A stretch of DNA of 64,000 nucleotides from Escherichia phage phiP4. Location: the sequence record PP993145.1, one strand, 5' to 3'. The notes beneath the pieces were generated by a model. The model did no database searches and was not told where the DNA came from. It was given only the letters and a program-made list of their open reading frames with translations. The first letter of the stretch is position 1. Every line of letters starts with the position of its first letter. Below, in pieces: positions 1 to 64,000 of the stretch. Both the position numbers and the translations under genes were made by a program.

Positions 1-1522
1 TTAGGATGCACTGTAATATGCCACCAGACACCTGATTTGCATCGGAAGTTCTTACAAGATTAAGAGCGTAGAATTGTGGAGTACTTGTCCAATCATACGA
101 TTGAAAAATCTTCCACTCGGTCCAATCCCAGCCAGTTGTCGAGGATTGCTTGATGTATTGGCGCATATAGAATGAACCATTAATGGAGTTGTATGGAAAA
201 TACAACTGGGTAGCCCCCTGCGGACCATTAGCGTTATTCTGCATTACAAGTAGTGCACCAGCACTATTTACAGGAAAATGACTTGCTGATGTAGCGCCGG
301 TATTGGCACCTTGATGATAAAAACCTGCTCTAGTACCATCAAGCATGTTAAGGTCCATACCGCCAAGATCTGCTTTTTGGTCCCTCATTGCATTAAGATT
401 GGTTAACGCAGAATTATAGTCACGTGCGCCAGTACCGCCCTGCTCTATTGCTAATGGCTTCCAATTTTGATCAGCTGGACTGTAATATCCCCATCTTCCG
501 CTAGCATCAAGCTGTAAATAACACCCTGTGCTTTTATCGTCAGATGAAAATATAACTGTTCTTTCGCCGGAGCTATGACTGAATCTCGAAACCTCATCTT
601 TTCTTGCGTGTCGAGTCCATTGTGGGCCTGTGCCTGTGCTCCAACGGTAAGTATAAAGCGATCTTGAGGCCCATCCTTGAAATATACCTGTATACCCAGG
701 TGTTCCATCCATCCGACTAATAAAACCAGTAAGGTTACTTTCACCTGATGCAATAGAAGGAAAACCTGTAGCATTTGAGGGGATGGATATAAAGCCAGTA
801 TAATTGGATGGCTCGCCGGAAATATCAGTGCAATAACGTGGGGATGATCCCAGGCCGATAGAAGCTTTCATACCAGAAGCTACACTTTCGGCTTTAGTAG
901 CTGAGGCGGCCGCATTAGTTTCCGAAGTTTTAGCATTAGTTTCTGATACTTTAGCAGCACTAGCACTGTTAGCAGCAGCAGTTTTACTACTATTAGCGTT
1001 AGTTTCAGAGGTTTTAGCGGCAGAAGCAGATGCAGCAGCATTAGTTTCTGAGGTTTTTGCTGCGGAAGCAGATGCAGCAGCAGCAGTTTTGCTACTATTA
1101 GCATTGGTCTCAGAAGTTTTAGCCGCTGTTTCACTAGCTTTTGCGTTAGTTTCTGAAGTTTTTGCAGCCGTCTCACTAGCTTTTGCATTAGTCTCAGAAG
1201 TCTTAGCAGCTTTAGCGCTATTAGCAGAAGCAGTAGCAGAAGAAGCAGACTGAGTTGCAGATTGCTGGGAAGATGCTGCGGAAATTTCTGCTTCATTCTC
1301 GGAATCTTTAGCGTTTAGCTCTGACTGTTTAGCATTAATCTCTGATTGTTTAGCTGCTGCAGCAGAAGCTTTAGAGGATTCTATAGCAGTAGTTAGTTCT
1401 CCTGCCGTAATAGAGCTAATAGAATTAGAAAGCACAACTGTATACTTAGGATATTTGCTTGCAGTTATGCTATTCTGGTCCATGGTGACCATTTGCTGTA
1501 AAATTATTTTAGTTATAGCCAT
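1..1522 (-). CDS. ltf: L-shaped (side) tail fibre protein, pb1-like, partial (3' end runs off window start)
   Basis: Hand translation from ATG at 1522-1520 gives an open frame to position 2 (>=507 aa) starting [16 protein letters not shown], with AKTSETNAKASETAA-type repeats; lies downstream of collar gene as in T5. Not in ORF track because no stop in window. Confidence 0.65.
   Translation of the reverse strand, partial: MAITKIILQQMVTMDQNSITASKYPKYTVVLSNSISSITAGELTTAIESSKASAAAAKQSEINAKQSELNAKDSENEAEISAASSQQSATQSASSATASANSAKAAKTSETNAKASETAAKTSETNAKASETAAKTSETNANSSKTAAAASASAAKTSETNAAASASAAKTSETNANSSKTAAANSASAAKVSETNAKTSETNAAASATKAESVASGMKASIGLGSSPRYCTDISGEPSNYTGFISIPSNATGFPSIASGESNLTGFISRMDGTPGYTGIFQGWASRSLYTYRWSTGTGPQWTRHARKDEVSRFSHSSGERTVIFSSDDKSTGCYLQLDASGRWGYYSPADQNWKPLAIEQGGTGARDYNSALTNLNAMRDQKADLGGMDLNMLDGTRAGFYHQGANTGATSASHFPVNSAGALLVMQNNANGPQGATQLYFPYNSINGSFYMRQYIKQSSTTGWDWTEWKIFQSYDWTSTPQFYALNLVRTSDANQVSGGILQCIL
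880..1300 (-). repeat. In-frame tandem nucleotide repeats inside tail fibre gene (encode SETNAKA/SETAAK repeats)
   Basis: Repeated 'gcattagtttctgaagtttt...gcagc' units visible; ORF-track 138-aa poly-Leu ORF is the wrong frame of this repeat. Confidence 0.7.
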
Positions 1523-1944
1523 TATTGAGTTACCCCATCACTAATATAAACCTTGCCTTCCATAATGCGGAAAGAACTAGTAGCACTACCAACAGCTGTT
1601 CTAGTAATAATTACATCATAGTATCCAGCCAACCTTTGTCTAGGGTTATATCTATCTCTTTCTTTAGATGCTTTGGAAGCAATAGTAGTTACGGCATTAA
1701 CAGGTAGACTTATAGATGCTACTCCTTGATTCGCATCAATAATAGATGTAGTAAAGGATGCTAAAGTTTCAGCTCCATCTTCTAAGCTACTTTTAATACT
1801 TCCTCTAAGAGAGAAGCCAGTAAGATCTACTGGCTTAGATGTAGCAGGATAAACACTATCATCTACATCCATAAATTGCATAAGTAAACCATAAGGTACG
1901 TTCTCATCTACTACTAAATCAATAACTCTATTTTCTGTACTCAT
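1522..1944 (-). CDS. tail collar protein (T5 p132-like), 140 aa
   Basis: 140-aa ORF immediately upstream of tail fibre gene; size and position match T5 p132. Confidence 0.5.
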
Positions 1945-1948
1945 TATT

Positions 1949-4069
1949 TTACCTTATATGGATATACCCGTTTTGCAGGTCTATCTTCATTTTGTAAGAT
2001 CCCTCTGGATTAGAGGATAGTGCTGCTGCACGATCATATATAATATTTACACCAATTTGTGATAAGAAAGCATTATTAGCAACAATTTTACTAGCAGTTA
2101 CCGTACCATTAACTATCATATCACCATGTAAAACCATTGCAGGGCTAGCCCATGCTGAACCATTCCACTGCCTAGTAAACGCTGTTCCTGGTGCCCCACT
2201 TTTATACTCGGTTAATACATCATATTTAACAGGACCAGTACCAAAGTTAGATGTAAAAAACGAATTAGCCTGAGAATCATTCCATGCGGTTAAATTTGCA
2301 ATAGCAAGAGAATACATTCCGGGACCACGTTGTCCATCTGCTCCTGGCCGCCCATCAGCACCTGGTTTTCCATCAGCACCTGGTCTACCATCAGCACCTG
2401 GTCTACCATCAACACCTTCAGTACCACTCCATTGAACTACATCTGACCAACTGGTTCCAGATACTAATTGATTAGTAACAGGGTCCAGAGTACCAGTAGA
2501 GCAGTAAATATTCTGAGTATTAGATGTTCTATTCGGGGGAGTTTTAGACCAACCAGAAGGTGGATATGCAGGGCTTGTTGGTTTAGCAGGTAATGAAGTA
2601 TCTAGAATATAAATAAATACTGTTTGTTTACCTTGTATACCTGTCTCTATATCGATGTCACCGTTAGGTGTGCCAATTACAACCCCACTAGAGATTCTTA
2701 ATGTATCACCATCATAACGAATGTACTGTGTAGCGTTACCAATGTCCAATTTTGGCTTTGCAGTAGCATTATCCATGCCCATCCAAATACCAGATTTTGT
2801 ATCTCCCCAAGTTTTACCCTGAGTATATATTGCTGGATTATCTTGACCAGTCAAATTAGTCATGACAAAGTTCGCAGCATTAATGGTTTTAGTTATTACA
2901 CTTCCATCAACGTTAACTATCTTTTTAATAGGGTCAAAAGATATTGGTGCTTTTCCTTCGGCATCTAGAAGACCTATATTAATAGCACCGGTGGCAGCGT
3001 CTATTAAAAAGGTTTGTTTCCAGGTAGATCCATCTTTAATCTTACCCTTAATATACGCGTAATTTACCTCTATACCAGTTTCGTTAACAAAACTATTATC
3101 TAATGGTGTACTTTCGTTTAGTATAAAGGTCTGTACTGTAGAATCAGTAATACTTTGAGCATCTGGTCCCCAGGCAATAGATGACACTTTAAATTTATGC
3201 TCTACTTTCCATGGGAATGATATAATTGTTGCAGACTGAGCAGCCCCTACGTTGATTTTTTGTGCCTTAGTCCATCCAGTTCTAGCAAATTCTGCTGAAT
3301 CTATATAAGATAGAACGAACTCACGAACGTTAGCACCTGTACCCCTATTCCAATCCCATTGTACACGTAAATCATAACGTTCTTTACCATCAGCTATACG
3401 TGCAGCTTTAAATACAACATTAATAGGGGCTGTAGGAGGTACAAAGTTATATCTAACTTCAAAGACAGTAGGATACTCATAGTATCCAGATGAATCAATA
3501 GTTACTCCATCTGGTAGAGATATTTGTCCAGAAATTCTTACCTTATAGGATCCGATTGGCACACCACCAAACATAATAGTTGGCATCAACGCACCAACGT
3601 AATATTTAACCCACGGATTATTAGCATTAGAATTATTTTTTAATTCTATAGTACAATAATCAGCTTCTCCTGTAGTATCTATATAAACTATTGGCGCTCC
3701 AACACCTACGTCTACAGGCTCTGATTCACATCTAGCACCTGTAATTCTAGGTGCTGACTTCATTTTAAAAGTTTGTTTGTCAGATAGATTAATACCTATC
3801 TGAGCATTAAGTAGTTCAGAGTCTATTATAGAATCATAAAATGCACCCTGAACTTCATAAGTTGTTGTAGGTTTTAGGTTATTAATAGTTACAGAGAAGG
3901 TATCAACTCCAGTAAAATCTCTACGAGTAACGTTGCTACCTTCTTTAAGCCAAAAAGACCTGCCTATAACGTCATAATCAGAATAGATAGAATGCTGGAT
4001 ATACGCCAACGTATATCCAGTTAAGACGCTATTTAGGACCATTTTAGCTGGTGCATTATTTGAAATCAT
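1949..4069 (-). CDS. baseplate/central fibre protein (pb4-like) with collagen-like Gly-X-Y repeats
   Basis: 706-aa ORF downstream of pb3-like gene; [25 protein letters not shown] repeat. Confidence 0.55.
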
Positions 4070-6919
4070 TTAAATAGTAGCCCAACCAACAGATTGCTCA
4101 CCATTTTCCCCTTCTGCTCTAATCCTGAATCGTATTTTACGATTAATTCCTAAAGCACCAGAGTTTAATAGTGCAAAATCCGCCTTATTATATGTTAATA
4201 GATAGTCATAGGTATAGGCATCCTCTATCCTAATACTACGAAGCATTCTATCCTGAGAATCATGTATTTCTAGAGTATAATAAATTTCTGGAATTATTTC
4301 TTCTTCAGGTATTTTATCCCAAGCAAGTTTCACGTCCGGGCCCACAAATTCGGTTACATCTCCAGAAGCTGTATTAGTTACTCTGAAGTTACTAACTACA
4401 CTCAAGTTTCTAGCAGAGTTAAGATCCACGGAAAGAGTAACAGGAGAACTACGTCTACCGTTAATATCAACAGCACGTAATTCAAAAATAGCTAAACCAG
4501 CAGGCTCACCTATAATCTCCTGAACCATCCTTTCATTAGGATTATTCTCTAATTGCTGAATTATGTAAGGGTCTACATGACCTGAATGAGCTATAGAATA
4601 ATATACTACGTTATTAGTAAGACTAGGTAGCCAAGATAGTTCCCCATTTTTACCTATAGCACCTATCATACCGCCAGGAGTTGGTGTATACTTAAAGTCT
4701 CTAGGAGGAAGAACATTATTACTAATATCTGGAATATCATTACCACTATTATCTACTTGATCAGAGTTGATAAATACATCTTCACCATACTCTTGTAGTG
4801 TTAAATTAATCTTACCATCACGAGTATTTTCTACTTCATCTACTAAGAAGAACTTGTCTTTCCACCCATAACGCTCATAAGTAAAAGCAATCGGGTCATT
4901 TGGCTCTATACCAATAAATTTATATGGTACTGAGAAGCTAAGTGTACGTGAGTACCTGGACTTTTTAAGCTCTCTATCAGCGTAACTACGAGCGGTGTAG
5001 TAGTTAGTAATATTTGCAAAAGATAGCTGAAGTTTTTTATCCAAACCCTTATCTTGTTCTTTAAACTTAGAGTTATAGAATGTAATAGAGTTTGTTTTCC
5101 AACTTAGCGCAGGGTCTACTAGGGATGCTTGTACTGAGTTAAACTTATTTCTACCAGTAGTATCAGATAAGTCTAAGTCCCCATAAGTATCTAGAAAACT
5201 TATCTTCAAAGGAGTTGTAGAATGCTTCTCTACAGTTATTCTATACTCGCCAGATAAGTTATTTATAGCTCCGCCAAAAGAATCCAGTACTCCTTGAACA
5301 TTTTTAAATACTGATTCGGAGGTATCTAATATAGTATTTAACTGAACTACTTGGCGATGTTCAGAAATAGAATCACTCCAACCAACATATCTCCAATAGG
5401 GTTGCCAGCTAACCTGATAAGATTCATCAATTATATCTAGAATTTTTGCTTCTGATATAATCTTTTGTAGTGGGAACTGATCTAGAGTTATATTAGCTCC
5501 ATAACGTTCAGAGGTTAGATAGTCCATGAGCTGCCAGATACCATTAAGGCTGGTTTTATCTGCTTTAACAGACCCATCAGAGTTATATACTTTGACTTTC
5601 TTACCTTGTACTTCGGCACTAATTTCTGGAATTTCAGTTCTATTCTCGTTAATAGTAAATCTAACTACAGCATAGGCTGTGTCTAAGAGCTTATAACGAG
5701 AATCCCAGTATTCTGGACCGTTGCCATTTTGATTCTGTAAATAGAAACCTCTTCTTTTAGCAATATCTACTAGTACTTGAGCTGCTGTCTGGTCTGGTTT
5801 GCCATGAAAAGTCCATATTCTTATATCACCATTACCATCGTTATACTTGTACTCCTGGCCATGAACGGAGGGCTGAGAAGTACTTGTACCCGCAGCTAAT
5901 CTATGCATTGTATCGCCCACTAGTTTCTTACGGCCGAAGCAGGTTCTAGCATTGGAATCCGTTTCATCGAAACAGATCATTGGGCTATCACCAATATAGA
6001 AATCTAGAAATCCGTCAATTTCTCCTTCCGAAAACGCATAGACTACATACACTATATTAGGGTTATTTAGCTCAGTATCTGCAAAAATAGGGATACCAGG
6101 AATTTTCTGAACCCCATATACAACAGGTATGAATTTAGCAGCTAAGTTAAAGTCTAAATCAACTTCTTTAGTTACAGTCTCATAATACTTTTTAAGACTG
6201 TAACTTCTTGATAGCCCAAAAAGTTTCTTCTTGGACTGAAGTTTATAGCGTTCTTCTTTTACCTGATATTTAGCTAATATAGTAGTACTTTTATTAGAGT
6301 GGAAGAAACCATAGTCTTCTTGATATTCAGGACGTTTAGCACCATTTGAAGGCTGAAGAGTCCCATTAACAACTTCAAGACCTCGGTGAGAAGCATCATC
6401 AGTATAACGACCATTCACTCTATCAAAATCATAGAACTGGTTAGAACAGTTCCATGTTATAACAGAAGTTCCTATACCGGAAGTACTAACATTATCCTTT
6501 ATTCCTCCACCAGTAATTTTACCACGAAAGAATAGTAAAGGTCCATTAGTATCAGGATCTACAGGAAGAATATTACCTTCTTCATCAATTATAGCTTGAT
6601 GTATAGTGATAGTTCTATCTAAGAAAGATACTCCATTTTGAACTAGTTTTAATACTTCATCTTCTGCTGTACCAGTTATGGTAAAAGATAGGCTACCAAT
6701 AGATAGTTCACGGTTTTGTTTATGAGAGCCGATACTTTTTACTTTACCAGATCTATATAAGATTCCGTTATAAGTAACATCTCTAAAGTAGTCAGTTAAA
6801 TAAATATAAGTAGCAGCAGAGCCTGATGAACTAGGAAGCTCTAAAGCTATAAGACAAGCTGTTTTTAGCTTGTCATGAGTATTAAGATATGTTTTAGCAC
6901 TATCGAGTATCTGCTTCAT
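4070..6919 (-). CDS. baseplate hub protein (pb3-like), 949 aa
   Basis: 949 aa, same length as T5 pb3; follows distal tail protein gene. Confidence 0.7.
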   Translation of the reverse strand: MKQILDSAKTYLNTHDKLKTACLIALELPSSSGSAATYIYLTDYFRDVTYNGILYRSGKVKSIGSHKQNRELSIGSLSFTITGTAEDEVLKLVQNGVSFLDRTITIHQAIIDEEGNILPVDPDTNGPLLFFRGKITGGGIKDNVSTSGIGTSVITWNCSNQFYDFDRVNGRYTDDASHRGLEVVNGTLQPSNGAKRPEYQEDYGFFHSNKSTTILAKYQVKEERYKLQSKKKLFGLSRSYSLKKYYETVTKEVDLDFNLAAKFIPVVYGVQKIPGIPIFADTELNNPNIVYVVYAFSEGEIDGFLDFYIGDSPMICFDETDSNARTCFGRKKLVGDTMHRLAAGTSTSQPSVHGQEYKYNDGNGDIRIWTFHGKPDQTAAQVLVDIAKRRGFYLQNQNGNGPEYWDSRYKLLDTAYAVVRFTINENRTEIPEISAEVQGKKVKVYNSDGSVKADKTSLNGIWQLMDYLTSERYGANITLDQFPLQKIISEAKILDIIDESYQVSWQPYWRYVGWSDSISEHRQVVQLNTILDTSESVFKNVQGVLDSFGGAINNLSGEYRITVEKHSTTPLKISFLDTYGDLDLSDTTGRNKFNSVQASLVDPALSWKTNSITFYNSKFKEQDKGLDKKLQLSFANITNYYTARSYADRELKKSRYSRTLSFSVPYKFIGIEPNDPIAFTYERYGWKDKFFLVDEVENTRDGKINLTLQEYGEDVFINSDQVDNSGNDIPDISNNVLPPRDFKYTPTPGGMIGAIGKNGELSWLPSLTNNVVYYSIAHSGHVDPYIIQQLENNPNERMVQEIIGEPAGLAIFELRAVDINGRRSSPVTLSVDLNSARNLSVVSNFRVTNTASGDVTEFVGPDVKLAWDKIPEEEIIPEIYYTLEIHDSQDRMLRSIRIEDAYTYDYLLTYNKADFALLNSGALGINRKIRFRIRAEGENGEQSVGWATI

Positions 6920-7530
6920 AGACTTTCCCTCAAGGAAAGTGAAATACCAGAGTAAGTACCATTGTTATTTAATGTAGAACCAAAAGAATCAGCATTCATT
7001 AGCTTAGTTCTAAATAAGATACCATTAAAAACTGGTTTTTCACTACCCGTAGTAGTAATAAATAGGTCAGGGTATAAGGATAAGTTCCATACATTTCCTG
7101 AGCTAGTAAAATTTGTTATTTTATAGACTTTTGGGTGATTTGATAATTTAAATAGATCTCCAGCTTTTGGTAGTCCTGTCAAGGTTCCATTAGTATTTAG
7201 TATAATCTGAGAACCTTTCTGTCCTGCTGGTATAGTAACATTTTTAGTATCACCACGTACTCTAAATGCTTCATACTGAGGTAGAAGTACTTCTAGATAA
7301 TCTCCAGTTCTTTTATATTCTAAAATTTTAGAATCTAGGAACGCATATTCATCTGGGAAAAGTTCCGGGTATGATATATTAATTCCCCAGTATTGAGCAG
7401 ATATTTTAACCTCTTTGACTTTACCATTAGGTAATTCATCACGAATCATAGGGTCATTATCTACTACGTTGACGCTTTCAAAACCTAACCCTGGGTATTC
7501 TGGGTTCGTGTATGGATCTGGTAGTCTCAT
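6916..7530 (-). CDS. distal tail protein (pb9-like), 204 aa
   Basis: 204 aa, immediately downstream of tape measure gene; matches T5 pb9 size and position. Confidence 0.65.
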   Translation of the reverse strand: MRLPDPYTNPEYPGLGFESVNVVDNDPMIRDELPNGKVKEVKISAQYWGINISYPELFPDEYAFLDSKILEYKRTGDYLEVLLPQYEAFRVRGDTKNVTIPAGQKGSQIILNTNGTLTGLPKAGDLFKLSNHPKVYKITNFTSSGNVWNLSLYPDLFITTTGSEKPVFNGILFRTKLMNADSFGSTLNNNGTYSGISLSLRESL

Positions 7531-7639
7531 AGTTAATTTCTCCTCTTTAATAACAATATTATAATAGTATTGGAAAATTTTATCAAGAAATTTTTATTTT
7601 TCCATAAAGAAAAGGAGGACATAAAGTCCTCCTCCAATA

Positions 7640-10600
7640 TTACATATTACCAAGAGATTTAAGGGTGGATCCATTCTCGTTAAGAGCCAGTTCCACGGCA
7701 TCTCTTAAAGCAGTGCTGTTATTCGATGCAAAATCTCTAAAGCTAGCAGCATCCATTGTGCTAATATTCAGAATGATTGGTCTTCCAGAGGTAGTCTTTG
7801 ATCCATCGGAAAGCTGATCATTAGGTGTGGCTTTCATAGGAACCATAGGAGTTACTACTTCGGTACCGTGCTCACCCATTTGATAGCTAACTCCAGGGTA
7901 CATCATACCACCCTCAGCACGCGGAACAAATGAATTGGCATTACCAATACCCTTATCACCACGTAGGTAGGATAATTCTCCTGAACTAGCTTGCATAGAT
8001 ACATCAATGTTCTTCTGTCGCTCACCTAAAGTTAGGTACTGAGTAGTATCTGCTCCAGAATCTGCAATAGAAGACATACCAGATGCAGAAGATGCTTGAG
8101 CAAGAGCTAAGGCACCTGCCAAACCTGCCGCCACCATCAAAGGAATAGAGAACGGGTATGGTACAGCTGTTGCCGCTTGCATTACTGCTACTGCTGTCTG
8201 GATAATAATTTGTTTCTTAGCTGCATCTTGCTGAATTTTTAACTTTTCAGCTTCTAACTTTTTCAGTTTAGCTTTAGATGCTTCAGATTTACCATCTCGT
8301 TTCTGTTCTGCTGCAATAGCCTGGTCAATCGCACTAACCTGCTGACTAGCACTATACTGAATCACAGAAGATACAGCTTGCATACCTGCTGCGATCGTAG
8401 AAGTAGTATCTAAAGACCCCATGGAGAACTGAATCATAGCATTGGTTAAATTACCCATGCTTTGAGCCACAGCAGTTGCTTCGGAGTTTAGCTCAGATAA
8501 CTTAGAGATTGCCTGATCATAAGAAGCCATTCTATTTCCCATATCAGCAAAATCTTTGTCTTTTCCAGATAGTCCAGTTGTAGGAGTATACACAGCACCT
8601 AAAGAAGACCCAACAGAAGCTTGCATTTGAGCATTACGTTGTGCTGTTAAAGCCGATATCTGAGCCCTTGTCTTGGCTATTTCAGCATTCCAACGCATCT
8701 GCTCATTAGCATTACCCTTAGTAAGTTCCTTCATCTGAGTATAAAAGTCTAACTGCATTTCCATTTTTTGCATTTCCCCTGCCAGAGGGAACATGGAAGT
8801 TAGGGTATTTTCAAAGGCTTCTTGCCTTTTACTGGTCATTTCAGCTTGCTGGTCCTGACGGAATTTCCATATTTCACGTTCAATTTGGGCTTGAGAACGT
8901 CTAGACTGTTCAGCCTCTTTCTGTTTGTCCGCTTGTTTTGTATACCATTCGTACTTCTCTTTTTCAATGGTCAATTCAAGATTTAACTGCGCTAGACGAT
9001 ACTGAGTATCTGTCATAGTACGGTTATTTAAGAGAGCTATCTCACGATCTACACCAAGAATTTTATCTGTGTAATCCTTGACCTTCTTCTGAGCTTCCAT
9101 ACCCTGATTGGTAAGTTTAAGTTTCTCCAGCTGAATTTTTTCAATTTCTTTCTCAACAGCTTTATTTCCCTGGTTTGTTTGAAGAACACGGCGTAAAGCA
9201 GCTTCTTGCTCTTCTAACTGTTGGAGTTCTAAACGCCTACCGGCTTCCTGTGCCTTTTCTTTATCTTTAGTTTGGTTGTATACGTCAGCTATCTTCTGTT
9301 GAACTGCTAACTGGTTCTTAGTCTCATTACCAGTTAGTTTAACGTACTCAGATAAGGCCTGAGACGCAGTTTTCATTTCAGACAGAGTGTTAAACCCTAA
9401 GTTGAGACTTTTAACATACTCATCCGCACTCTTACCAGTTCCTGCGGAGAGAGATTCTACATTTCTAATTACCTCTTCAAAAGTTGCACTAGTTTTAGCA
9501 GCGGTATCTGTACTATTAGCTATATTTTGAAAGTCGTTAGCTAAATCACTAGACGTTTTCTTAGTTTGGTTATATGCTTTTTGTTGCTCTGTCAGACCCT
9601 TTAGAGCAGCAGAATTAAAATCATATACAGCATCTGGGTCATATACATCTTTCTGTAGATTAATCTGTTTCTGGAACTCCGGATTAGCCTTTGCAGCAGC
9701 AGCTCCTGCAGTTTGGAAGGCTGATTTCCAAGCAGTAAGATTCTCTGTAGAATCTTCTACTTCTTTATCTAATCTACTTACTTGTAGTCCCATAGCGGCA
9801 GTTTCTGCTACAAATTGTTTATTAGCTTCCGAAGCACCTGCTGCTGCAAGACCAACAGGAATACCTTCACCAACTTGACGTATAGCTAATTTTGTATAGA
9901 AATCTGCTTGTTCCATTCGTTTATCGAACTCAGATTTTAGCTTATTACGCTTATCAAGAGATTCCTTATACATATCTAGAGCTTTATTATAGCCTTCTTC
10001 AGAAGCAGCCAAACTTAAAGCAACAGCACCAACGTTGGTAGGGTCTATCTGTCTATTAGTTTTTTCTTGAGCTCTAGCTGCTTCAGCAGATACAGAAGCC
10101 TGAGAAGTATAAAATACTGTGTTGATAGCATCAATTACTGGTCCTAAGTACTTAGCAGCAGCTTGTTGTATTGTTCTTAGTGCAGCATCTGCGTTAGCAG
10201 CAAACTGCTCCCACGGAGTAGCACGTAAAACTTCATCTAAGTAACCAAAACGTTTAGTAGATTCTGCTATAACAGCATTAGCATACGCTTGCTGTTTCTG
10301 GAAGGTAGTAAGGCTATTAATATTATATGTTATACCTGTGTTTGCAGCATTTAACTGTTTAACGTAATCAGCATAAGCATCGTTAAGACGAATAGTAACA
10401 CCAAGTTCATCCAGAAGTTCGATTTCTTGTTTAGATACACCCTTAATTACACGGTTAAGTGCATCAGTCATATCAACACCAAGAACAGCAGCAGCACGAC
10501 GAGCTACTAAACCAAATTTATTAAGTTGTTCGGCATCAAATCCATAAGCGGACGCTGAAGATGCCTGTCTCATTGCTTCTTCAAAAGAAATAGCATATCC

Positions 10601-11323
10601 AGCAGCTTCTTGTAGTGATCTAGCAAGGGACTGAACAGGAGTACCTGTCTGAGTACCTACTATAACACCAAATTTTTCAAGACGATTTAACTGATCACCT
10701 AGTTTAAGTTGTTCGAATGCAGATTGCAAAACGAAGATGTTGGAAGCAATAGCAGCGTATAACAGTGGTAAACCGCCACCTACCTTAGCCATTGCCGCAA
10801 AATCACGAGTTGCACCACGTGCTGAACCAGAAGTATTACCAATGGCTCTAGAAGCTCTACCAGCGGCACCAGCAGTATCATTAAAACCTCTAGCTGTACC
10901 ACCTAAAACTCTATTGGTGTCATACAGCCTATCTTGAACTTTCTCTGTTGCAGCTGCAACATCATTACCCATTGCTTTAACAGATCTAGAAACTCCATCG
11001 AATCCAACTTCTAGTTTATCCGTTACTTCAATAAGCTGGATAGCCAGGTAATCTAGCTTATCACCAATACCATCAATGGATTTAGTGATACCAGCCATAC
11101 CCCTACTAGCTTGCATTTTAGTAAGACTTTTTGCTGCCCTATCCGCTGCCCTCTCAATGGAGTAAAGGGTTTTGGGCATTTTACCTAACTGCTCATTTGT
11201 CAGTTCGGAAGCAGCAGCAGCGTTTTCCAACGCATCAGATACGTTTTCAATAGACTTTGCAGTACGAGTTGCCCCCTTCTGCTTAACATCTATTAATAAT
11301 TCTCGTATTAGCTTATCAGTCAT
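7640..11323 (-). CDS. tail tape measure protein (pb2-like), 1227 aa
   Basis: Very long alpha-helical/coiled-coil ORF with Ala/Gln-rich repeats between chaperones and distal tail protein. Confidence 0.85.
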   Translation of the reverse strand: MTDKLIRELLIDVKQKGATRTAKSIENVSDALENAAAASELTNEQLGKMPKTLYSIERAADRAAKSLTKMQASRGMAGITKSIDGIGDKLDYLAIQLIEVTDKLEVGFDGVSRSVKAMGNDVAAATEKVQDRLYDTNRVLGGTARGFNDTAGAAGRASRAIGNTSGSARGATRDFAAMAKVGGGLPLLYAAIASNIFVLQSAFEQLKLGDQLNRLEKFGVIVGTQTGTPVQSLARSLQEAAGYAISFEEAMRQASSASAYGFDAEQLNKFGLVARRAAAVLGVDMTDALNRVIKGVSKQEIELLDELGVTIRLNDAYADYVKQLNAANTGITYNINSLTTFQKQQAYANAVIAESTKRFGYLDEVLRATPWEQFAANADAALRTIQQAAAKYLGPVIDAINTVFYTSQASVSAEAARAQEKTNRQIDPTNVGAVALSLAASEEGYNKALDMYKESLDKRNKLKSEFDKRMEQADFYTKLAIRQVGEGIPVGLAAAGASEANKQFVAETAAMGLQVSRLDKEVEDSTENLTAWKSAFQTAGAAAAKANPEFQKQINLQKDVYDPDAVYDFNSAALKGLTEQQKAYNQTKKTSSDLANDFQNIANSTDTAAKTSATFEEVIRNVESLSAGTGKSADEYVKSLNLGFNTLSEMKTASQALSEYVKLTGNETKNQLAVQQKIADVYNQTKDKEKAQEAGRRLELQQLEEQEAALRRVLQTNQGNKAVEKEIEKIQLEKLKLTNQGMEAQKKVKDYTDKILGVDREIALLNNRTMTDTQYRLAQLNLELTIEKEKYEWYTKQADKQKEAEQSRRSQAQIEREIWKFRQDQQAEMTSKRQEAFENTLTSMFPLAGEMQKMEMQLDFYTQMKELTKGNANEQMRWNAEIAKTRAQISALTAQRNAQMQASVGSSLGAVYTPTTGLSGKDKDFADMGNRMASYDQAISKLSELNSEATAVAQSMGNLTNAMIQFSMGSLDTTSTIAAGMQAVSSVIQYSASQQVSAIDQAIAAEQKRDGKSEASKAKLKKLEAEKLKIQQDAAKKQIIIQTAVAVMQAATAVPYPFSIPLMVAAGLAGALALAQASSASGMSSIADSGADTTQYLTLGERQKNIDVSMQASSGELSYLRGDKGIGNANSFVPRAEGGMMYPGVSYQMGEHGTEVVTPMVPMKATPNDQLSDGSKTTSGRPIILNISTMDAASFRDFASNNSTALRDAVELALNENGSTLKSLGNM

Positions 11324-11338
11324 GTTTTATTTTTCCCA

Positions 11339-11371
11339 ATAAAAAAGGCTCTGGGCAAATCACCCAGAGCC
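11339..11371 (-). terminator. intrinsic terminator/attenuator hairpin between tail chaperone and tape measure genes
   Basis: ggctctggg-N7-cccagagcc stem followed by U-run on minus strand. Confidence 0.5.
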
Positions 11372-11406
11372 AAGCCTCATCGTGGAACGCCCATTGGAGG
11401 AAACTT

Positions 11407-11775
11407 TTACCGTGCTCGAGATTTAGCATGTGGCTTAACGTTAGGAATCCTTCCGTTTTGCGGTTTATGCTTCTCAGCACGTTTACGTGCAGCATCTACA
11501 GCTTTAGCATCAAATATATTGATAATGTGTAGAACAAATTCTTTTTCTATAGGATCAGTAATCCCATAAATATCAAATAAAACACCTAGAGCAGCTTTAT
11601 CTTTGCCTATAAAGATAGGAAAGTCACCCGGTATGAAACAGTCAATTAGACTATTATAAATATTCATACTAATAGCTACAATAGGTGGAAAATCTTCAAG
11701 TTCAACAGGCATAGCTTTAGGATCAGGTTCTATACCCATTGACTCACAAAGTATTAAATATTGTTGTTTAGTCAT
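11407..11775 (-). CDS. tail assembly chaperone (putative), 122 aa
   Basis: Small ORF directly upstream of tape measure gene. Confidence 0.4.
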   Translation of the reverse strand: MTKQQYLILCESMGIEPDPKAMPVELEDFPPIVAISMNIYNSLIDCFIPGDFPIFIGKDKAALGVLFDIYGITDPIEKEFVLHIINIFDAKAVDAARKRAEKHKPQNGRIPNVKPHAKSRAR

Positions 11776-11836
11776 TTTAGATGCTGAGCTTTTAATACAC
11801 TTATCAGCAAAGTCAGCAACAGCATCTAATAGTTCT

Positions 11837-12241
11837 TTACGCTTTTGAGCTACGAAAAGTGTCTAAGTGGAACACTGTCTGGTTGATCCAAGAATCAAAC
11901 GCAGCAGAGTTCTGCATAAGCATTACAGCATTATCACGGCTAAAAGGAACCTCAGTAGCAGGATCAGCATCTGTTTCAATCAGCATCAGTTTTTCAACGT
12001 CACCTACGGTCAAGCCAGTCCAGCCCTTAATCGCAGCATCAACGAAGGCTTCAATAAACTTATCATCATCCTGTACCTGAATCAAAGTACCGTTAACCCA
12101 TTCGTCACGCTTAGCAGAAGTGATAACTCGCTTAGAAGTAGCACGAGACATATAATTAAGCTCTAGCTTAAAGTTCGGCATACCTGGGTATGAAAGAGTG
12201 ACAGTACGAGTTTCTAGAGTAATATCTTTTAAGTTAATCAT
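11837..12241 (-). CDS. tail assembly chaperone (putative), 134 aa
   Basis: Small ORF between tail tube region and tape measure gene. Confidence 0.4.
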   Translation of the reverse strand: MINLKDITLETRTVTLSYPGMPNFKLELNYMSRATSKRVITSAKRDEWVNGTLIQVQDDDKFIEAFVDAAIKGWTGLTVGDVEKLMLIETDADPATEVPFSRDNAVMLMQNSAAFDSWINQTVFHLDTFRSSKA

Positions 12242-13137
12242 TATTTTCTTTCTCCAAAGAAGTTTATTTCTACAGGATCTGAATCAGCAGTAGGTATTAC
12301 ATCATACTCTACCTGATACAAATCTGAGAAGTTTAGGCGTTTTGAAATACGTGCTAAAGGGAATGTTATAGAAACATATTTATTTTTAATAATTAGGGGA
12401 GTTCTTGTTTCAGGATCTAGATTCAAGAACTTATCTCCTACCAATCTCTTAACGTAATAGAAAGCTAGCGTTGCGGAAGCATTCATTTCATTGACATAAG
12501 CTCGTTTATTAGTATAAACTTTGTTTATATCAAATATACTTCTATCTTCTCTCCAAGAACATTGTTGTTGGAAGGACATAGATGCTGAAATTAATGCCGG
12601 CAGCGGCGCGCTATTAGTATACACAGCTGGGGGACTATACGGAAGTACTTCACCTTGTGTAATTGTATATCCATCACGGAAAGTAGATACTTCAGAGAAT
12701 TTTCCAGACTCAATACCAACATTTAGAATTGGTACACTCTTATCTAGAGAAAAATCAACTGTTGATACATAACAGTTTTCGAAATAAATACAGCTATTAT
12801 TATAATTAATAATATACATATTGAACATAATAGGTTCAATATTGGGAGTATTTCTTGGCAAAAATAAAGAATTCCCCTCACGCGTGAATCCCATCCAATC
12901 AAAGAAATTAGACTCAATAAGCGTAGTACTGAAATTTATTGCCAATGAAATAGATGAAGGATCTTGAGCATTAATAATAGAGTCTGCATAGTTAGTACGA
13001 TTATGGATAGTACGTCTAAGAGTCTTAAACTCTTGAAAAGACGTACTAGCATCATAGTTAGAGAGGGCATCGAAATGATACCCCCTACCATCGTACTCAA
13101 TAACTATTTTAGACTCTCGCATGAGAGAATAAAACAT
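12241..13137 (-). CDS. tail protein, 298 aa (possible collar p140-like)
   Basis: ORF between tail tube and chaperone genes; function by position only. Confidence 0.3.
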   Translation of the reverse strand: MFYSLMRESKIVIEYDGRGYHFDALSNYDASTSFQEFKTLRRTIHNRTNYADSIINAQDPSSISLAINFSTTLIESNFFDWMGFTREGNSLFLPRNTPNIEPIMFNMYIINYNNSCIYFENCYVSTVDFSLDKSVPILNVGIESGKFSEVSTFRDGYTITQGEVLPYSPPAVYTNSAPLPALISASMSFQQQCSWREDRSIFDINKVYTNKRAYVNEMNASATLAFYYVKRLVGDKFLNLDPETRTPLIIKNKYVSITFPLARISKRLNFSDLYQVEYDVIPTADSDPVEINFFGERK

Positions 13138-13141
13138 TTAA

Positions 13142-14533
13142 TTAACCACCTGTTACAGTAATCTGTTTAGTGCCTTTAACTCCGGAACCATCTTTAGCAG
13201 TAGCTTCCACAGTTACTGCACCAGTTTTACTAGCATTTGCTGTTAGTAACCCTGTTGCGCTGATAGTGGCTGCATCACCGGCAGTAATAGCCCAGGTAAC
13301 ATCCTTATTCCTTGCAGAAGAAGGAGTAACTTCAACACTCATCTGAAGAGTTTGTCCAGTCCGAACAGAAGTAGCCTCACCGGCAGATTTAACAGTAATT
13401 GCAGTTACAGCATCAGTAGCACCATCACCATTAACAATCAAGTTATTAATAGTTGTTTTAGTATATTTACTAGAGAAACCTAAGTAACCCTCATCACCAG
13501 CATCTAGGTCTGACGGAATAGCCTTAAACTCTACTGAAGTACCAAGTACATCATCAGTTTCAATAGTAGGAATATTAACGTGGGCTTGTTTAGCTACTAG
13601 AATAGCTGCAGGACGTTCATTATCGTACTCGCCACCAAGTACTAGAGCGATTTCGAAACGATTAACTACCTTCAGAGTTTTGATAAGATCTTTATACAGT
13701 TCCATGGAACCAAGAGATTTATCATTCAGATAAGCAGTTAATGAACCAGTTAATTCAAAAGCACCAGTAAAGGAACCAATTGGAATAGTAACACGGGACA
13801 TTACATTAGGTGTTAAATAAGTAATGTTGTTGTTAATAGTAAAAGTACCACCGGTAATCGGTATGTCATAAGACTTATTGGTATCCATGTCCTTGATCTT
13901 CAAGATCGTTAGTTTGTTCTTAATATAAGAACCCTGGATAGTCATATAAGTTTCATCATCAATACCTAGCTGATCTGGGTCAAATGGGGCGGAATCCAGA
14001 GGAATAAGCTGATTACCATTACCAGACCAAGTTACACGGCCAATATCTTCGATATCAACGTTAACTTCTGCCTGATTAATCTGACAGGAATCAATATAAC
14101 TCCATGCTTTATCAGTCAGAATATAAATATGTAACATTGCTAACTCATGATAGGAGTTATCTTTGAAGTTAACCATGAAGTTAGTTGTGTTATTGTGTGC
14201 CCCTGTATTACCTTCTAAGTTAATAGCTTTACCACTAGAAAGTGCATGCCATAACATATAGTCAGGAACAATTTGTTTGCTAGTAGTTTTATCTTTATAC
14301 GGTAGGATGTAAGTAGAAAAACTCCACTCAGCTGCGTTTAAAGAGTCGTTAAAACGTTTAGAACCACGAGTTGGACGCGGACCAGCTTCATTAACAGTAA
14401 TATCTGTTGAGTTACTGTCCTGACCCCAAGAAATATCATCCTGAACTAGAATCTCTTGCGTGTTGGTCTTATTATGACCAGTCTTAACCGTAGACACGAA
14501 GATTCGAGTATTACGTAATAGTTGTAAAGACAT
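13142..14533 (-). CDS. tail tube protein (pb6-like), 463 aa, C-terminal Ig-like domain
   Basis: 463 aa (T5 pb6 is 464); C-terminal VTWAITAGDAATISATG...VTVEATAKDGSG Ig-like (Big_2-type) segment. Confidence 0.75.
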   Translation of the reverse strand: MSLQLLRNTRIFVSTVKTGHNKTNTQEILVQDDISWGQDSNSTDITVNEAGPRPTRGSKRFNDSLNAAEWSFSTYILPYKDKTTSKQIVPDYMLWHALSSGKAINLEGNTGAHNNTTNFMVNFKDNSYHELAMLHIYILTDKAWSYIDSCQINQAEVNVDIEDIGRVTWSGNGNQLIPLDSAPFDPDQLGIDDETYMTIQGSYIKNKLTILKIKDMDTNKSYDIPITGGTFTINNNITYLTPNVMSRVTIPIGSFTGAFELTGSLTAYLNDKSLGSMELYKDLIKTLKVVNRFEIALVLGGEYDNERPAAILVAKQAHVNIPTIETDDVLGTSVEFKAIPSDLDAGDEGYLGFSSKYTKTTINNLIVNGDGATDAVTAITVKSAGEATSVRTGQTLQMSVEVTPSSARNKDVTWAITAGDAATISATGLLTANASKTGAVTVEATAKDGSGVKGTKQITVTGG

Positions 14534-14559
14534 TTAATTATTTTCTCCTAATCTGTAAC

Positions 14560-15045
14560 TTATCTGCGAAGTGACCTACGTGGAGGCTGATACCTCACTG
14601 TTACATTTATTTCTGCTAAACCATATGGGGCCAGTAGACCCTCATCTGTACTAACTGATGTAATGATCATATCAGTTGCCTCACATGGGAAGGTCGATCC
14701 ATTAGGTTTACTAACAGTATATTCTAAATTTCCACCTGTGTCAATAACGGTTTTTATATCCGCTACGAGTTTTTCAAGTTGCTCTTGAATGTCTGTTTTC
14801 TCTTTATCGTACACCAGGATTGGAAGTTCTAAAAACATCCACTGTTGGCCTGAAGGAAGATACTGCCCAGTTTCAGTTCCGATATGAACTGCCACATAAG
14901 GAAACTCTCGTATTTCCTCAAATTTATAAGTTTGACGAGAAACGTTTCCGTATAGGTTATTAAAATATTCGTCAGGTTGAGAACCATCCATTTGTTTAGA
15001 GATTCGATCAACCATAGCTTGTGCAATACTTGTTCTATGATCCAT
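14560..15045 (-). CDS. head-tail joining/tail completion protein (putative), 161 aa
   Basis: Position between capsid and tail tube genes. Confidence 0.35.
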   Translation of the reverse strand: MDHRTSIAQAMVDRISKQMDGSQPDEYFNNLYGNVSRQTYKFEEIREFPYVAVHIGTETGQYLPSGQQWMFLELPILVYDKEKTDIQEQLEKLVADIKTVIDTGGNLEYTVSKPNGSTFPCEATDMIITSVSTDEGLLAPYGLAEINVTVRYQPPRRSLRR

Positions 15046-15048
15046 TTA

Positions 15049-15816
15049 TTAGGTTCCTTGATTAACCTTAATTTTATATCTGGAGTGAATCAGGTCTCTT
15101 GCAGCCTTTGCTATAGCCTCACCAATAAGTTTTTGTGGGTTTCTAGCGCCAGGATAAGGTCGTAGAGATAATCTTCTGTAGGTAGATACTGCCGGATTGA
15201 ACACAGAATATGGACGAGTCATATAATTATATGTTACGTTCAATTCAGGAGAGCCTTTACTGGTTTCAGAATCACGAAGCATAACATCTTTAATTTTTAA
15301 AGAGTTTGCAAAGCGACCGGTCCTAAATTTTAGTGGTGCTCCCGCTTTTTTCATATCCTTTATTAAGTATTCTTTAGCAACTATCTCTAGTATAACTTTC
15401 ATATTGCTATTAGACACAAAACGTCCAGAAGCACCTGTTACTGCACCAGAGTATCCATCTTCAACATCACTAGGATCACCAAAGTTTACCTGCACTCTAC
15501 CAGTAGAACGTTTTTTACCTACTGAGGATTTTTTACCAGCAGTTGCTTGTATTAGGTTTTCTAGAGCACCTAAATCTCCAGAAAGATCTAAACTAGAGGA
15601 TACAGCTTTTAGTATAGAGGCTGTTCTAACATCAAGAAGATCTTGGGATACAGGTTTTGAAAACTTAAAAGATACTTGAGCAACAGTACCATCTCTGGTA
15701 GGATCTTTTAGCCCTGTTTCAACAGAGTATACAACAGTATTCTTATTATTTTCAGATCGTCCTGCAGTATCTAGCTGCTCTTTAATAATTTGTTTAGCTA
15801 GATCGGAAAGAGACAT
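15049..15816 (-). CDS. structural protein (putative tail terminator/completion), 255 aa
   Basis: Position in head-tail connector block. Confidence 0.35.
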   Translation of the reverse strand: MSLSDLAKQIIKEQLDTAGRSENNKNTVVYSVETGLKDPTRDGTVAQVSFKFSKPVSQDLLDVRTASILKAVSSSLDLSGDLGALENLIQATAGKKSSVGKKRSTGRVQVNFGDPSDVEDGYSGAVTGASGRFVSNSNMKVILEIVAKEYLIKDMKKAGAPLKFRTGRFANSLKIKDVMLRDSETSKGSPELNVTYNYMTRPYSVFNPAVSTYRRLSLRPYPGARNPQKLIGEAIAKAARDLIHSRYKIKVNQGT

Positions 15817-16328
15817 TATACTCTCCTATATACTTCAATAATAGTACGAATATGCTCTGGAATACCAGACTTAGTGCTATTGAAGGTTACTGTTTCCCCA
15901 CCAATTGTTTTAGCTTGGCGGTAATCTTGTTTGTGCCAATGATCTACTAGCATACATGCTGCAAGTTTGAGATCTTCAGGTATTGGATTGAATCCACCTT
16001 GTGTATACGCTACATCCATATAACCTTCTGGAGGATTAAATTTGAGAAGGATAATACCGTCAGAGTATAGCTTATACTGCTCTGGGTCAATCTCATTATC
16101 GTTAATCGTCACTTTAGTTACGGAGGTAGCAGATGGTGAGCTCAGAAAATATTTTCTACGTGTAGGTTTTGTATTGATTAACTGGTCTACCGCATCAGCA
16201 TCATCCATGCCTAGAAGGCTCGTGATCAGCGCATTGGCAGCAGTAATCATCATTTCTACACCAGATTCTAATTCAGGTCGTTTTAAACCACCATATAATC
16301 TATAATCTTCGGCTGTGATGATTTGCAT
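15816..16328 (-). CDS. head completion/adaptor protein (putative), 170 aa
   Basis: First ORF after capsid-gene terminator. Confidence 0.35.
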   Translation of the reverse strand: MQIITAEDYRLYGGLKRPELESGVEMMITAANALITSLLGMDDADAVDQLINTKPTRRKYFLSSPSATSVTKVTINDNEIDPEQYKLYSDGIILLKFNPPEGYMDVAYTQGGFNPIPEDLKLAACMLVDHWHKQDYRQAKTIGGETVTFNSTKSGIPEHIRTIIEVYRRV

Positions 16329-16339
16329 TTATTTTTCCC

Positions 16340-16366
16340 AATAAAAAAGGAGAGCCGAAGCTCTCC
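16340..16366 (-). terminator. intrinsic terminator downstream of major capsid gene
   Basis: ggagagc-cgaa-gctctcc hairpin plus U-run on minus strand. Confidence 0.6.
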
Positions 16367-16387
16367 TTATCGGCTGAAAAGCCTGTA

Positions 16388-17764
16388 TTAAGATGCAGCG
16401 TAAGCACCGGATACAACGCCATTTTCAAAGTAACGTTGCAGGTTAACACGCTGAGTAACGTAGTACGCGTCACGCTGTTTACCAGCTTGGCGCTCACGTT
16501 CAACAGTAACAGCACGCTGACGCGGCATTACGAAGTTATCTTTGTAAACAATAACTGCGAACTCTGCGGAGGTAGCTTTAGCCGGGAAGAACTCAGAAAC
16601 TACAACCGGCAGACCGTAAATACGACCGACCTGACCTTGCAGTTTAACAGCATCATTACCAACCTGGGCAACATCCTGCCATTCTTCATCTTCCAACAGA
16701 TCGTAATAAGCATCCATAGATACGATCAGTACCAGTTTGCTCAGTTTCAGACCATGACGGCCCAGTTTACGACGCAGTTTAGAGATAGTTTTAGCAGTTA
16801 CCAGAACAGAACCATCAGCTTTAGCTTCAGTAATAACTTTAGCACTATCGCCTTCAGCCAGTTTCAGCAGACCTTTCGGCTTACCAGTACCGTCACCAGT
16901 CATAAACGCTTCTTCGATAGAAACAGCGTGTGCTTCAATCAGACGCTTACGCAGCAGCGGTAGCAGGGAGAAGATTGCATCTTCTTCAGTTTCATCAGTA
17001 ATGAAGGACTTAGCAGCCAGTTTATAGGTTTTGAACTGAATTTCAGTCAGAGCACCTTTAACTTCGTTACCAGTAGTAGTGTCAGTACCATATGTATTAG
17101 CATCTACCCAAGTAGCTTTACCAGCATCTGGTTCAACCAGCATAGTAAGAATTTTGCTGGACATTGGTAGCTCTTCAAACAAAGCACCAACTACTAGTTC
17201 TTTCTGCAGGTCACGAATAATACGCTGGGAGAAAATAGTTTCATAGCTTTCACTAGAAACTTCTACTGAAGAGGACTGGTTTACAGTTTTCAGGTGTCTC
17301 TGGCCATGTTCGGTATCAAATACACCTTTTTCCATCACGTAAGACAGAAGAACCAGTTTTTCAACTTCATCTTCAAAGTTTTCCTGAGTACCGTACAGTG
17401 CTTTAGCTACGCTATCACCAACGAAGGAACGACCTTCACGAGCTGCTAGCAGAGATTTAATTTCATCCTGGAGACCAACAATAGTTTCCTGCTGTTTTTC
17501 TACAGTCTGTGCAAACAGTTCTGCGCTCTTTTTAGATTTTTCATCCAGGGATTTAACCAGTTCCAGAGCTTCTTCTAGCTTCTGACGATCTTCGCCAACT
17601 GCTTTAGAAACTAGATCATTCATACGAGCCAGTTCTTTTTCTTCCTGCTCTTTACGCATACGTTCAGCTTCAGCAGCTTTCTGAGCAGCGGTCAGACCTT
17701 CCAGAGATTTAGCCAGATCACCCAGACCAAGTTCTTCTTTCAGCTTATTAATATCAATAGTCAT
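16388..17764 (-). CDS. major capsid protein precursor (pb8-like), 458 aa
   Basis: 458 aa (same as T5 pb8), coiled-coil N-terminal delta domain then HK97-like body; follows prohead protease. Confidence 0.85.
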   Translation of the reverse strand: MTIDINKLKEELGLGDLAKSLEGLTAAQKAAEAERMRKEQEEKELARMNDLVSKAVGEDRQKLEEALELVKSLDEKSKKSAELFAQTVEKQQETIVGLQDEIKSLLAAREGRSFVGDSVAKALYGTQENFEDEVEKLVLLSYVMEKGVFDTEHGQRHLKTVNQSSSVEVSSESYETIFSQRIIRDLQKELVVGALFEELPMSSKILTMLVEPDAGKATWVDANTYGTDTTTGNEVKGALTEIQFKTYKLAAKSFITDETEEDAIFSLLPLLRKRLIEAHAVSIEEAFMTGDGTGKPKGLLKLAEGDSAKVITEAKADGSVLVTAKTISKLRRKLGRHGLKLSKLVLIVSMDAYYDLLEDEEWQDVAQVGNDAVKLQGQVGRIYGLPVVVSEFFPAKATSAEFAVIVYKDNFVMPRQRAVTVERERQAGKQRDAYYVTQRVNLQRYFENGVVSGAYAAS

Positions 17765-17781
17765 TTTTAAATAATTCTCCG

Positions 17782-18414
17782 TTATTCTTTAACGTAGCCT
17801 AAAGCTATCGCAAGTTTTTCTAGTTCAGAAAGATTACGTTCTTGAGCTGGGACAGCTTTAGAACTTATTGCAGTAAAAGATTTACGCCATTCAGTATAAT
17901 CATGACCATTCATGCTCTTAGCGAGATTGAATGTCGAGTCCTGATTACAAGGTACAGAAACTACCGAAACTTCGTATAGTTCTAAATCTTTAATAATAAA
18001 TATATCAGTAGCTTCATCCCACTCTGCATCTAGGCAGCGGAATCCGATACTAAAAGTTTTCAGTACACCGTTTTTAATTAGTGAAAAGATAGCCGGATCA
18101 GAACTTTCATAGATCTCGCATTCGATTTCGAGACCCATTTCAGTAGGGTTAAGATCAATACACTTGCCGATTGGACGACGATGGTCGTGTCCGAAAAGAA
18201 TAATCGGGTTTTTCATGTAGTTAGCAAGTGCATTAGATGTTTTCCATGCCGAAGCAGGGATTACATCACCAGCGCGATCTTTACTAATTGTATTAGCGAA
18301 TCCACGGATTTTTACAACACCCTCTTTGGATTCGCTATCAATAGATTTAATATAAGCATCTAAATGAACCGGTGCTGATTTTAACTTGTTATAGTCAATA
18401 GCAGCTTGTGTCAT
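17782..18414 (-). CDS. prohead protease (pb11-like), 210 aa
   Basis: 210 aa ORF between decoration/portal and capsid genes. Confidence 0.7.
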   Translation of the reverse strand: MTQAAIDYNKLKSAPVHLDAYIKSIDSESKEGVVKIRGFANTISKDRAGDVIPASAWKTSNALANYMKNPIILFGHDHRRPIGKCIDLNPTEMGLEIECEIYESSDPAIFSLIKNGVLKTFSIGFRCLDAEWDEATDIFIIKDLELYEVSVVSVPCNQDSTFNLAKSMNGHDYTEWRKSFTAISSKAVPAQERNLSELEKLAIALGYVKE

Positions 18415-18417
18415 TTA

Positions 18418-18909
18418 TTAGCCTCCAACACCGGGATTAACCGTTACTGTACATGCAGTAGAATCCTTACTAACTTTCTTACTATCTGTTACAGTTACTT
18501 TATAAGCTCCAGAATCCCCAGTAGCTGCTGCAGACTTAGTATAGGTAGCATCTGTAGCATCTGGAATAGGAGCACCATCTTTAGTCCAAGCATAAGTATA
18601 CGGACCAGTGCCACCGGTTGCAGTAACAGAAAGTGTTAACGCTGCTCCCTCTTCAACAGACATGCTAGCAGCTAAATCCTTGGAAAGAGTTAAGGGTGGA
18701 GCAGGCGGAGCAGGAGGAACTGCTGCACCATAAGCCTCTACAAATTTCTTCCATACTTTACGGTTAGTATGCGCAGATGAAAGTCCTAGTTCTCTACGCA
18801 GAAAAGCATAGCTAGGAACATATTTATGCGCAGCAACCGTAGCAAAGAAGATATGAGATTCTGGCAGTTTTTCACCAAAAATGGCCTTTAGACCACTATA
18901 ATCAATCAT
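18418..18909 (-). CDS. capsid decoration protein (pb10-like), 163 aa
   Basis: N-terminal domain, PPAPPAPP linker, C-terminal Ig-like domain. Confidence 0.6.
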   Translation of the reverse strand: MIDYSGLKAIFGEKLPESHIFFATVAAHKYVPSYAFLRRELGLSSAHTNRKVWKKFVEAYGAAVPPAPPAPPLTLSKDLAASMSVEEGAALTLSVTATGGTGPYTYAWTKDGAPIPDATDATYTKSAAATGDSGAYKVTVTDSKKVSKDSTACTVTVNPGVGG

Positions 18910-20123
18910 TCTTTATCTCCCTCGGTGGAACCTTGAGGTCTACCACCTTCTTGACCGGATACACCTGTTGCAGAACCAGCAACGTTAGCAGGAATACGAA
19001 TCTTATTCATCTGCTCATCATCTAAAGGTTCAAGGTTCAGCTCTAAACGAGCTTCATTACCAGTTATAATACCATTATTAACCAATGAGGTTAAATGTTT
19101 AGCCTCAGATTCTTTATCTGGTGTTAATGCAGCTACTTCCTTAGTATTAGGAGTAATCTTATAACCAAAAAAGAAAGTAAGAGAACTAGTCAGTTTGTTC
19201 AGCATAGGGATGATAGTCATGTAATAGAACAGCTCGATATTTGGTCGAATGTTCGCATTATTACCACCATCAAGTAGCACTTGCGGAACACCAAAGGCTA
19301 GACAGATGGATTTATTAAATCCTTCAATGTCTTCCTTAAAGTCTAGATCTTTAAAAGAGGATATTTGGGAGTACGGTTTAGCTTTCATACCACCATCTAG
19401 AATCAGGACAGAGGACTGACCAGTACTAGGATTATAATCTAGTTGTAATTCTTCTTGTTTACGCTCACGCAATTTCTTGTTCAGGATTTCATCCGTCTCA
19501 AGAATAAGACCAATCACGGTTCCGTTATCAAGGAATTTCTCTTTAAAGTTAAGCATCTTAGAACGCTTCTCAAGAGAATCAATAACAGTAGCAACACGAG
19601 ATTGTCCAGAAATTTGAGAATTTGTGCCACACACGTAACTGTTATCCTTTATAAAGATAATCTCATCTACGCGATAGTCTATCTGATTATTAAATATAAA
19701 TTTTTTGATAAACTTATTGGCATCTGCCTCTACTTGCACTAGTGCAGCAGGGACATGGTAAAGTGCTGTGCCATCCCAATAGATGTATGCACAACCTTCA
19801 AAAAGTAGGTCAGTGACTACAAGTCTACGGAATGTGCTTATATCCATGAATGGATTAGGTCGTACATTTAAGAGAGTGTCTAGAGTCTTTGTCTTGATGC
19901 CATTAGCATACGTGACAATATTATATTTATCTCCGACAGTATAAGAACACTCCGCCGCACTATCTATAACCATATTAGCAGTTCTATTGAGAATCTCAAT
20001 TTTACTGTAGGCTTGTCCAGTGGTAAAAGGCTTACGGTTAGTGCGATGACTAACTGGTTCCATGTCTCTTATAATACGTTGACCCGGATTTAGCTTTTCA
20101 GTAATCCAGCTTTTAAAACCCAT
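18906..20123 (-). CDS. portal protein (pb7-like), 405 aa
   Basis: Position between terminase and protease; size. Confidence 0.75.
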   Translation of the reverse strand: MGFKSWITEKLNPGQRIIRDMEPVSHRTNRKPFTTGQAYSKIEILNRTANMVIDSAAECSYTVGDKYNIVTYANGIKTKTLDTLLNVRPNPFMDISTFRRLVVTDLLFEGCAYIYWDGTALYHVPAALVQVEADANKFIKKFIFNNQIDYRVDEIIFIKDNSYVCGTNSQISGQSRVATVIDSLEKRSKMLNFKEKFLDNGTVIGLILETDEILNKKLRERKQEELQLDYNPSTGQSSVLILDGGMKAKPYSQISSFKDLDFKEDIEGFNKSICLAFGVPQVLLDGGNNANIRPNIELFYYMTIIPMLNKLTSSLTFFFGYKITPNTKEVAALTPDKESEAKHLTSLVNNGIITGNEARLELNLEPLDDEQMNKIRIPANVAGSATGVSGQEGGRPQGSTEGDKE

Positions 20124-20647
20124 TATAAGAACCTTGCGAATCCTGATTTTGTTTCAGTCTTGACTTGTGTCTTTTCTTGAGGATTCTGTAATTTGTCTTT
20201 CTGCTTTTGAACCCACACTTTTTGCTTATTAGCAGAAAATAAGGGAGGTTCTTTTGTGTAAACCTTATGTAATAATTGGTGATGGTGTACACAAAGGGTA
20301 ACAGTGTCTTCTACTAGCTCATGCCTATATCGATCATAGAATGCCGTCCTATTTGAGAGGACTGTTTCTTCGTCAGTGAAATCCAATTGGAGTTCTTTAG
20401 CAAATTTTTTAACTAGTAGAGACACCGTATGGTAATGATGAAGTTCTAATTCTTCAGCACAACCGCAGATAGCACATTGAGAGTCTTTTTTATATTGACT
20501 TTTTATTCCGTCTCTCATAAGGGATATAGCATCGCGTTTATATTTTACATTGCTTGCCATAGTGTTCTCCTCAACTGTATGAATATAGTATACATAATCG
20601 TATCGAATTTGTAAAGGGGATTTTAAAATGCAGGAATGGGATACCAA
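20123..20647 (-). CDS. HNH endonuclease-like protein, 174 aa
   Basis: Cys-x2-Cys and HH motifs (CAICGCAEELELHHYH); sits between terminase and portal. Confidence 0.5.
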   Translation of the reverse strand: MVSHSCILKSPLQIRYDYVYYIHTVEENTMASNVKYKRDAISLMRDGIKSQYKKDSQCAICGCAEELELHHYHTVSLLVKKFAKELQLDFTDEETVLSNRTAFYDRYRHELVEDTVTLCVHHHQLLHKVYTKEPPLFSANKQKVWVQKQKDKLQNPQEKTQVKTETKSGFARFL

Positions 20648-20674
20648 CTGAGTAGTATCCCATCCTATACTTAT

Positions 20675-21991
20675 TTATTTACCACGGGAAATAGAGTAAA
20701 TTCCATAGCGCAGCGCATCACAAAGGTGAGAGTTAGCATCATGACGTGGTTTTTCACGTGATAATTTTTCTTCACCTTCTTGGAAATCCCACTTATAGTT
20801 CTGCAATGCATGAATTAATGAGGAACATGAAGCGTCTACAATAATCTTACCCTGCTGGAATAGCGCTTGCAAGCATGCTAGGCCATCTAGGACAGATTTC
20901 TTAGCGGGAGCAGAGGCAATTTCATGTTCATAAGCTAAGTCCTGACGGAACTGAGCTGCTGCAGAGTCAACGAAGATACGATCTACATTATAACGATCTA
21001 TACAGTGCTGAATATACGCAGCATGCTGAGCTGTGGTTTTCTCAGCCTGCTGGTACTCTTCTAATACATAGTAAGTATCTGTATCATAGTGATACTTGAT
21101 AGTAAGAACTGCTGTAGGATCACGATAACCAACGTCAATGCCAAGCAACGTTTCGAATGCTTCATCATCTTTAAAGAAGTGACGCATACCTTTAAGGTCT
21201 TTAACATGATCAATAGCATTAAAGGTATCAAAGATCTGACCTTCGAATACAGAGAAGTCAGCCTCGTATTCTTGGCGGAAGTAGTTTTTACTAACAGTAC
21301 GACGTGCCTCCTCAATATCATTCAGGTCAGCACGTGGATTATCACGATATGTACCATGAATAGATACCCAGTTAGGCAACGTATCATCAAACCCATAGGC
21401 ATAAAATTCTTTAAACCAGTTACCACCACGAGGAGTAGAGATAAACAGAGCCTTAGAATTAGGTTTATCTAGGGTAGGACGCAACTGAACTCTAAAGGCA
21501 TCACCACCTACATCGGAAATTGCCGCCTCGTCAAAGATGATAAAGTCATATGAACGTCCAACCGCGGAGTCGGCCTGCGCCGCGGAAGCTAGTTTAAACA
21601 GCGAGCCGTTTGCCAGCTCAATCTCTTTATCTTTAGCATTCTCACGTTCGGTTTGCAATCCATACTTCTTAATAAGACCACGAATCTGAGACCATCCGAT
21701 GTTGGCTAGTGAATAGTTAGGAGCAACTACTAGTACTTTTACATTAGGTTCCAGCAATTTTAGGAACCCAAGCGTATATGCTATGAAGGATTTACCTACA
21801 CGGCGTGATACACACGCCGTTACAAAACGATGTCTAGGATCTTCTAGCGCATTGATAATTGCTATTTGAGGACCATTAGGTGTAATACCTTCTTGTGCTA
21901 GTATTCCCGAAACAGGTAGACGAAAGAAACGTTTATCTATTCCGAAATCTATAACATCTACTGTATTAACGTAGGGTCTTGATACTTCCAT
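20675..21991 (-). CDS. terminase large subunit, 438 aa
   Basis: Walker A-like RRVGKS, C-terminal nuclease-like region, position upstream of portal. Confidence 0.8.
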   Translation of the reverse strand: MEVSRPYVNTVDVIDFGIDKRFFRLPVSGILAQEGITPNGPQIAIINALEDPRHRFVTACVSRRVGKSFIAYTLGFLKLLEPNVKVLVVAPNYSLANIGWSQIRGLIKKYGLQTERENAKDKEIELANGSLFKLASAAQADSAVGRSYDFIIFDEAAISDVGGDAFRVQLRPTLDKPNSKALFISTPRGGNWFKEFYAYGFDDTLPNWVSIHGTYRDNPRADLNDIEEARRTVSKNYFRQEYEADFSVFEGQIFDTFNAIDHVKDLKGMRHFFKDDEAFETLLGIDVGYRDPTAVLTIKYHYDTDTYYVLEEYQQAEKTTAQHAAYIQHCIDRYNVDRIFVDSAAAQFRQDLAYEHEIASAPAKKSVLDGLACLQALFQQGKIIVDASCSSLIHALQNYKWDFQEGEEKLSREKPRHDANSHLCDALRYGIYSISRGK

Positions 21992-22473
21992 TACTTCTTA
22001 CCTCCAGTAGCTAGGGAAGTAATTAAGTCCATGTAGTTTTGATCCCCAGCTCCAGCAATAATATTATTCTGGATATTGGTCTGATTAGCAGGAGCACGGA
22101 CGGCAGCTTTAGCTTTTTCTAGTTCCACCATCATTTTCATCTCTTCCATCTTCATTTTATGTGCCTTCCAGAGAATATCCATAATATCCTGGTCAGAACC
22201 CATGCCAGTTTCTTCCAATTCCTCTAGCTTACGTTTAATAACTTCATCTAGAACACCGAACAAACGATCTCTATTACGGAAACCACTTTCCATAAAAATA
22301 TCGTTTAAGTAGTTCTTAACCTCACTACGATTCATAATATCTCGGAAAGCAATTTCGGACATTCCAAGACTACGTGCGGCAGAAGGCACATCACTGCCAC
22401 ACTGTAAATAAGCTTCAATTACATCCATCCCTTCAGGGGACATAAGATCTGGTACTAATACATCATTTGCCAT
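21991..22473 (-). CDS. terminase small subunit (putative), 160 aa
   Basis: HTH-like N-terminus, start overlaps stop of large terminase gene region. Confidence 0.45.
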
Positions 22474-22483
22474 ATTTCCTCCT

Positions 22484-24271
22484 TTAGGTAAGGCGTTGAA
22501 CTGTTACTCGTAGTCTCGGTAAGAAAACTGCAGCGGATTCATTTGCATGTATAACTACACCTAACTCAGCGTTACCGTTACCCAAATTTTTAATAGTATA
22601 AATAAATCCACTTCTAGTGAATGTTAAATCATCAGGTCGACTAGCCCACTGCTGTGTATAGCTATAAGAAGCTGTAGTATGGAAGGGCACCAACTGATTG
22701 GGTGGTAAAGTTAATATTTGATGGAATACCCCGTCACCACCTGTATAACTTTGTTGTCTTCTACCTTGCACCTGCCACGCAGTACCACCATATGTTCGTA
22801 TAGGACCTCCTGCTGTATTAAGATTTCCGGCAACTACTTCAGTAGTTAGGATTACTGTAGAGTTTGCATTAGGTAATCCAAGACCTACTGTAGATAGGGC
22901 TACATACTTATTCCCTGTACCTGGATAAGAGGGGTTTATGTCATCACCTATGTAAGTACTAGCTACGTTATTTGGTAGTAATCGTAAAGGTACTGAAGAA
23001 GGTCCCCAAACAACTCCATGCTCATTACCTATAGTATTATTATTGGAATTAACATACCATTGTTTACCAGCAGAGAATTTGTAAATACTTATCTGAGACT
23101 TAGAACCTCCATAATTTACAGGCGACCATAAAGAACCTTTGTTAGAGCCTACAATTTCACATCTTGCTGTAGTATCTCCAAAGACTCCGGTATAAGCAAC
23201 GTTATTACCAATATATTCCATATCAGGTCTAGATGATAAGTTACCAAAAGCATTCTGATTAATGAATTTGTAACTGGTGTTTGGAAGACTAACACCTTTT
23301 ATAGTAAAGTTAGAAGGACTTATACGAATATCAGACCCAGTAAAAGGATTACTAGCAACGCTCATACTACCATTAGAGTATCTAAGATTCAGCACATACC
23401 AAATAACTTTGGTCGGAGTAATATTATAGCTATCTTGAACATACTTCTTCTTTGCTGCCTGTGATGCTAAATTAGATGTCGAGCCCCTACATACATAAAC
23501 CTTATTCGGATAGGTCGAAGAATTATATAGTACACTCACATTACTTGGCGTAGTGCCTTTTTTACCCGCGTATCCACGTATATTGGAGTTACAAACATAA
23601 AACCAATTATGACCCCTTTTCCCAGCCCCTATAGGGGCTTGCCAATTAGGGTGCCAGAAGTCAACATTACCACTATTTATAGATACTTTAGACGCCCCAG
23701 CTGGAAATCCTGCTAAAGTCCATGCTCTACCGATAGCTTCACCGGCATATGCCCCTCCAGGTCTGTATAAGTTAAATCCAGAAGCCTGTGATATAGTACC
23801 GCCAGTACCCTGTCTAGCTATTGACTCTTCATGGCCCAGACTAGAGTTATAAGTATAAGTACCATGTGCTAAACTATTACCAGATGCAAAAGCTGACGTA
23901 AGACCTAATTCAGCACCAGCCCTACCAATAGGGGGGTCTTCAAAAAATGCAAGAAATTGTCCAACCTGGGATTGAGTACCATTAAGAAAAGCTCTATGTG
24001 TACCATTTATCTCAACAGCGGTTAGTATAACCCTACCAGGATCATTACTCTTTAGGTTAGCTATTACAGAAGGCATCTGACATACAAAAAACCCATTTCC
24101 AGCGCTACTTAATGCACTTTCATAAGTACTCTCAACTAGAACAAAGGGCATATCAGAGTGAAATATAGTATTGGCATTAGGAGTTTTGTGAGCATTAATA
24201 TCCCCACCATTCACTTTGTTTAGTGATAATACAGTTTTACCATCACTATATTTTCCAGCGAAAAAACCCAT
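22484..24271 (-). CDS. receptor-binding tail protein (pb5/Oad-like), 595 aa
   Basis: N-terminus MGFFAGK...LSL...GGD.N.H..P...TIFHSDM resembles T5 pb5; divergently paired with llp-like gene. Confidence 0.65.
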
Positions 24272-24356
24272 ATAATCTCCTATTATAAAAATGTATTTGC
24301 TTTCATCTCTCTATTTTGCTATAATATATTCATAAATTAGAAATGGAGAGATAAAT

Positions 24357-24623
24357 ATGAAAAAGTTTGTGATTGCACTAGTTGCCACAGTTATGTTATC
24401 TGGTTGTGCACCTGCTCCCAAACCATTTTGTACGGGATTTGTAAAATCTTTTGGTGGTGCGGGAGAAGAACATTACGGTCTCAAGGTTCAAAAAGTTCGT
24501 ATTAAGGGAGATCGCTTTCCAGTAGTACAGCTCCGTACTAAGTTTGGATGGTGGGATCTCAGTCAGTTTGACCTTAAATATGGTGATTGTAAATTTAAAC
24601 TAGAACAATCTAATTACTTGTAA
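24357..24623 (+). CDS. llp: Llp-like lipoprotein (lytic conversion / receptor-blocking), 88 aa
   Basis: Signal peptide with lipobox LSGC; divergent from RBP gene as in T5. Confidence 0.55.
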   Translation: MKKFVIALVATVMLSGCAPAPKPFCTGFVKSFGGAGEEHYGLKVQKVRIKGDRFPVVQLRTKFGWWDLSQFDLKYGDCKFKLEQSNYL

Positions 24624-25017
24624 TTAGTATAAAACAAAAAGACATCCAAGTAAACTAAATTTTTTATTTCTTGGATGGTGTACTGGCAGAAACCACTATG
24701 TAAGAAAATTAGAAGTCCTTCTAGAAAGTCACGAGTATGGTTGGTTATGCACAAATTATAAAATATTTATTGGAGCACGAAATATATGTCAAACAAAAGA
24801 AAGAACAGACGCGGAGAAGTGTACAATAGCTGGATAAATAGTTTTGGGTTCGGAACTATCTTATTCCTAGTCTTCGTAGGTTTTTGGTTAGCAGCTATGG
24901 TGGGGTGGATTTAATGGAATGGGTAATTATTGCACTGCTGGGGATTGTGATTATTGGGCAGTGTATTCTAGATAATCACTTAGCTAGAATTGAAACCTTA
25001 CTATCGGAGAAACGTAA

Positions 25018-25212
25018 ATGATGGAAGCGGCAGTTACACTAATAGTAATATTAGTCTGGGTAATCCTCATTGTCTCTCGTATCGTGTATCTCCGCCTAAA
25101 AACTCTAGAGGCTCAGGTAAAACAACAACAAGTTATTATAGAAAAGCTAGTACTACTGCAACGTTGTGATAGCACCCGTATTCTGCAAATTGAGAGGGAA
25201 TTAGATGTTTAG
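25018..25212 (+). CDS. small membrane protein, 64 aa
   Basis: Single hydrophobic helix; at left edge of repeat block. Confidence 0.3.
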   Translation: MMEAAVTLIVILVWVILIVSRIVYLRLKTLEAQVKQQQVIIEKLVLLQRCDSTRILQIERELDV

Positions 25213-25450
25213 TATTATAATTGCTTTTATTATCGGGATACTCGCGGGGGTTTTCGGGACGACTGCGGCAATCAATAAGCACCGGAAATATATTGCGGGA
25301 GTGTCGCGGGAGATTGCGGAAAGGGAGCGGAAGTTTGACGAGAAACGTGCGGAGTTTGAGAGGGAATGGTCGGATGGATCTCGGGCGTCGCGGAAGAGAT
25401 TCCGTGAGTTCAGACCAGAACACAGGTTTGATGACCCTTCTATGCGCTAA
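25205..25450 (+). CDS. small membrane protein, 81 aa
   Basis: N-terminal TM helix then charged tail. Confidence 0.3.
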   Translation: MFSIIIAFIIGILAGVFGTTAAINKHRKYIAGVSREIAERERKFDEKRAEFEREWSDGSRASRKRFREFRPEHRFDDPSMR

Positions 25451-25601
25451 TTTGACTTTTGCCAAATTTCATAAGATTACACATGGAGGTGTGTCCAGTG
25501 GCCTCCCGGATGAGAATGAGTCTCATTACCGCCTGGTACTTAGCAAGCTAATAGTCACGATATGCAATGATAACATACCGTGACTATTTCAATTTTAATT
25601 A

Positions 25602-26336
25602 TTACGCGACTTTTAATTTCTCAATATATTGTTGCGGGCTGCAACTATATTCTGCGCGTTCTTCCTCGGTCATACTTTCCCAACATAATTTCAATCGGTC
25701 CGCTAGGAACTGATAATCATTATCATCATCAAGCGATTCATCAATAAAGGTTCCGCCTATCAATGCCACGCCGATTGATAGAATATCATTAACGGCTTGC
25801 GCATCCAGCGTTTTAAATCCGTATGATGCCGCCGCCGCCAATACTCCTTTATGGTCATCAATCATTGTAAAATCAGCGTTCGGGTATAATTGTTTGAATA
25901 GCTCGAAATAATAACTTTTATATACTGCATCCTTGCTGTGGTATATTTCGCTAACCTTATCAGCCGTAAAATATTTGTGAAGTGTATCGCGGGAAAATAC
26001 ACGGATATTGGTATCCCCACGCCCGCGCAATCCTTGTTTGCGTAGGAAGTAATAATCTGACTTGCTCATCAGGCGAGCGGTGCAAATAATGTTTAAAGTA
26101 TTTGCGTCATTCATGCATTGGCGCATATATTCCACCAAAGGCAATAAAGTATCTTGCATTATTAAATGATGCTTGCAAGCCTCGTTTTTGTATTTATTTA
26201 AATCTAAATTCCCGTCGCTATCAAAGCAAGGCGCTACACGATGGAATGAATTAACGATAGTGCCATCAAGATCCCAAATCATGACGCGGGAAATATGCGG
26301 AAAATTACGGGTAATATTCGTTTTAACTTGATTCAT
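25602..26336 (-). CDS. dmp: 5'-deoxyribonucleotidase (HAD family), pre-early
   Basis: HAD motif I WDLDGTIVNS; start chosen at internal Met with GGAG RBS (244 aa); ORF-track start is 26378. Confidence 0.65.
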   Translation of the reverse strand: MNQVKTNITRNFPHISRVMIWDLDGTIVNSFHRVAPCFDSDGNLDLNKYKNEACKHHLIMQDTLLPLVEYMRQCMNDANTLNIICTARLMSKSDYYFLRKQGLRGRGDTNIRVFSRDTLHKYFTADKVSEIYHSKDAVYKSYYFELFKQLYPNADFTMIDDHKGVLAAAASYGFKTLDAQAVNDILSIGVALIGGTFIDESLDDDNDYQFLADRLKLCWESMTEEERAEYSCSPQQYIEKLKVA

Positions 26337-26416
26337 TTTGTTACGTTCTCCAATAAAGGGATCTAGTTTATCCAGCATTGCCCGCTATTTATAAGCGGGC
26401 AATAATAAATCAACTA

Positions 26417-26809
26417 TTAAAGGCCATAAGCCAACGCATCAGCGATAAAACTAATATCCTCGCCAGATACACCGGAACGAATACCAGCACAAGTATATAC
26501 TTTCGCGCTAGATAGCTGATCATCAAAGCAAGCTGGGCAAGGCGCGACAACTGCAAACGCAAGGCCAGCTTTCACGGCGTCGATGATAATCGTTTCCTGC
26601 TTCACCGTATCAACATAAACGCCCGCGGCCTTGATGTGACTACTTGCGCGGCCTTGCGTATAGGCGAAAGTCGTGATCTGTAGCGCCTCATTAAACTCAA
26701 TTAAGTCATCAACAACGTGACCGGCCTCAACGTGATACCGCTCACCATTTGAATAAACCAGAACGATTGAGGACTGAGCGCGATCGAATGGAATATTTTG
26801 CTTTTTCAT
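26417..26809 (-). CDS. cytidine/deoxycytidylate deaminase-like zinc-binding protein, 130 aa
   Basis: H-x-E (YHVEAG) and PCxxC (APCPAC) motifs typical of CDA-fold deaminases. Confidence 0.45.
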   Translation of the reverse strand: MKKQNIPFDRAQSSIVLVYSNGERYHVEAGHVVDDLIEFNEALQITTFAYTQGRASSHIKAAGVYVDTVKQETIIIDAVKAGLAFAVVAPCPACFDDQLSSAKVYTCAGIRSGVSGEDISFIADALAYGL

Positions 26810-26881
26810 ATTTATAAAACTCCAATTAATTTAATAAACTTTTATAGCGGCTATATTTCAAGCCGCTGGGGAATAATTTAA

Positions 26882-28546
26882 TTACGCGAAAAATTTGCCG
26901 TTTTTAAAGTCAATCAAAGTGCGCTGCCCGTTCGCATAGGTAATTAAATGCGTTTGCGTCCAACTTGACGCGCCAACGTTGTAACCCATATCCAGACTAC
27001 CAGCAACGCCAGCGGTATAAACGCCGCCGTAAATGCTGGCGGTGTGGGTGTGCCCCGTGTTTAATTTGCCCAATTTCTTAAACTGCTTCGGATTACCACG
27101 GCTGCCGTTAATGCCGTTGTGACCGTGTACGCCGCATTCAATGCCTGCAATTTTAAATGATTGGTCAGTGGTCAGGAAAATTGCGTTAAACTCGCAACCT
27201 GCGACGTCACGCAGCGCATAATCCAGCACGTTGAAAGTATCGTCATGATTACCGATTGCCGCGTAAATCGCAGCATTAAGGCGGTGATATAGTTCCGCAT
27301 TGGCTGGATCGTCTTTAATGTTAGCATTGCGATCATCAAGCCAACGGGATAACGCCAAATCGTGGTTTGATTCGACAATGATCGTTTGACTAAAATCGCG
27401 CTCCATTGACTCCAGCACGCGCCCGGTATCGATCAGATCATCCAGAACTTTATCACGTCCGGCTGCATACTGTTTCGCTAGGAATACACCAGAGGCGCGA
27501 TTATGATGATTGCGCGATGTAAAATCATGCACGTCATGCACAAACTGATATTTAGGCTTGAGAATATCAAGCAAGCTGTTTTCGCCAGCCCATGACGCTG
27601 CGGCGCACTCCTCATCTAATTTCTCGGCGTGTACGTCGCCATATTGCAAGCCTAAAACATGCCCCGACGTTTCAAAACATCCGGCGGGAGTGGCGCAAAT
27701 ATTCAAATCGTAAAACATGCCGCTTTCGTCCATCGTTTCAAGCTGGCGAACAAAAAATTCCCCGTCCTCGTCGAACTCAACAATCAGCGCACCGTAATTA
27801 TGCAGCGCCTCCGCTTTTTGCCCTGCTTTTTGCTGAATGTAGTTTTTGAGCGTTGCCGTTCCGGTTGAGTACATGCGGCGTACTACTTCACCTTTGAGAG
27901 CTGGCACGCTTTCAGCGGTGATTTTAGCGTGACCAATTGCCAGACCTTCCAGATTAAGCGCGGTTGCAGTTTCAGCAAATCCAGATAGCGGATAATCTGC
28001 CGTTGGCAAAACATTAATTTCAGCCATGAAAGCAAAACGGCGATTGTTTAAAAACACGTTTTTGCTGCAAATATATTTATCAAACGCGGAATCATATTTT
28101 ACACCGTCTGCGCCTTCTCCGTTCTGAAAACCGTTTTTATTATAAATATACTTAGAAACAAGCAAATCAGCGCCGATAAATTTAGCATATTGTTCAAGCG
28201 AGGCTAAAAAGTTTTTATGCGGGAAAGTATTGTTCTGAATTGATGTAATAATAAAGCGTTTGCCCTGTTTTACTTCCCACTGTTCCACCGTGCTGGAAAT
28301 AATTCCAGCCGCCTCGGGGCGCTCGTCGTTTTTAATGGCTTTTGCTACTTTCGCCGCTTTTGGTTTTGCTGGTTTATTTGCTTCCAGCCAATCACAAATC
28401 GCGGTCGAGTGTTTCGTTGTATCGTAGACCGCTTTTGATATATCGTCGCAGACTTCCAGCTTAGTAGCGCGCAGACGTTTACCGTAGAAATTAAAGTCAG
28501 CGGCCAGCTTCAGGATAACGGTTTGTTTTTCTGCGGAAATAATCAT
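26882..28546 (-). CDS. A1: A1 protein (calcineurin-like metallophosphoesterase), pre-early
   Basis: GDVHAE and GNHD metallophosphatase motifs; start set at internal Met with GGAG RBS (ORF track extends to 28636). Confidence 0.6.
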   Translation of the reverse strand: MIISAEKQTVILKLAADFNFYGKRLRATKLEVCDDISKAVYDTTKHSTAICDWLEANKPAKPKAAKVAKAIKNDERPEAAGIISSTVEQWEVKQGKRFIITSIQNNTFPHKNFLASLEQYAKFIGADLLVSKYIYNKNGFQNGEGADGVKYDSAFDKYICSKNVFLNNRRFAFMAEINVLPTADYPLSGFAETATALNLEGLAIGHAKITAESVPALKGEVVRRMYSTGTATLKNYIQQKAGQKAEALHNYGALIVEFDEDGEFFVRQLETMDESGMFYDLNICATPAGCFETSGHVLGLQYGDVHAEKLDEECAAASWAGENSLLDILKPKYQFVHDVHDFTSRNHHNRASGVFLAKQYAAGRDKVLDDLIDTGRVLESMERDFSQTIIVESNHDLALSRWLDDRNANIKDDPANAELYHRLNAAIYAAIGNHDDTFNVLDYALRDVAGCEFNAIFLTTDQSFKIAGIECGVHGHNGINGSRGNPKQFKKLGKLNTGHTHTASIYGGVYTAGVAGSLDMGYNVGASSWTQTHLITYANGQRTLIDFKNGKFFA

Positions 28547-28635
28547 AATAATAAACTCCATTAAAGGGATAAGGTTAATAACGGCAATATTGCCAAATAT
28601 AACGCCTCCAATAATAGGCGTTATAATTTGCAACA

Positions 28636-28881
28636 TTAATTTAAAGGCATCAGGCTAGAACTAACACCACAAACAACGGCGGCAATAAAACAAATCAGGC
28701 CCAAACGCTTCGCTAACTTAGATTTGCGTTTAAAATAATACGAATCTAAATCATTTTGAAAATATGCGAACAATAACGAGGCCGCCATAATAAATAAGCC
28801 TAGAATCAACGATTCAGTAGGGTAAAAGATCATTTTAATAACTCCAGTTAAAGGGAAATTATAGTGGGGAATAATCCCCAC
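28636..28881 (-). CDS. small membrane protein, 81 aa
   Basis: Two predicted TM helices. Confidence 0.4.
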   Translation of the reverse strand: MGIIPHYNFPLTGVIKMIFYPTESLILGLFIMAASLLFAYFQNDLDSYYFKRKSKLAKRLGLICFIAAVVCGVSSSLMPLN

Positions 28882-28890
28882 TATTTAAAT

Positions 28891-29298
28891 TTATTCACCT
28901 GCGGCCTGTTTTACTTCATCGGCAACGCCTAACAACTGCGCCACGGCGTCCAGCGTTTCCAGCTTCGCGCTTTCAAGGCTTGCCAGATCATCGGCGTCCT
29001 TGATAATGCCGGAATCAATAGCGTGTTTTGCAATCACTCGCACGTAATGAGCTTTGCGGATTGAACTACCGCCGCCAACTTTGCGCGGCTTATCGCTTTT
29101 TTGATATGCTTTCGCGCTGGTCAATTTTGAGCGAACTGACACGGGAGAAGCCGCGCCAACTGCTTTCGCAATCTCTTTCAGGCCGTCGCTATTTGCGAAA
29201 TCTAAACCGTTTTCATTGATTAACTGCTGATACATGGTAACAGCTTTTTGGGTGTTTTCTTCGTTCCAAGAAAATTTTGCGGTTTTTGCGTTAGTCAT
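28891..29298 (-). CDS. A2: A2-like pre-early DNA-binding protein, 135 aa
   Basis: Size and position upstream of A1 as in T5; basic C-terminal region. Confidence 0.45.
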   Translation of the reverse strand: MTNAKTAKFSWNEENTQKAVTMYQQLINENGLDFANSDGLKEIAKAVGAASPVSVRSKLTSAKAYQKSDKPRKVGGGSSIRKAHYVRVIAKHAIDSGIIKDADDLASLESAKLETLDAVAQLLGVADEVKQAAGE

Positions 29299-29398
29299 GG
29301 TAAAAACTCCAATTAATTTAATTTAAGGGATTAAATGATTAACTAATGTTAATCGTTATATGCCCCGAACTACTGGGGCATATAAAGTTAACACTATA

Positions 29399-29650
29399 TT
29401 ATAAAACGGCTTCCCATTTTTCGTTACGTTGAACAACCTTTACAACGTCGCCGGATTTAACGCGAACGCTAAAAACGGTTTTTCCGTTGTTACTGCGCTC
29501 ATTTTCAGCGTATACCGCGTCGATTGTATCAAACGGCATAAGCGCCGCGCCTTTAATACGTTCGGCTTTTCCGGTTAATTCATCCGTTTTAGTAACGAAA
29601 GGAATAAAAACAGATTGACCAATTTTCGGCGCGGTAATAACGTTTTGCAT
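29399..29650 (-). CDS. hypothetical protein, 83 aa
   Basis: ORF with upstream RBS. Confidence 0.4.
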   Translation of the reverse strand: MQNVITAPKIGQSVFIPFVTKTDELTGKAERIKGAALMPFDTIDAVYAENERSNNGKTVFSVRVKSGDVVKVVQRNEKWEAVL

Positions 29651-29883
29651 AATATAAACTCCAGTTTATTTGATGGATTGTTCCGCATTATCTGCTAGAA
29701 AATACTAGCAGATAATAAGAAGAAATCCGCTCGCCATTATAAAATCAATTTAAGGAACTCCACGCGGGCCGCTATATCCCAGTTAGGGGGCGGGATGCAT
29801 TATGGTAAGCACCGACCGTCAAATTGTATCAAGTTATCGCTCTTATCGAACTGGGTACATCTTAAAGCCTATCGGCTAGGTTG

Positions 29884-30087
29884 TCAAACTATTTTTTGCA
29901 GTTTTTTATGATTTTCCTTCAGGTCGATCATAATATTTCGCCAGATCATTTCTAGTCCTTGCTGGCGGCCTTTCTTGTACTGCTCAAATCGATATTTTAC
30001 CGATCTTTGCGCTACTGTCAATAAATTTTTTGTTTTGCTATCCAGTGCCTTGCTAGGTTTACCAGTGATCAATAAAGTTTGTTTCAT
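29884..30087 (-). CDS. hypothetical basic protein, 67 aa, bracketed by 17-bp inverted repeats
   Basis: ORF flanked by tcttaaagcctatcggc (29855-29871) and its reverse complement (30118-30134). Confidence 0.3.
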   Translation of the reverse strand: MKQTLLITGKPSKALDSKTKNLLTVAQRSVKYRFEQYKKGRQQGLEMIWRNIMIDLKENHKKLQKIV

Positions 30088-30780
30088 ATCGTCGATTCCT
30101 TATAATGAATAAGTTTACCGCCGATAGGCTTTAAGATATACCCAATTTTTAAAGAGCGCGGCGGTAAACTCCCCGCCGTGTAGTTCGTCATTGCCGCCCT
30201 ACGAGATAAATAATAACAAACAACGAAAAAGGCGCAACCTTATATTTGTAAAGAAATGTAAAGACAAACGCCACCGGACACCGTGCGGCGACCTGGGCGC
30301 GGCGCATTAAAATTAAAAGAAACGGGCGCGCGAATACCACAAAACACAGCAGATAGGCAAGTAATTTTTTCATTTATATTTGCTTTGCCCTACTTGACAA
30401 AATCTAAAAAGCTCGTGGCAGCGATAAACGGCTTATCCCCTTATGATGGGATGGCTAAAAACTTTATTGCGTTCTGGGGCGTTTTAGGCCGCCTATTTTC
30501 GACTTAACAAATCATTAACAAACGCAAAATTGAAAAATAGTTGGAAAAGGTCTTGACTTTTAAAAATCAAGATCAAATGACTTATTTTATAAAATAAATT
30601 AATTGACTTTTATTTGTTAGTATGCATCGGAAAGATAGCAGACTATTAATCACTAGAAGGATGATCATGCTGGTGGATTGTAACGGCCTGAATTATTAGC
30701 AGACTATTAATCACGGAAAAACTCATTAGCCAACTAACTATTTCATGATATATAATATACTTATAAATTAATGAGAAATA

Positions 30781-30863
30781 ATAACTATAAGAAATCATCA
30801 CCATTATAATAATAACTATAAGAAATCATCACCATTATAATAATAACTATAAGAAACTATCGG
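30781..30863. repeat. 31-bp tandem direct repeat, about 2.7 copies
   Basis: ataactataagaaatcatcaccattataata repeated head-to-tail. Confidence 0.8.
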
Positions 30864-30890
30864 CATAAGTGAGAACCACTATCATTTAAG

Positions 30891-30998
30891 TTATCCACAA
30901 TGTTATCCACAGCACAAAATAATTTGACACGATAGGCGGCGATATAAGGGCTTATCCACAGACTTATCCACAGGTTATCCTACTGTATAAATATACAG
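30891..30998. promoter_or_regulatory. DnaA-box cluster (4-5 TTATCCACA-like boxes) including left 40-bp inverted repeat arm (30959-30998)
   Basis: ttatccaca, gttatccacag, cttatccacag x2, ggttatcct read directly. Confidence 0.7.
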
Positions 30999-31263
30999 GG
31001 TAAAAAGGCAGTGTTAACGACTGCAATCAATTTTAAGCGGCCTAAAACGCTTTCTAACGAGCTAAACGCTGTGGGGTAATATTAAAGTAAAGACCCAACG
31101 CGGTGCCCTGGTGGCTTCGCCGTGTTTTGCTCTTTACCGTACCGCTGCGCGGTTATCATAAAAATAGGCGTTAGGCAAGGAAAATAAAAAAGTAAAATAA
31201 TCTTTGCCTATGCTAGAAAATTACCCTTATCATTTACTCACCGATTAACGAGAGGGCCAACAA

Positions 31264-32256
31264 ATGAGGCTATATAAACCAGATAACGCAACCGTCTTAA
31301 AAGGTGCGCTGCGTAACCTGCTGGATGGTAGCAGAACAACCAGCATCCGGCATTTTGTTTTCAATATTGAAACTATTCATCAAAACTTTTTTGATGAATA
31401 TGACGCTTATAATATGAATAGTTTTCTACCGTTATATAAACAAGGGGCAACGCTTGTTTTGTATAATCAGGATTATCAATTGCTCACTAGTCGGGGGCCG
31501 GATACTGATTTCATAATCGTAAAAGGCAACACAGTAAAAGCCTATGATACTGGGGCGGGCTTAGAAGTTTTTTCAATAGAAAACTATGAGGCTAATGATA
31601 ATGATCTTTATGACGTAGAAAATTTTCTTGATTCATTTTGGCGTTATTTATCAGTTGGCTGGAATCGGTCGGATTCTGATGGGTATCGTTTTGCGGCTAT
31701 AATGGCCTTCGATGATAACGGTAATTTTTTGCTACCGTCGGAACTATGCCCGTATGTTTATAATGATCTGATACAGGAGGCCGGTTTTACTTTCTGGAAA
31801 GATGAGGATCAGATTATTAACAGTATAGAAAAACATGCTGTAAATTCTAACACTCAAAGCGTTATCACTCAAACTACTGAAAATAAAGGAAAAAACACTA
31901 TGACCAAGATCGCTAACATCGTTGCCGCCAATAAGTCTGCCGTTGTAAACGCTGCAAAACTGGAAGCGGGTAAAATTGCACTAACTCAAATCACGAAAGT
32001 AGCGGCTAAAAAAGCACCGTTCATGATCAAAGGTTATATCGATACGCCGATTGGTCGCGTAGTAATCGCTAACCTGCTGAGTGTAGCGGTTGACCAGTAC
32101 GCCCCGAGTAACCAGAAAGCGAAAGCGGTAGCGGGGGCGGCTATGGAAGCGGCAATGTTGGAAATGGTGCAAAGTTTTAACATCGCTGAGATGATCGATG
32201 AAATGGTAAAAGGTATCGATATTTCTACTTTTACCAATAACACCGAAAACGAGTAA
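31264..32256 (+). CDS. hypothetical protein, 330 aa
   Basis: First gene of plus-strand cassette between the inverted repeats; no recognisable motif. Confidence 0.45.
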   Translation: MRLYKPDNATVLKGALRNLLDGSRTTSIRHFVFNIETIHQNFFDEYDAYNMNSFLPLYKQGATLVLYNQDYQLLTSRGPDTDFIIVKGNTVKAYDTGAGLEVFSIENYEANDNDLYDVENFLDSFWRYLSVGWNRSDSDGYRFAAIMAFDDNGNFLLPSELCPYVYNDLIQEAGFTFWKDEDQIINSIEKHAVNSNTQSVITQTTENKGKNTMTKIANIVAANKSAVVNAAKLEAGKIALTQITKVAAKKAPFMIKGYIDTPIGRVVIANLLSVAVDQYAPSNQKAKAVAGAAMEAAMLEMVQSFNIAEMIDEMVKGIDISTFTNNTENE

Positions 32257-32377
32257 TAACTAGCCCATTGTAAAGTTTTGTAAAGGCCGCCTTTTATGGT
32301 GGCCTTTTTTGTTATAATGCCTTTACACCGTTTGAGGACGGTTGAAAATTTTCCCAAAAAATTTTGGAGGCTTAAAA

Positions 32378-32607
32378 TGGTTGCTTTTTCTTCTTCTGAC
32401 GCTCTTTTCACTGGAAAAGGCTGGGTATCAAATCGCTGGATTATTCAGGAAATGGTGCAAGAGTACGGCATTGCTAAAACTTATACTACCATTCAGGCGC
32501 TTTATGATAATGATCAAATCGATCAGCAAACGGCGGGCTTTTTACTGGATACCCTGAAGGCGGAACACTGTACCAAAAAACAAGCCGCTAAAATTGTTTT
32601 AATGTAA
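32378..32607 (+). CDS. hypothetical protein, 76 aa
   Basis: Start set at Met preceded by GGAGG RBS (ORF-track start 32296). Confidence 0.4.
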
Positions 32608-32656
32608 TTAATAACGGGGCGAAAGTATCGCCCCACTAACTAGGGGAGTATCACAA

Positions 32657-32839
32657 ATGATTATTTTTCGAGCTTTTTTAGCGGGTATCTTGGGAGCTAT
32701 TTTGACCCTTTTCGCCACCGCTTACGGTATTCAGGATTCCTATTGCGGTTTGGTAAACACAAAACCTATGGTTACTATAGGCGCTGGTATCGCTGTATTT
32801 TCTTATCTGCTGGGCTGCATGAATAGTAAAGGAGAATAA
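32657..32839 (+). CDS. small membrane protein, 60 aa
   Basis: Two hydrophobic segments, RBS present. Confidence 0.4.
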   Translation: MIIFRAFLAGILGAILTLFATAYGIQDSYCGLVNTKPMVTIGAGIAVFSYLLGCMNSKGE

Positions 32840-32841
32840 AA

Positions 32842-33054
32842 ATGATCCGCAACGTTTCTCTTGCACGTTCGAAAGGTTTTAAGCTGGTGGACGCTAACAC
32901 GTTCGAGCGTCCAGATTGCAAGATCGAATATGTAGCACGTAATAAAAATGCCTTTCGTGTTACCGAGAAAAAATTTGATAAGCGCGGCAACGTGATCCTT
33001 GAAACGGTTAGGCACTTTGCCACCTTTTACGCTGCATTTCGTGGGGTACTATGA
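32842..33054 (+). CDS. hypothetical protein, 70 aa
   Basis: RBS AAGGAG upstream. Confidence 0.4.
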   Translation: MIRNVSLARSKGFKLVDANTFERPDCKIEYVARNKNAFRVTEKKFDKRGNVILETVRHFATFYAAFRGVL

Positions 33055-33290
33055 AAAGCGTTATTGTTGTTATCCTTGCAATGGCTGGCGGTTTTATCGC
33101 CACCTTATTTAAGAATGATCCCACTTCGTTGGGTATCTTTATGCTTTTATCGGGCTATCTGATCGGGAGGTTGTCAAATGATAGCGCAAATTAAAACGGC
33201 TTTTCGTTTTTGGGGCGTCCTGCCTTCAATTGGTTTTATTCTGATAATCATTAGTCAGCTAATGATTATCGTTGGCGTTATCTGGGAGCT

Positions 33291-33641
33291 ATGCAAATGA
33301 TCATTTACGAGGGCAATCGCTTTGTTGCTAATTGCCGCCCGGCATTGTTAGCAAACTATTTAAACCAGCTTTCACCAGCTTATAAGGGCGTTATTAATAT
33401 TTACGAGGGCAAGGCGCATTATAAAATCAATGCGGTCGTTGCCCGTGAACTAGCGTTTCAATTTTTAACCTTTGCATCTTGCGACGTTCAGGTTATGGGT
33501 GAGGCGTTAATTGCAGAAAATGAAGACGATTTTATTAATATTTTCCGTAAGGTATGCACCGAGCGCCTGATAATCAAAGGCGCATATATTCAATCCACGG
33601 CTGATAGTATTGAAACAGCGTTTCGAAAGGTGGCGCAATGA
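33291..33641 (+). CDS. hypothetical protein, 116 aa
   Basis: ORF; last sizeable gene of plus-strand cassette. Confidence 0.4.
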   Translation: MQMIIYEGNRFVANCRPALLANYLNQLSPAYKGVINIYEGKAHYKINAVVARELAFQFLTFASCDVQVMGEALIAENEDDFINIFRKVCTERLIIKGAYIQSTADSIETAFRKVAQ

Positions 33642-33793
33642 AACGATGGTTTAATCACTGGTACAAGCGGTTTTTAGTACGCCGTCGCAAGTCTAGGCAT
33701 CAAGATGAGTGGCGGGAGTGGGCAAAGCGTAACGGTTGCCCACTAATATAATAATCACGGGGCGCAACTATCAGGGAGTGCCCCCAATTTTCA

Positions 33794-34370
33794 AATGATA
33801 ATCATTCTCATTTGACCGCGCCCGCGATGGTTAGCCTGCTAATGGTTCGGGTGTTACGTGTCGCCTTGTGTGATCGTTAGCTCGCTAACTAATTTTCAAG
33901 CCTCCTCCAATTTTGCCCTTGTTTTAGTATCCCCACCAAAATTAAACGCGTTAGAATGCGTTTGAGAGCGTTTTAACGCTATATTAGAATTATTCGCTGC
34001 GTAGGAATACTGTATATTTATCCAGTAGGATAAGCTGTGGATAAGTCTGTTAATAACGCCTCAAAATGGCTAGGGTTTTGTCAAGTCAAATCGTGCTGTT
34101 AATAAGTCTGTGGATAACTTAAATAACAGTGTTTCTCACTTCCGTTCTTAAATGAGAATCATTATCATTTGTATTTCACTATCTAACTAATAATCATTCC
34201 ACTATCTAACTAATAATCATTCCACTTTCTAAATGAGAATCATTCCGCTTTTTAAATGAGAATCATTTCACTTTTTAAATGAGATTGATTCTCATTTCAC
34301 TTTCTAAATGCGAATTATTATCATTCTCATTCCGCTTTTTAAATGAGAATGATTCTTATTATCATTCGTA
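33794..34370. promoter_or_regulatory. array of at least 7 Fur-box-like AT-rich palindromes (AAATGAGAATCATT family)
   Basis: 33794-33814 aaatgataatcattctcattt matches 16/19 of GATAATGATAATCATTATC; 34148-34166 matches 15/19; further copies 34231-34366. Confidence 0.45.
34010..34049. repeat. right 40-bp inverted repeat arm with DnaA boxes (partner of 30959-30998)
   Basis: Reverse complement equals left arm with 3 mismatches; extra tgtggataac box at 34103-34112. Confidence 0.75.
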
Positions 34371-34374
34371 TTTA

Positions 34375-34396
34375 GCGCAGAGCAATTGCTCTGCGC
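34375..34396. repeat. perfect 22-bp palindrome gcgcagagcaattgctctgcgc
   Basis: Read directly. Confidence 0.85.
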
Positions 34397-34400
34397 TTTT

Positions 34401-35000
34401 GTGCAAATCCGACATTGCTCCACGGGTGTTACGTGCGGGCGTGTATGTGCGAATCCGACAATTTTTGGTAGTGTGCAAATCCGACCCGAAAAATTTTTAT
34501 AGTGTGCAAATCCGACAATGAATTTTCCTAAAAACTCCAGCAATCCGATGCTGCGCATCAATCCTGTGGAATTAGCTAGAGTATGTGCAAATCCGACATG
34601 GGTTTATTTGTGCGAATCCGACAAGATTTTTGTGACTTCGATTGGAGGGTGTGTGATTGTGTGGGTTTGGGGAGAAGTTGAGAGAGCGAGAGAAAATAAG
34701 AGGAGAAGCTAGAGGGGCAGCAGTGGTGGCGTGCAACGCCTGATTTGCTGCGTTTTTGGGGAGAGTTGAAAAGATTTGGGTTAATTTGAGATTAGTGGAG
34801 ATAAAGTAAAATTTTATTAGCAAAATGGGGCAAAATAGCTTGACAAGTGAAAATTTCTGTGGCTCTAAAAACTCAGGCAATCACGGGCCTTCGGCCCGAA
34901 ATAATGCTGCCATTTTCAGGAGATTATATGTTCCTAAAAACTTAGGCAATTGTGCAAATCCGACCATAAATTTCTAGAAACACAATGTGCAAATCCGACA
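34401..35000. repeat. eight dispersed copies of GTGC(A/G)AATCCGAC(A/C) motif plus AACCGCC and ttcctaaaaac repeats; injection-stop-signal-like noncoding region
   Basis: Copies at 34401, 34447, 34473, 34503, 34585, 34610, 34953, 34987. Confidence 0.75.
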
Positions 35001-35473
35001 GTAATTTCTGGAAATGTGTTTTCAAAAAATGTCTCCTAGAAATAACCGCCCTCCCCATAACCGCCCTGTATTAAACCGCCTAGTATATGTTCCTAGAAAC
35101 TTGGGAGAACCGCCCACTAGAAGCGTGAGATCTCGTGAGTATTTCGTGAGAACTCTGGAGTTTCTAGGAAAGTGTTGTGCCATCCTAGCAGATGAGCGGC
35201 AACCGGTGTATCATCTTGAATGTAAATTATGTGGTCAAAAGTTTTACCTTTAATTTAAGTATAAGATCCCCCAAGATTGGAAGAGATGCTCCACCCCTGG
35301 GATACGAATTGCGTGAGATGGTACAAAACTTCTTAAGATTTCCCTAGTCCTTCGACAAGCTACGGGGGAAATAGAAGTTTCCCATCCACCATCCGTATCC
35401 GGGTGGATCTCTTTATTCTATGTTATTTCATAGAGTTATTATAACATGCAGAAATCATAACGTCAAGTAGAGT

Positions 35474-36364
35474 TTATTCATCGAACATGAGATTTCCTTT
35501 CATCCCCATCTCCGCATACTCCATGAGTTCTTTGATGGATCTCACGGGGTAATCTACTTTACTAAAGTTATCATAGATCTTACATGAACTCTCATACAAC
35601 TCGTTAGGTATCTGCAATTTGTTATCTGTTAGCTTCTCATAACGTGCAGAAGAATTTGTACCGTCAAACAGAACTGCGATAACTGCGGCGATTTGTTTAG
35701 TAAGATCATCTGCTCCTAGAATTATTCTATTAATAGCAATCGTTACTTCATGCTTAGGTTTAGCAGGTGGAAGGATAGGTTTGAGATCCTTAGGTAAAGG
35801 TTCTGTTCCTAGGAATCCTTCTTTTGTGCGGAACCAATAATTATCTAGATCAGATATCGTCTTAGACTTATTCCAAATAGTGAAGCAGGGTTTATTTCCT
35901 TCACGATCTCTGTATTCACGAATTGGAAGGTAATGATCAGGGAATGAATTGAGTGCATCATGCATCGGTGAGCCTGTCTTTTTGAATGACAAACCATACA
36001 ACTCATTATAATTCATAACTTCATCTTCGTAAACATGGAAATCTTTATATGCTGGAAGATTAAACCATTCCTGAAGTGAATGAACTGCAAAACGTTGTGC
36101 CCAAGCATGCATCACTAGAACTCTGTATTCTTTTACTTCATCTTTTGGAGAAGTACCTTTAGCTGTTCTAGCTGAACGAATACAGAACATCTCAACAACA
36201 CGTTTCTCATTTAAAGAGAGTTCAGAATAACAACGTTCATGGCAACCTTCTAGCATTTCTAGAAGTTCACGTAGTTTCTCTACATCGACCGGTGGAAAAG
36301 GTCTTTCTTCAACTGCGAATTTACCAGTTACACCTTTTGGTTTTCTATTACTATAAAATCCCAT
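35474..36364 (-). CDS. hypothetical early protein, 296 aa
   Basis: First ORF after repeat block. Confidence 0.5.
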   Translation of the reverse strand: MGFYSNRKPKGVTGKFAVEERPFPPVDVEKLRELLEMLEGCHERCYSELSLNEKRVVEMFCIRSARTAKGTSPKDEVKEYRVLVMHAWAQRFAVHSLQEWFNLPAYKDFHVYEDEVMNYNELYGLSFKKTGSPMHDALNSFPDHYLPIREYRDREGNKPCFTIWNKSKTISDLDNYWFRTKEGFLGTEPLPKDLKPILPPAKPKHEVTIAINRIILGADDLTKQIAAVIAVLFDGTNSSARYEKLTDNKLQIPNELYESSCKIYDNFSKVDYPVRSIKELMEYAEMGMKGNLMFDE

Positions 36365-36966
36365 TAATTACCTCTCTTATCTTCATTAATAGCAGCTCCC
36401 AACGCTTCAAGGATAGCATCACTCATACTCCCAGGCTTAAGATTATTAAAGTGAGTAACATAAATGGGACTTCTAAAACCCTTAGCATCCGCAGGTGCTA
36501 CGCTTCGCATATCAGATTCAAAAGCTTCTTGAGTGTGTTTCAACTGTACAGAAGGGCCGTAATCTTCCCCAAACTTATATGACTGCGTACTACTTACCAC
36601 ACTCCCACAAGGAACATTGTGCAAATCCGGTGATTTATTTAGCATTGAGATTGTCCCTGACTGCCACGGATCTCTAATAGTCACTGGAGTACTAGGGCGG
36701 TTCACCTCAGTCTTCACAAGTTTATATCCTGCATCGATTAATACGTTAATTAGATTATCAGCTGGGATGCGAGCCTTACCAAAAATCTTACGAGCATCTT
36801 CGAGCTTATCCTCAAGATCTTTACACGCTCTAAGGTCAGTGTGTGCAAATGTTAGCTTCATGGATTTGAATTGTACAGTAGCAGTTAGATCTTTAAAGCT
36901 ATAATCCCATGTGTTCAGTTCATGGTCTGGTACTACTTGAATAGATTGTTGTACATTAAAAGTCAT
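36364..36966 (-). CDS. hypothetical early protein, 200 aa
   Basis: ORF, start overlaps previous stop. Confidence 0.5.
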   Translation of the reverse strand: MTFNVQQSIQVVPDHELNTWDYSFKDLTATVQFKSMKLTFAHTDLRACKDLEDKLEDARKIFGKARIPADNLINVLIDAGYKLVKTEVNRPSTPVTIRDPWQSGTISMLNKSPDLHNVPCGSVVSSTQSYKFGEDYGPSVQLKHTQEAFESDMRSVAPADAKGFRSPIYVTHFNNLKPGSMSDAILEALGAAINEDKRGN

Positions 36967-37151
36967 TATTTATTCTCCAGTTTGTCTAATAGCTTATGAG
37001 CTGCTAGATTATATTGTTTGAGTTCACGATTAAGGATTTGATTCTCACACTTTAGCTCTAGATTCTTATTATTAAGAATATTGCAGATTAGTAGAAGTGC
37101 TAATATTAGTAACAGAGAACCTACGAGCATTAAAAGAAAAAGAGTTTCCAT
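36966..37151 (-). CDS. small membrane protein, 61 aa
   Basis: Hydrophobic N-terminal helix. Confidence 0.35.
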   Translation of the reverse strand: METLFLLMLVGSLLLILALLLICNILNNKNLELKCENQILNRELKQYNLAAHKLLDKLENK

Positions 37152-37693
37152 TATTTTATCTCCATTCTTAACTTTGAAAACTTATTATACCAAACTATAT
37201 GATTATCGTCAATTACAAATTTATGATAACATGCTGGTACGGTATAAGTTCCATAATCTGTGACACGCTGCACAACCTTGTGTGCACACAGTCGACAACC
37301 ATGCCCTTCTAAATGAGATCTAGCAGTTTGCCAGTAATAACCATCATGATCTGGACAATAGATCTCGACTTGCTGTTGCATTGTTTTGTAATTTACACGC
37401 TCATATCCAAAGAAAGCTCCATGAACTGCAACAGCTTTCTTGATAAATATAAGGTTTAGTGCTTCTTGTTGAAAGTCGGGATGTAGCTGCTTAATCTTAG
37501 TTCTATTAATAGATCCATCCGATTTGATGAACCTATTTATTGGAAAGTTGTTAGCTTCCTCGATTAGTAATTCATTTACTTTTTCTCTCATATTATATAC
37601 TCTCACAGCTAAGGTAAAAACATTCGTAAGCATCACCAGTAAACTCTTTATCTTGTAGTATACATTTAGCCTGGTCTTCTGGTACTCCGGCAT
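37151..37693 (-). CDS. hypothetical protein with Cys/His cluster, 180 aa
   Basis: HLEGHGCRLCAH motif. Confidence 0.4.
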   Translation of the reverse strand: MPEYQKTRLNVYYKIKSLLVMLTNVFTLAVRVYNMREKVNELLIEEANNFPINRFIKSDGSINRTKIKQLHPDFQQEALNLIFIKKAVAVHGAFFGYERVNYKTMQQQVEIYCPDHDGYYWQTARSHLEGHGCRLCAHKVVQRVTDYGTYTVPACYHKFVIDDNHIVWYNKFSKLRMEIK

Positions 37694-37850
37694 CTAATAA
37701 TTGTTGTTTACTTGGCTTTTCAGCGAATACTTTTACAAAATATTCACCATCCTGATTATACTCATTTATATCTCTAGTAAGGACATATAATTGCATCTGA
37801 AGTTCCTTGAAACACAAAAGGCCAGAACAATTAAGTCCTGGCCTCTAGAA

Positions 37851-38222
37851 TTAATGAAGTTGTTTACCACTTCTTAAAATAGTGGCCGTTTCCATAAGAT
37901 TTAACGTTGTATCACGCTTTTTGATTTGTTTGTCGAGTTCATCGGTACGTTTGCCAATGTAAGCGTTAATAGCCATATTCATAGCGGAGGCGAGATCTTC
38001 TTTGGTTATCTCTTCGTCATCTAAGGCTAATTTAGCCAAAGAATCGAAAGTACTAGAAAGTCCTATAAGATCAGAAGCTTCCCCAGCCAAAATAGGGTTA
38101 ACATTATCTATTGTTACTTCTAGCATAGAGTTAACAATATCTTCTCCGTCTACTAGACCAGATTCAATATTACTCTCCCATTCCTTCATCTGCTCCAGCA
38201 ATGGATTTTTCTTTTCTGTCAT
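37851..38222 (-). CDS. hypothetical protein, 123 aa
   Basis: ORF. Confidence 0.4.
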   Translation of the reverse strand: MTEKKNPLLEQMKEWESNIESGLVDGEDIVNSMLEVTIDNVNPILAGEASDLIGLSSTFDSLAKLALDDEEITKEDLASAMNMAINAYIGKRTDELDKQIKKRDTTLNLMETATILRSGKQLH

Positions 38223-38631
38223 GGTAGAGGTTTCCTGTGTCAGTTGGTAAGAAGGACGATTGAGCTTTAGGCGGATGTTGTTTAGTAATCCAGTTAAGAA
38301 TCAGTACACGACTAGGAACAATATCAGTGTTGCACCAAAAATCATGAACCCATTGACGAGCATCCTCAAACTTACCAAATTTATATGCTTTCTTAAATAA
38401 TTCAAACCCAAAACAATCTGGTGTAAAGTCTACTTCACGATATTGAATTACTTTAGAACCAGTTAGGTCTTGGATCGCTGCATTAATTTCTGTATGCGAG
38501 AATTTTGTTTCGTGAAACTTATTAAAGAATCGGTAGTTGAAGCGTCCGTTCGTTTCGACAAACAACTGGATGAAGAGATCGTTAAATTGGTTATCAAACC
38601 AGTAATTCTGTAGTTGTTGTAGTGCTGTCAT
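38170..38631 (-). CDS. hypothetical protein, 153 aa
   Basis: ORF. Confidence 0.4.
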   Translation of the reverse strand: MTALQQLQNYWFDNQFNDLFIQLFVETNGRFNYRFFNKFHETKFSHTEINAAIQDLTGSKVIQYREVDFTPDCFGFELFKKAYKFGKFEDARQWVHDFWCNTDIVPSRVLILNWITKQHPPKAQSSFLPTDTGNLYHDRKEKSIAGADEGMGE

Positions 38632-38828
38632 TTACGAACTCCGTTAATTGCCACGATGATGCCTTCGTACATAAAAGGAAGTAGCCCAGAAGTATAGAAG
38701 ATATTTTCCGTTATTCCTAGATGTCGAAAAAGTATATTAAATAACGCTGTTAGAAATACAATCTGAGGCAGTAATACAAAATATTCAGTTACAATCTTTG
38801 GTGCCTGATAAACAAGACGTTTTATCAT
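38628..38828 (-). CDS. small membrane protein, 66 aa
   Basis: Hydrophobic. Confidence 0.35.
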   Translation of the reverse strand: MIKRLVYQAPKIVTEYFVLLPQIVFLTALFNILFRHLGITENIFYTSGLLPFMYEGIIVAINGVRK

Positions 38829-38927
38829 TGTTTTTAAGTCTCCTTATTACTTTGGCCTGCTCCACAATAATAAAAACTGCAAGCACTAATAGTGCTATTA
38901 GCCCAGCAGTAACTGGTACTAAATCAA

Positions 38928-39254
38928 TCATGGGAGACGCCACACGTAATTAGCTGTCTGTAGGATCTTAGTGGTATCATCATGGTACATTACTACAGAC
39001 TTTGGTGAATAGCTATCAGCTAGTTCTTTACGAATCATTTCACACTCTTCACCAGTATCAATATTTTTAACTATCACTTTCATATTAAGTGGTGTTAATA
39101 CAGAAAGTGGTTTCCAAGAGTCCTCAATTTCAATCCCTACCTTTTTCTCGATTAACATGAGGACTTCTAATGTATCGTCCGGAATACTAATATTATTATT
39201 CACAAACTGTAATATCTCATGTAAGGTATTTAATTCATTAAAATTAAGCTTCAT
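38928..39254 (-). CDS. hypothetical protein, 108 aa
   Basis: ORF. Confidence 0.4.
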   Translation of the reverse strand: MKLNFNELNTLHEILQFVNNNISIPDDTLEVLMLIEKKVGIEIEDSWKPLSVLTPLNMKVIVKNIDTGEECEMIRKELADSYSPKSVVMYHDDTTKILQTANYVWRLP

Positions 39255-39489
39255 CTTTAAGAATATCCTCTACCATATCACAAGACTGTTGCAATTCATC
39301 CGCAATTCGTTTAATATCGGTTTTTGTTACTTTACCAACTAACATCACCAGTAACATAGAAAAGATAATAAGTGGAACTGGAATAACAAATAAAGCTACC
39401 TTAACAACATTCTTTGGTGCCCATGTGTGGTACTTAGTAACCAGTACACCAACCACAATTAGATAAAACGCTAGAATAAACATCATCAT
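39244..39489 (-). CDS. small membrane protein, 81 aa
   Basis: Two TM helices. Confidence 0.4.
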   Translation of the reverse strand: MMMFILAFYLIVVGVLVTKYHTWAPKNVVKVALFVIPVPLIIFSMLLVMLVGKVTKTDIKRIADELQQSCDMVEDILKDEA

Positions 39490-39767
39490 TTTTTAATCTC
39501 CGTAATTATCTGTGCACGCATTACTTTATTAGGTAATTTTGTATTCCCAGCTATTGCTTCAATATTGTTTAGTTTTTCTTTTAGAATATCTGAGCGTCTT
39601 TGCGCTAGTTCAATATCTTGTTCTTGTTCTATTAAGCGACAGTGGAGTCCACTATTAGTAATAAGCATACTCTCCATGTTTTTTCGTATGCTTACAATAC
39701 CAATAACCCCACCAATCGCTGCTAGTGTCATAAGCACTAGCAATCCAATGAGAATTTCAATTAACAT
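39486..39767 (-). CDS. small membrane protein, 93 aa
   Basis: N-terminal TM helix. Confidence 0.4.
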   Translation of the reverse strand: MLIEILIGLLVLMTLAAIGGVIGIVSIRKNMESMLITNSGLHCRLIEQEQDIELAQRRSDILKEKLNNIEAIAGNTKLPNKVMRAQIITEIKK

Positions 39768-39930
39768 TAAATACCCCTACATTTTTCGTTATCCGGGACT
39801 AATTTACACATTTCTACATTTAACTCATGGAGAGATTTGTCTACCTCAGTTAAGTGTACGTTAAGAGCAACTATATTATATATTAGTGTTCCTATAAGGA
39901 ATGACAGTATTGAAATTGATACCCTTTCCA

Positions 39931-40200
39931 TTATTTCTTACCTTTCAGTTGCTTAACTTCACGCTCAAAAGATGCTGCACGACGTTCGGCAGTTGCCTGA
40001 TGTTCTTTCGCAAAACGTGCTTCCTGTTTTGCTAGGTTGAACGCCATAGCATTCTTATTCAGGGAATCATACATCTTTTTCATTGCCGGGATAGACATCT
40101 TCATGAGCTGGCCTTCAAAACCCTGCATGTCGAGGAGAATTGCCAGAACGTTAGCCATTTCATTTTTAGTCATGTTTTCCATTAGAATTTCCTCTCTCAT
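39931..40200 (-). CDS. hypothetical protein, 89 aa
   Basis: ORF behind promoter at 40215-40243. Confidence 0.45.
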   Translation of the reverse strand: MREEILMENMTKNEMANVLAILLDMQGFEGQLMKMSIPAMKKMYDSLNKNAMAFNLAKQEARFAKEHQATAERRAASFEREVKQLKGKK

Positions 40201-40214
40201 TAACTTATGAACTT

Positions 40215-40243
40215 ATTATACAGAATTTTAAGGCTTAAAGCAA
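40215..40243 (-). promoter_or_regulatory. sigma70 early promoter (TTGCTT-17-TATAAT)
   Basis: Minus-strand -35 at 40243-40238, -10 at 40220-40215. Confidence 0.6.
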
Positions 40244-40260
40244 CTGAATTTTTTAATTAC

Positions 40261-40689
40261 TTACCAATCGTTAACGAAACCTGAGAACTCAGAAGCCAAT
40301 ACTTGCTCAAATTTTTCTGCAATTTCAGGATGATTTTTGCAAATCAGTTCAATGCACGCTTCTGGCGTCATCCCATCATCTTCAGGATTACCATAGTATT
40401 TATCCCAAAGATCATCAGGAATGATGCGTTCAGCGAGGTCTTGGAAATAAACTGCCTGATACCGTGGAGCCTCTTCAGCAAAAAGTTCTTCGATCTCTTC
40501 GTCTGCCTCACCTCTGTAATCTGCCATTAATAGGGCATCAGTTGCGTAACATTCCCAGACCATCAAGCGTTCAGAGATAGGGTTAGACTTATCCTGAACG
40601 TAGGACTGGAACAAGGTTCGGAAAGTTGCCTTAACTTGTTCAAACTTATCTGCTGCTGCGAAAACTAGAGCTTTATCAACTTTGTTCAT
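40261..40689 (-). CDS. hypothetical acidic protein, 142 aa
   Basis: ORF behind promoter at 40720-40748. Confidence 0.45.
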   Translation of the reverse strand: MNKVDKALVFAAADKFEQVKATFRTLFQSYVQDKSNPISERLMVWECYATDALLMADYRGEADEEIEELFAEEAPRYQAVYFQDLAERIIPDDLWDKYYGNPEDDGMTPEACIELICKNHPEIAEKFEQVLASEFSGFVNDW

Positions 40690-40719
40690 TTTGATTCCTT
40701 CTAATCAATTTATAAAGTA

Positions 40720-40748
40720 ATTATACAGAAACTTAAGCATTTTAGCAA
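40720..40748 (-). promoter_or_regulatory. sigma70 early promoter (TTGCTA-17-TATAAT)
   Basis: Hexamers read on minus strand. Confidence 0.6.
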
Positions 40749-40856
40749 ATAAAACTTTTAATTAAAATGCCTAATCCCGTGCCAATAGCAATACAAATGA
40801 TTATAAGTATTGCTATCGCTTGTATGACTCGTTTAATAATAGCCTCAGCTATATAC

Positions 40857-41378
40857 TTAGACATTTAACATCCAGCTAGTTTTATCATGTGAGGTATACT
40901 TACCACTCATGATGTCTTCCAGACGTACTGGTGATTTTGCATATTCGACACAAACGTTAATATAACGAGGATCCCCCATTAGCTCAAAGTGAGTATGCCC
41001 ATGTAAATTCTTCTTACCTCTCAGCTCCCCATGGTGTATTGGAGCATGGGAAAGCCAGAAGTTTTTATACTTAACTAGTGATTGTACGTTATCTACAACC
41101 CCTATTAAGTCTTTGAAAGATAATCCTTCTCGTTCTAAGTCGTGGTTTCCCAAAACTAACGTAGTTCTAACATTGCCAAAGAGTTTTTCGAACTTTTCCA
41201 AACCATTTCTAGATACAAATGCGTCTCCTAAAATATAGAATACTGTACGCTTATCTTTCACGGATGTAATAGTATCCATAATAAATTCGTCATGCTCTTC
41301 CATAGTAGAGAAGATTGGTCTGAATTTAGTAATATTTGCATGCCCCAAGTGGAGATCACTCCAAAAACAAACTTTCAT
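40857..41378 (-). CDS. calcineurin-like metallophosphoesterase, 173 aa
   Basis: DLHLGH, GDAF, GNHD, HGHTH motifs. Confidence 0.6.
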   Translation of the reverse strand: MKVCFWSDLHLGHANITKFRPIFSTMEEHDEFIMDTITSVKDKRTVFYILGDAFVSRNGLEKFEKLFGNVRTTLVLGNHDLEREGLSFKDLIGVVDNVQSLVKYKNFWLSHAPIHHGELRGKKNLHGHTHFELMGDPRYINVCVEYAKSPVRLEDIMSGKYTSHDKTSWMLNV

Positions 41379-42253
41379 TAAAGAACCCTCTGTACACCAC
41401 AGCTATCTTCCCGGAGTGTAGTAAATGTGGTGATTTTGCCCGTTTCATCGTTAACTTGCGCAACCGTCAACTGCCCGTTGAAAACACCGCCAGTATCAAG
41501 ATAAACACGGTTTTTATAGAGAAGTGGATAAGGAACCCCAGTATGTCCGTGAAACACGAAATCTACCCCTTTAACTTCTGGTACTTCTACCGTGTATTTT
41601 TCTTTAAATCCTGCGTAACGCTGGAAATATGGGTGTTCTTCTCCATTTTTGGACAAGTGGAAGCCTATTTCTTGGATTACATCTCGATCCCATAAATATG
41701 GCTCAACATGGTATCCAGGATGGTCATGTGGGTCTTCCTTAGCTGCTTCTACTTGCGCAATAAGATTATCCCATACTGGGGTTTCTACCTCATTACCACA
41801 TTCTTTGTATGTAAAAGGTACACCACCGTGAACAACACCAAATTTCTTACCACGATGTCTAACAGTTAGGAATATTGGCATTTTTTCAGCCATATCTTCG
41901 GCAATATTTTTAATGGTGTCTGCATCCAGCTCATTCATAGCCCACATACCACCGTTATACATCCAATTAGCCCAATCTCCCACAATCATAAATTGATCAT
42001 GATTACCACGGACACTGATAAAACGTGGATTATACAGGAATTTGGCTAAAACTTGTAGGTTTTGTGTGCCTCGGTCTATTAAGTCTCCGACACATACTAC
42101 GCAATCTTTTTTGCTATTATACCCAGCTAATTTCAACGCATCTTCTAGCAAATCATTGCATCCATGAATATCACCAACGAAAAACAAGTTGGCCTCATCC
42201 GGCACTACTAGAGTTTTATGTACATTAAATTCTTTTTTCATAATTATTCCCAA
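41378..42253 (-). CDS. Ser/Thr protein phosphatase (PPP family), 291 aa
   Basis: GDIHG, GDLIDRG, RGNHD, HGG motifs. Confidence 0.7.
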   Translation of the reverse strand: MGIIMKKEFNVHKTLVVPDEANLFFVGDIHGCNDLLEDALKLAGYNSKKDCVVCVGDLIDRGTQNLQVLAKFLYNPRFISVRGNHDQFMIVGDWANWMYNGGMWAMNELDADTIKNIAEDMAEKMPIFLTVRHRGKKFGVVHGGVPFTYKECGNEVETPVWDNLIAQVEAAKEDPHDHPGYHVEPYLWDRDVIQEIGFHLSKNGEEHPYFQRYAGFKEKYTVEVPEVKGVDFVFHGHTGVPYPLLYKNRVYLDTGGVFNGQLTVAQVNDETGKITTFTTLREDSCGVQRVL

Positions 42254-42517
42254 ATAACAGTTAAAATAGTTGTGCCATAGTCATTAGATAGTTGGAGAGT
42301 ATAACCCTCTTTATAGAGGGCTTTTATAGCTTCATAACTAATTTCATCACGATTAAACTGCACAAAAGAACCCCCCAATCCCCACAGAAGAAACTATTCT
42401 CTTTTTAACATACTTATATGGTTTCTTTCTGCTATTAAGAAGTGCAGCTCTATTTATCCTGGCTAAACGTTTTGCTTGTTCCGCTAACATTTAATCCTCC
42501 AATCAATTTATATAACT

Positions 42518-42546
42518 ATTATACCAAAATTTTTAGCAAAAAGCAA
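42518..42546 (-). promoter_or_regulatory. sigma70 early promoter (TTGCTT-17-TATAAT)
   Basis: Hexamers read on minus strand. Confidence 0.55.
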
Positions 42547-42548
42547 GT

Positions 42549-42580
42549 AAAATAAAAGCCTGATCAGCTAAGATCAGGCT
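42549..42580 (-). terminator. intrinsic terminator (hairpin agcctgatc/gatcaggct)
   Basis: 9-bp stem with U-run, downstream of 42588 gene. Confidence 0.55.
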
Positions 42581-42587
42581 TTGTTTA

Positions 42588-42878
42588 TTAGTCCTCTGGA
42601 TTATCATCCAGGAAATTTTTAATAGCTTCGTGCATAGTTTCTTTACGAAGCTGACGTCCAATCAGAATATGATTAGCTTCTACTCGACCATTGGGTAAAC
42701 GATCCGCCAGAACTACTACAGGAACTTGGCGCACACCAAATTTCTGCATTAATTCTGTATTATCAGTCTCTTTATGGATTTCCAAATTATAGTCACTGAC
42801 TACTTTATCAAATACTGGCTCAAACATTTTGCAAGGGTTGCAAGTGGAACCTTTCAATAGATATACTAATTTACTCAT
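42588..42878 (-). CDS. thioredoxin-like protein (CxPC active site), 96 aa
   Basis: CNPCKMFEP resembles thioredoxin WCGPCKMIAP. Confidence 0.5.
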   Translation of the reverse strand: MSKLVYLLKGSTCNPCKMFEPVFDKVVSDYNLEIHKETDNTELMQKFGVRQVPVVVLADRLPNGRVEANHILIGRQLRKETMHEAIKNFLDDNPED

Positions 42879-43302
42879 AGTTATTAATGGCCTCTAAGAA
42901 GTTTTTCATAGTTTTTACGGTTGCGGTGCTTAGATCAAGATTTACACCCAAACACTCGGTTAATGCTTCCTGATAAGGAGCCTTCAATCTGCCTTCTGGG
43001 ACTTCTACCTTTTTATACTCTTTATTTTTGACCTTTTTAATCATAGTCTCTAGTACAAGAAGCGGTAATTTAGCACCTTCAATATCAGTACCCAAAAGTT
43101 CAGTTAAAATTTTATTAAGATCAAGACGAGTTAACTTTTTGCCCTTAGACATAGATGCACCTACCTTTGTATCAATAGATTTTTCCGCTTTCTTTTCGAG
43201 CTTTTTGTACTCAGGAGAGTCATGATCACGGAGTGCAATGTTTAGCTCGTAATGTGGTATACGAAAATGTTCCGCCATTTGAGTATAGAAACGATCAGAC
43301 AT
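42871..43302 (-). CDS. hypothetical protein, 143 aa
   Basis: ORF behind promoter 43336-43364. Confidence 0.45.
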   Translation of the reverse strand: MSDRFYTQMAEHFRIPHYELNIALRDHDSPEYKKLEKKAEKSIDTKVGASMSKGKKLTRLDLNKILTELLGTDIEGAKLPLLVLETMIKKVKNKEYKKVEVPEGRLKAPYQEALTECLGVNLDLSTATVKTMKNFLEAINNYE

Positions 43303-43335
43303 AATATATACCTCTCTTAACTAATTTATGTATAT

Positions 43336-43364
43336 ATTATATAATAACTAGGGCTAAAAGTCAA
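43336..43364 (-). promoter_or_regulatory. sigma70 early promoter (TTGACT-17-TATAAT)
   Basis: Hexamers read on minus strand. Confidence 0.55.
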
Positions 43365-43377
43365 CTACTTTTTTATC

Positions 43378-43794
43378 TTAATCTACTACATGTATAAATC
43401 TTTTCCTAACTAGATACATAGTTATTGGGTAAATTGAGTACATAAGTATCGGGGAGAAAAGGGTGAAATACGCTGTAACTCCCCCAGCTAACATCAAAGG
43501 TATTAATGCTAGAGTAAGGGCCATAAGAATCATGCCGAATGAAACAGCCAAAGCTATGGATATAGGATTCTCTAGTTCCATCCATAACCAACAATATTTC
43601 GTATCTCTATGGCAATTGCATTTACAAACGCCGAATGAACCCATAATTATATACTCTAGTCCGTGAATAACCTTTATTAATAAGCTATTTCGGGTAGTTA
43701 ATGCAAGGATAGTAAAGACTATCATTAAAACGAATACTACTAGACTTATTTTCCAGATACCTAGCAGCATCATAGTGAATAGTTCTGCAAACAT
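43378..43794 (-). CDS. multi-pass membrane protein, 138 aa
   Basis: Several hydrophobic helices. Confidence 0.45.
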   Translation of the reverse strand: MFAELFTMMLLGIWKISLVVFVLMIVFTILALTTRNSLLIKVIHGLEYIIMGSFGVCKCNCHRDTKYCWLWMELENPISIALAVSFGMILMALTLALIPLMLAGGVTAYFTLFSPILMYSIYPITMYLVRKRFIHVVD

Positions 43795-43871
43795 GGCTTT
43801 CTCCTATCTTTAAAAATTATTAAAGCCCCCTTTGCCTAAAAAGGCGGGAATATTCCCGCCTCAGTTATTAA

Positions 43872-44285
43872 TTAAACTAGTTCGACATGACCGCCATCAT
43901 AGGTACCACGTTTTATTTCATCGTGGTAATCTCCCGAAGCATTCCAATCAGCACCAAAACGAAGTTTAATGCCTAGTTCTTTACCAGCTTGTTCAAAAGC
44001 CTTTTTAACTGCCCAAAATGCTTCTAAATCATTCCAATCAATTTTGCCATTAATGTATGGAGCAAAATCAAGGGCATCCCCAGTAATATGCTTGCTTTTA
44101 CTAGGATCTTTTAAAAATGAAGTACCATTAGCAATATTCTGGGCACTTTGTGCTACTGTACGAATACCCTGTACGATTGTGAAATCATATGGAGATAATT
44201 CTAAAGCTCTACGAGCTACTTTTTGTAGCTCTGGCTTAACGGTAGCTAATTGTTTTTCGCTATTTTTACCAAATTTAAAACTCAT
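43872..44285 (-). CDS. endolysin, L-alanyl-D-glutamate peptidase (M15 family), 137 aa
   Basis: SKHITGDALDF zinc-peptidase motif; sequence matches my recollection of T5 EndoT5. Confidence 0.75.
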   Translation of the reverse strand: MSFKFGKNSEKQLATVKPELQKVARRALELSPYDFTIVQGIRTVAQSAQNIANGTSFLKDPSKSKHITGDALDFAPYINGKIDWNDLEAFWAVKKAFEQAGKELGIKLRFGADWNASGDYHDEIKRGTYDGGHVELV

Positions 44286-44938
44286 ATTGATCTACCTAAA
44301 GATCTCTGTTGTGGGGAACAGAGCTTTGTTAAATACTCGTTAAATTTCTCAGAATCGGCTGCATCTACAGGATTATCTTTCCAAGCAATACCAATATATC
44401 CAGCATAGATATTGTTTAGATTGAAATACGGACAAGTGTATATGTAATTAAAAGTAACGTTCTTAAACGCAGGTATATTTAACCCCATATATTTATTTAC
44501 TTTTACACTTAAATCCGATGCGTAGTTAAAGCCTTCCAAGTGACGTCTATATAGCTCAGACGTTTTATTTACCGCTTTATCGGCCAAGTCAGCCCTATCT
44601 AATTGCGCATTGCTTTCCCATGCAATAATGTTAGAATAATCATTAATGGCATCGGGTTTATACTTGACGACAAAAACAGCATCCGCACCCGTTTGAGAAA
44701 AGAGTACCATGCTCTTTTCTCTAGCTACATTAGGAAAGTTATCTATCCTTTGAGTTTGAACATCCTGTAGAACCGCAGACGTGGAGAAAGTCTTTAAGAA
44801 TGACATCACCTCGCTAGTATTACTAACAAATAAGAAAATAATGACAGCAACTAAGATAGTTAGCAGACGTTTAAGAAGCGATGCTGGATCTTTCGCTTCT
44901 TGGAGCAGTACCGTTAATAATTGTAAGAACTTTTCCAA
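44282..44938 (-). CDS. holin (putative), 218 aa
   Basis: Directly upstream of endolysin gene with overlap; N-terminal TM segment. Confidence 0.5.
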   Translation of the reverse strand: MEKFLQLLTVLLQEAKDPASLLKRLLTILVAVIIFLFVSNTSEVMSFLKTFSTSAVLQDVQTQRIDNFPNVAREKSMVLFSQTGADAVFVVKYKPDAINDYSNIIAWESNAQLDRADLADKAVNKTSELYRRHLEGFNYASDLSVKVNKYMGLNIPAFKNVTFNYIYTCPYFNLNNIYAGYIGIAWKDNPVDAADSEKFNEYLTKLCSPQQRSLGRSI

Positions 44939-45051
44939 TTGTAACCTCCTCTAACCAGTACCATTATACTAATTTTGGAGGAAAATTACAATGTGTTTTT
45001 AAAGATCACTTCTGGAGCATAAAATTTTGTCGTTGTCAAGAAGAATTTTAG

Positions 45052-45085
45052 ATAAAAGAAAAGCCAGGGTCGTTAAACCCTGGCT
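45052..45085 (-). terminator. intrinsic terminator (agccaggg/ccctggct hairpin)
   Basis: Hairpin plus U-run downstream of 45095 gene. Confidence 0.55.
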
Positions 45086-45094
45086 TAAAACTAC

Positions 45095-45694
45095 TTACTC
45101 TTCTTTATGCTCCTCTGATTGAGGTAACTGGGCTTTATTATATTGCTCAGATCGATATTTTGCCAAGATTTCAATACGCTTATGGATTTCTTTGCTATCT
45201 AGATAGATATTTTTGTTGTCTTTTACCATCTCGTCGATTTCGTCTATTGAGAAGAACGGATAGTAGACATCTAGCATCATATCTTCTACGAACTTGTTGT
45301 AAGATTCATAGGCTTTCTTGATTTCTTGACCCTTCTCACAGAATCCGCCAGAGAACGTGTGTCCCATTAGCGTAGCATGTGGATGTACTACCCACCCATG
45401 GCAGGATAAGAAAATTGTGCAGTAAGCAGAAGCACTAGGACCAACCAGATGTCCTATAACTGTTCCACGGCAATTAGCAATTAAGTTAGATAACTGTGCA
45501 GCAGTATCAACATAACCACCCGGGCCATTAATCATCAGATTAATTTCGTCGTCCTCATGTGCCTGCATAAGTACCATTGATAAATCACGGTATTCATCAG
45601 GTGGACCTAATTCTTCATCAAAGAAAAAGGTATACTCATTAGATTGGCGAATGGAGTGAAACAGGTTAGTCTTTTCTTCTTTTTTATTAGTCAT
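45095..45694 (-). CDS. ClpP-like serine peptidase, 199 aa
   Basis: INGPGG...GPSAS...VHPHATLMGH arrangement resembles ClpP. Confidence 0.5.
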   Translation of the reverse strand: MTNKKEEKTNLFHSIRQSNEYTFFFDEELGPPDEYRDLSMVLMQAHEDDEINLMINGPGGYVDTAAQLSNLIANCRGTVIGHLVGPSASAYCTIFLSCHGWVVHPHATLMGHTFSGGFCEKGQEIKKAYESYNKFVEDMMLDVYYPFFSIDEIDEMVKDNKNIYLDSKEIHKRIEILAKYRSEQYNKAQLPQSEEHKEE

Positions 45695-45706
45695 AGCGAT
45701 CCTTGA

Positions 45707-46459
45707 TTATCCAACTAGTGGTTCTAGCTCTAAGTCACAGAAGTTATAAACTTCTAGTTTAAGGTTATTGATACCATCGAATTTATTAACTAATTCGTGA
45801 GTAATATATTTTGCAGGAATACCACTTTCAGATGGATGATCTGATTTAATAGTGAACTTCTGCTCAGCGGGCACTACATTTACTATCAAAGAATCCATAT
45901 CTAAATGGTTTGTTTCTCTGAGTAACTCTCCTTCATTGGGGAATCTAACATCTGTTATTACGGCGACATCTGGGTCGTCTTTAGCGATGGATTGCTCCAG
46001 AATTATGAGCCAAATGCGTTCATGCACCAGCTGCCTTCCTAGCTCTGTCCCTACGAGCTGTAACATTTTTCTCGGAGAAATAAATAAACTATAAAGTCCG
46101 TCTTCTTTATTCTCTGAGATAAGTTGTTGAGGATTAAGGTATTTTTCCTCAAAAATAGGCCAAACGTACGAGAAGTCTTCAAACTTATCGATACCGTACT
46201 TAAACCATACATCTCTGGCTCGCTCCAATTGAGATTGTGTGACCGTAAACCATTGGTCAATCTCTTTTCCTCTGCGCTCTCCTAGAAACTCTGGAGTTAC
46301 ACCGAGGATTACGGATGCAAGTTCATAAACTGGCTTAGCAAAACTATAACGACGAGAAAAACACGTTGGATACGTGTCATTACACCAATCGATAATTAAT
46401 TTTGCAACGGTATCTTTTCCCGAACCAGCTTCACCATGTAAACCGACTAATACTGACAT
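45707..46459 (-). CDS. deoxynucleoside monophosphate kinase, 250 aa
   Basis: P-loop GEAGSGKDT; size matches T5 dNMP kinase. Confidence 0.65.
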   Translation of the reverse strand: MSVLVGLHGEAGSGKDTVAKLIIDWCNDTYPTCFSRRYSFAKPVYELASVILGVTPEFLGERRGKEIDQWFTVTQSQLERARDVWFKYGIDKFEDFSYVWPIFEEKYLNPQQLISENKEDGLYSLFISPRKMLQLVGTELGRQLVHERIWLIILEQSIAKDDPDVAVITDVRFPNEGELLRETNHLDMDSLIVNVVPAEQKFTIKSDHPSESGIPAKYITHELVNKFDGINNLKLEVYNFCDLELEPLVG

Positions 46460-46812
46460 TAATCTTTCCTATTGTTAATTGGTGGATAATATACTAAACA
46501 ACGTTTTTCTTGCAAATCTTGACGATAGAAGCAAACCATACTTGTCAGTCGTGAAATATATGAATATTCTGCCTCACGGCATTTTGCCAACATATTCCAA
46601 TCTTTATATGGTACAACAACTACTACGCCATCTTCTCCATTTGTAGCTAATTTCTTTTCAAACTTAAAGTCAAAGCTACAAGGTTGAAGTCCTTTAGGCC
46701 AATCTACATGAGCTGTTGGTAACTCATGTGAGGGTTCTGACTCTATTTCTTGTGCACAGCCTGTGATTGTGATTGCGGCTGCGAGCAGTATTCCAAGTTT
46801 CCAGTTAAACAT
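46459..46812 (-). CDS. lipoprotein, possible o-spanin-like, 117 aa
   Basis: Signal peptide with lipobox ITGC; overlaps upstream gene by 70 nt. Confidence 0.35.
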   Translation of the reverse strand: MFNWKLGILLAAAITITGCAQEIESEPSHELPTAHVDWPKGLQPCSFDFKFEKKLATNGEDGVVVVVPYKDWNMLAKCREAEYSYISRLTSMVCFYRQDLQEKRCLVYYPPINNRKD

Positions 46813-47192
46813 GCTAATCTTTCCTCGAACTCTTTACTCTGCTTTTTAGCAATTAATGTTACCAATCCAGGCTTTGCAGCTATAATGTCTTGACGACTAA
46901 GTGCTTTATCAAGCTGACTAATTTTCTTATCTAAGTCTGCTTGAGAAATATTATTCATCGTGAAATACTGATTCATTCTAGTCTCACGAAGTTCACTTTC
47001 AGCTTTCACCTTATTAAGGGAAGTCTCTAGAGAAGAAATCTTTTTAGTAGCTACTGCAAGATCTCCCGCTAAAGTCTCCACTTTATCTACTAAGTGATAA
47101 GCACCGAATCCGATGCCTATCGCTAGACCTGCTCCCAGGATATACCACTTACCGTGCCATATTCCTGAAAGAAGTTTTTGTATCAAATCCAT
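46743..47192 (-). CDS. membrane-anchored coiled-coil protein, possible i-spanin-like, 149 aa
   Basis: N-terminal TM then coiled coil; overlapping-gene architecture. Confidence 0.35.
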   Translation of the reverse strand: MDLIQKLLSGIWHGKWYILGAGLAIGIGFGAYHLVDKVETLAGDLAVATKKISSLETSLNKVKAESELRETRMNQYFTMNNISQADLDKKISQLDKALSRQDIIAAKPGLVTLIAKKQSKEFEERLACLTGNLEYCSQPQSQSQAVHKK

Positions 47193-47847
47193 GCGCTGCT
47201 AACCTGTCTTTATCTGATACTTTAATCATATCAGGCTCACCAGTTCCTAGTACACCGAAGATATACTGTTCGAGAACTTGGTGTAAACGGTATAAGTTAC
47301 TTTCAATTTCCTGCCACGGAATACCTGACTGATGGAAACGAATGTTAGTCTGAATTACGAAGTTACGAACATCATCGTTATCGTTCTTTTTAATACCTTT
47401 CACATATGCAATCGGTACGCGCAGTTCGGATAAGATACGTTCTGCTTTAGGTTTTGCTTCAGCTAGCAGATCACGCATTGTTTCACGAACATCTCCACGA
47501 CTCTTATCCATTAAGTAAGAGCGAGCATGCAATCCCATCTCTTCCATTTTATCGAACATAGTGTCGAGATTAAACGTTTTGAAGCTAAATGCTGGATGCC
47601 AGCAGTACAGCTCGTGTAACCAGTAAACTTCACCTGCAACAAACAGTGGATTTACGAAGTATTCGAAATCACCACGGAAAGATAGTGAACCATCACGAAA
47701 TACCTGGCGAGTATGCACAATGTTCTTTTCTGCATCATCGGTTACTTTAACCAGCAACTCCTCAGTTTTACGTTCCCACACACGATCTGGGTCGAACAAA
47801 CTGTTCTGCAAATCATACACATCGGCGAACTTAGAAATAATCCTCAT
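47149..47847 (-). CDS. hypothetical protein, 232 aa
   Basis: ORF behind promoter 47869-47897. Confidence 0.45.
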   Translation of the reverse strand: MRIISKFADVYDLQNSLFDPDRVWERKTEELLVKVTDDAEKNIVHTRQVFRDGSLSFRGDFEYFVNPLFVAGEVYWLHELYCWHPAFSFKTFNLDTMFDKMEEMGLHARSYLMDKSRGDVRETMRDLLAEAKPKAERILSELRVPIAYVKGIKKNDNDDVRNFVIQTNIRFHQSGIPWQEIESNLYRLHQVLEQYIFGVLGTGEPDMIKVSDKDRLAAHGFDTKTSFRNMAR

Positions 47848-47868
47848 ATTTAATCCTCTTGCCTCAAT

Positions 47869-47897
47869 CTATAAACATATTATACAAAAGTTTGGGC
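47869..47897 (-). promoter_or_regulatory. sigma70 early promoter (TTGCTT-17-TATAAT)
   Basis: Hexamers read on minus strand. Confidence 0.55.
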
Positions 47898-47920
47898 ATC
47901 TAAGCAACTAAAATTTTATT

Positions 47921-47957
47921 ATAAAAATAGCCCAGTCGCAAAAGTGCAGGCTGGGCT
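47921..47957 (-). terminator. intrinsic terminator (agcccag/ctgggct hairpin)
   Basis: Hairpin plus U-run. Confidence 0.5.
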
Positions 47958-48001
47958 TTGTCATTATTTGCTTTTGCTAGTAAGTTGATTTAGTATCAAT
48001 C

Positions 48002-48382
48002 TTATGTAATATTAGTTTCTCTAGCTTTGCGTAGTACCCCTGCGTTTCTCCACAATTTGATGTCAGCAACTGTTTCTTTATATGGAGCAATGGTAGAACC
48101 AATTGGGCCAGCAACTAATAACCCAAAGAACCCTACAATACGCATGTAGAACAAGCATTCTTTGGCTGTCATATTATTTACTGCTTTTTTCTGCTTTTCA
48201 TCTTTAAACTTCTGTTCTTGATCATCAATACGTAGATACTTAATAAACCATTCAGCAGAATATTCGTCCAAATGTCTAATAATAGCTATCGCATATACAG
48301 CACCGATTAAAAACCAAGTTGTAACAAGAATTAGTAATATAGTCATATTATCTCCAGTTATGGCTAGCAGCCACCTCACCAC
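48002..48382 (-). CDS. membrane protein, 126 aa
   Basis: Hydrophobic helices. Confidence 0.4.
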   Translation of the reverse strand: MVRWLLAITGDNMTILLILVTTWFLIGAVYAIAIIRHLDEYSAEWFIKYLRIDDQEQKFKDEKQKKAVNNMTAKECLFYMRIVGFFGLLVAGPIGSTIAPYKETVADIKLWRNAGVLRKARETNIT

Positions 48383-48456
48383 TTACCGCACTAAGGGGCA
48401 CGACTCCCTTATCCGTAACAGTTGCAGGTGACGCAACTCGGTCCTACGCGAGTTCT

Positions 48457-48741
48457 TTAAGTATTCTGCATTTCAGCTTTAAATTTTTTCATATTACGAG
48501 TTTTTCTATAAAAGAAAAACACAGATGTTGGGCCTAGAAGAATATCTACAATAAATATCATAGATCTAGCACATCTGAGTAATGTTTTATCATCAAGAGG
48601 TGGCAGATCTAACGGTCGAGTTTTATGTATAACGTATAATATTACATCTTTATTCTTAGAAATATACAGATCATCAACCAAGCTGTAAATAGCAACCACA
48701 GATCCAATGACGAACCAAAGAGCAAATGGAGAGATAATCAT
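48457..48741 (-). CDS. membrane protein, 94 aa
   Basis: Hydrophobic helices. Confidence 0.4.
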   Translation of the reverse strand: MIISPFALWFVIGSVVAIYSLVDDLYISKNKDVILYVIHKTRPLDLPPLDDKTLLRCARSMIFIVDILLGPTSVFFFYRKTRNMKKFKAEMQNT

Positions 48742-49034
48742 TTCAGATCCTTTTCATTAATTAGAATATTAGTAAACAGTGGAGTAAATCCTAGACTCAT
48801 AGTGGGTCCAAAGGTTTTCATAGCTACCCATAACTGCAGGGTAATCATCCCATCTTTAATCTCTGGATCTTTATATTCACCAATACGTTTTTTGGCAAAG
48901 GCAACTACATCTGGGTTATTTTTATTTTCCTGAATATAGTCATGCCAAAACTGAGTATTCTCACTACGTAGGAATGTTAAAACATCCTTAGTTGCTGGGA
49001 TCTGCACTGTGCTGTTGATGTTTAGTCTTTTCAC
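48738..49034 (-). CDS. hypothetical protein, 98 aa
   Basis: ORF. Confidence 0.35.
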   Translation of the reverse strand: MKRLNINSTVQIPATKDVLTFLRSENTQFWHDYIQENKNNPDVVAFAKKRIGEYKDPEIKDGMITLQLWVAMKTFGPTMSLGFTPLFTNILINEKDLK

Positions 49035-49431
49035 GTTCTTCTCTCCGACGTTTACTTTCTTTCATCATATGAGCTGCTACAACTTCATGGTAGTAGTCAT
49101 TAATGTTACCTTCTGGCAAGAAATGCTTAATAGTCTCTAACTGACAAATAACTCGATGAAGATGGTTATTTGGTAGACACAATTTTATACCTGCAACAAA
49201 TCCTGAGAAGCCTGGAATACTGAACATGGGTTTGGCTTCTACTCTACCTTCAGAGTTGATGTTAAGCTCAATTGAAATACCCATTTTCATGCTATAAAGC
49301 TGGCAATATTCTCCATTACCAGACCTTGACCAAACAGTGAAGTCCTCATCAATTTGATCTTGGATTTCTGTAATTGCAAATTTAATTCTAGGGTCTAAAT
49401 TATTCATCTTCACCTTCAAAGTCGCAATCAT
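48988..49431 (-). CDS. hypothetical protein, 147 aa
   Basis: ORF. Confidence 0.35.
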   Translation of the reverse strand: MIATLKVKMNNLDPRIKFAITEIQDQIDEDFTVWSRSGNGEYCQLYSMKMGISIELNINSEGRVEAKPMFSIPGFSGFVAGIKLCLPNNHLHRVICQLETIKHFLPEGNINDYYHEVVAAHMMKESKRRREEREKTKHQQHSADPSN

Positions 49432-49786
49432 AACGACAAGTAAAAGAATCAGAACTATTAGTACGTTGAGTGGTTATTTCACCGCGTTTGCTAATAGTAA
49501 CGGCTGGAGTAGAGAAGTTTTTATTAGTATATATTTCTACTTTACCATTACGTTCCTTAACATCACGAACTTTACCATACTCGGTAATAATGCCGTTCTG
49601 TTGGACTTTAACATTACCATTTTTCATAGAAACTTTGGTAGACGCCAGAGAACCGAAACTAACTGCGGAGATCATCAGTGCAATAATAAACTTATTCATC
49701 TTCATCCTCCCCACTACAATCACGACATACATCATAATCGTTGAAAGAACGTTCGTGGGCTTCACACCACCAAGAACAAGAATCAC
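49400..49786 (-). CDS. secreted protein with signal peptide, 128 aa
   Basis: Signal-peptide-like MKMNKFIIALMISAVSFGSLAS downstream of N-terminal extension. Confidence 0.35.
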   Translation of the reverse strand: MILVLGGVKPTNVLSTIMMYVVIVVGRMKMNKFIIALMISAVSFGSLASTKVSMKNGNVKVQQNGIITEYGKVRDVKERNGKVEIYTNKNFSTPAVTISKRGEITTQRTNSSDSFTCRYDCDFEGEDE

Positions 49787-49973
49787 AGAGAAACATTTCG
49801 GTTTTCTCCAGTGCTTGACCTAAAAGATCATCAGCTTCCTCAGCAGTAATCTTCAATCCGCACACATCTGCCACACGTTCTTTAATTAAACGACCTGCTT
49901 CGTGGTAAGACATACAGGTTCCCGCAACATCATGTTCAAGAACATGAACAGCACAGTCTAGACGAGTTTTCAT
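49692..49973 (-). CDS. Cys-rich acidic protein, 93 aa
   Basis: CDSCSWWC...CRDC cluster; behind promoter 50004-50032. Confidence 0.4.
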   Translation of the reverse strand: MKTRLDCAVHVLEHDVAGTCMSYHEAGRLIKERVADVCGLKITAEEADDLLGQALEKTEMFLCDSCSWWCEAHERSFNDYDVCRDCSGEDEDE

Positions 49974-50003
49974 TTCAAACCTCTCTCATCAATTTATAAA
50001 CAT

Positions 50004-50032
50004 ATTATAGCAAGAAAAGAGAGGTTTAGCAA
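50004..50032 (-). promoter_or_regulatory. sigma70 early promoter (TTGCTA-17-TATAAT)
   Basis: -35 at 50032-50027, -10 at 50009-50004 on minus strand. Confidence 0.6.
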
Positions 50033-50049
50033 ATGAATTATTTCAGAAT

Positions 50050-50397
50050 TTAGTCATAGCACCACCATAACCCACGTTTACGCATGTCATGATCGCGATT
50101 ATAATCATAATTTTCTGGATCTTTCATCACGCGGTGGAGTTCTTGACGATTCCCTTGACGAACCATTTTATTAGAATGCCACTTAACATTCTTACTAATA
50201 GAATTCCAGTTATAACCATCCTTTTTCTCATTACGAATGGTTGCTTCCTTCATTTCTTTTTTGATGTCGTCCCAGGATTTGGCATAAATAACACGAATCC
50301 AGTAGCCATTTTCTTTGAGGAAAGAATATTCTTGAGAGAATTGTTCTTTAGACTTCCACCACTGATCACCAGATTGTCTACGATAAGTACGGCTCAT
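50050..50397 (-). CDS. hypothetical basic protein, 115 aa
   Basis: ORF. Confidence 0.4.
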   Translation of the reverse strand: MSRTYRRQSGDQWWKSKEQFSQEYSFLKENGYWIRVIYAKSWDDIKKEMKEATIRNEKKDGYNWNSISKNVKWHSNKMVRQGNRQELHRVMKDPENYDYNRDHDMRKRGLWWCYD

Positions 50398-50462
50398 ATT
50401 ACCTCCATTAAGTCTTTTAAATTAACCTAATGTGGATGAATTTTATTATACATATATTATGT

Positions 50463-50499
50463 ACCTTTATACAGAAAAACCCCAGACTACTTATTCAAT
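50463..50499 (-). terminator. intrinsic terminator (aaccccag/ctggggtt hairpin)
   Basis: Hairpin plus U-run. Confidence 0.5.
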
Positions 50500-50518
50500 A
50501 GCTGGGGTTTGTTATTAA

Positions 50519-50824
50519 TTACAGATCGGGGCGTTCATCTTCGAACGCTACGAAGCCATCAAATTCATCATTTGAAATACCACCAGTATAGGTGATGTCC
50601 GCAATCATCGCTTCCATTTTCCTGATCTCCGAGGTTTTCATACCTGCTTTACTATTCTTATAATATTTGCGAGGGTTCCCACACATCCAACAAGAACAGA
50701 TGCAAGGAGTAGTAGTGATAATACCTAACCGCTTAGGGCTTTCTTCATGTGGAAAGACTGTCCAATACTTCTTACGGTTGTTCTTCACACGTTGCCGGTG
50801 ATGGCGTCTTAATGCTCGATCCAC
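50519..50824 (-). CDS. hypothetical protein with CxC cluster, 101 aa
   Basis: ORF. Confidence 0.4.
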   Translation of the reverse strand: MDRALRRHHRQRVKNNRKKYWTVFPHEESPKRLGIITTTPCICSCWMCGNPRKYYKNSKAGMKTSEIRKMEAMIADITYTGGISNDEFDGFVAFEDERPDL

Positions 50825-50905
50825 ACATTTCTCCTAAAACTTGGGAGATAAACGGAGTTTGCTCGACTACCTTGCGTAGCTGGGAGAAATCGTATCCAAA
50901 CCCCA

Positions 50906-51274
50906 TTACATCGCCTGAGTAAATGTACGACTAATAACGTCGTTCTGTTGTTCACGAGTCAGTGCATTAAATCGAACAGCGTAGCCAGAGACACGGATGG
51001 TCAACTGAGGATATTTTTCAGGATGTTTCTGCGCATCCAAAAGCTGATCACGGCTTAACACATTGACATTTAGGTGCTGACCACCTTCGATTTGAGGGAC
51101 GACTTCCACCTTAACTTCACGGAAGGATTCAGGATCGAATTGCGGTGTGATACCTTCTAGATCTTCAACTAGAACTTTCTGTTTAAGTTCACCGTTGTCG
51201 GAGTATAGCTGAATAATCTGATTTTCATGAACAAGGTTAATTACGCCAGATTTAAGATTTTGATATGCTTTCAT
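50906..51274 (-). CDS. grcA: autonomous glycyl radical cofactor (GrcA/YfiD-like), 122 aa
   Basis: C-terminal [11 protein letters not shown]...[20 protein letters not shown] closely matches GrcA glycyl-radical domain. Confidence 0.75.
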
Positions 51275-51316
51275 TAGATCTCCCCGATGTTAGAATTTGG
51301 CTCAGCTTTTTATTCT

Positions 51317-51511
51317 TTATACTTTTCCATAGTATACGGAAACTGTCTTACCAGTTTGGTTCATGACATATGCTACTTCATCTTCTTTTAAAAAGATGGC
51401 TTGGTCTACTCCAACTATAGCCAATCTTTTATTTCTAGGATTAAAGCTTACACTTTTGCCTGTATGAATCTGTTCCCCATTCTTGGCTGACATTATTTTA
51501 ATTGTTAACAT
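51317..51511 (-). CDS. hypothetical protein, 64 aa
   Basis: ORF. Confidence 0.35.
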   Translation of the reverse strand: MLTIKIMSAKNGEQIHTGKSVSFNPRNKRLAIVGVDQAIFLKEDEVAYVMNQTGKTVSVYYGKV

Positions 51512-51549
51512 AGCTGCTCCTAAATTTAGCTATCTCTAGCTATTTTAAT

Positions 51550-51625
51550 GGTAGTTAGTAGTGGATTTGAACCACTGTAATCGCTCCGTATGAAGGAGGT
51601 GCATAACCGCTCTGCCAACTAACTA
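51550..51625 (-). tRNA. tRNA-Met/Ile2 (anticodon CAT)
   Basis: Hand fold: acceptor AGTTAGT/ACTAACT, T-arm AGTGG-TTCAAAT-CCACT, loop TTCATAC, CCA encoded. Confidence 0.65.
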
Positions 51626-51720
51626 TTATGTTTTACTAGACTAAGTAAGTATTCTTTATACTCTTTAGTCCAATTAGCTTTTTTAAACTTTCCTGGACGC
51701 ATAGTCTTAATTCCTAAATT

Positions 51721-51797
51721 TGGTACTCCGGGAGGGATTTAAACCCCCGATCTCTCGGTTATCAGCCGAGTGCTTTAGATCGCTAAGCTACCGAAGT
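51721..51797 (-). tRNA. tRNA-Ile (anticodon GAT)
   Basis: Anticodon stem CTCGG/CCGAG loop CTGATAA; CCA encoded. Confidence 0.7.
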
Positions 51798-51798
51798 A

Positions 51799-52026
51799 TT
51801 AACATTTTACAGCAGAACGTTTGCCATTTCTAGGCGCACCTGGAAGTCGTGCACGTTCTGCCATTATTCGCTTAATCTTTGAGATATTTTCTAGTGTTTG
51901 TTTTTCAGGCTTAATACCTGAAACACTACACCACTGACTACCATCCCATGCGGTAATGATCATAACACCATTACTCATGATCTTTTCTGTGAAAGTAATC
52001 CTCATTATAGCAACTCGTCTAAGCAA
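51799..52026 (-). CDS. hypothetical protein, 75 aa
   Basis: ORF between tRNA genes. Confidence 0.3.
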   Translation of the reverse strand: MLRRVAIMRITFTEKIMSNGVMIITAWDGSQWCSVSGIKPEKQTLENISKIKRIMAERARLPGAPRNGKRSAVKC

Positions 52027-52298
52027 GAGGTATATTTAAGTTTACCATCTTTATCTACTTTGATTTCGACTTCCGCTCGTGGTACTTGACGAACTACACC
52101 ATGAATCATCTTATAGCGAATGCCTTTAGCTGGTTCATGCTCTTTTGGAAATACTTGCTTAACCGTTACTACCTTGAAACCCTCACGCGGTGTTAACACT
52201 ACTACTTGATCACCTTTTTTGATCTTCCAAGAGCTAGGAAATTCATAGGTATAGCGTTGACCACCAGTTTGGAACACAACAGAAAGATAACGTTTCAT
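52005..52298 (-). CDS. hypothetical protein, 97 aa
   Basis: ORF behind promoter 52329-52357. Confidence 0.4.
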   Translation of the reverse strand: MKRYLSVVFQTGGQRYTYEFPSSWKIKKGDQVVVLTPREGFKVVTVKQVFPKEHEPAKGIRYKMIHGVVRQVPRAEVEIKVDKDGKLKYTSCLDELL

Positions 52299-52328
52299 TT
52301 GGTTTCCCTCTCATTAATTTATATAAAT

Positions 52329-52357
52329 ATTATAACAAGAAATAAGAGAGAAAGCAA
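52329..52357 (-). promoter_or_regulatory. sigma70 early promoter (TTGCTT-17-TATAAT)
   Basis: Hexamers read on minus strand. Confidence 0.55.
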
Positions 52358-52365
52358 ATGAATTT

Positions 52366-52560
52366 TTAATAGAGTTTAGTCACTTCATAAACTATACTAC
52401 GAGATTCTTTATTACGTTCTATTAAATTAGCGTATGCTTTTTCAGCTTCGTTTTTAGTATTAAAGTCTATAACGTGGGAGGTATTAGCTCTGTTTGATTG
52501 ACTATACCAGATAACTACTAGGAGTTTAAACATACTAGTCCTTAAATTGGTGCTGGGCAC
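52366..52560 (-). CDS. hypothetical protein, 64 aa
   Basis: ORF; 3' end overlaps tRNA by a few nt. Confidence 0.3.
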   Translation of the reverse strand: MPSTNLRTSMFKLLVVIWYSQSNRANTSHVIDFNTKNEAEKAYANLIERNKESRSIVYEVTKLY

Positions 52561-52634
52561 AGGATTCGAACCTGCAGTGGGATTACTCCTCCTGATTACA
52601 AATCAGGTGCATTCAACCATTCTGCCAACCCAGC
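52548..52634 (-). tRNA. tRNA-Thr-like (anticodon TGT), 87 nt with 15-nt variable arm
   Basis: Acceptor GCTGGGT/GCCCAGC, A73, stem CCTGA/TCAGG loop TTTGTAA, GGA-GTAA-TCC hairpin in variable region. Confidence 0.5.
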
Positions 52635-52799
52635 AGAACCCGTTATTTCAACGGGATTTCTTTTTCAATAACAGGAGACTTATCAGTCATAACTGTCATT
52701 GCCATTTGTTGTAGAAATTCAAAGGTGAAGGCTACACGTTCTTCACCAATCTCTACTTCTACACGTTTCTTTTGTTTATCGATCTTGACTTTTAGGTTA

Positions 52800-53021
52800 T
52801 CAGCCATCTTCGGGTTCTCGTTGCTGTGCTACTTCTAGCCAGTCTGGTAGAAGAAACTTTGTACGAAATTCTTCGTAAGTTTCTTTGGGATAAAAGCTAA
52901 AACCTCCTTTCTCATCATTCAGGATAACAGAGCCGTCCGTTTGTTCGTATGCTCGGTATGTTTCTCCAATAACAATAACTCGTTTATCGGTACTTTTATT
53001 ACGAAACTCAAAAACGTGCAT
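52800..53021 (-). CDS. hypothetical protein, 73 aa
   Basis: ORF. Confidence 0.35.
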   Translation of the reverse strand: MHVFEFRNKSTDKRVIVIGETYRAYEQTDGSVILNDEKGGFSFYPKETYEEFRTKFLLPDWLEVAQQREPEDG

Positions 53022-53037
53022 AACGTTTCCTTAAAGT

Positions 53038-53113
53038 TGGAGCGGCTAGAGGGAATCGAACCCTACTCAGCGAGGCTTGGAAGGCCTGCGACACAACCCG
53101 TGTGCTTAACCGC
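53038..53113 (-). tRNA. tRNA-Gly (anticodon TCC)
   Basis: 76 nt, T-loop TTCGATT, anticodon loop CTTCCAA, CCA encoded. Confidence 0.6.
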
Positions 53114-53121
53114 TTATTATT

Positions 53122-53197
53122 TGGCTGGAGAAGGAGGAATCGAACCTACCATTAACGGAGTCAAAGGCCGTTGTGCTAACCGTTACACTACTCTCCA
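53122..53197 (-). tRNA. tRNA-Gln (anticodon TTG)
   Basis: 76 nt, loop CTTTGAC, acceptor TGGAGAG/TTCTCCA. Confidence 0.65.
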
Positions 53198-53203
53198 ATT
53201 GTT

Positions 53204-53279
53204 TGGCTGGGATGCCACGGATCGAACGTGGAACCTTCGGAGTCAGAGGCCGACGATCTGCCAATTGATCTACATCCCA
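53204..53279 (-). tRNA. tRNA-Gln (anticodon CTG)
   Basis: 76 nt, loop CTCTGAC, acceptor TGGGATG/CATCCCA. Confidence 0.65.
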
Positions 53280-53288
53280 AGAATGCTA

Positions 53289-53525
53289 TTAGCTAGATGC
53301 TGTTTCTACTGGCTGAGAAACAGCAGGCTGTTCTAACGTATCTGGTGCTGATACAGAGAAAAGAGCTTGTAATGCTGCAATATCACGCTCGTAAGTATCA
53401 ATACGAGTAGTAAGAGTATCTACCATCTGTTTATGGTAGGATAAGTTATTCTGAGATTCATCTCGAAGAGTTTGCAGTTCTGCAAGACGTGTTAACATAA
53501 TTTCACTAATTAAAGCATTACTCAT
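53289..53525 (-). CDS. hypothetical coiled-coil protein, 78 aa
   Basis: ORF. Confidence 0.35.
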   Translation of the reverse strand: MSNALISEIMLTRLAELQTLRDESQNNLSYHKQMVDTLTTRIDTYERDIAALQALFSVSAPDTLEQPAVSQPVETASS

Positions 53526-53715
53526 TTGTTTCTCCTAAGTTTTCCTGTTCTTCTAAACGTTTGCCTTCATGATCTACTCGAATAACTCCGCATCCTTCGC
53601 AAATCACAACTGCACCATAACCTTCTTTGACCTCAGCTTCTGTAATCAAACCAGAAAGATCACCAGTATCTCTGCCCCACATATCAATGGAGCATTGTTT
53701 GCAGAAATCAGCCAT
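53518..53715 (-). CDS. hypothetical zinc-ribbon-like protein, 65 aa
   Basis: CxxC...CxxC pairs. Confidence 0.35.
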   Translation of the reverse strand: MADFCKQCSIDMWGRDTGDLSGLITEAEVKEGYGAVVICEGCGVIRVDHEGKRLEEQENLGETNE

Positions 53716-53740
53716 ATTTTATTTCCTATTTAAGTTAATT

Positions 53741-53817
53741 TGGGGTGGCTAGTGGAATTCGAATCCACATAGGCCTGATTCACAATCAGGATCATTAACC
53801 AATTATGATATAGCCAC
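53741..53817 (-). tRNA. tRNA-His (anticodon GTG)
   Basis: Stem CCTGA/TCAGG loop TTGTGAA, acceptor GTGGCTA/TAGCCAC, discriminator C. Confidence 0.75.
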
Positions 53818-54380
53818 AATTGAAAACTCGCAGGGTTAGCGAAACCTTCCTCAATTAGCATGTTCTAGAATACTAATCAAGTTATCTCCTATTGCACGCA
53901 GCTCAAGACGAGTACGAATTTTCAATTGTGGCGGCTCTCAGAAACTCTTCTACTCTAGCTTTAGCAGCTTACTCCCGAACGCATGTCGGGGAAGTCTTAC
54001 CAAGAGCATCAAATAGCACCGTTACACTTTGAGCCATAGATGTATCAAGAAGCAGAAGGATTTGAACCTTCACGAGATAGACCAGTTATCTCAGCCGCTT
54101 TATGAGGTATGTTGCAGGGAGTGGATGTTCCCTATAAACCTTTTAGGCAGCCCCGTCTACCGATTCCGGCATACTTCAAGAATTTTTTATAAACCAGCAG
54201 AAGCCTCATTTAAAGCATCAACAATAGCTTCACGTTGGGTCATTCCATACCCGGTGGAATCTAGGTGTGGCAAATAAGCCATCCATCCCTTATCTGTTTC
54301 ATGAAGACATGCTTTAAATTTTTTACCATCCTTCATTGTTACAGTAACTGTTTTGCTCATAAGATTTCCTTATAGTTAAT

Positions 54381-54470
54381 TGGCAGAAGATAATGGAGTC
54401 GAACCATCACCGTATCGCTACAGCGGGCTGGTTTTCAAGACCAGTTACGTACCACTACGTCCTATCTTCT
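54381..54470 (-). tRNA. tRNA-Ser (anticodon TGA), class II
   Basis: 90 nt, stem CTGGT/ACCAG loop CTTGAAA, long variable arm. Confidence 0.7.
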
Positions 54471-54483
54471 AGTATTTATTATA

Positions 54484-54831
54484 CTAATAGTCACTCGTAC
54501 TAGTGAAGTTTTCTACTTTTCCACAGATTTTACAAGTCCTACGATGATAGTAGGTAATTTTTACTTTAGACCAGCCATCGTGATCATTACCTAGGTTTTC
54601 TGTTACTCCCCAAGTATGAGAACACTCATTTTCAATTTGCTTAGTAAGAGCGTTATAGCGAGTATAAAACTCCTCCTGAGCAATAGCAAATTCTTTCTGT
54701 AGTTTATCACGAGCAATAATAGCACGTTCCAGATATGTTAAATCAGGCATTCCAGCTTTTTCAGCAACATCTATAATCTTATCTTCATCTAAAGATGCTA
54801 AAAACTCTAGAGCTTTATCTTTTGTTAGCAT
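54484..54831 (-). CDS. hypothetical protein with C-terminal CxxC pair, 115 aa
   Basis: ORF. Confidence 0.4.
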   Translation of the reverse strand: MLTKDKALEFLASLDEDKIIDVAEKAGMPDLTYLERAIIARDKLQKEFAIAQEEFYTRYNALTKQIENECSHTWGVTENLGNDHDGWSKVKITYYHRRTCKICGKVENFTSTSDY

Positions 54832-54850
54832 TATTATTACCTCAAGTGTT

Positions 54851-54941
54851 TGGCGGAAGAGGAGAGATTTGAACTCTCAAGCCGTTTTACCAGTCAGCCA
54901 CTTTCCAAGCGGTTTTCGTCACCAATTCGATTTGCTCTTCC
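54851..54941 (-). tRNA. tRNA-Ser (anticodon GGA), class II
   Basis: 91 nt, T-arm GAGAG-TTCAAAT-CTCTC, loop TTGGAAA. Confidence 0.6.
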
Positions 54942-55043
54942 AATAATAAGATGATGCCTCTATCACACCAGGCAGTTACGCCTCGCTGGGATTCGAACCC
55001 ATTAAAACAGCTCAACCGAGATAGTAGGTTTAATTTACTCTGA

Positions 55044-55120
55044 CCATCAAATTTGGTGCGTGACAAGGGATTCGAACCCTCAAAACCCGACTTCTAAGGA
55101 CGGTATGTATGCCAATTCCA
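55044..55120 (-). tRNA. tRNA with anticodon TAG (Leu codon CUA) but class I short variable loop
   Basis: 77 nt, acceptor GCGTGAT/GTCACGC, A73, loop CTTAGAA, 5-nt variable GTTTT; covaries with tRNA at 59288. Confidence 0.55.
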
Positions 55121-55135
55121 TCAATCACGCATATT

Positions 55136-55214
55136 TGGTGGAGAATAACGGAATCGAACCGTTCTGATGTCCTCGGTGCAAGCGAGGTGTCCACTCCATG
55201 CAGACCCATTCCCC
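55136..55214 (-). tRNA. tRNA-Ala (anticodon TGC) with G3:U70
   Basis: Stem CCTCG/CGAGG loop CTTGCAC; G3-U70 wobble in acceptor. Confidence 0.75.
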
Positions 55215-55229
55215 AAATTCTTTAGTTTA

Positions 55230-55411
55230 CTAAGGCTATTAGCTCGGCGTAACTACAGCACCTTCGCTTCGAGCGGAAGGAACTGCGTCATCTCGCAAAC
55301 CCAATACACTATTCAGTTGCCGCTGAATCTAGTGGACCAATCTAGAACTTCTCCCGAATCAGGGGGATCGTGCTTTTTGGCAGCCAGTCCTAGGTCGAGC
55401 TAATACCTTAG
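55230..55411 (-). ncRNA. candidate structured small RNA closed by a 16-bp terminal helix
   Basis: 55230-55246 pairs with 55396-55411 (one bulge); internal hairpins; promoter at 55453-55481 on same strand; no credible ORF. Confidence 0.4.
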
Positions 55412-55452
55412 TGAACTATGATGAGGATTTCTCCTCATCAATTTATATAAAT

Positions 55453-55481
55453 ATTATAACAAGAAATTAAGCATCAAGCAA
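55453..55481 (-). promoter_or_regulatory. sigma70 early promoter (TTGCTT-17-TATAAT) upstream of ncRNA candidate
   Basis: Hexamers read on minus strand. Confidence 0.55.
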
Positions 55482-55500
55482 CTGCGTTTTTTCTTGAAAT

Positions 55501-55579
55501 TGGTAGATCGCCTGGGACTCGAACCCAGAACCTTCCGATTAAAAGTCGGATGCTACTAAACCTATTGAGCTAGCGATCT
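55501..55579 (-). tRNA. tRNA-Lys (anticodon TTT)
   Basis: Stem TCCGA/TCGGA loop CTTTTAA, acceptor AGATCGC/GCGATCT. Confidence 0.7.
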
Positions 55580-55768
55580 ATTAGTAACCATTATACACTT
55601 CTTTAATAGAGTGGACTTTTAAGTAAGGGTGATTAGTACTAAACTCTACCATTACTTCATCCCAATTTTTACCATAATGAGCAAGTAAGGATTTTGATGT
55701 ATTCTTACCTAATCGTTTATCACTTACTACTAATCGAAATACTTTCATTTCGAAATCCTCTATTAAAA

Positions 55769-55846
55769 TGGAAGCGGGTGCAGGAATCGAACCTACCTCT
55801 TTCTAGCTTATGAGACTAGCGATCTCTACCAGAGATCTAACCCGCG
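55769..55846 (-). tRNA. tRNA-Met (anticodon CAT), C1-U72 mismatch
   Basis: Loop CTCATAA, acceptor CGCGGGT/ACCCGCT with unpaired 1-72. Confidence 0.6.
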
Positions 55847-55852
55847 ATTATT

Positions 55853-55928
55853 TGGTCAGTGCGGCAGGACTCGAACCTGCGACCCGAAGCATCCAAGGCT
55901 CCCACGCTACCAACTGCGCTACGCACTG
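55853..55928 (-). tRNA. tRNA-Pro (anticodon TGG)
   Basis: 76 nt, loop CTTGGAT, acceptor CAGTGCG/CGCACTG. Confidence 0.7.
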
Positions 55929-55959
55929 TTAATTTTTGTTAACTCACTTTATAAGATAT

Positions 55960-55988
55960 ATTATACAGAGAATTAAGCAGAATAGCAA
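55960..55988 (-). promoter_or_regulatory. sigma70 promoter (TTGCTA-17-TATAAT) driving tRNA-Pro/Met unit
   Basis: Hexamers read on minus strand immediately upstream of tRNA-Pro. Confidence 0.55.
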
Positions 55989-56380
55989 ATGAATTTTTAA
56001 TAAATTTACTTATTGTGTAGGCCACCTAGAGGCTATGAACCCCACGGCTGACAAAGAAGTTTGCGAGACTTCTCTTAAATGCCAGAATAGACCCGCCGAT
56101 CTATCGGAACCTACATAATAAGTAAACTTTATAGTGTCATTCTAGACAGGACTCGAACCTGTTATCACTTGTGCGGACTTACGAGAACCATTCTTTCACT
56201 CGAATCGAACGAGCTTCTGCCCTCGCCAAGCTGGTTTCCCCATCAACCACGCTAGAATGTTTGATTGTTTTCAGTGCAAGAGTCCGAGTCTTGGACACGA
56301 CCGCTTCGCAAGTACATAGGCAGCTTATCATGAGTCAGCACTTCCGAATTGCTAGCTCCGTGTTCTGCACTGAAATTTTA

Positions 56381-56728
56381 TTAGTTTAACCGTAAAGTAT
56401 TATCTACTTCACCATTAATTGTTCGGCATTCTTCTGGGATTGCCGGGGTAGCCTTATATTCCCACCACTCAGCACCATCATATTCCCCACGTTCTAACCA
56501 AGTTCCATCGGCAAACCATACATTACCATAAAGTAATTGTCCACCGTATCCAGAATCATATTCAAAGTCTAGGTTATTAAGAAAATCCTCAATATCTTCT
56601 TCTGTATAACCTAAAGGTAATACCCAAACTTTTTTATCCCCATAATACCCGAATTCTATTTTAATACACTTAACTTCAGAATTAGTATTTTTTAAGGCAA
56701 GTAACAACTCTTCTTTAGCATTACGCAT
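56381..56728 (-). CDS. hypothetical protein, 115 aa
   Basis: ORF. Confidence 0.4.
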   Translation of the reverse strand: MRNAKEELLLALKNTNSEVKCIKIEFGYYGDKKVWVLPLGYTEEDIEDFLNNLDFEYDSGYGGQLLYGNVWFADGTWLERGEYDGAEWWEYKATPAIPEECRTINGEVDNTLRLN

Positions 56729-56753
56729 AATATATTCTCATACTGAATTAATT

Positions 56754-56830
56754 TGGCGCGACCGATGGGATTCGAACCCACATTCTCTCCCGTGACAGGG
56801 GAGTACCATTACCAAGCCAGCCCCGGTCGC
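56754..56830 (-). tRNA. tRNA-Asp (anticodon GTC)
   Basis: Stem CTCCC/GGGAG loop CTGTCAC, acceptor GCGACCG/CGGTCGC. Confidence 0.75.
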
Positions 56831-56839
56831 ATGATCTGT

Positions 56840-57025
56840 TTATTCAGCTTTGAGTTTTTCAATAGCTGCATTAAGTTCTTTAAGAAACTCTTTTCGTACA
56901 TTAAGACGATTGAGACTTACTAGTATATCATGTTTAAGTTCTTCGATGTATTTCTTCTCAACTTCAATATTGTTGATAGTGCTATCACGATGAACTTCTA
57001 ACTGTGCAATTACATTCTTGGACAT
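56840..57025 (-). CDS. hypothetical coiled-coil protein, 61 aa
   Basis: ORF. Confidence 0.3.
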   Translation of the reverse strand: MSKNVIAQLEVHRDSTINNIEVEKKYIEELKHDILVSLNRLNVRKEFLKELNAAIEKLKAE

Positions 57026-57126
57026 GCTTATTTCCTCAGTTATTAATGAAAATGGTATCTGTGGCTGAATTCGATGTCAGCAATGATAGCTGGTTGGCTA
57101 CCGGTTTACTTAACTCTACACAGAAT

Positions 57127-57209
57127 TTGGCGGGCCGTGTAGGATTCGAACCTACGTTGTCTTTCGACATGGATTAACAGTCCACCGCCAAACCGCTTGG
57201 CTAACGACC
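57127..57209 (-). tRNA. tRNA-Asn-like (anticodon GTT), 83 nt with 13-nt GNRA-capped variable arm
   Basis: Anticodon arm GGACTGTTAATCC as in E. coli tRNA-Asn, G73, Ser/Tyr-like D-arm AGCCAAGCGGTTTGGC, variable GTC-GAAA-GAC. Confidence 0.5.
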
Positions 57210-57362
57210 CTAAATTTATATTGCTGACTAGGATTTTCACCTAGACGGAGTTAGCACCGTAGCGTGTAGCGGCATACCTCTCCAAACCGTGCCTCATCTT
57301 TCAATTACGGAGACAGTGTTCCTACGCGTGCCTGAATTGATTTAACAATTCTTTCAGCAAAT

Positions 57363-57438
57363 TGGACGACCGCATGAGATTTGAACTCACATAAAAAGGA
57401 TTTGCAATCCTTCGCCTAAGCCATTCAGCCAACGGTCG
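57363..57438 (-). tRNA. tRNA-Cys (anticodon GCA)
   Basis: Stem AAGGA/TCCTT loop TTGCAAA. Confidence 0.7.
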
Positions 57439-57505
57439 ATTTATTATCTTTCATAACGTGCAGCTACATGGTCGGAACCACAACACTTAAATCTAACTAA
57501 TCGTT

Positions 57506-57748
57506 TCATTTAACACGCTCCGGTAGATCTTCTAGTTTATATTCAGTAGCCACATTAGCAGCATCTAAAAGTAATCCCATGTGTTTAAGGATTTTAGTGA
57601 TAGATTCGCCTTTGGCTTCTTCTACGAAAGAACGTAGATGAACAAAGTCAATTCCACCGTCCATACCAGAGAAAATATTTAGTAAGCGAAGCATTACCAG
57701 CTTACGTTCATTCAATTCTTGTTCTGTCATGTTGCTTCTCCAGTTCAA
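57506..57748 (-). CDS. hypothetical protein, 80 aa
   Basis: ORF behind promoter 57760-57788. Confidence 0.4.
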   Translation of the reverse strand: MNWRSNMTEQELNERKLVMLRLLNIFSGMDGGIDFVHLRSFVEEAKGESITKILKHMGLLLDAANVATEYKLEDLPERVK

Positions 57749-57759
57749 TTTATATAATT

Positions 57760-57788
57760 ATTATACAGAACTTTTGGAAACTAAGCAA
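57760..57788 (-). promoter_or_regulatory. sigma70 early promoter (TTGCTT-17-TATAAT)
   Basis: Hexamers read on minus strand. Confidence 0.55.
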
Positions 57789-58068
57789 CTACATTTTTTA
57801 AGAATTTGATGCCTTTCTTTTTCTTCTTATATTTCCACGTTAAGGGATTCTGTCGATTATGAACGCTTGAGATCTTCGTCTCGTCAAAGTTCTTCAATAT
57901 CATGTAATCACAAGATAATTGTTCTAGTGGAATGTGATCACCGTCAAAAGCGTATACATAAGGCTGTTGACTAGCACGATAATGATAGACTTTGTTAATT
58001 CTACGTTTCAGCGACTTATCCGCGCAGTAAATAAAGAAGTTTTCAGGATGCATCAGCAGCTCCTTCAA
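57781..58068 (-). CDS. hypothetical protein, 95 aa
   Basis: ORF. Confidence 0.35.
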   Translation of the reverse strand: MKELLMHPENFFIYCADKSLKRRINKVYHYRASQQPYVYAFDGDHIPLEQLSCDYMILKNFDETKISSVHNRQNPLTWKYKKKKKGIKFLKNVVA

Positions 58069-58135
58069 TTTGGTGCACCCTGTTCGTATCGAACGAACCT
58101 CTCAAGCTCTTCAGGCAAGCGCTAATCCATCTCAG
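58061..58135 (-). tRNA. tRNA-Phe (anticodon GAA), U-U mismatches in anticodon stem
   Basis: 75 nt, D-stem GCTG/TAGC, loop CTGAAGA. Confidence 0.5.
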
Positions 58136-58142
58136 CTAAAGG

Positions 58143-58219
58143 TGCAAATTTTTGGCAAACCTACTAGGACTCGAACCTAGACCGTACGGTTTTGGAGACC
58201 GACATGCTGTCCAGTAACA
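58143..58219 (-). tRNA. tRNA-Trp (anticodon CCA), two U-U mismatches in acceptor stem
   Basis: Loop CTCCAAA as in E. coli tRNA-Trp; T-arm CTAGG-TTCGAGT-CCTAG. Confidence 0.5.
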
Positions 58220-58227
58220 CTCTAGGA

Positions 58228-58304
58228 ATGCAGGAATTGGCGTCCTGTGAGGGGATCGAACCCGCAAATCCTACCTTGAAAGGGTAGTGACTTTACCAGT
58301 TTGT
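58228..58304 (-). tRNA. tRNA-Glu (anticodon TTC)
   Basis: Stem CTACC/GGTAG loop CTTTCAA, acceptor GTCCTGT/ACAGGAC. Confidence 0.7.
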
Positions 58305-58310
58305 CTAACA

Positions 58311-58398
58311 GGACTTAAATTGGTGGGGAAAGATGGAGTCGAACCACCCGAGTCGCAATGACAACTGATTTACAGTCAGCTCTGCTACCACTTACAGA
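58311..58398 (-). tRNA. tRNA-Tyr (anticodon GTA), class II
   Basis: 88 nt, loop CTGTAAA, long variable arm, acceptor GGGGAAA/TTTCCCC. Confidence 0.7.
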
Positions 58399-58539
58399 AT
58401 ATTTCCCCATATTTAGAAGTATTCAAAAAATTCTCATTTAAACACTTTTAAATATGTTTCCAAATTAGATAAATATTATATCAAGTTTTATAGCACTGAG
58501 CAAGTCAAATTTTAAAGAACTTGCTCAGTGCTGTATTAG

Positions 58540-58815
58540 TTAGTCGAACTTAGGAGTGACAGTTAAGGAGAATGGAAGTTCGAAAACTTCTTCACCCTCA
58601 TCACTAACAGTAATTACACGACCTTTAAGTTCAGACATTGAAATATCAATATCAGCTTTTGCATCTGGAGCCATGCCAGCTTCAACACATTTAGCTTTAA
58701 TTTCCGGTAGAAGTTCTACATCGTAGAAATAAAGCCATTCAATCTCACCTTCCCAGCCTTCCCAGGATTTACAGATTGCACTTTCAATACCAGCTGCTAT
58801 AACACGATTTTGCAT
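58540..58815 (-). CDS. hypothetical acidic protein, 91 aa
   Basis: ORF behind promoter 58845-58874. Confidence 0.4.
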   Translation of the reverse strand: MQNRVIAAGIESAICKSWEGWEGEIEWLYFYDVELLPEIKAKCVEAGMAPDAKADIDISMSELKGRVITVSDEGEEVFELPFSLTVTPKFD

Positions 58816-58844
58816 TCGTTAACTCCTCCATCAATTTATATAAC

Positions 58845-58874
58845 TATTATACCAGAAATTTAAAGCAAAAGGCA
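58845..58874 (-). promoter_or_regulatory. sigma70 early promoter (TTGCCT-18-TATAAT)
   Basis: Hexamers read on minus strand. Confidence 0.45.
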
Positions 58875-58905
58875 AGTACATTTTTAAAAATTCTGTTTGG
58901 AAGAG

Positions 58906-59112
58906 CTAAACTCCAGACTCTTCAGCCAAGTCTAGACTAATAAGAGATATAGCCATAATTGCTGCTCCATGTTCTTTTTCTCCAGTTTCTTTAGCTAGAG
59001 TTATAATATCAAGAAATTGCTTATGAAAATCTGCAACCTCTTGAGTTAAACCCGCCTCAGCAATCATACCTTTAAGCATGAAACGTTGTGCGGTAATTTC
59101 AGGATTAGCCAT
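58906..59112 (-). CDS. hypothetical protein, 68 aa
   Basis: ORF. Confidence 0.35.
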   Translation of the reverse strand: MANPEITAQRFMLKGMIAEAGLTQEVADFHKQFLDIITLAKETGEKEHGAAIMAISLISLDLAEESGV

Positions 59113-59287
59113 GTTGTTTCTCCAGTTTCATCTTTAATAGTCTACAAATAAAATCAATGTCTTCATCCGTGCCTAGATCTCTATCTTCAAGAGTTGCCTT
59201 GAAGTTTTTAGTCAATTCCATGAGAATAACTTCTCTAGAACGACGTGTTGGCGGAGGTGGATGTCTATACATCTTATTTCCTTAATT

Positions 59288-59364
59288 TGGTAGGGGTGGT
59301 GGGATTCGAACCCACAAAACCTGAATTTTAAGTCCAGTACCTATGCCAATTCGATTACACCCCC
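59288..59364 (-). tRNA. tRNA with anticodon TAA (Leu codon UUA/UUG) but class I short variable loop
   Basis: 77 nt, loop CTTAAAA, A73, variable GTTTT; compensatory changes vs tRNA at 55044 support the fold. Confidence 0.55.
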
Positions 59365-59465
59365 ATGTAATCAGTTTATTAGTTGATACATATTATAGCC
59401 TAGTGAAAATCCTACTACTAATCCCACAAACCAACCAATATAATAATCTTTTAGTTTCACAGGTA

Positions 59466-59651
59466 TTATCCTCGTTCAATATCTAGGGAAATACCGCAGT
59501 TAGGATTAATACCTGTACCATTGCAATTTGCGCAAACCCAGATATTGCAAAAAGTATCTCCTGCTTCTGCATCAGAACTTTCACCAATTCCCCTACACTC
59601 AGGGCAGGCACATTCCTCTAGCTCTTGCTTGAGTTCTTGAAACTTGGACAT
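59466..59651 (-). CDS. zinc-ribbon protein, 61 aa
   Basis: CPEC...CANC Cys pairs. Confidence 0.4.
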   Translation of the reverse strand: MSKFQELKQELEECACPECRGIGESSDAEAGDTFCNIWVCANCNGTGINPNCGISLDIERG

Positions 59652-59659
59652 ATAGTCTC

Positions 59660-59848
59660 CTAGTTAATTACTTTTGAGGCTTCTAAAGCATTGACGTAGT
59701 AAACATCTTCTACATTATACATATAGTCTACTACTTTGTCCATAGCATGGAGTTCAGATGTAGCCTTTACTAGTCTGTACCCTTGCTTAAACTCGTCCGA
59801 ATGTTCTCTATCTTGTGCAAATTTAACAGAAACTATGAATAATTCCAT
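59660..59848 (-). CDS. hypothetical protein, 62 aa
   Basis: ORF. Confidence 0.35.
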   Translation of the reverse strand: MELFIVSVKFAQDREHSDEFKQGYRLVKATSELHAMDKVVDYMYNVEDVYYVNALEASKVIN

Positions 59849-59867
59849 TAGTTGTCCTTATTTAATT

Positions 59868-59945
59868 TGGTGGCTCCCCGAGGATTCGAACCTACGTACC
59901 TTCCGGTTATGAGCCGGGTGCTCATACCATATGAGCTTGAGAACC
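59868..59945 (-). tRNA. tRNA-Met (anticodon CAT), initiator-like anticodon arm
   Basis: CCCGG-CTCATAA-CCGGAAGG resembles E. coli tRNA-fMet. Confidence 0.6.
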
Positions 59946-59951
59946 AAAATC

Positions 59952-60040
59952 TGGCGGAAGAAGTGGGAATCGAACCCACAAGGCTATATTTCAAGCCGAC
60001 AGATTAGCAATCTGCTGCAATACCGTTATGCTATTCTTCC
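59952..60040 (-). tRNA. tRNA-Ser (anticodon GCT), class II
   Basis: 89 nt, loop TTGCTAA, variable arm GGCT...AGCC. Confidence 0.65.
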
Positions 60041-60055
60041 GAATTTATAAGATAT

Positions 60056-60084
60056 ATTATATTAGAAATTTAGCTTCATAGCAA
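60056..60084 (-). promoter_or_regulatory. sigma70 promoter (TTGCTA-17-TATAAT) driving tRNA-Ser/Met unit
   Basis: Hexamers read on minus strand upstream of tRNA-Ser(GCT). Confidence 0.55.
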
Positions 60085-60580
60085 GAAAATTTTTCAAGTT
60101 TTCGGTAGACATCTCATCCACATCTACAGGAGAAACAAAGCCGTTTAATTTTCTAGCAAATTTTTCACCTGCAGGGTCATTATCCCCGACAGCTACCAAT
60201 TTAAAAGGTAATAATTTCAGTTGCTTTAATAACGCTTTTCCTGGAGAAGAACCCAACATTGCCAGGGCTGGATAACCAGCGTTATGTAACGCAACTGCCT
60301 TAAATACAGATTCAGCAATCAATACTACTTTTTCATCTCCATTGAGAGTTTCTAGTCCCCATACACACTGGATAGTAGAATAAGTAAAATATTTAGCTTC
60401 AAATGGGCACTTACCATGACCTTTTGGAGCAGAAGGATTATACGTCTGATAGCCTCTCAACATCCCAGAGAAGTCATACAACGGGACTGTTAGCCATCCT
60501 TCCGGACTTAACCAGCAATGATATTTATCTGTATCAAATCCTCTAGATAAGAGGTGCTGTGTTAGCTCATCAACATTCAT
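60062..60580 (-). CDS. Toprim-domain protein (putative), 172 aa
   Basis: IAESVF (Glu) and GDNDPAGEK (DxD) motifs; start moved to internal Met with GAGAGAGG RBS because promoter lies inside ORF-track N-terminus. Confidence 0.4.
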   Translation of the reverse strand: MNVDELTQHLLSRGFDTDKYHCWLSPEGWLTVPLYDFSGMLRGYQTYNPSAPKGHGKCPFEAKYFTYSTIQCVWGLETLNGDEKVVLIAESVFKAVALHNAGYPALAMLGSSPGKALLKQLKLLPFKLVAVGDNDPAGEKFARKLNGFVSPVDVDEMSTENLKNFLAMKLNF

Positions 60581-60610
60581 ATTTGGTTCCTCTCTCAAAT
60601 TTATAGATAT

Positions 60611-60639
60611 ATTATACAGAGAATTTAGCATTCAAGCAA
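60611..60639 (-). promoter_or_regulatory. sigma70 early promoter (TTGCTT-17-TATAAT)
   Basis: Hexamers read on minus strand. Confidence 0.55.
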
Positions 60640-60755
60640 TCAAATTTTTTAACTTTTTAGAGGAAAATCATATGGCACTTAAGGGTAGCAGATAAGTGGT
60701 GAGGACCAAAATTTGTGACCCCACTAAAAATCCGGGGGTAATTTTTAAAGACCCC

Positions 60756-60784
60756 TTGACATTTTCTCGGGGGTAGTGTAAAGT
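60756..60784 (+). promoter_or_regulatory. sigma70 promoter (TTGACA-17-TAAAGT) for plus-strand operon
   Basis: Hexamers read on plus strand upstream of 60847 start. Confidence 0.5.
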
Positions 60785-60846
60785 ATACGTTATGGATGAG
60801 TGATCAAAGAGACACACATTTTCTATATACTAGGAGGTGTCAAAAA

Positions 60847-61833
60847 ATGACAGAAGAAGTAGCTAAGAGTCCTGAGACCGTCGCTAGCGTTGCAGCAGAA
60901 CTGCACCGTCACGAGGAATCGGATAAGAAAAAGTGGGAGAAGGTCAGAGCCTACGAAGAGAAACATCGCGAACACGACGATGAAGAAGATGACGATGATG
61001 AACATTGTCATAAATATGGAAAACATAAAATGCAAGAACCAGTAAACGTATTCACTAGTGGCTTCCCTGGCCTACTGGGTGGTTACCCAGCAAACGCAGG
61101 TGCTTTCGGTGGTGAAGGTATGGGACTATTCGGAGCTATCCTAATCGGTGCTCTATTAACAGGCGGATTCGGTGGTTTCGGTGGATTCGGTGGACGTGGT
61201 GTAGTTGGTGATGGTACCGCAGTTGATGCAGTACTTCAGAACCAAGATACCGCTAGTATTCTAGCAGCTATTAACACTACTCGTACAGAAGCTAACCAGG
61301 GTACTGGAGCTGTTTTAAGCGCAGTTAACAATGGTTTTAGCCAGACATCCCAAAACCAGAGCCGTGATACTCAGTCTGTACTAACTACGATCTATGGTAC
61401 AGGTGCTAATCTGTCTAATCAGATCTGCCAGGAAACTCGCAACGTTATTCAGGGTCAGTTCGATCTTTCTCGCCAGATTGATCAATCTTTCGCAGCTAAC
61501 CAGATAGCTCGTGCACAAGATAAGTTTGATTCTGCACAGATCGCTTTCCAGCAGACTTTACAAACTAATAACCAGTTTGCCGCTGTTCAGGCTCAGATGT
61601 GTGCTAACCAGAACTCTCTGGAACGTCAGATCGCTGAATGTTGCTGTGAACTTCAGACTGCGATCGCTGGTGTAACTACTGCGCGTATCCAGGATGAGTT
61701 AGACGCATGTCGCCTACGTGAAGCAATCGCTGCTGGTAGCGGTGCTAACGGTCAGGTAATTAATCAAATCGCTTTAAGTCTTGGTGCTATCACTCAGACT
61801 CTGGCTGGTCTGCAGGCTAAACTGCCGGCTTAA
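60847..61833 (+). CDS. membrane protein with glycine-zipper TM segment and Gln/Asn-rich helical domain, 328 aa
   Basis: AGGAGG RBS before ATG 60847; GLFGAILIGALLTGGFGGFGGFGG; acidic N-terminus. Confidence 0.5.
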   Translation: MTEEVAKSPETVASVAAELHRHEESDKKKWEKVRAYEEKHREHDDEEDDDDEHCHKYGKHKMQEPVNVFTSGFPGLLGGYPANAGAFGGEGMGLFGAILIGALLTGGFGGFGGFGGRGVVGDGTAVDAVLQNQDTASILAAINTTRTEANQGTGAVLSAVNNGFSQTSQNQSRDTQSVLTTIYGTGANLSNQICQETRNVIQGQFDLSRQIDQSFAANQIARAQDKFDSAQIAFQQTLQTNNQFAAVQAQMCANQNSLERQIAECCCELQTAIAGVTTARIQDELDACRLREAIAAGSGANGQVINQIALSLGAITQTLAGLQAKLPA

Positions 61834-61854
61834 TATTAAGGGGAGGAGCCCATT

Positions 61855-62259
61855 ATGAGTAAATATGGTTTTGTAAATAACGGACTTAATCAAAGTATGG
61901 GCTCCCAGCAGCCCATGCCGGGTCTGGATAACCCCTACTTACAACAGTTGCAACAGCGTTTAGCAGAAGCGCAACAGATGCAGCAACAACTCCAGCAAAA
62001 CCCTGGAAGTGTGAGTCCTATGCAAATGATGCAGCAAATGAGCGGGCAGTCGCAAATGCCTCAACAAATGCAGCAACAGGTGCCGCAGCAGCAAACCCAA
62101 CAACCGCAGGTTTCTGCGGAAGGACAGGCAGTACTAGCCCTTTTCGAAGACTTCGCAAAGACAGAGGATGGGAAACAGCTTGTATCACTTATGGGTAAGT
62201 TTAATAGCTTCTGCCAAAGCCAAGTTGCAAAAGCTCAAAATGGTGGTAATAACTCCTAA
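61855..62259 (+). CDS. Gln-rich low-complexity protein, 134 aa
   Basis: GGAGG RBS; QQ-rich repeats. Confidence 0.45.
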   Translation: MSKYGFVNNGLNQSMGSQQPMPGLDNPYLQQLQQRLAEAQQMQQQLQQNPGSVSPMQMMQQMSGQSQMPQQMQQQVPQQQTQQPQVSAEGQAVLALFEDFAKTEDGKQLVSLMGKFNSFCQSQVAKAQNGGNNS

Positions 62260-62268
62260 GGAGGAATT

Positions 62269-62463
62269 ATGTGTTGCAGAAAATCTGTTTCGTGCTGCCC
62301 AATGCCTGTAACACGTTGTTGCTCTCCAGCAATGTTTACGCAAATACCGGCGTTCAATCCGTTTGCCTTTAAACCTATTCTTATCCTGCCCCCTAGAGTA
62401 GATTTTCAGTCAAGATTGGCCTCCCGTATGGGTGGTTGCTGTACACCGAGAGTGTGGTTCTAA
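62269..62463 (+). CDS. Cys-rich small protein, 64 aa
   Basis: Four CC doublets; RBS AAGGAGG upstream. Confidence 0.4.
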   Translation: MCCRKSVSCCPMPVTRCCSPAMFTQIPAFNPFAFKPILILPPRVDFQSRLASRMGGCCTPRVWF

Positions 62464-62475
62464 ACCAAAAAACAA

Positions 62476-62510
62476 AAGCCCCTGCCGAAAGGTAAGGGGC
62501 TTTTTCTTTT
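62476..62510 (+). terminator. intrinsic terminator of plus-strand operon
   Basis: agcccct...aggggct hairpin followed by T-run. Confidence 0.65.
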
Positions 62511-62520
62511 GCCTTAAATA

Positions 62521-62554
62521 CAGAAAAGCCCGCGCTCTCGGAGGAAACGCGGGC
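62521..62554 (-). terminator. intrinsic terminator after SPFH gene
   Basis: gcccgcg...cgcgggc hairpin plus U-run on minus strand. Confidence 0.6.
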
Positions 62555-62579
62555 TTGGTTCGAAGATTACGTGTAACTA

Positions 62580-63527
62580 TTACTTGTTACGCATATCCAT
62601 GATCATTTGACCATCGTAGCCAGTACCTACCACAGTCTGAGGCACACCACCTTGATACTTCTGAGCACGAATCATTTCAACTTCCAGTTGCTTCCAGCGA
62701 ATCATCTCAGGAGTAATGGTACGTTGCAATGCGGCGTTAGCTTCAGCTTCTTTTTTAGCTGCGTACAGTTTAGCATCTGCGTCACGTTCGTTAGCAATAG
62801 CCTGGTTATTACGGGCTTCACGGTCTGCTTCTGCCTGTTTAACTTTTTGCTGTGCTTCTTGTTCAACACGAGCCAACTCAGCTTTTGCAGCATTAACTTG
62901 CTCTTCACGAACTTTGGTATTCTGTACCTGTTCCATGATTACTGGTGGCAGAGTAATATCCTGAAGGAATACCTGCTTAACTGTGTAACCATATGGGCGT
63001 GCATACTCTTCAACTTCTTGTTGAATTGCAGTTTGCAATTGAGCCTGAATTTTAGCATCAAACAAATCTTGTGCTTTAGGTACAGACTTACCAAACTCAC
63101 GAATAGTAGACAGTAATTTTTCAGTTACATATTTGTCTAACGCTTGATCCTGAGTACCCGCATTAATACGGTTAATCGGTGCCTTAGAACCATCAAACTG
63201 CAACATAACAGTCAGGTCAACAGTGGATTTAAACTTATCCTGGCTAGGAACCTGAAGTTTATCTAATTTTACAGCAATATCTTTTGTACTAAAAGTATCG
63301 AAAGATGCAAATGGGTTTACAAGATGGAAACCCGGTAATACTGGGTTAGGATCTACTTTACCCAGAAATGTTTGGGTTTTAACCGTACCATCAGAAACAA
63401 TAGTATATGAATTAAAGGCTAGAATCAAGCCTGCTAAACCAACTACAGCACCAATACCCCAACGTTTAATAGTACGAATTACTTTCTGCTCAGAAGTCAG
63501 TTCTTTCATATTTTTAGTATTAAACAT
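62580..63527 (-). CDS. SPFH/band-7 (stomatin/HflK-like) membrane protein, 315 aa
   Basis: N-terminal TM helix, central domain, C-terminal Ala/Glu/Lys/Gln coiled coil typical of SPFH proteins. Confidence 0.55.
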   Translation of the reverse strand: MFNTKNMKELTSEQKVIRTIKRWGIGAVVGLAGLILAFNSYTIVSDGTVKTQTFLGKVDPNPVLPGFHLVNPFASFDTFSTKDIAVKLDKLQVPSQDKFKSTVDLTVMLQFDGSKAPINRINAGTQDQALDKYVTEKLLSTIREFGKSVPKAQDLFDAKIQAQLQTAIQQEVEEYARPYGYTVKQVFLQDITLPPVIMEQVQNTKVREEQVNAAKAELARVEQEAQQKVKQAEADREARNNQAIANERDADAKLYAAKKEAEANAALQRTITPEMIRWKQLEVEMIRAQKYQGGVPQTVVGTGYDGQMIMDMRNK

Positions 63528-63561
63528 ATATTTCCTTTGTTTTAGTTACAGTTAATAAAAT

Positions 63562-63636
63562 TGGCCGAGGTGACAGGATTCGAACCTGCATAAAGGAATT
63601 TAGAAGACTCCTGCCTCTCCCTTAGACTACACCCCG
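63562..63636 (-). tRNA. tRNA-Arg (anticodon TCT)
   Basis: 75 nt, stem GGAGT/ATTCC loop CTTCTAA, acceptor CGGGGTG/CACCTCG. Confidence 0.65.
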
Positions 63637-64000
63637 TTTAAGTATTTTTAAGAACTCTCGTAAAAACTCTTAAAAATACAGACGATACCGGGAGAGTCAT
63701 AAGTCTCACTCATTAAGTATTTCAAGACAAAATACAGTAACGTCTATTATTTTCCAGTTTAAGTCAAGGTGACTTAGTGGTTATGTCCTGCGGTATATTG
63801 AGGACTCGGTTAGGCTTGGGGTCATGACTTCCCGCCTTTTGCTGCTACTCAACAGGAGTTATCGCGAATTACCTGTGCTATTGTGCACCATTAGTGACAT
63901 CTCTCATGTCAGCATTTCCCACTTTGTGGATAGCTTGAAAAACTACTCCGATATGGAGAAAGAACTTCACTATCCTAGAATACCTTCTAAAGTTCTTCTT

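What the first reader, a model, noticed from the sequence alone, without database searches (positions are those of the whole stretch)
52548..59364. tRNA set with swapped architectures: Leu-anticodon tRNAs lack the long arm, Thr/Asn-anticodon tRNAs carry one
By hand folding, the tRNAs with anticodons TAG (55044-55120) and TAA (59288-59364) have a 5-nt variable loop, although bacterial tRNA-Leu is normally class II. Their folds are supported by compensatory changes between the two genes (pairs 12:24, 29:43, 32:40). Conversely, the TGT tRNA (52548-52634) and GTT tRNA (57127-57209) carry 13-15 nt hairpin variable arms capped by GNRA loops. The GTT tRNA combines an Asn-like anticodon arm with a Ser/Tyr-like D-arm. 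Such chimeric bodies could change aminoacylation identity or be adaptations to escape host anticodon nucleases.
Basis: partly seen in the sequence, partly recalled or inferred. Interest (0 to 1): 0.7.

Follow-up and report, generated by a model that had tools for sequence, protein, structure and literature searches.

The report
Phage tRNAs with swapped arm architecture
A T5-like phage carries leucine tRNAs that lack the usual long extra arm, and threonine and asparagine tRNAs that have gained one; these shapes occur in hundreds of viral contigs, almost never in cellular genomes, and may help phage tRNAs survive bacterial tRNA-cutting defences.

Summary
ARAGORN and the Rfam tRNA covariance model give the same anticodons and the same shapes. 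Leu(UAG) and Leu(UAA) are 77 nt with a 5-nt variable loop. Thr(UGU) is 87 nt and Asn(GUU) 83 nt, each with a 3-bp hairpin arm capped by GTAA or GAAA.

The window is a T5-like phage, but reference T5 has the canonical shape at all three shared slots, so these are alternative alleles. Each tRNA keeps the E. coli identity elements for its anticodon's amino acid. Codons ACA, AAY, UUA and CUA align with Thr, Asn and Leu in T5 orthologues. A change of amino-acid identity is therefore not supported.

The shapes are widespread in viruses. Arm-less Leu occurs in at least 120 IMG/VR contigs, with A73 and U48 essentially invariant. Long-arm Asn occurs in at least 120 contigs and 560 phage records. Long-arm Thr with a class-II-type D-arm occurs in 38 contigs. 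In 185,579 cellular genomes the long-arm Asn pattern matched only 30 times.

Published work shows that PARIS AriB and P2 OLD cut host Thr(UGU) and Asn(GUU). Phage Bas33 carries near-identical Thr and Leu genes, and its Thr(UGU) counters OLD. Whether the arm itself confers resistance is untested. I found no description of these architectures in the searchable literature.

The parts
52548..52634 (-). tRNA-Thr(UGU), 87 nt. It has a class-II-type 17-nt D-arm and a 15-nt variable arm. G1-C72, C2-G71, A73; anticodon at 52598-52600.
   Evidence: ARAGORN; Rfam 58.6 bits with an insertion in the variable region; domain parse; coordinates
52576..52590 (-). Variable arm of Thr(UGU): A-GGA-GTAA-TCC-CACT (3-bp stem, GNRA loop, 1 nt 5' and 4 nt 3' of the stem)
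   Evidence: Relatives show GTAA/GCAA/ATAA loops and stems GGA/TCC, GGC/GCC, GAC/GTC
55054..55130 (-). tRNA-Leu(UAG), 77 nt, class-I shape. It has a Leu-type 17-nt D-arm (loop GAATTGGCATA), a 5-nt variable loop GTTTT (55082-55086) and A73; anticodon at 55094-55096.
   Evidence: identical gene in phage Bas33
57128..57210 (-). tRNA-Asn(GUU), 83 nt. It has a class-I 15-nt D-arm, a 13-nt variable arm and G73. The anticodon arm is 15/17 identical to E. coli Asn; anticodon at 57176-57178.
   Evidence: identical gene in Bas26 and many Salmonella/Escherichia phages
57156..57168 (-). Variable arm of Asn(GUU): GTC-GAAA-GAC-AAC (3-bp stem, GNRA loop, 0 nt 5' and 3 nt 3' of the stem)
   Evidence: T5-like relatives have GTTC-GAAA-GAAC and ATCC-GCAA-GGAT at the same place
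59288..59364 (-). tRNA-Leu(UAA), 77 nt, class-I shape. It has the same D-loop and the same variable loop GTTTT (59316-59320) as Leu(UAG), G1·U72 and A73; anticodon at 59328-59330.
51549..63636 (-). tRNA gene region of the phage: 22 ARAGORN tRNAs plus one found only by Rfam, all on the minus strand, separated by small ORFs. It is syntenic with the T5 tRNA region.

Best explanation
These four genes are working phage tRNAs that decode and are charged as their anticodons say (Leu, Leu, Thr, Asn), but they sit in the 'wrong' structural class.

The two Leu tRNAs are leucine bodies from which only the long arm is missing. Bacterial LeuRS does not use that arm.

The Thr and Asn tRNAs carry a short hairpin arm whose geometry resembles that of tRNA-Tyr. 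The Thr tRNA sits on a Ser-like class-II core. Both keep the few nucleotides that ThrRS and AsnRS read (acceptor pairs or discriminator, plus the anticodon).

They are alternative alleles that occupy the same slots as canonically shaped tRNAs in phage T5. They belong to large families that are almost confined to viruses.

The most likely selective reason, at least for Thr and Asn, is to supply replacement tRNAs that host tRNA-cutting immune nucleases fail to recognise. [quoted passage not shown]

Shown here: the architecture, the conservation and covariation, the identity elements, the distribution in viruses versus cells, and the absence of codon reassignment. Taken from papers: which host tRNAs are cut, and that Bas33 Thr(UGU) counters OLD. 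Inferred: correct charging, and that the arm (or its loss in Leu) is what confers resistance.
For: Architecture: two independent tRNA finders agree.

Leu identity: A73, A14, A15, G18G19, A20a and U48 are present in both window genes. In 162 distinct arm-less Leu cores from viral contigs, A15, G18 and A73 are invariant; A14, U48, G19 and A20a are near-invariant (159-161 of 162). In loci selected on another tRNA, A73 is found in 46/50, U48 in 49/50 and A20a in 48/50. The identity review states that E. coli leucine identity rests on A73, A15-U48, G18G19 and A20a, and not on the arm or the anticodon. The nearest non-self cores of arm-less Leu are long-arm Leu in 40/60 cases. Ser (96/96) and Tyr (52/55), whose synthetases do use the arm, keep it in the same loci.

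Thr and Asn identity: G1-C72, C2-G71 and G35U36 in Thr; GUU plus G73 in Asn. G73 is nearly universal in about 90 distinct long-arm Asn tRNAs.

No recoding: in 18 ORF pairs against T5, ACA aligns with T in 30/32 cases, AAY with N in 116/130, UUA with L in 56/61 and CUA with L in 31/31.

Selection on the arm: a stem of at least 3 bp occurs in 88% of Asn arms and 78% of Thr arms, against 57% and 42% in shuffles. GNRA loops cap 58% and 53%. Stems are replaced wholesale (GTC/GAC, GTTC/GAAC, ATCC/GGAT, GAGC/GCTC and others).

The long-arm Asn pattern matched only 30 times in 185,579 cellular genomes, and about 10 of the roughly 17 real cases lie in arrays of 7-35 tRNAs.

Nuclease link: AriB cuts E. 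coli Lys(UUU), Thr(UGU) and Asn(GUU) (PMC12409363). OLD cuts Thr(UGU) and others after nt 27-29, and Bas33 Thr(UGU) gives strong counter-defence while T5's class-I Thr gives only partial rescue (bioRxiv 10.64898/2026.07.10.737580). Bas33's Thr is the 87-nt long-arm gene. Bas33 escapes PARIS once T5 tRNA-Lys alone is supplied. All reported AriB and OLD targets are class-I tRNAs. Retron-Eco7 and Septu PtuAB cut tRNA-Tyr inside its variable arm, and T5 tRNA-Tyr resists through a distinctive variable loop (PMC13096335).
Against: No charging or cleavage experiment exists for these exact tRNAs, and none isolates the arm. Class-I phage Thr(UGU) tRNAs (T4, Bas32) also rescue from OLD, and Bas32's stays intact, so an arm is not required for resistance. 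The T5 Thr and Asn tRNAs that were shown to neutralise PARIS are the class-I versions. E. coli LeuRS could not charge the type-I tRNA-Leu(CAA) of Streptomyces coelicolor (PMC6614811), so charging of an arm-less Leu by the host enzyme is not guaranteed. Long arms also turn up in isotypes with no known nuclease link (Trp, Cys, Met, Ile-UAU). I found no defence that targets the arm of tRNA-Leu. The resemblance of the Thr and Asn cores to class-II tRNAs could reflect structural co-adaptation rather than descent.
Confidence: 0.6

Rival explanations
1. Tolerated drift. Phage tRNAs evolve under relaxed structural constraint. The arm of Leu is lost because LeuRS does not need it. Small hairpins are inserted into Thr and Asn because ThrRS and AsnRS read mainly the anticodon and the acceptor end. 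Once present, the hairpin is kept stable only to avoid misfolding. The architecture itself has no anti-defence role.
For: The shapes change exactly where synthetase biology predicts tolerance. Other tRNAs of the same window are also odd: a 19-nt D-arm in Lys, a 7-nt variable loop in Ala and 6-nt loops in Met. Long arms occur at low frequency in many isotypes. An intermediate 81-nt Leu(UAG) exists in Bas26. Class-I phage Thr tRNAs resist OLD equally well.
Against: The families are large and old, and they are spread over unrelated phage lineages with contigs from 5 to 430 kb. About 40% of Leu(UAG/UAA/CAA) tRNAs in phage clusters are arm-less, whereas cellular genomes almost never show the long-arm Asn. 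The arms favour GNRA caps and a fixed Tyr-like geometry. Canonical and non-canonical alleles alternate at one slot within a single genus, as expected for loci under diversifying selection.
Confidence: 0.25
2. Identity switch or deliberate mistranslation. The class-II-shaped UGU tRNA (A73) is charged by LeuRS, and the G73 GUU tRNA by SerRS, so that Thr and Asn codons are partly read as Leu and Ser, as with nematode nev-tRNAs. Alternatively, the arm-less UAG/UAA tRNAs are charged by another synthetase.
For: LeuRS and SerRS ignore the anticodon. The Thr tRNA has A73, A14, A15, a terminal U in the arm and a Ser/Leu-like D-arm. The Asn tRNA has G1-C72, G2-C71 and G73 as tRNA-Ser does. Nematode class-II tRNAs with Gly or Ile anticodons decode an alternative code for leucine (PMC3333845, listed).
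Against: In the Thr tRNA, G18G19 sit one position earlier than in tRNA-Leu, and position 20a is U rather than A. Relatives have U73 about as often as A73, whereas A73 is essential for Leu. C2-G71 is a listed antideterminant against SerRS, and G73 one against LeuRS and TyrRS. The 3-bp arms with 3-4 unpaired 3' nucleotides differ from Ser arms (5-7 bp, about 1 nt 3'). Most long-arm Asn tRNAs start U1-A72 like E. coli Asn, not G1-C72 and G2-C71. Codon-to-residue alignment against T5 shows standard meaning. Phages of one genus swap the two allele types. Bas33's own tRNAs support infection under PARIS.
Confidence: 0.05
3. The extra hairpins, or the absence of one, are handles for something other than defence evasion. 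Candidates are a phage or host modification enzyme, processing of the polycistronic tRNA transcripts, or a GNRA tetraloop contact.
For: GNRA loops are classical RNA-RNA and RNA-protein contact modules, and they cap 53-62% of the Asn, Thr and Lys arms. Ile(UAU) tRNAs in about 20 viral contigs carry a long arm with a conserved sequence motif, which suggests sequence-specific recognition in that case.
Against: Apart from the loop class, the arm sequences are not conserved, and GNRA loops are also common in ordinary Leu and Ser arms (36-48%). No candidate partner gene is consistently adjacent in the window.
Confidence: 0.08

Closest known systems
Phage T5 nuclease-resistant tRNAs: tRNA-Lys(UUU), Thr(UGU) and Asn(GUU) against PARIS AriB; tRNA-Tyr against Retron-Eco7/Septu PtuAB; T5-like Thr(UGU) against P2 OLD
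   Same: Same virus family, same genomic region and the same anticodons (Thr UGU, Asn GUU). The published function is to replace host tRNAs that are cut by immune nucleases. For tRNA-Tyr, the variable region is the reported resistance determinant.
   Different: T5's own Thr and Asn are class-I tRNAs only about 60-64% identical to the window's. The papers discuss the anticodon stem-loop and the D-loop. The word 'variable' does not occur in PMC12409363 or PMC10264068. The long-arm alleles have been used (Bas33) but not described as such.
Type-I (short variable loop) tRNA-Leu of Streptomyces coelicolor (CAA) and of animal mitochondria
   Same: A leucine tRNA without the long arm that is still a LeuRS substrate (A73 is retained in the mitochondrial type-I tRNA-Leu).
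   Different: Those are single cellular or organellar cases with co-adapted LeuRS enzymes, and E. coli LeuRS does not charge the Streptomyces one. The phage family keeps the full E. coli-type D-loop identity set, covers the UAG, UAA, CAA, GAG and CAG anticodons, and must rely on the host enzyme.
Nematode nev-tRNAs (class-II tRNAs with Gly or Ile anticodons)
   Same: A long variable arm on a tRNA whose anticodon belongs to a class-I amino acid.
   Different: nev-tRNAs are described as decoding an alternative code for leucine. The phage Thr and Asn tRNAs keep the identity elements of their own anticodon's amino acid, and the codons show standard meaning.
Bacterial tRNA-Tyr (class II, short 3-bp arm)
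   Same: The arm geometry of the phage Asn, Thr and Lys arms matches the Tyr type: a 3-4 bp stem with 0-1 unpaired nucleotide 5' and 3-4 unpaired nucleotides 3' of it. Many long-arm Asn cores are closest to Tyr or Ser cores.
   Different: The anticodon and discriminator are those of Asn or Thr, and the window's Asn has a class-I D-arm.

Membership tests
tRNA (RF00005) | Cloverleaf scored by the covariance model above the gathering score, with a 7-nt anticodon loop | tested here: met
   47.5-59 bits against a gathering score of 29 for all four, full-length matches 1-71/71; ARAGORN cloverleaves
tRNA-Leu as an E. coli-type LeuRS substrate | Discriminator A73 | tested here: met
   Both window genes; 162/162 and 186/186 viral arm-less Leu
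tRNA-Leu as an E. coli-type LeuRS substrate | A15:U48 pair, G18G19 in the Leu register, A14 and A20a in an 11-nt D-loop | tested here: met
   D-loop GAATTGGCATA against E. coli GAATTGGTAGA; the variable loop ends in U; these columns are invariant or nearly so
tRNA-Leu as an E. coli-type LeuRS substrate | Long variable arm (class II), which is typical of the family but not an E. coli identity element | tested here: not met
   5-nt loop GTTTT in both; the review says the arm is not needed by E. coli LeuRS
tRNA-Leu as an E. coli-type LeuRS substrate | Leucylation by host LeuRS | not testable with these tools
   Needs an aminoacylation assay. One caution: E. coli LeuRS fails on S. coelicolor type-I Leu
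tRNA-Thr (E. coli ThrRS identity) | G1-C72 and C2-G71 plus G35 and U36 | tested here: met
   GCTGGGT...GCCCAGC with anticodon UGT; GC start conserved in 30 distinct relatives; identity set
tRNA-Thr (E. coli ThrRS identity) | Class-I body (4-5-nt variable loop) | tested here: not met
   15-nt arm and 17-nt class-II-type D-arm
tRNA-Asn (bacterial AsnRS identity) | Anticodon G34 U35 U36 plus discriminator G73 | tested here: met
   G73 nearly universal among about 90 distinct long-arm Asn tRNAs; identity set
tRNA-Asn (bacterial AsnRS identity) | Class-I body | tested here: not met
   13-nt hairpin arm
tRNA-Ser (SerRS substrate), considered for the GUU and UGU tRNAs | Long arm of Ser type (5-7 bp, about 1 unpaired nucleotide on each side) on a class-II D-arm; G2-C71; G73 | tested here: not met
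   The arms are 3 bp with 3-4 unpaired 3' nucleotides. The Asn D-arm is class I. The Thr tRNA has C2-G71 (a listed SerRS antideterminant) and A73
nev-tRNA-like identity-switched class-II tRNA (charged with Leu) | A73 with the Leu-type D-loop register, independent of the anticodon | tested here: not met
   G18G19 are shifted by one position and 20a is U in the Thr tRNA. Relatives have U73 about as often as A73. Codon meaning is standard
Nuclease-evading phage tRNA | Same anticodon as a host tRNA that is cut by a known immune nuclease | tested here: met
   Thr(UGU): AriB, OLD, HepS. Asn(GUU): AriB. Not met for Leu
Nuclease-evading phage tRNA | Remains uncut and restores infection when the nuclease is active | not testable with these tools
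   Indirect only: Bas33 Thr(UGU), which differs from the window's by 2 nt, gives strong counter-defence against OLD, and Bas33 needs only tRNA-Lys under PARIS

The most novel reading that the evidence does not exclude
Switching the structural class of a tRNA is a general, selected counter-defence move in phages. [quoted passage not shown] Removing the arm from tRNA-Leu, which is the only class-II tRNA whose synthetase does not need it, would escape nucleases that recognise or cut long arms, as PtuAB does on tRNA-Tyr. This would add a second axis, overall architecture, to the known anticodon-loop mutations by which phage tRNAs evade immunity. It would also predict an undiscovered defence directed at the arm of tRNA-Leu.
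Probability: 0.3. Interest if true: 0.8.

Novelty: new variant of a known kind. Interest (0 to 1): 0.62.

Why it matters
[quoted passage not shown] Here both rules are broken systematically, and almost only in viruses.

About 40% of Leu(UAG/UAA/CAA) tRNAs in the phage clusters sampled lack the arm. Hundreds of phages carry Asn or Thr tRNAs with an arm.

This matters in three ways. First, it gives a natural, large and covarying data set on which tRNA features each host synthetase really needs. Second, it offers a directly testable structural explanation for how phage tRNAs resist the recently discovered tRNA-cutting defences (PARIS, OLD, HepS, Septu and retrons). The variable region was not mentioned in two of the key papers on this. 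Third, it warns annotators that length or class filters will mislabel phage tRNAs. One public record calls three tRNAs in this region 'tRNA-OTHER' and another calls the identical Asn gene 'tRNA-Asx'.

Tried and rejected
1. I assumed the published T5 tRNA-Thr and tRNA-Asn (PARIS work) were these genes. This was rejected after reading AY543070: T5 Thr is 75 nt and Asn 78 nt, both class I, Leu(UAG) is 85 nt class II, and T5 has no Leu(UAA).

2. I expected Bas32's Northern-validated OLD-resistant Thr(UGU) to be long-armed. It is 75 nt and class I. Only Bas33's is long-armed.

3. My early idea that the window's Asn derives from tRNA-Tyr through a GUA-to-GUU change is not supported for this gene. 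Its D-arm is class I and Gln-like. Many other long-arm Asn tRNAs do have Tyr/Ser-like cores.

4. Pseudogene or software artefact: rejected on Rfam scores, conservation and covariation.

5. Codon reassignment: rejected.

6. A search for a defence that targets tRNA-Leu found nothing specific. Retron-Kva2 HEPN cuts many RNAs at anticodon loops. Bacterial Schlafen work does not single out class-II tRNAs.

7. Literature searches for a prior description of arm-less phage Leu or long-arm phage Asn and Thr found none. The library lacks most subscription journals, including the 1980s T5 tRNA papers, and the 1970 PNAS paper could not be opened.

8. The promoter and terminator scan of the region was uninformative: promoter-like sites were at the chance level.

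Full report
**What is in the window.**
The window is a T5-like phage of the family Demerecviridae. Bases 52000-60100 match Escherichia phage Stokescottia, Salmonella phage SE11 and Escherichia phage slur09 at about 96% identity, and 1,216 phage records match in all. ARAGORN finds 22 tRNA genes between 51549 and 63636, all on the minus strand. The Rfam tRNA model finds 21 (20 of them shared with ARAGORN), including one that ARAGORN misses. Small minus-strand ORFs lie between the tRNAs. The gene order follows the T5 tRNA region.

**Checking the observation.**
Both programs give the same result for the four genes.

| tRNA | Coordinates (minus strand) | Length | Variable region |
|---|---|---|---|
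| Thr(UGU) | 52548-52634 | 87 nt | AGGAGTAATCCCACT: 3 bp, GTAA loop |
| Leu(UAG) | 55054-55130 | 77 nt | GTTTT |
| Asn(GUU) | 57128-57210 | 83 nt | GTCGAAAGACAAC: 3 bp, GAAA loop |
| Leu(UAA) | 59288-59364 | 77 nt | GTTTT |

The Rfam covariance model aligns all four end to end at 47.5-59 bits. It places 10-11 inserted bases in the variable region of Thr and Asn and none beyond a 5-nt loop in the Leu genes.

Three details need correcting:
- The three compensatory pairs are real if positions are counted along the sequence.
- The 'Ser/Tyr-like D-arm' belongs to the Thr tRNA, not the Asn tRNA. The Thr D-arm is 17 nt with loop GAATGGTTGAA; E. coli Ser-UGA has GAGCGGTTGAA. The Asn D-arm is a 15-nt class-I arm, 13/15 identical to that of E. 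coli tRNA-Gln.

**Comparison with the host and with T5.**
I extracted the E. coli K-12 tRNA set from the genome and split every tRNA into its domains.

Both Leu genes keep the leucine-type D-arm: a 3-bp stem and an 11-nt loop GAATTGGCATA, against GAATTGGTAGA in E. coli. They also keep A73 and a variable loop ending in U.

The Thr gene keeps G1-C72 and C2-G71, and its anticodon arm is 14/17 identical to that of E. coli thrU. The Asn gene keeps G73, and its anticodon arm is 15/17 identical to that of E. coli Asn.

Reference T5 (AY543070) does not share any of the odd shapes. Its Thr(UGU) is 75 nt and its Asn(GUU) 78 nt, both class I. Its Leu(UAG) is 85 nt and class II. It has no Leu(UAA). The slots are the same: Thr lies after Ile(GAU), Asn between Asp and Cys, and Leu(UAG) 5 nt from Ala(UGC). 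The sequences, however, are only about 60-64% identical. These are therefore alternative alleles, not T5's tRNAs.

Within the T5-like subfamily (Markadamsvirinae) the Leu(UAG) slot holds three forms: an 85-nt form (T5), an 81-nt form with a 9-nt variable region (Bas26) and the 77-nt form (window, Bas32, Bas33).

**Are they charged as their anticodons say?**
The 2023 identity review states the following. E. coli leucine identity rests on A73, the A15-U48 pair, G18G19 and A20a, and not on the anticodon or the long arm. Asparagine identity is the anticodon plus G73. Threonine identity is acceptor pairs plus the anticodon. C2-G71 acts against SerRS, and G73 against LeuRS and TyrRS. Each window tRNA has the set that matches its anticodon.

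Family data agree:
- In 162 distinct arm-less Leu cores from viral contigs, A15, G18 and A73 never vary; U8, A14, G19, A20a, A21 and U48 are each conserved in at least 159 of 162. All 20 base pairs are 99% canonical, with 3-7 pair types each, against 35-44% canonical when partners are slid.
- In loci that were fetched for a different tRNA, arm-less Leu still has A73 in 46/50, U48 in 49/50 and A20a in 48/50. Other class-I tRNAs show U48 in 35% and that A in 48%.
- Long-arm Thr relatives carry A73 or U73. That suits threonine, where position 73 matters little, and not leucine.

As a direct check on codon meaning, I aligned 18 ORF pairs between the window and T5. Window ACA codons face Thr in 30/32 cases, AAC/AAT face Asn in 116/130, UUA faces Leu in 56/61 and CUA faces Leu in 31/31.

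I conclude that identity is normal. One caution remains: E. coli LeuRS failed to charge the type-I tRNA-Leu(CAA) of Streptomyces coelicolor.

**How widespread are the shapes?**
- Arm-less Leu. I scanned IMG/VR with a pattern that requires a Leu-type D-loop, a UAR anticodon and class-I spacing. Those loci hold 186 arm-less Leu genes, 174 of them distinct, with anticodons UAG, UAA, CAA, GAG and CAG. All have A73. In the same loci Ser (110/112) and Tyr (50/53) keep their arms.
- Share of arm-less Leu. With the spacing left free, 17 of the first 120 contigs had the class-I form. In loci selected on Asn or Thr, 46 of 113 Leu(UAG/UAA/CAA) genes are arm-less.
- Long-arm Asn. This scan also hit the 120-contig limit. 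It gave about 90 distinct sequences from contigs of 5-430 kb, with stems such as GTC/GAC, GAGC/GCTC, CGCC/GGC, TGGC/GCC and GATC/GATC.
- Long-arm Thr with a class-II-type D-arm. This was found in 38 contigs.
- Named phages. Homologues of the Asn gene occur in 560 records, including T5-like phages, Proteus phage Stubb, Morganella phage vB_Mm5 and 150-175-kb Klebsiella, Enterobacter and Erwinia phages. Homologues of the Thr gene occur in 114 records.
- Cellular genomes. The same Asn pattern matched only 30 places in 185,579 bacterial and archaeal species genomes. About 17 are real long-arm Asn genes, and about 10 of those lie inside arrays of 7-35 tRNAs.
- Frequency outside the selecting isotype. 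Long arms are found in 5/77 Asn(GUU) and 2/78 Thr(UGU) genes.

**Anatomy of the arms and origin of the bodies.**
The Asn, Thr and Lys arms have 3-4-bp stems. A stem of at least 3 bp is found in 88%, 78% and 100% respectively, against 57%, 42% and 62% after shuffling. GNRA loops cap 58%, 53% and 62%. There are 0-1 unpaired bases 5' of the stem and 3-4 unpaired bases 3' of it. This is the geometry of tRNA-Tyr, not of Leu (0 and 1-2) or Ser (5-7 bp, 1 and 1).

I then compared only the D-arm, anticodon stem and T-arm. Long-arm Asn cores are closest to class-II tRNAs in 51/90 cases (Tyr 18, Ser 15), against 3/85 for short Asn. Long-arm Thr cores are closest to class-II tRNAs in 25/32 cases, against 1/60. 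Arm-less Leu cores are closest to long-arm Leu in 40/60 cases.

Leu is a Leu body minus the arm. Thr, and many Asn tRNAs, are class-II-like bodies that carry Thr or Asn identity nucleotides. Whether that reflects recruitment of Tyr or Ser genes, or co-adaptation of the D-arm to an inserted hairpin, cannot be decided here.

**Likely function.**
Host tRNAs are now known to be targets of phage defences:
- PARIS AriB nicks E. coli Lys(UUU), Thr(UGU) and, secondarily, Asn(GUU) between positions 40 and 41, while its second monomer touches D-loop U16-U17 (PMC11464382, PMC12409363).
- P2 OLD cuts Thr(UGU), Gly(UCC), fMet, Val(UAC) and Pro(UGG) after nt 27-29 (bioRxiv 10.64898/2026.07.10.737580).
- HepS cuts Thr, Ile and Ser tRNAs.
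- Retron-Eco7 and Septu PtuAB cut tRNA-Tyr inside its variable arm, and T5 tRNA-Tyr resists through a distinctive variable loop.

Phage Bas33 (HildyBeyeler) carries the identical Leu(UAG), a Leu(UAA) with 1 difference, the 87-nt Thr with 2 differences, and an 86-nt Asn whose arm is ATCC-GCAA-GGAT. In the OLD study, Bas33 Thr(UGU) gave strong counter-defence while T5's class-I Thr gave only partial rescue. In the PARIS study, Bas33, which lacks Lys(UUU), was rescued by T5 tRNA-Lys alone. This implies that its own long-arm Thr and Asn suffice.

[quoted passage not shown] A steric-shield role is therefore reasonable. It remains inferred, for three reasons. T4 and Bas32 class-I Thr tRNAs also rescue. 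The T5 tRNAs shown to neutralise PARIS are class I. No experiment isolates the arm.

For Leu I found no defence aimed at its arm. The safest statement is that the loss is permitted because LeuRS ignores the arm. Evasion of arm-directed nucleases is a hypothesis.

**Comparison with what is known, and novelty.**
The genes themselves are already in public records as tRNA-Leu, tRNA-Thr and tRNA-Asn. The Thr gene is annotated as tRNA-Thr in a 13.7-kb Salmonella phage 5 record, AJ604531. The closest known things are:
- T5's nuclease-resistant tRNAs;
- type-I tRNA-Leu of S. coelicolor and of animal mitochondria;
- nematode nev-tRNAs;
- bacterial tRNA-Tyr, for the arm geometry.

I found no paper in the searchable library that describes arm-less Leu or long-arm Asn and Thr as a phage feature. 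The phage-tRNA evasion paper and the AriB specificity paper never use the word 'variable'. The review of non-canonical tRNAs never mentions phages. The identity review says Leu keeps its arm everywhere except in animal mitochondria. Older subscription literature on T5-group tRNAs could not be searched, so prior description cannot be excluded.

**Verdict.**
The identity-change reading is not supported. The anti-nuclease reading is plausible for Thr and Asn, with the arm's own role untested, and open for Leu. I rate it a new variant of a known kind, with interest 0.62.

Noticed in passing
IMG/VR loci L025, L041, L058, L087, L090, L105, L119, L120, L127 and others: tRNA-Ile(UAU) genes with 22-27-nt variable arms that share a conserved motif (G)CCAGATTAGCG across unrelated viral contigs. 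About half of the Ile-UAU tRNAs seen (20 of 49) have a long arm. Unlike the Asn and Thr arms, the sequence itself is conserved, which suggests a specific binding partner.
   Followed up: no
window 54047-54178 (-): A 132-nt tRNA-like element between tRNA-His and tRNA-Ser, just below the Rfam threshold (26.5 bits against 29), with a T-arm-like GAAGGTTCAAATCCTTC at 54055-54071. T5 annotates 'tRNA-like stable RNAs of unknown function' (RNAIII, RNAI, RNA1) at the syntenic spot.
   Followed up: partly
window 59871-59945 (-): A tRNA with anticodon CAU found by Rfam (40.3 bits) but missed by ARAGORN. It is syntenic with T5 tRNA-Ile2(CAU) and probably has mismatches in the acceptor stem.
   Followed up: partly
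window 55501-55579, 55136-55214, 51549-51624, 55769-55846 (-): Other tRNAs of the set are also irregular. Lys(UUU) has a 19-nt D-arm; Lys(UUU) is the prime AriB target, and AriB is reported to contact D-loop U16-U17. Ala(UGC) has a 7-nt variable loop. Two Met(CAU) genes have 6-nt variable loops.
   Followed up: no
L426 (phage GreteKellenberger/Bas26) 15429-15509: Leu(UAG) of 81 nt with a 9-nt variable region TCTTCGGGT (a minimal UUCG hairpin). It is intermediate between T5's 85-nt class-II form and the 77-nt class-I form at the same slot.
   Followed up: partly
L424 (phage T5, AY543070) tRNA annotations: The T5 record carries experimental notes on which tRNAs become amber suppressors when the anticodon is replaced. 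Leu, Ser, Tyr, Gln, His, Lys, Ala, Gly, Pro and Ile do. Thr, Asn, Asp, Cys, Phe, Trp, Glu, Val, Arg and Met do not. This is a ready-made map of anticodon-dependent identity for T5 tRNAs.
   Followed up: no
genome loci L395, L396, L400, L419 (Verrucosispora and Micromonospora chromosomes): Arrays of 23-35 tRNA genes within 8 kb that include a long-arm Asn(GUU) with arm TCAGG-YGDAA-GCCTGGT. They look like mobile tRNA arrays in actinobacterial chromosomes.
   Followed up: no
viral loci (e.g. L044, L086, L105, L111; L062, L098, L143; L113, L122): Lys(UUU/CUU), Trp(CCA), Cys(GCA), Met(CAU) and Glu(UUC) tRNAs with 11-20-nt hairpin arms, many GNRA-capped, occur at low frequency in diverse viral contigs (Trp 12/115, Cys 10/97 overall).
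   Followed up: partly

What the first reader, a model, noticed from the sequence alone, without database searches (positions are those of the whole stretch)
55230..55481. Candidate structured small RNA with its own promoter inside the tRNA cluster
A 182-nt element is closed by a 16-bp helix (55230-55246 with 55396-55411) and contains several internal hairpins. It has no credible ORF (the 78-aa plus-strand ORF is antisense to the tRNA operons) and sits directly downstream of a consensus promoter on the tRNA strand. This resembles the stable non-tRNA RNAs known from the T4 tRNA region.
Basis: seen in the sequence. Interest (0 to 1): 0.65.

Follow-up and report, generated by a model that had tools for sequence, protein, structure and literature searches.

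The report
Known phage T5 stable RNA RNA2H
The flagged element is real: it is this phage's copy of rna2H, a small structured non-coding RNA gene with its own promoter that the phage T5 reference genome already annotates, and whose function is still unknown.

Summary
On the minus (tRNA) strand, a T5-type early promoter (TTGCTT-17-TATAAT, 55481-55453) is followed by a 9-bp GAAA-loop hairpin. Next comes a ~184-nt four-way-junction RNA closed by a 7+10 bp helix with one bulged G, extendable to 21 bp. Nine bases further on, tRNA-Ala begins.

The element is 95.9% identical to T5 gene rna2H. GenBank AY543070 annotates rna2H as a misc_RNA, "stable RNA with unknown functions", preceded by "promoter P13b".

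New here:
- Homologs occur in about 430 T5-like phage records (Tequintavirus, Epseptimavirus). A divergent syntenic form occurs in Klebsiella Sugarlandvirus phages.
- The fold is strongly supported: 25 of 59 pairs show compensatory double changes, and 98% of cells are paired against 32-42% when the partners are slid.
- Fixed G·U pairs assign the RNA to the minus strand.
- The 78-aa plus-strand ORF is not conserved.
- No Rfam family matches, and there is no homology to the T4 species 1 or 2 RNAs.

The RNA is dispensable: a natural deletion variant exists, and published viable T5 deletion mutants span the gene.

Likely mechanism: co-transcription with tRNA-Ala and tRNA-Leu, then excision within the closing duplex. 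The function, possibly a protein-binding decoy, is unresolved.

The parts
55427..55491 (-). T5 early-promoter cassette, homolog of T5 'promoter P13b'. The -35 hexamer TTGCTT lies at 55481-55476, the spacer is 17 nt, and the -10 hexamer TATAAT lies at 55458-55453. The inferred start is an A near 55446.
   Evidence: Sequence. 98.5% identical to the annotated T5 P13b. Member of a repeated cassette. TTGCT-N18-TATAAT occurs 13 times against 0.09 expected. The start site is inferred from spacing only.
55419..55440 (-). 5' leader hairpin UGAUGAGGA-GAAA-UCCUCAUCA (9 bp, GAAA loop). It sequesters the GAGGAG Shine-Dalgarno-like string that the promoter cassette carries elsewhere.
   Evidence: MFE fold. 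Conserved with G/A wobble-compatible changes. Replaced by a ~110-nt insert in Stp1, phiR2-01 and JNwz02.
55396..55417 (-). P1, 5' strand of the closing duplex (AGUU-C-ACUAAGG-UAUUAGCUCG).
   Evidence: Six pairs show compensatory double changes in the Sugarlandvirus homologs.
55224..55246 (-). P1, 3' strand (CGAGCUAAUA-G-CCUUAGU-A-AACU), with a conserved bulged G at 55236.
   Evidence: The bulged G is kept in the Klebsiella phages.
55234..55405 (-). Equivalent of the mature 172-nt RNA2H as annotated in T5 (5' UAUUAGCUCG ... CGAGCUAAUAGCC 3').
   Evidence: blastn of T5 rna2H against the window gives 95.9% over 172/172 nt. The covariance model scores 229.6 bits on the minus strand and 32.3 on the plus strand.
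55342..55393 (-). P2 domain. CUAGGACU (55393-55386) pairs with AGUUCUAG (55349-55342). It encloses the invariant GGCUGCCAAAAAGCAC and the variable hairpin P2a (UCCC 55367-55364 with GGGA 55355-55352).
   Evidence: P2a has 2 covarying pairs, and carries a 22-26 nt extension in Epseptimavirus and a different extension in Sugarlandvirus. P2 shows only wobble-compatible changes in the T5 clade and C-G/U.G/U-A in the Klebsiella clade.
55307..55334 (-). P3 hairpin CACUAG-AUUCAG-CGGCAA-CUGAAU-AGUG, with an invariant GGCAAC in the loop.
   Evidence: Nearly invariant, with only wobble-compatible changes.
55328..55346 (-). Alternative hairpin UCUAG (55346-55342) with CUAGA (55332-55328). It is mutually exclusive with the base of P2 and the base of P3.
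   Evidence: 100% of cells are paired. Two adjacent double compensatory changes occur in phage bobsandoy.
55297..55306 (-). Conserved single-stranded junction J3/4 (UAUUGGGUUU). It is part of the string AGUGUAUYG..UUUG kept across three genera.
   Evidence: Alignments.
55247..55296 (-). P4, a long irregular hairpin. Its base is GCG/CGC, which covaries with GUG/CAC. Two sequence types exist with the same shape.
   Evidence: Eight pairs carry double changes.
55136..55214 (-). tRNA-Ala(UGC), 9 nt downstream of extended P1. It is always the next gene after the element, in all three genera.
   Evidence: ARAGORN. Synteny.
55167..55403 (+). Spurious 78-aa antisense ORF.
   Evidence: The frame is broken in nearly all homologs, where the longest open frame is 24-40 codons (52 in bobsandoy). 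Indels of 1, 7 and 22-26 nt also occur.

Best explanation
The element is this phage's ortholog of the T5 gene rna2H. It encodes a non-coding RNA of about 172-184 nt on the minus strand.

Shown or strongly supported:
- It lies directly downstream of the T5-type early promoter P13b.
- It folds into a four-way junction (P1-P4) maintained by selection.
- It is confined to T5-like phages.
- It is always followed by tRNA-Ala.
- It is dispensable.

Inferred:
- Host sigma-70 RNA polymerase transcribes 5'-hairpin + RNA2H + tRNA-Ala + tRNA-Leu as one early precursor.
- RNase P cutting at the 5' end of tRNA-Ala frees the 3' side.
- An RNase III-type staggered cut inside the 21-bp P1 duplex yields the annotated 172-nt species, leaving a 10-bp terminal clamp with a 2-nt 3' overhang plus the bulged G. 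Alternatively, RNase P and 3' trimming use the 10-bp stem plus G-CC as an acceptor mimic.
- The clamp and the compact junction make the RNA nuclease-resistant, so it accumulates.
- The invariant unpaired strings (CCAAAAAGCAC, AUUAGUCC, GGCAAC, GUAUYGGGUUUG) are the working surface. Most plausibly they bind and titrate a host or phage protein, as a decoy or scaffold active early in infection.
For: Identity:
- T5, T5st0 and DT57C annotate the homolog as misc_RNA rna2H/RNA2H 'stable RNA with unknown functions', with promoter P13b upstream.
- The window copy is 95.9% identical over 172 nt.

Promoter:
- It belongs to the cassette family, and the pattern is enriched 13 versus 0.09 expected.

Structure:
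- On 36 distinct sequences, 99.4% of cells are paired against 30-42% when the partners are slid, with 9 pairs carrying double changes.
- On 51 distinct sequences including Sugarlandvirus, 97.9% of cells are paired and 25 of 59 pairs carry double changes, 6 of them in P1.

Strand:
- 216 G.U cells make the same pairs only 89.5% canonical on the plus strand.
- The covariance model scores 229.6 bits on the minus strand and 32.3 on the plus strand.

Not coding.

Processing geometry:
- The annotated T5 ends of rna2H and rnaIII lie inside flanking duplexes, with 2-nt 3' overhangs.

Synteny with tRNA-Ala in three genera.

Dispensability:
- A natural interior deletion keeps P1.
- The viable T5 deletions 29191-32442 and 30661-38625 span the gene (PMC11464382).
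Against: - No transcript data were available here. The 'stable RNA' status rests on GenBank annotation whose experimental basis I could not read, because the primary papers are not in the library.
- The RNase III step is inferred only from helix length and the annotated ends. The rnaIV ends fit less well, with a 1-nt stagger.
- Nothing identifies a binding partner.
- The core pairings P2 and P3 are nearly invariant, so covariation neither proves nor refutes them. An alternative hairpin is also supported.
- One phage has an A.C mismatch in P1 (L023), and one partial genome has non-matching P1 strands.
- Dispensability in the laboratory leaves open that the core has little function.
Confidence: 0.8

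Rival explanations
1. The element is only a cis-acting 5' leader of the tRNA-Ala/tRNA-Leu transcription unit. It acts as a processing and stability platform: the P1 duplex and the 5' hairpin protect the precursor and position the nucleases. It has no trans-acting function, and the stable fragment is a by-product.
For: - Linkage to tRNA-Ala across three genera is invariable, while the upstream neighbours vary.
- The natural deletion variant L030 keeps the promoter, the 5' hairpin, P1 and tRNA-Ala but loses the whole core.
- The downstream tRNA-Ala is atypical: it is absent from the Rfam tRNA matches at gathering score, and the best clan match over it is tRNA-Sec at 23.6 bits.
Against: A mere spacer would not keep about 60 unpaired or junction nucleotides invariant between Tequintavirus and Epseptimavirus while the peripheral hairpins diverge. 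It would also not keep the strings CCAAAAA.CAC and AGUGUAUYG..UUUG into Sugarlandvirus. Other T5 tRNA units have no such leader.
Confidence: 0.2
2. The core is a bistable RNA switch. The 3' strand of P2 pairs either with the 5' strand of P2 or with a downstream complementary segment, and the two conformers have different activities or processing fates.
For: - The alternative hairpin 55346-55342 with 55332-55328 is 100% paired in 36 sequences, with two adjacent double compensatory changes in bobsandoy.
- Centroid and MFE structures disagree in this region.
Against: The covariation rests on one lineage in the T5 clade. The alignment of the Klebsiella middle region has low posterior probability. 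Short CUAG and AGAG repeats can pair by chance. No ligand or trigger is known.
Confidence: 0.15
3. It is a DNA-level element, such as a miniature inverted-repeat element, a homing-endonuclease target or a nick site, and the inverted repeat matters as DNA rather than as RNA.
For: - There is a 17-bp terminal inverted repeat.
- The tRNA region is rich in HNH homing endonucleases.
- The plus strand folds at least as well thermodynamically.
Against: - Only a single copy exists per genome: the covariance model finds only the element itself in the 64-kb window.
- Fixed G.U pairs are valid only on the minus strand.
- Compensatory changes preserve internal RNA helices.
- It sits immediately downstream of a promoter, on the transcribed strand.
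Confidence: 0.03
4. The plus-strand 78-aa ORF (55167-55403) encodes a small protein.
For: The ORF exists in this window. Some pipelines annotate antisense 'hypothetical proteins' over homologs, for example Roth37 and SmurfNell.
Against: - It starts antisense inside tRNA-Ala.
- The frame is interrupted in nearly all homologs, where the longest open frame is 24-40 codons (52 in bobsandoy).
- Indels of 1, 7 and 22-26 nt occur.
- The conservation pattern is that of helices, not codons.
Confidence: 0.01

Closest known systems
Phage T5 rna2H (RNA2H), GenBank AY543070 31808-31979, with promoter P13b
   Same: It is the same gene. The window copy is 95.9% identical over the full 172 nt. Strand, promoter cassette and downstream tRNA-Ala/tRNA-Leu are the same.
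   Different: This phage lacks the tRNA-Val that T5 has between tRNA-Lys and P13b. There are a few substitutions in loops, and a window-specific long antisense open frame.
Other T5 stable RNAs (rnaI, rnaIII, rnaIV; tRNA-like rna1, rna2, rna3)
   Same: They lie in the same tRNA region on the same strand, and all have homologs in the window. Like RNA2H, rnaIII and rnaIV are enclosed by 18-20 bp duplexes formed by their flanks.
   Different: The covariance model detects no sequence or structural homology, and finds no second hit in the window. RNA2H has no T-arm and is not tRNA-like. It is the largest of the set after rna1, and the only one with its own dedicated promoter directly upstream.
Phage T4 species 1 and species 2 RNAs (rnaC, rnaD)
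   Same: They are also small stable RNAs of unknown function embedded in a phage tRNA cluster and co-transcribed with tRNAs.
   Different: There is no homology: the RNA2H model scores at most 4 bits on rnaC and rnaD. T4 rnaC ends in a tRNA-like T-arm and acceptor, which RNA2H lacks.
RNase III processing stems (rRNA precursor stems, T7 early mRNA sites). This comparison rests on established knowledge, not on a test here.
   Same: The 5' and 3' flanks form a duplex of about 21 bp with small bulges. The annotated mature ends fall inside it, with a 2-nt 3' overhang.
   Different: Cleavage has not been demonstrated. The stem plus G-CC could equally be read as an RNase P / CCA-type acceptor mimic.

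Membership tests
T5 rna2H / RNA2H | Sequence homology to the annotated T5 rna2H over its whole length | tested here: met
   95.9% identity over 172/172 nt, at window 55405-55234. 96% identity to T5 and DT57C over the 286-nt spacer.
T5 rna2H / RNA2H | Synteny: downstream of promoter P13b, upstream of tRNA-Ala and tRNA-Leu, on the tRNA strand | tested here: met
   The P13b homolog is 98.5% identical at 55491-55427. tRNA-Ala lies at 55214-55136 and tRNA-Leu at 55130-55054. Compare T5.
T5 rna2H / RNA2H | Accumulates as a discrete stable RNA in infected cells | not testable with these tools
   It rests on the GenBank note 'stable RNA with unknown functions'. The primary literature is not in the library.
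Structured non-coding RNA (general) | Secondary structure maintained by compensatory substitutions, specific to one strand | tested here: met
   25 of 59 pairs carry double changes, and 97.9% of cells are paired against 32-42% when slid. The same pairs are 99.4% canonical on the minus strand and 89.5% on the plus strand.
tRNA or tRNA-like RNA (T5 rna1/rna2, T4 rnaC, tmRNA, YrlA) | T-arm (GTTCRANYC loop), cloverleaf or tRNA-like domain | tested here: not met
   ARAGORN finds no tRNA or tmRNA there. There is no match to tRNA, tmRNA or any other Rfam model up to E = 10. No T-loop motif is present in the sequence.
Any Rfam 15 family (6S, RNase P, Y RNA, ribozymes, riboswitches) | Covariance-model match at or near the gathering score | tested here: not met
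   At gathering score only tRNAs match. In the E-value search, nothing over the structured element (55224-55417) is credible: the only entries reaching into it are snoU30 (55399-55480, 21.4 bits against a gathering score of 45, E = 0.22) and RAGATH-25 (55344-55365, 12.6 bits against 49, E = 2.7). The other weak hits lie in the promoter and leader.
T4 species 1/2 RNAs | Homology to rnaC or rnaD | tested here: not met
   The RNA2H model was run with filters off on the T4 tRNA region. The best hit is 12 bits at an unrelated site, and rnaC and rnaD score at most 4 bits.
RNase III substrate | About two turns of duplex formed by the flanks | tested here: met
   4+7+10 = 21 bp with two single-base interruptions.
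RNase III substrate | Staggered cleavage with a 2-nt 3' overhang, dependent on rnc | not testable with these tools
   The T5-annotated ends give a 2-nt overhang geometry. However, their experimental basis is unknown, and no rnc data are available.
Protein-coding gene | Reading frame conserved among homologs | tested here: not met
   Frame-breaking indels appear.
Miniature inverted-repeat mobile element | Multiple dispersed copies per genome | tested here: not met
   One copy in the 64-kb window and one per related genome.

The most novel reading that the evidence does not exclude
RNA2H may be a trans-acting early anti-host RNA. It may be the founding member of a class of T5 RNAs (RNA2H, RNAIII, RNAIV) that are excised from tRNA precursors by RNase III-type cuts in long flanking duplexes. 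Its invariant junction loops would titrate a host factor or defence protein, and its core would toggle between two conserved alternative pairings. This would give the 40-year-old 'stable RNAs of unknown function' in phage tRNA clusters a counter-defence role parallel to that recently shown for the T5 tRNAs.
Probability: 0.12. Interest if true: 0.65.

Novelty: already known. Interest (0 to 1): 0.3.

Why it matters
As a discovery it does not matter, because the gene and its promoter are in the T5 reference annotation.

It still has some value:
- RNA2H has no Rfam family, and about 98% of the ~430 phage records that carry it leave it unannotated or cover it with a spurious antisense ORF.
- This analysis provides a covariation-backed structure, a strand assignment, a distribution (Tequintavirus, Epseptimavirus, Sugarlandvirus) and a calibrated covariance model, which could seed a family.
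- T5 tRNAs were recently shown to neutralise tRNA-targeting defences (PARIS, retron Eco7; PMC11464382, PMC10644984). The function of the co-transcribed non-tRNA RNAs is therefore an obvious, cheap next question.

Tried and rejected
- **Rfam.** Gathering and E <= 10 searches gave no family.
- **Similarity outside phages.** blastn against E. coli genomes and plasmids found nothing.
- **Pattern scans.** Two conserved-core patterns were scanned against IMG/VR, metagenomes and GTDB genomes. Only T5-like and Sugarlandvirus-type contigs were confirmed by the covariance model. All other matches (high-GC environmental contigs, archaeal MAGs) were chance.
- **T4 homology.** The model run on the T4 tRNA region found no homology to rnaC or rnaD.
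- **Paralogy with other T5 RNAs.** The name RNA2H suggested 'RNA2 homolog', but the model finds no second hit in the window or in the T5 locus. A short TAGTCC-like similarity to rna2, seen by eye, was not pursued.
- **Pseudoknots.** Two were considered by eye: UGCC (P2 loop) with GGCA (P3 loop), and CAAA with UUUG. The first is broken without compensation in phiR2-01, and the second shows no coherent covariation. Both were dropped.
- **K-turn.** A K-turn in the P4 internal loop was considered, but there are no tandem G.A pairs.
- **Codon display.** T-box-like display of an Ala codon (GCA in the P3 loop) toward the downstream tRNA-Ala was considered. The Sugarlandvirus loop (CUGGUAA) lacks it, so this was rejected as numerology.
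- **CRISPR repeat resemblance.** The Epseptimavirus P2a extension (CCCC-N8-GGGG-AUAA) resembles the type I-E CRISPR repeat as I recall it, at about 14/29 identity. Other clades carry unrelated extensions, so I treat it as coincidence.
- **Literature.** Searches for T5 stable RNAs and for RNA-seq found no paper that discusses RNA2H. The Wang et al. 2005 T5 genome paper is not held.
- **Wrong locus.** The first Klebsiella fetch (L043) was in the replication region rather than the tRNA region, because the blast hit there was only the shared promoter cassette.

Full report
**Context**

The window is a T5-like phage (Tequintavirus). ARAGORN finds 22 tRNA genes between 51.5 and 63.6 kb, all on the minus strand. 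The finding lies in the 286-nt spacer between tRNA-Lys (55579-55501) and tRNA-Ala (55214-55136).

**Check of the observation**

Read on the minus strand, the spacer contains the following, in order:
- TTGCTT (55481-55476), a 17-nt spacer, then TATAAT (55458-55453).
- A 9-bp hairpin with a GAAA loop (55440-55419).
- A long structured element.
- Nine further bases, then tRNA-Ala.

- ACUAAGG-UAUUAGCUCG (55412-55396) pairs with CGAGCUAAUA-G-CCUUAGU (55246-55229).
- That is 7+10 = 17 bp with one bulged G.
- Four more pairs (55417-55414 with 55227-55224) make 21 bp.

The spacer folds far better than shuffled controls on either strand: z = -5.3 on the minus strand and -8.4 on the plus strand, with 0 of 200 shuffles as stable.

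The generic promoter scanner did not list this site, because TTGCTT matches TTGACA at only 3 of 6 positions. The site is nevertheless a member of a cassette repeated through the tRNA region (families D5, D6, D8, D11). The pattern TTGCT-N18-TATAAT occurs 13 times in the window against 0.09 expected, 12 times on the minus strand. So "consensus promoter" should read "canonical T5-type early promoter".

**What it is**

blastn against GenBank phages finds the spacer in 539 records and the structured element alone in 427. Apart from a few records named for other hosts, these are T5-like phages of Escherichia, Salmonella, Shigella, Yersinia and Citrobacter.

Three records annotate the homologous stretch as a misc_RNA gene. 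These are DT57C, the T5 reference AY543070 and T5st0 AY692264. The annotation reads: gene rna2H, product RNA2H, "stable RNA with unknown functions". The gene is 172 nt on the tRNA strand, and in the two T5 records it is preceded by the regulatory feature "promoter P13b".

The window matches T5 rna2H at 95.9% over all 172 nt (55405-55234) and matches P13b at 98.5%. All six other T5 misc_RNA genes (rnaI, rnaIII, rnaIV, rna1, rna2, rna3) also have homologs in the window.

The only local difference from T5 is that this phage lacks the tRNA-Val lying between tRNA-Lys and P13b in T5.

**Structure and strand**

I aligned 36 distinct homologs from Tequintavirus and Epseptimavirus (A2). RNAalifold gives a four-way junction:
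- P1, the closing helix.
- P2, enclosing an invariant internal loop and a variable hairpin P2a.
- P3.
- P4, a long irregular hairpin.

On this alignment, 99.4% of pair cells are canonical against 30-42% when the 3' partners are slid. Nine pairs carry changes on both sides.

The conservation pattern is that of a structured RNA:
- P1 and about 60 junction or loop nucleotides are invariant.
- P2a and P4 diverge with compensation.
- P2a carries a 22-26 nt extension in many Epseptimaviruses.
- The base of P4 covaries GCG/CGC with GUG/CAC.

The strand can be assigned. There are 216 G.U cells, several of them fixed. The same pairs are 99.4% canonical on the minus strand but 89.5% on the plus strand. 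The covariance model built from A2 (R1) scores 229.6 bits on the minus strand and 32.3 on the plus strand. The better plus-strand folding energy is therefore not informative.

**A distant homolog**

Klebsiella phage Roth37 (Sugarlandvirus) has a 273-nt spacer in the same place: promoter TTGCTA-17-TATAAT, then the element, then tRNA-Ala and tRNA-Leu. R1 detects it and its relatives at 63-70 bits, E about 1e-16.

Its P1 reads AGUUUGUUAAGG-AAUUAAUCUG / CGGAUUAAUU-G-CCUUAAC-AAAUU. Compared with T5, this is six compensatory double changes with the bulged G kept. P2 covaries within the Klebsiella clade (C-G, U.G, U-A).

On the model-fitted alignment of 51 distinct sequences, 25 of 59 pairs have double changes and 97.9% of cells pair. 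This alignment leans towards the model in the middle region, but P1, P2a and P4 are unambiguous.

The strings CCAAAAA(G/A)CAC and AGUGUAUYG..UUUG are unpaired in the model and are kept in all three genera.

**Alternatives excluded**

- *Protein-coding gene.* The 78-aa plus-strand ORF begins antisense inside tRNA-Ala. Its frame is open for 59 codons within the element only in this window. In nearly all homologs the longest open frame is 24-40 codons (52 in bobsandoy). Indels of 1, 7 and 22-26 nt occur.
- *Known RNA families.* No Rfam family matches at gathering score or up to E = 10. ARAGORN sees no tRNA or tmRNA.
- *Host or plasmid origin.* There is no similarity in 5,426 E. coli genomes or in PLSDB plasmids.
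- *T4 stable RNAs.* The element is not homologous to T4 rnaC or rnaD. The resemblance is positional.
- *Repeated DNA element.* R1 finds one copy in the window.
- *Wider distribution.* Pattern scans of IMG/VR, metagenomes and GTDB genomes recovered only T5-like and Sugarlandvirus-type contigs. Every other match failed the model.

**How it probably works**

Shown:
- The element follows a T5 early promoter.
- It folds into a conserved structure on that strand.
- tRNA-Ala follows it 9 nt downstream of extended P1, in every genus examined.

Inferred:
- It is the first cistron of an early precursor: 5' hairpin, RNA2H, tRNA-Ala, tRNA-Leu.
- RNase P cleavage at tRNA-Ala separates the 3' side.
- The T5-annotated ends (5' UAUUAGCUCG, 3' ...AAUAGCC) lie inside the 21-bp P1 duplex. 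They leave a 10-bp clamp with a 2-nt 3' overhang (plus the bulged G, depending on how the bulge is drawn).
- rnaIII has the same geometry inside an 18-20 bp flanking duplex. rnaIV sits inside a similar duplex but fits less exactly.
- This is the signature of an RNase III-type staggered cut. Alternatively, stem + G + CC can be read as an acceptor mimic for RNase P and CCA addition.
- I could not establish whether the annotated ends were measured.

The mature RNA, a clamped compact junction, would be exonuclease-resistant. Its invariant unpaired segments are the likely functional surface. I favour a protein-binding decoy or scaffold role, but nothing here identifies a partner.

**Dispensability**

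One IMG/VR genome (L030) has lost the whole interior between two GCUCGA repeats, while keeping the promoter, the 5' hairpin, P1 and tRNA-Ala.

The viable T5 deletion mutants used in the PARIS study (deletions 29191-32442 and 30661-38625, described there as non-essential) span rna2H at 31808-31979 (PMC11464382). I am assuming that the paper uses the reference T5 coordinates.

**An unresolved point**

The 3' strand of P2 (UCUAG, 55346-55342) can pair with the 5' strand of P2, or alternatively with CUAGA (55332-55328). The second pairing is 100% canonical in A2 and is kept in phage bobsandoy by two adjacent double changes, while P2 there loses a pair.

This may indicate a bistable core. The evidence is thin.

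**Verdict**

The novelty class is "already known". Interest is low to moderate. The function of RNA2H, and of the other T5 and T4 stable RNAs, remains open. The covariation-backed model produced here is a usable starting point for that question, but the finding itself would not surprise a T5 specialist.

Noticed in passing
window 53819-53924, 53929-54035, 54036-54180, 56014-56116, 56135-56259, 57053-57125 (all minus strand): Homologs of the other six T5 misc_RNA genes are present: rnaIII, rnaI, rna1, rnaIV, rna2 and rna3, at 84-100% identity. None has an Rfam family. Like rna2H, rnaIII and rnaIV are enclosed by 18-20 bp duplexes formed by their flanks. The T5-annotated ends of rnaIII fall inside its duplex with a 2-nt 3' overhang.
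   Followed up: partly
window 54851-54945 (minus strand): The sequence reads as a tRNA-Ser(GGA)-like gene: anticodon loop CUUGGAAAG, T-arm GAGAGUUCAAAUCUCUC, 3' CCGCCA. Neither ARAGORN nor the Rfam tRNA model at gathering score called it.
   Followed up: partly
window ~54965-55050 (minus strand): A stretch with a perfect T-arm-like motif (UGGGUUCGAAUCCCA) has no callable cloverleaf. It is possibly a tRNA remnant or a tRNA-like RNA. It sits where T5 carries the HNH endonuclease gene hegC.
   Followed up: no
window 59871-59945 (minus strand): The Rfam tRNA model hits here at 40.3 bits, but ARAGORN did not report it. By position it corresponds to the tRNA-Ile(CAU) next to tRNA-Ser(GCU) in DT57C.
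   Followed up: no
window 55136-55214 (minus strand): The tRNA-Ala(UGC) immediately downstream of RNA2H is atypical. It is 79 nt long and absent from the Rfam tRNA matches at gathering score. In the E-value search the only clan match kept over it is tRNA-Sec, at 23.6 bits.
   Followed up: no
window 24297-60639; the list is: Thirteen copies of TTGCT-N18-TATAAT occur against 0.09 expected, 12 of them on the minus strand. Several share a 40-80 nt cassette that includes the downstream AUAAAUUG...GAGGAG leader. In P13b, this Shine-Dalgarno-like string is folded into the GAAA hairpin.
   Followed up: partly
L006:465-575, L007 and L008 (Salmonella phage Stp1, Yersinia phage phiR2-01, Salmonella phage JNwz02): A conserved insert of about 110 nt replaces the small 5' hairpin between promoter P13b and P1 of RNA2H. 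It folds only moderately (-26 kcal/mol including flanks). Its nature is unknown.
   Followed up: no
L030 (IMGVR_UViG_2706796640, 108,483-bp genome): This is a natural deletion variant of RNA2H. The interior between two GCTCGA repeats is lost, leaving 62 nt, while the promoter, the 5' hairpin, both P1 strands and tRNA-Ala are kept.
   Followed up: yes
L046 (Klebsiella phage vB_Kpn_3, MZ079855, partial genome): The element is chimeric. It has a third type of P1 5' strand and a Sugarlandvirus-type core, but an Epseptimavirus-type P4 and P1 3' strand, so P1 cannot form. This is either a recombinant or an assembly chimera.
   Followed up: no
L004, L005, L008, L034, L036, L037, L042 (Epseptimavirus P2a extension): The inserted hairpin CCCC-N8-GGGG followed by AUAA has the same spacing as the E. 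coli/Salmonella type I-E CRISPR repeat as I recall it, with about 14/29 identity. Other clades carry unrelated extensions at the same place, so this is probably coincidence.
   Followed up: no
window 61971-62088: Short tandem 12- and 39-nt repeats of GCAACAGATGCAGCAA-like units occur here (families D14 and D15). They are presumably a Gln/Ala-rich coding repeat.
   Followed up: no

What the first reader, a model, noticed from the sequence alone, without database searches (positions are those of the whole stretch)
56119..56237. 119-nt tRNA-like element with two T-arm-like hairpins
ATTCTAG at one end pairs with CTAGAAT at the other as an acceptor stem, and a canonical T-arm (ACAGG-TTCGAGT-CCTGT) is present. 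The body is about 40 nt too long and holds a second T-loop-like hairpin (CTCG-TTCGATT-CGAG). No CCA is encoded. It could be a rearranged tRNA pseudogene, an intron-bearing tRNA or a tRNA-like regulatory RNA.
Basis: seen in the sequence. Interest (0 to 1): 0.5.

Follow-up and report, generated by a model that had tools for sequence, protein, structure and literature searches.

The report
T5 RNA2: tRNA-shaped stable phage RNA
This is the already-annotated but functionally unexplained 'RNA2' of T5-like phages: a tRNA-shaped RNA in the phage tRNA gene cluster whose anticodon loop is replaced by a conserved extra module carrying a second T-arm, so it cannot read codons.

Summary
The described features are real, but lie on the minus strand at 56139-56258, about 20 nt from the stated coordinates. 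The window is a T5-like phage. The element is the ortholog (97.5% identical) of T5 gene rna2 (T5s06), annotated in the reference genome as 'tRNA-like stable RNA with unknown functions'.

It sits in a 22-tRNA minus-strand array, between a small ORF and the rnaIV homolog. ARAGORN and Rfam call nothing there.

I collected relatives from T5-like phages of six host genera, from T4-like Acinetobacter phages and from uncultivated viral and metagenomic contigs. None was found in E. coli chromosomes, in plasmids or among the 120 bacterial-genome pattern matches.

Covariation supports a cloverleaf body (acceptor, D-arm, anticodon stem, T-arm). In place of the anticodon loop is a roughly 48-54-nt conserved insert made of two short helices, a second canonical T-arm, and invariant AAUGG and UAA strands.

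It is not a pseudogene, an intron-bearing tRNA, a tmRNA or a relative of T4 rnaC/rnaD. The best reading is a natural tRNA scaffold, matured by tRNA-processing enzymes, that displays a second 'elbow' module as the functional part. Its target is unknown. The feature is already known; the family-level structure appears undescribed.

The parts
56135..56259 (-). Whole element as annotated for its T5 ortholog (rna2/T5s06, 125 nt). The covariance-model match is 56138-56258. The likely mature 5' end is A at 56258, and the discriminator G is at 56138.
   Evidence: 97.5% identity to T5 over 201 nt; T5 annotation mapped to the window; R1 hit at 56138-56258, 147.9 bits.
56252..56258 (-). Acceptor stem, 5' strand: AUUCUAG.
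   Evidence: Pairs with 56139-56145. All 7 pairs covary across lineages, for example GGGUACU/GGUAUCC, UACGGGG/UCCCGUA and GACUUUG/CAAAGUC.
56232..56249 (-). D-arm: UGGU-UGAUGGGGAA-ACCA, with GG in the loop.
   Evidence: All 4 pairs covary, and 94-96% of cells are paired.
56227..56230 (-). P2 (the anticodon-stem equivalent), 5' strand: CUUG. It pairs with 56168-56171 (CAAG).
   Evidence: All 4 pairs covary, with 99-100% of cells paired. RNAalifold recovers this helix independently.
56223..56226 (-). 5' side of the internal loop (GCGA). Together with 56172-56174 (GCA) it makes a 7-nt, anticodon-loop-sized loop into which the insert is set. The C at 56225 and the A at 56172 are invariant in the 14-sequence alignment A1.
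   Evidence: invariant columns; loop composition across 15 lineages.
56175..56222 (-). Conserved 48-nt insert that replaces the middle of the anticodon loop. It comprises P3 (GGGC 56219-56222 with GUCC 56175-56178), P4 (AGAA 56215-56218 with UUCU 56184-56187), the inner T-arm, the AAUGG strand and the CGUAA bulge.
   Evidence: The last P3 pair switches between C:G and U:A. P4 covaries at all 4 pairs. P2+P3+P4 give a covariation score of 0.379 against 0.155 for shuffles (0 of 500 reach it).
56198..56214 (-). Inner (second) T-arm: GCUCG-UUCGAUU-CGAGU. It has a 5-bp stem, a canonical 7-nt T-loop and a G53-C61-type closing pair.
   Evidence: 4 of 5 pairs covary, with 98-99% of cells paired.
56188..56197 (-). 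Single strand GAAAGAAUGG. The AAUGG at 56188-56192 is invariant and is the inferred D-loop-like GG donor for the inner T-loop.
   Evidence: Invariant columns and the alignment. The tertiary role is inference.
56179..56183 (-). Bulge CGUAA, in which UAA is invariant.
56163..56167 (-). Variable loop: UGAUA, 5 nt, of class I tRNA type.
56146..56162 (-). Outer T-arm: ACAGG-UUCGAGU-CCUGU.
   Evidence: 4 of 5 pairs covary, with 97-99% of cells paired.
56139..56145 (-). Acceptor stem, 3' strand: CUAGAAU. It is followed by the discriminator G (56138) and ACA, so no CCA is encoded here.
   Evidence: Other lineages do encode CCA: K7rec10, KpGranit, UTK0010, KKP_3711 and L024.

Best explanation
The element is the ortholog of bacteriophage T5 gene rna2. 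It is a stable, non-decoding RNA that is transcribed as part of the phage tRNA operon and has the body of a tRNA: acceptor stem, D-arm, anticodon stem, 5-nt variable loop and T-arm. In place of the central anticodon-loop nucleotides it carries a conserved 48-54-nt module. That module has two short helices (P3 and P4), a second canonical T-arm, an invariant AAUGG strand and an invariant UAA bulge.

Proposed mechanism:
(1) Inferred from the architecture and from known tRNA biology: the tRNA body works as a natural 'tRNA scaffold'. RNase P cuts at the 5' end of the acceptor stem, the 3' end is trimmed, and CCA is added or, in some lineages, encoded. TrmA and TruB probably modify both T-loops. The result is a discrete, nuclease-resistant RNA of about 120 nt.
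(2) Shown by sequence: with no anticodon loop, it cannot decode.
(3) Inferred: the AAUGG strand caps the inner T-loop the way the D-loop GG caps a normal T-loop. This gives a second tRNA-like 'elbow' at the end of a long coaxial arm. The conserved double-elbow core is the effector, most plausibly binding or titrating a host or phage factor that recognises tRNA elbows or T-arms. That factor could be a tRNA-targeting defence nuclease or a tRNA-processing or modification enzyme, which would find no cleavable anticodon loop in this RNA.

My probabilities: identity and architecture about 0.95; scaffold-type maturation about 0.8; effector acting as a tRNA-mimic decoy or binder about 0.3.
For: Identity: the window is 96-97% identical to T5-like phages. 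The element is 97.5% identical to T5, where the same place is annotated rna2/T5s06, 'tRNA-like stable RNA with unknown functions'. It is flanked by rnaIV and promoter P13a exactly as in the window.

Family: model R1 separates 44 members (50-149 bits) from ordinary tRNAs (35 bits or less). Members occur in Tequintavirus, in Epseptimavirus (including a Yersinia phage), in Klebsiella, Serratia and Enterobacter Demerecviridae, in Acinetobacter Straboviridae (133, Acj9, ZZ1, AB1I1M-1), and in viral and metagenomic contigs of 34-56% GC. Nearly all lie next to or between tRNA genes on the same strand.

Structure: 91.8-93.7% of cells are paired, against 65-72% in shuffles. The covariation score is 0.59-0.71, against 0.18-0.19 for shuffles and 0.14 or less for slid controls. 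28 of 33 pairs show double changes. RNAalifold independently recovers the acceptor, D, P2 and both T-arms.

Scaffold idea: the tRNA body changes freely. Acceptor stems are completely different between lineages, two lineages have a tRNA-Ala-type G3:U70/A73 acceptor, and several encode CCA. The insert, by contrast, carries nearly all the invariant positions. In Acinetobacter phage 133 the core lies exactly between two tRNAs and has no acceptor stem of its own. That points to the double-elbow core, not aminoacylation, as the conserved functional part.
Against: No expression, end-mapping or binding data could be obtained here. 'Stable RNA' rests on the GenBank annotation alone, because the primary papers are not held.

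The locus is dispensable in the laboratory. T5Mos (deletion 30661-38625) lacks it and is viable (PMC11464382). T5 strain 123 retains rna2 yet is still PARIS-sensitive, so RNA2 does not counter PARIS.

A simple block of the anticodon loop would not require such a conserved insert, so a more specific and still unknown interaction is likely.

P3 rests on one covarying pair plus conserved G:C pairs. RNAalifold offers a different 3-bp pairing of invariant bases. P4 shifts register between subgroups. The alignments used for the counts were fitted to the model, and many sequences are close relatives.

No protein gene consistently accompanies the RNA.
Confidence: 0.55

Rival explanations
1. Pure processing or punctuation element. 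On this view the tRNA shape exists only to recruit RNase P and 3' processing enzymes. They would cut the polycistronic transcript, defining the 3' end of the upstream mRNA and the 5' end of RNAIV or of downstream genes, and the released RNA would have no function of its own.
For: The element lies between an ORF and another stable RNA at the end of a transcription unit. tRNA-like punctuation is well known in organelles and in MALAT1/mascRNA (own knowledge). The region is non-essential.
Against: Processing needs only the acceptor/T minihelix, yet the most conserved part is the insert: AAUGG, UAA and the inner T-arm. The downstream neighbour differs between phages (RNAIV, a tRNA or an ORF) while the element is kept. 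The Acinetobacter members lack an acceptor stem.
Confidence: 0.12
2. Aminoacylated tRNA mimic with a non-decoding role, either tmRNA-like ribosome rescue or amino-acid donation to a transferase.
For: The acceptor and T arms are intact. CCA is encoded in five lineages. Kamaji and L235 carry the alanine identity set G1-C72, G2-C71, G3:U70 and A73, as in tmRNA. In phage ZZ1 an RF-1-domain protein gene lies immediately downstream.
Against: The window and T5 acceptor (A1-U72, U2-A71, U3-A70, G73) has no G3:U70, and acceptor identity is not conserved across lineages. Acinetobacter members lack an acceptor stem altogether. ARAGORN finds no tmRNA. No reading frame is conserved in the insert, because indels are not multiples of three. 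The RF-1 neighbour is seen only in ZZ1-type phages, and its GGQ motif is degenerate.
Confidence: 0.08
3. A functional tRNA (Leu-like) interrupted by a small intron that is spliced out.
For: The insert sits inside a loop whose remaining 4+3 nucleotides equal an anticodon loop in size. The residual 'anticodon' reads GAG, UAG or UAA (all Leu) in most lineages.
Against: The residual loop has C33 in 14 of 15 lineages and a pyrimidine at 37 in all, by direct reading of the sequences, both against universal tRNA rules. The variable loop is 5 nt, whereas bacterial tRNA-Leu is class II. The discriminator is G, not A. An insert of 48-54 nt is far below group I intron size and gives no Rfam intron hit. 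No splicing machinery for such an insert is known in these hosts (own knowledge). T5 annotates the full-length 125-nt form as the stable RNA. ARAGORN accepts only 6 of 15 excised constructs.
Confidence: 0.04
4. Decayed or rearranged tRNA pseudogene, or a protein-coding ORF. Some records annotate a 'hypothetical protein' over this place.
For: Standard tRNA finders reject the element. A 50-aa ORF on the minus strand and a 72-aa ORF on the plus strand overlap it, and several GenBank records place a CDS here.
Against: The element is conserved across phage families, with compensatory base-pair changes in all helices. Its boundaries coincide with the acceptor stem ends. Length changes of 1, 2 and 5 nt break any reading frame.
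Confidence: 0.02

Closest known systems
Bacteriophage T5 rna2 (locus T5s06, NC_005859 32959-33083), 'tRNA-like stable RNA with unknown functions'
   Same: It is the ortholog: 97.5% identical over a 201-nt query that spans the element and about 40 nt of flank on each side, on the same strand, with the same neighbours (T5.067 homolog upstream; rnaIV and promoter P13a downstream).
   Different: Only a few point differences. For example the window has CUAGAAU where T5 has CUAGGAU in the acceptor 3' strand, and A instead of G at the start of the outer T-stem.
Bacteriophage T4 rnaC and rnaD (species 1 and 2 RNAs)
   Same: They are small stable RNAs of 139 and 119 nt, encoded inside a phage tRNA cluster, still without a known function. 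rnaC also ends in a T-arm-like hairpin.
   Different: No homology is detectable. Neither model R1 nor R2 hits them, while both hit the T4 tRNAs next to them. Their sequences lack the AAUGG and UAANNCC boxes.
Engineered 'tRNA scaffold' for recombinant RNA expression (Ponchon and Dardel; own knowledge)
   Same: The design principle is the same. A structured RNA replaces the anticodon stem-loop of a tRNA, so that the cell's tRNA machinery processes and stabilises it.
   Different: This one is natural, it is conserved in phages, and its cargo is itself a T-arm-containing module.
tmRNA tRNA-like domain
   Same: It has an acceptor stem and a T-arm with the anticodon arm replaced by another domain. 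Two lineages of this family (Kamaji, L235) even have G3:U70/A73.
   Different: There is no tag reading frame, no pseudoknot ring, and no G3:U70 in the window copy. ARAGORN finds no tmRNA. The element is about 120 nt, against about 360 nt for tmRNA.
YrlA, the bacterial Y-RNA-like tRNA mimic (own knowledge)
   Same: It is a non-coding RNA that mimics the tRNA D/T elbow and is modified like a tRNA.
   Different: In YrlA the RNA termini form the Ro-binding stem at the position of the anticodon stem, a permuted topology. Here the termini form the acceptor stem. No Rfam match was found at E up to 10.
Canonical tRNA (Rfam RF00005)
   Same: The acceptor, D and T arms, the 5-nt variable loop and a 4-5-bp anticodon stem are all present and covary.
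   Different: There is no anticodon loop. The score is 18 bits against a 29-bit threshold, and ARAGORN does not call it.

Membership tests
T5 rna2 (T5s06) stable tRNA-like RNA | Full-length sequence orthology to the annotated T5 rna2 | tested here: met
   97.5% identity over a 201-nt query covering the element and its flanks. The annotation maps to window 56135-56259, minus strand.
T5 rna2 (T5s06) stable tRNA-like RNA | Conserved position: downstream of tRNA-Asp and the T5.067 ORF, upstream of rnaIV, promoter P13a and tRNA-Pro | tested here: met
   tRNA-Asp lies at 56754-56830 and tRNA-Pro at 55853-55928. The T5.067-like ORF is at 56381-56728. The P13a-like promoter is at 55988-55960.
T5 rna2 (T5s06) stable tRNA-like RNA | Accumulates as a discrete stable RNA in infected cells | not testable with these tools
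   Only the GenBank note supports this. The primary papers are not held.
Canonical tRNA (RF00005) | Cloverleaf arms (acceptor, D, T) supported by pairing | tested here: met
   acceptor 7 of 7, D 4 of 4 and T 4 of 5 pairs covary.
Canonical tRNA (RF00005) | 7-nt anticodon loop with U33 and purine 37 | tested here: not met
   The loop position holds a 55-nt domain. Even after excising the insert, position 33 is C (in 14 of 15 lineages) and position 37 is a pyrimidine (in all).
Canonical tRNA (RF00005) | Score at or above the family threshold, or a call by tRNA finders | tested here: not met
   There is no ARAGORN call and no Rfam gathering hit. The best score is 18 bits against 29, for the 3' part only.
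Intron-containing tRNA (group I or bulge-helix-bulge) | A recognisable intron core of adequate size | tested here: not met
   The insert is 48 nt here and 46-54 nt across the family. No Rfam intron family matches at E up to 10.
Intron-containing tRNA (group I or bulge-helix-bulge) | Excision restores a valid tRNA of consistent identity | tested here: not met
   ARAGORN accepts 6 of 15 excised constructs, with identities Leu, Gln and Ala, and the loop has C33 and Y37.
tmRNA | tRNA-like domain plus tag reading frame, detectable by ARAGORN | tested here: not met
   No tmRNA was found in the window. No frame is conserved across the family alignment.
tmRNA | Alanine identity: G3:U70 with A73 | tested here: not met
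   The window copy has U3-A70 and G73. The feature is present only in Kamaji and L235.
T4 rnaC / rnaD | Sequence and structure homology | tested here: not met
   Models R1 and R2 hit the T4 tRNAs in L010 but not positions 1409-1672, which hold rnaC and rnaD.
YrlA / Y RNA-like | Match to the Rfam model, with a Ro-binding terminal stem | tested here: not met
   No Rfam hit at E up to 10. The termini form an acceptor stem instead.

The most novel reading that the evidence does not exclude
RNA2-type elements may form a previously undescribed, phage-wide family of natural 'tRNA-scaffold' RNAs. Their conserved second-elbow module would be a dedicated effector, for example an uncleavable tRNA mimic that traps a host tRNA-targeting immunity nuclease or some other factor that reads tRNA elbows. 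That would give the first function to the enigmatic stable RNAs of phage tRNA clusters.
Probability: 0.25. Interest if true: 0.75.

Novelty: already known. Interest (0 to 1): 0.45.

Why it matters
Small stable RNAs embedded in phage tRNA clusters (T4 species 1 and 2; T5 RNA2, RNA3, RNAIV) have, to my knowledge, been catalogued for decades without any function. Phage tRNA clusters have recently been shown to be anti-defence arsenals: the T5 tRNA-Lys counters PARIS and the T5 tRNA-Tyr counters a retron (bioRxiv 10.1101/2023.03.15.532788, as listed).

This analysis shows that RNA2 is not a T5 oddity. It is a covarying family shared by unrelated phage groups, with a precisely defined invariant core: the inner T-arm, AAUGG and UAA. 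That turns 'unknown stable RNA' into a testable object with clear mutational targets. It also flags a family missing from Rfam that genome annotators currently miss, mis-call as tRNA-Arg, or cover with spurious ORFs.

Tried and rejected
1. ARAGORN and Rfam, at gathering threshold and at E up to 10, on 901-nt and 136-nt stretches: no family matches, only an 18-bit partial tRNA hit.

2. T4 rnaC and rnaD as homologs. A short shared string (GGUUGAGAUAYGG) looked suggestive, but two covariance models give no hit.

3. The single-sequence MFE pairing of the insert (CGAGGGC with GUUCUCG). It has no comparative support: covariation 0.110 against 0.108 for shuffles, with 181 of 500 shuffles reaching the observed score.

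4. The intron hypothesis: in-silico excision gives an invalid anticodon loop. A bulge-helix-bulge reading was also considered and rejected, because the bulges are not arranged on opposite strands around the 4-bp P3 and the hosts are bacteria.

5. A tmRNA-like tag ORF: no frame is conserved.

6. A conserved protein partner: the neighbours differ in every lineage. The upstream T5.067-like ORF contains 'GYGGQ' but matches no Pfam family, only a PHROG of unknown function. The RF-1-domain neighbour is confined to ZZ1-type phages.

7. Cellular homologs. The 120 bacterial-genome pattern matches contain no member, so they are chance matches. Nothing was found in 5,426 E. coli genomes or 72,556 plasmids.

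8. Literature. Five full-text searches returned results and two failed on a term-length error. Two direct look-ups also failed. Nothing on RNA2 was found beyond the GenBank annotation.

Full report
**Observation.** The coordinates, however, are off. On the plus strand ATTCTAG starts at 56139 and CTAGAAT ends at 56258, so the element spans 56139-56258 (120 nt), about 20 nt to the right of the stated 56119-56237. The T-loops as quoted (TTCGAGT, TTCGATT) are the minus-strand reading. The minus strand also carries all 22 tRNA genes that ARAGORN finds between 51.5 and 63.6 kb (Rfam finds 21). Neither tool calls anything at the element, even at E up to 10. The best result is an 18-bit partial tRNA match against a 29-bit threshold.

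**What genome, and is it annotated?** The surrounding 2.5 kb is 96-97% identical to many T5-like phages (Demerecviridae, Tequintavirus). A 201-nt query around the element matches 479 phage records. In the T5 reference genome NC_005859 and in AY692264 the same place is annotated as misc_RNA rna2 (T5s06), 'tRNA-like stable RNA with unknown functions', 125 nt. Seventeen bases downstream lies rnaIV ('stable RNA with unknown functions'), followed by promoter P13a. Mapped to the window, rna2 corresponds to 56135-56259 (minus strand) and rnaIV to about 56014-56116. The P13a hexamers TTGCTA-17-TATAAT are found at 55988-55960. Most other deposited T5-like genomes leave the place blank or cover it with a 'hypothetical protein'. 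One record (KKP_3711) calls its first 70 nt 'tRNA-Arg(ccg)'. The feature is therefore already known, but nothing about its function is known. Full-text searches and direct look-ups of the primary T5 papers returned nothing further.

**A family, not a T5 oddity.**
- BLAST with the element and with divergent members, together with three motif scans of public collections, recovered relatives from several sources.
- Among T5-like phages these include Epseptimavirus (Yersinia phiR2-01, Salmonella UTK0010), Enterobacter KKP_3711, Klebsiella Sugarlandvirus (K7_rec10, KpGranit) and Serratia Kamaji.
- Four T4-like Acinetobacter phages of a different family, Straboviridae, also carry it: 133, Acj9, ZZ1 and AB1I1M-1.
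- So do uncultivated viral and metagenomic contigs of 34-56% GC: L024, L189, L206/L218, L221, L235, L248 and L289.
- In many T5-like phages the BLAST match covers essentially only the element (query 36/42-165, where the element occupies 43-162) and the flanks do not align. The conserved unit therefore ends at the acceptor stem.
- Most members lie beside or between tRNA genes on the same strand.
- A covariance model built from eight T5-type sequences (R1) scores 44 members at 50-149 bits. Ordinary tRNAs score 35 bits or less.
- None of the 120 bacterial-genome pattern matches is a member. There is no BLAST match in 5,426 complete E. coli genomes or in 72,556 plasmids.
- One member (L235) lies on an 882-kb metagenomic contig of unknown nature. 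Its neighbouring ORF resembles a Chryseobacterium jumbo-phage protein.

**Structure.** Position 1 is the A at window 56258. The proposed elements are:
- acceptor stem, 1-7 with 114-120;
- D-arm, 10-13 with 24-27, with GG in the loop;
- P2, the anticodon-stem equivalent, 29-32 with 88-91;
- an internal loop, 33-36 opposite 85-87;
- P3, 37-40 with 81-84 (GGGC/GUCC);
- P4, 41-44 with 72-75 (AGAA/UUCU);
- the inner T-arm, 45-49 with 57-61, with loop UUCGAUU;
- a single strand, 62-71, ending in the invariant AAUGG;
- a bulge, 76-80, with invariant UAA;
- a variable loop, 92-96;
- the outer T-arm, 97-101 with 109-113;
- the discriminator G at 121.

On a 28-sequence model-guided alignment, 93.7% of cells form standard pairs, against 71.6% in shuffles. 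28 of 33 pairs show changes on both sides. The covariation score is 0.592, against 0.182 for shuffles and 0.125 or less when partners are slid. On a less redundant 24-sequence set with more lineages the figures are 91.8% against 65.0%, and 0.708 against 0.194.

The acceptor stem is completely different between lineages yet always pairs: AUUCUAG/CUAGAAU, GGGUACU/GGUAUCC, UACGGGG/UCCCGUA, GACUUUG/CAAAGUC, GGGGCGG/UCGCUCC and UACUGAC/GUCAGUA. RNAalifold, which predicts its own structure, recovers the acceptor, D, P2 and both T-arms.

The inner helices tested alone (P2+P3+P4) give 0.379 against 0.155, with 0 of 500 shuffles reaching that value. The pairing preferred by single-sequence folding has no comparative support: 0.110 against 0.108.

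There are caveats:
- P3 rests on one switching pair (C:G in three independent lineages, U:A or U-U elsewhere) plus conserved G:C pairs.
- P4 shifts register between subgroups.
- The alignments are fitted to the model.
- Many rows are close relatives.

**What is conserved.** The invariant columns are concentrated in the insert: the GG of P3, the inner T-loop, AAUGG, UAA and the CC of P3. The tRNA body keeps only its shape. Two lineages (Kamaji, L235) have a tRNA-Ala-type acceptor with G1-C72, G2-C71, G3:U70 and A73. Five lineages encode CCA. The window copy and T5 do not, since GACA follows the stem. In Acinetobacter phage 133 the element fills exactly the gap between tRNA-Gly and tRNA-Cys and has no acceptor stem of its own. 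ZZ1 likewise lacks one, and in all four Acinetobacter phages the D-stem is reduced to a GGNGGAAG loop. The minimal conserved unit is therefore the outer T-arm and GG loop, P2, and the insert with its second T-arm, that is, a 'double-elbow' core.

**What it is not.**
- *Pseudogene or ORF:* excluded by covariation across phage families and by indels of 1, 2 and 5 nt.
- *Intron-bearing tRNA:* the insert sits inside a 4+3-nt loop, and after excision the residual 'anticodon' is usually GAG, UAG or UAA. However, position 33 is C in 14 of 15 lineages and position 37 is a pyrimidine in all, by direct reading of the sequences. The body is class I with G73. The insert is far below group I size and gives no Rfam hit. 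ARAGORN accepts only 6 of 15 excised constructs. The loop may be a relic of an ancestral insertion into a tRNA anticodon loop, which is inference.
- *tmRNA:* ARAGORN finds none, no frame is conserved, and the window copy lacks G3:U70.
- *T4 rnaC or rnaD:* they occupy an analogous genomic niche but are not detected by either model.

**How it most likely works.**
- *Shown here:* the RNA has a tRNA body without an anticodon loop, so it cannot decode. It is embedded in the tRNA operon. Its conserved, covarying insert carries a second canonical T-arm.
- *Taken from the annotation:* it accumulates as a stable RNA.
- *Inferred from established tRNA biology:* RNase P and the 3' trimming and CCA-adding enzymes recognise the acceptor/T minihelix and would excise and stabilise the molecule. 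TrmA and TruB act on isolated T-arms and would probably modify both loops. The arrangement is the natural counterpart of the engineered 'tRNA scaffold' used to express structured RNAs in E. coli (own knowledge).
- *Further inference:* the AAUGG strand caps the inner T-loop as the D-loop G18-G19 does in tRNA. This would make a second elbow at the end of a long coaxial arm formed by P2, P3, P4 and the inner T-stem.
- *Most speculative step:* this core binds or titrates a factor that recognises tRNA elbows or T-arms, while offering no cleavable anticodon loop. I put this at about 0.3.

Published genetics constrain the options. T5Mos (deletion 30661-38625) lacks rna2 and is viable. T5 strain 123 (deletion 29191-32442) retains rna2 yet is PARIS-sensitive and is rescued by tRNA-Lys. 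RNA2 is therefore non-essential and is not the anti-PARIS factor (PMC11464382). No protein gene travels with the RNA.

**Verdict.** The finding is a real feature with slightly wrong coordinates. It is already annotated in T5 as rna2, and its function is unknown. The comparative structure, the invariant double-T-arm core and the spread into Acinetobacter T4-like and uncultivated phages do not appear in Rfam 15 or in the literature I could search. They make an old open question experimentally tractable. I rate the interest as moderate.

Noticed in passing
window 56014-56116 (minus strand): This is the homolog of T5 rnaIV, another 'stable RNA with unknown functions'. It folds into a long closing stem with three hairpins: MFE -38.2 kcal/mol, z = -3.24. 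Some T5-like phages lack it and have an ORF or a tRNA directly after RNA2.
   Followed up: partly
window 56260-56382 (minus strand): The 120-nt spacer between the T5.067-like ORF and RNA2 is closed by a 10-12-bp stem (UUUCAGUGCA/UGCACUGAAA), with z = -1.8. It is unannotated in T5 and could be another structured RNA or a processing signal.
   Followed up: partly
window about 57053-57125 (minus strand): An identical copy of T5 rna3 ('putative tRNA-like RNA', 73 nt, ending in ACCA) lies next to tRNA-Asn. Neither ARAGORN nor Rfam calls it.
   Followed up: partly
window 59871-59945 (minus strand): Rfam calls a tRNA here (40.3 bits) that ARAGORN does not list. Conversely, ARAGORN lists tRNA-Ser at 54381-54470 and tRNA-Ala at 55136-55214, which are absent from the Rfam gathering list.
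   Followed up: no
window 55215-55500 (minus strand): T5 has tRNA-Val(UAC), promoter P13b and the stable RNA rna2H between tRNA-Lys and tRNA-Ala, a span of 373 nt. The window has only 286 nt there and no tRNA-Val call. The tRNA-Val may therefore be missing from this phage.
   Followed up: no
L184 428-658 (Acinetobacter phage ZZ1): A 76-aa RF-1-domain protein (Pfam PF00472, 40.5 bits) lies immediately downstream of the family member. Its GGQ motif is degenerate (GKHSNW). It was seen only in ZZ1-type phages.
   Followed up: partly
L005 about 307-426 (Serratia phage Kamaji) and L235 808-926: These two family members carry a tRNA-Ala/tmRNA-type acceptor: G1-C72, G2-C71, G3:U70 and discriminator A. 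They could therefore be chargeable with alanine, unlike the window copy.
   Followed up: partly
L183 268-337 (Enterobacter phage KKP_3711): The deposited record annotates the first 70 nt of the family member as 'tRNA-Arg(ccg)'. This is a mis-call caused by the tRNA-like 5' part together with the inner T-arm.
   Followed up: yes
L248 205-276: The low-GC metagenomic contig carrying a family member also encodes a tRNA with anticodon CTA (an amber suppressor, which ARAGORN labels tRNA-Pyl). This hints at a phage with a recoded stop codon.
   Followed up: no
L196 1050-1155; L216 947-1082; L189 8968-9094; L226 8461-8562: These are other tRNA-shaped RNAs of 100-136 nt, in viral and metagenomic contigs, with different large inserts in or near the anticodon-loop position. 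They suggest that tRNA bodies carrying foreign modules are a broader phenomenon.
   Followed up: partly
L193 7500-7611; L210 1987-2096; L190 2777-2882; L194 6999-7113: These are shorter RNAs with two T-loops plus AAUGG that lack the UAANNCC box. They may be reduced relatives of the family. They score only in the tRNA range (28-38 bits) and were fished with a pattern that requires these motifs, so they are not independent evidence.
   Followed up: partly
window 56381-56728 and 56840-57025 (minus strand): Small ORFs are interleaved with the tRNAs. The T5.067-like 115-aa protein contains 'GYGGQ' and matches only PHROG 3972 (unknown function), with no Pfam hit. A 61-aa protein matches DUF7337.
   Followed up: partly
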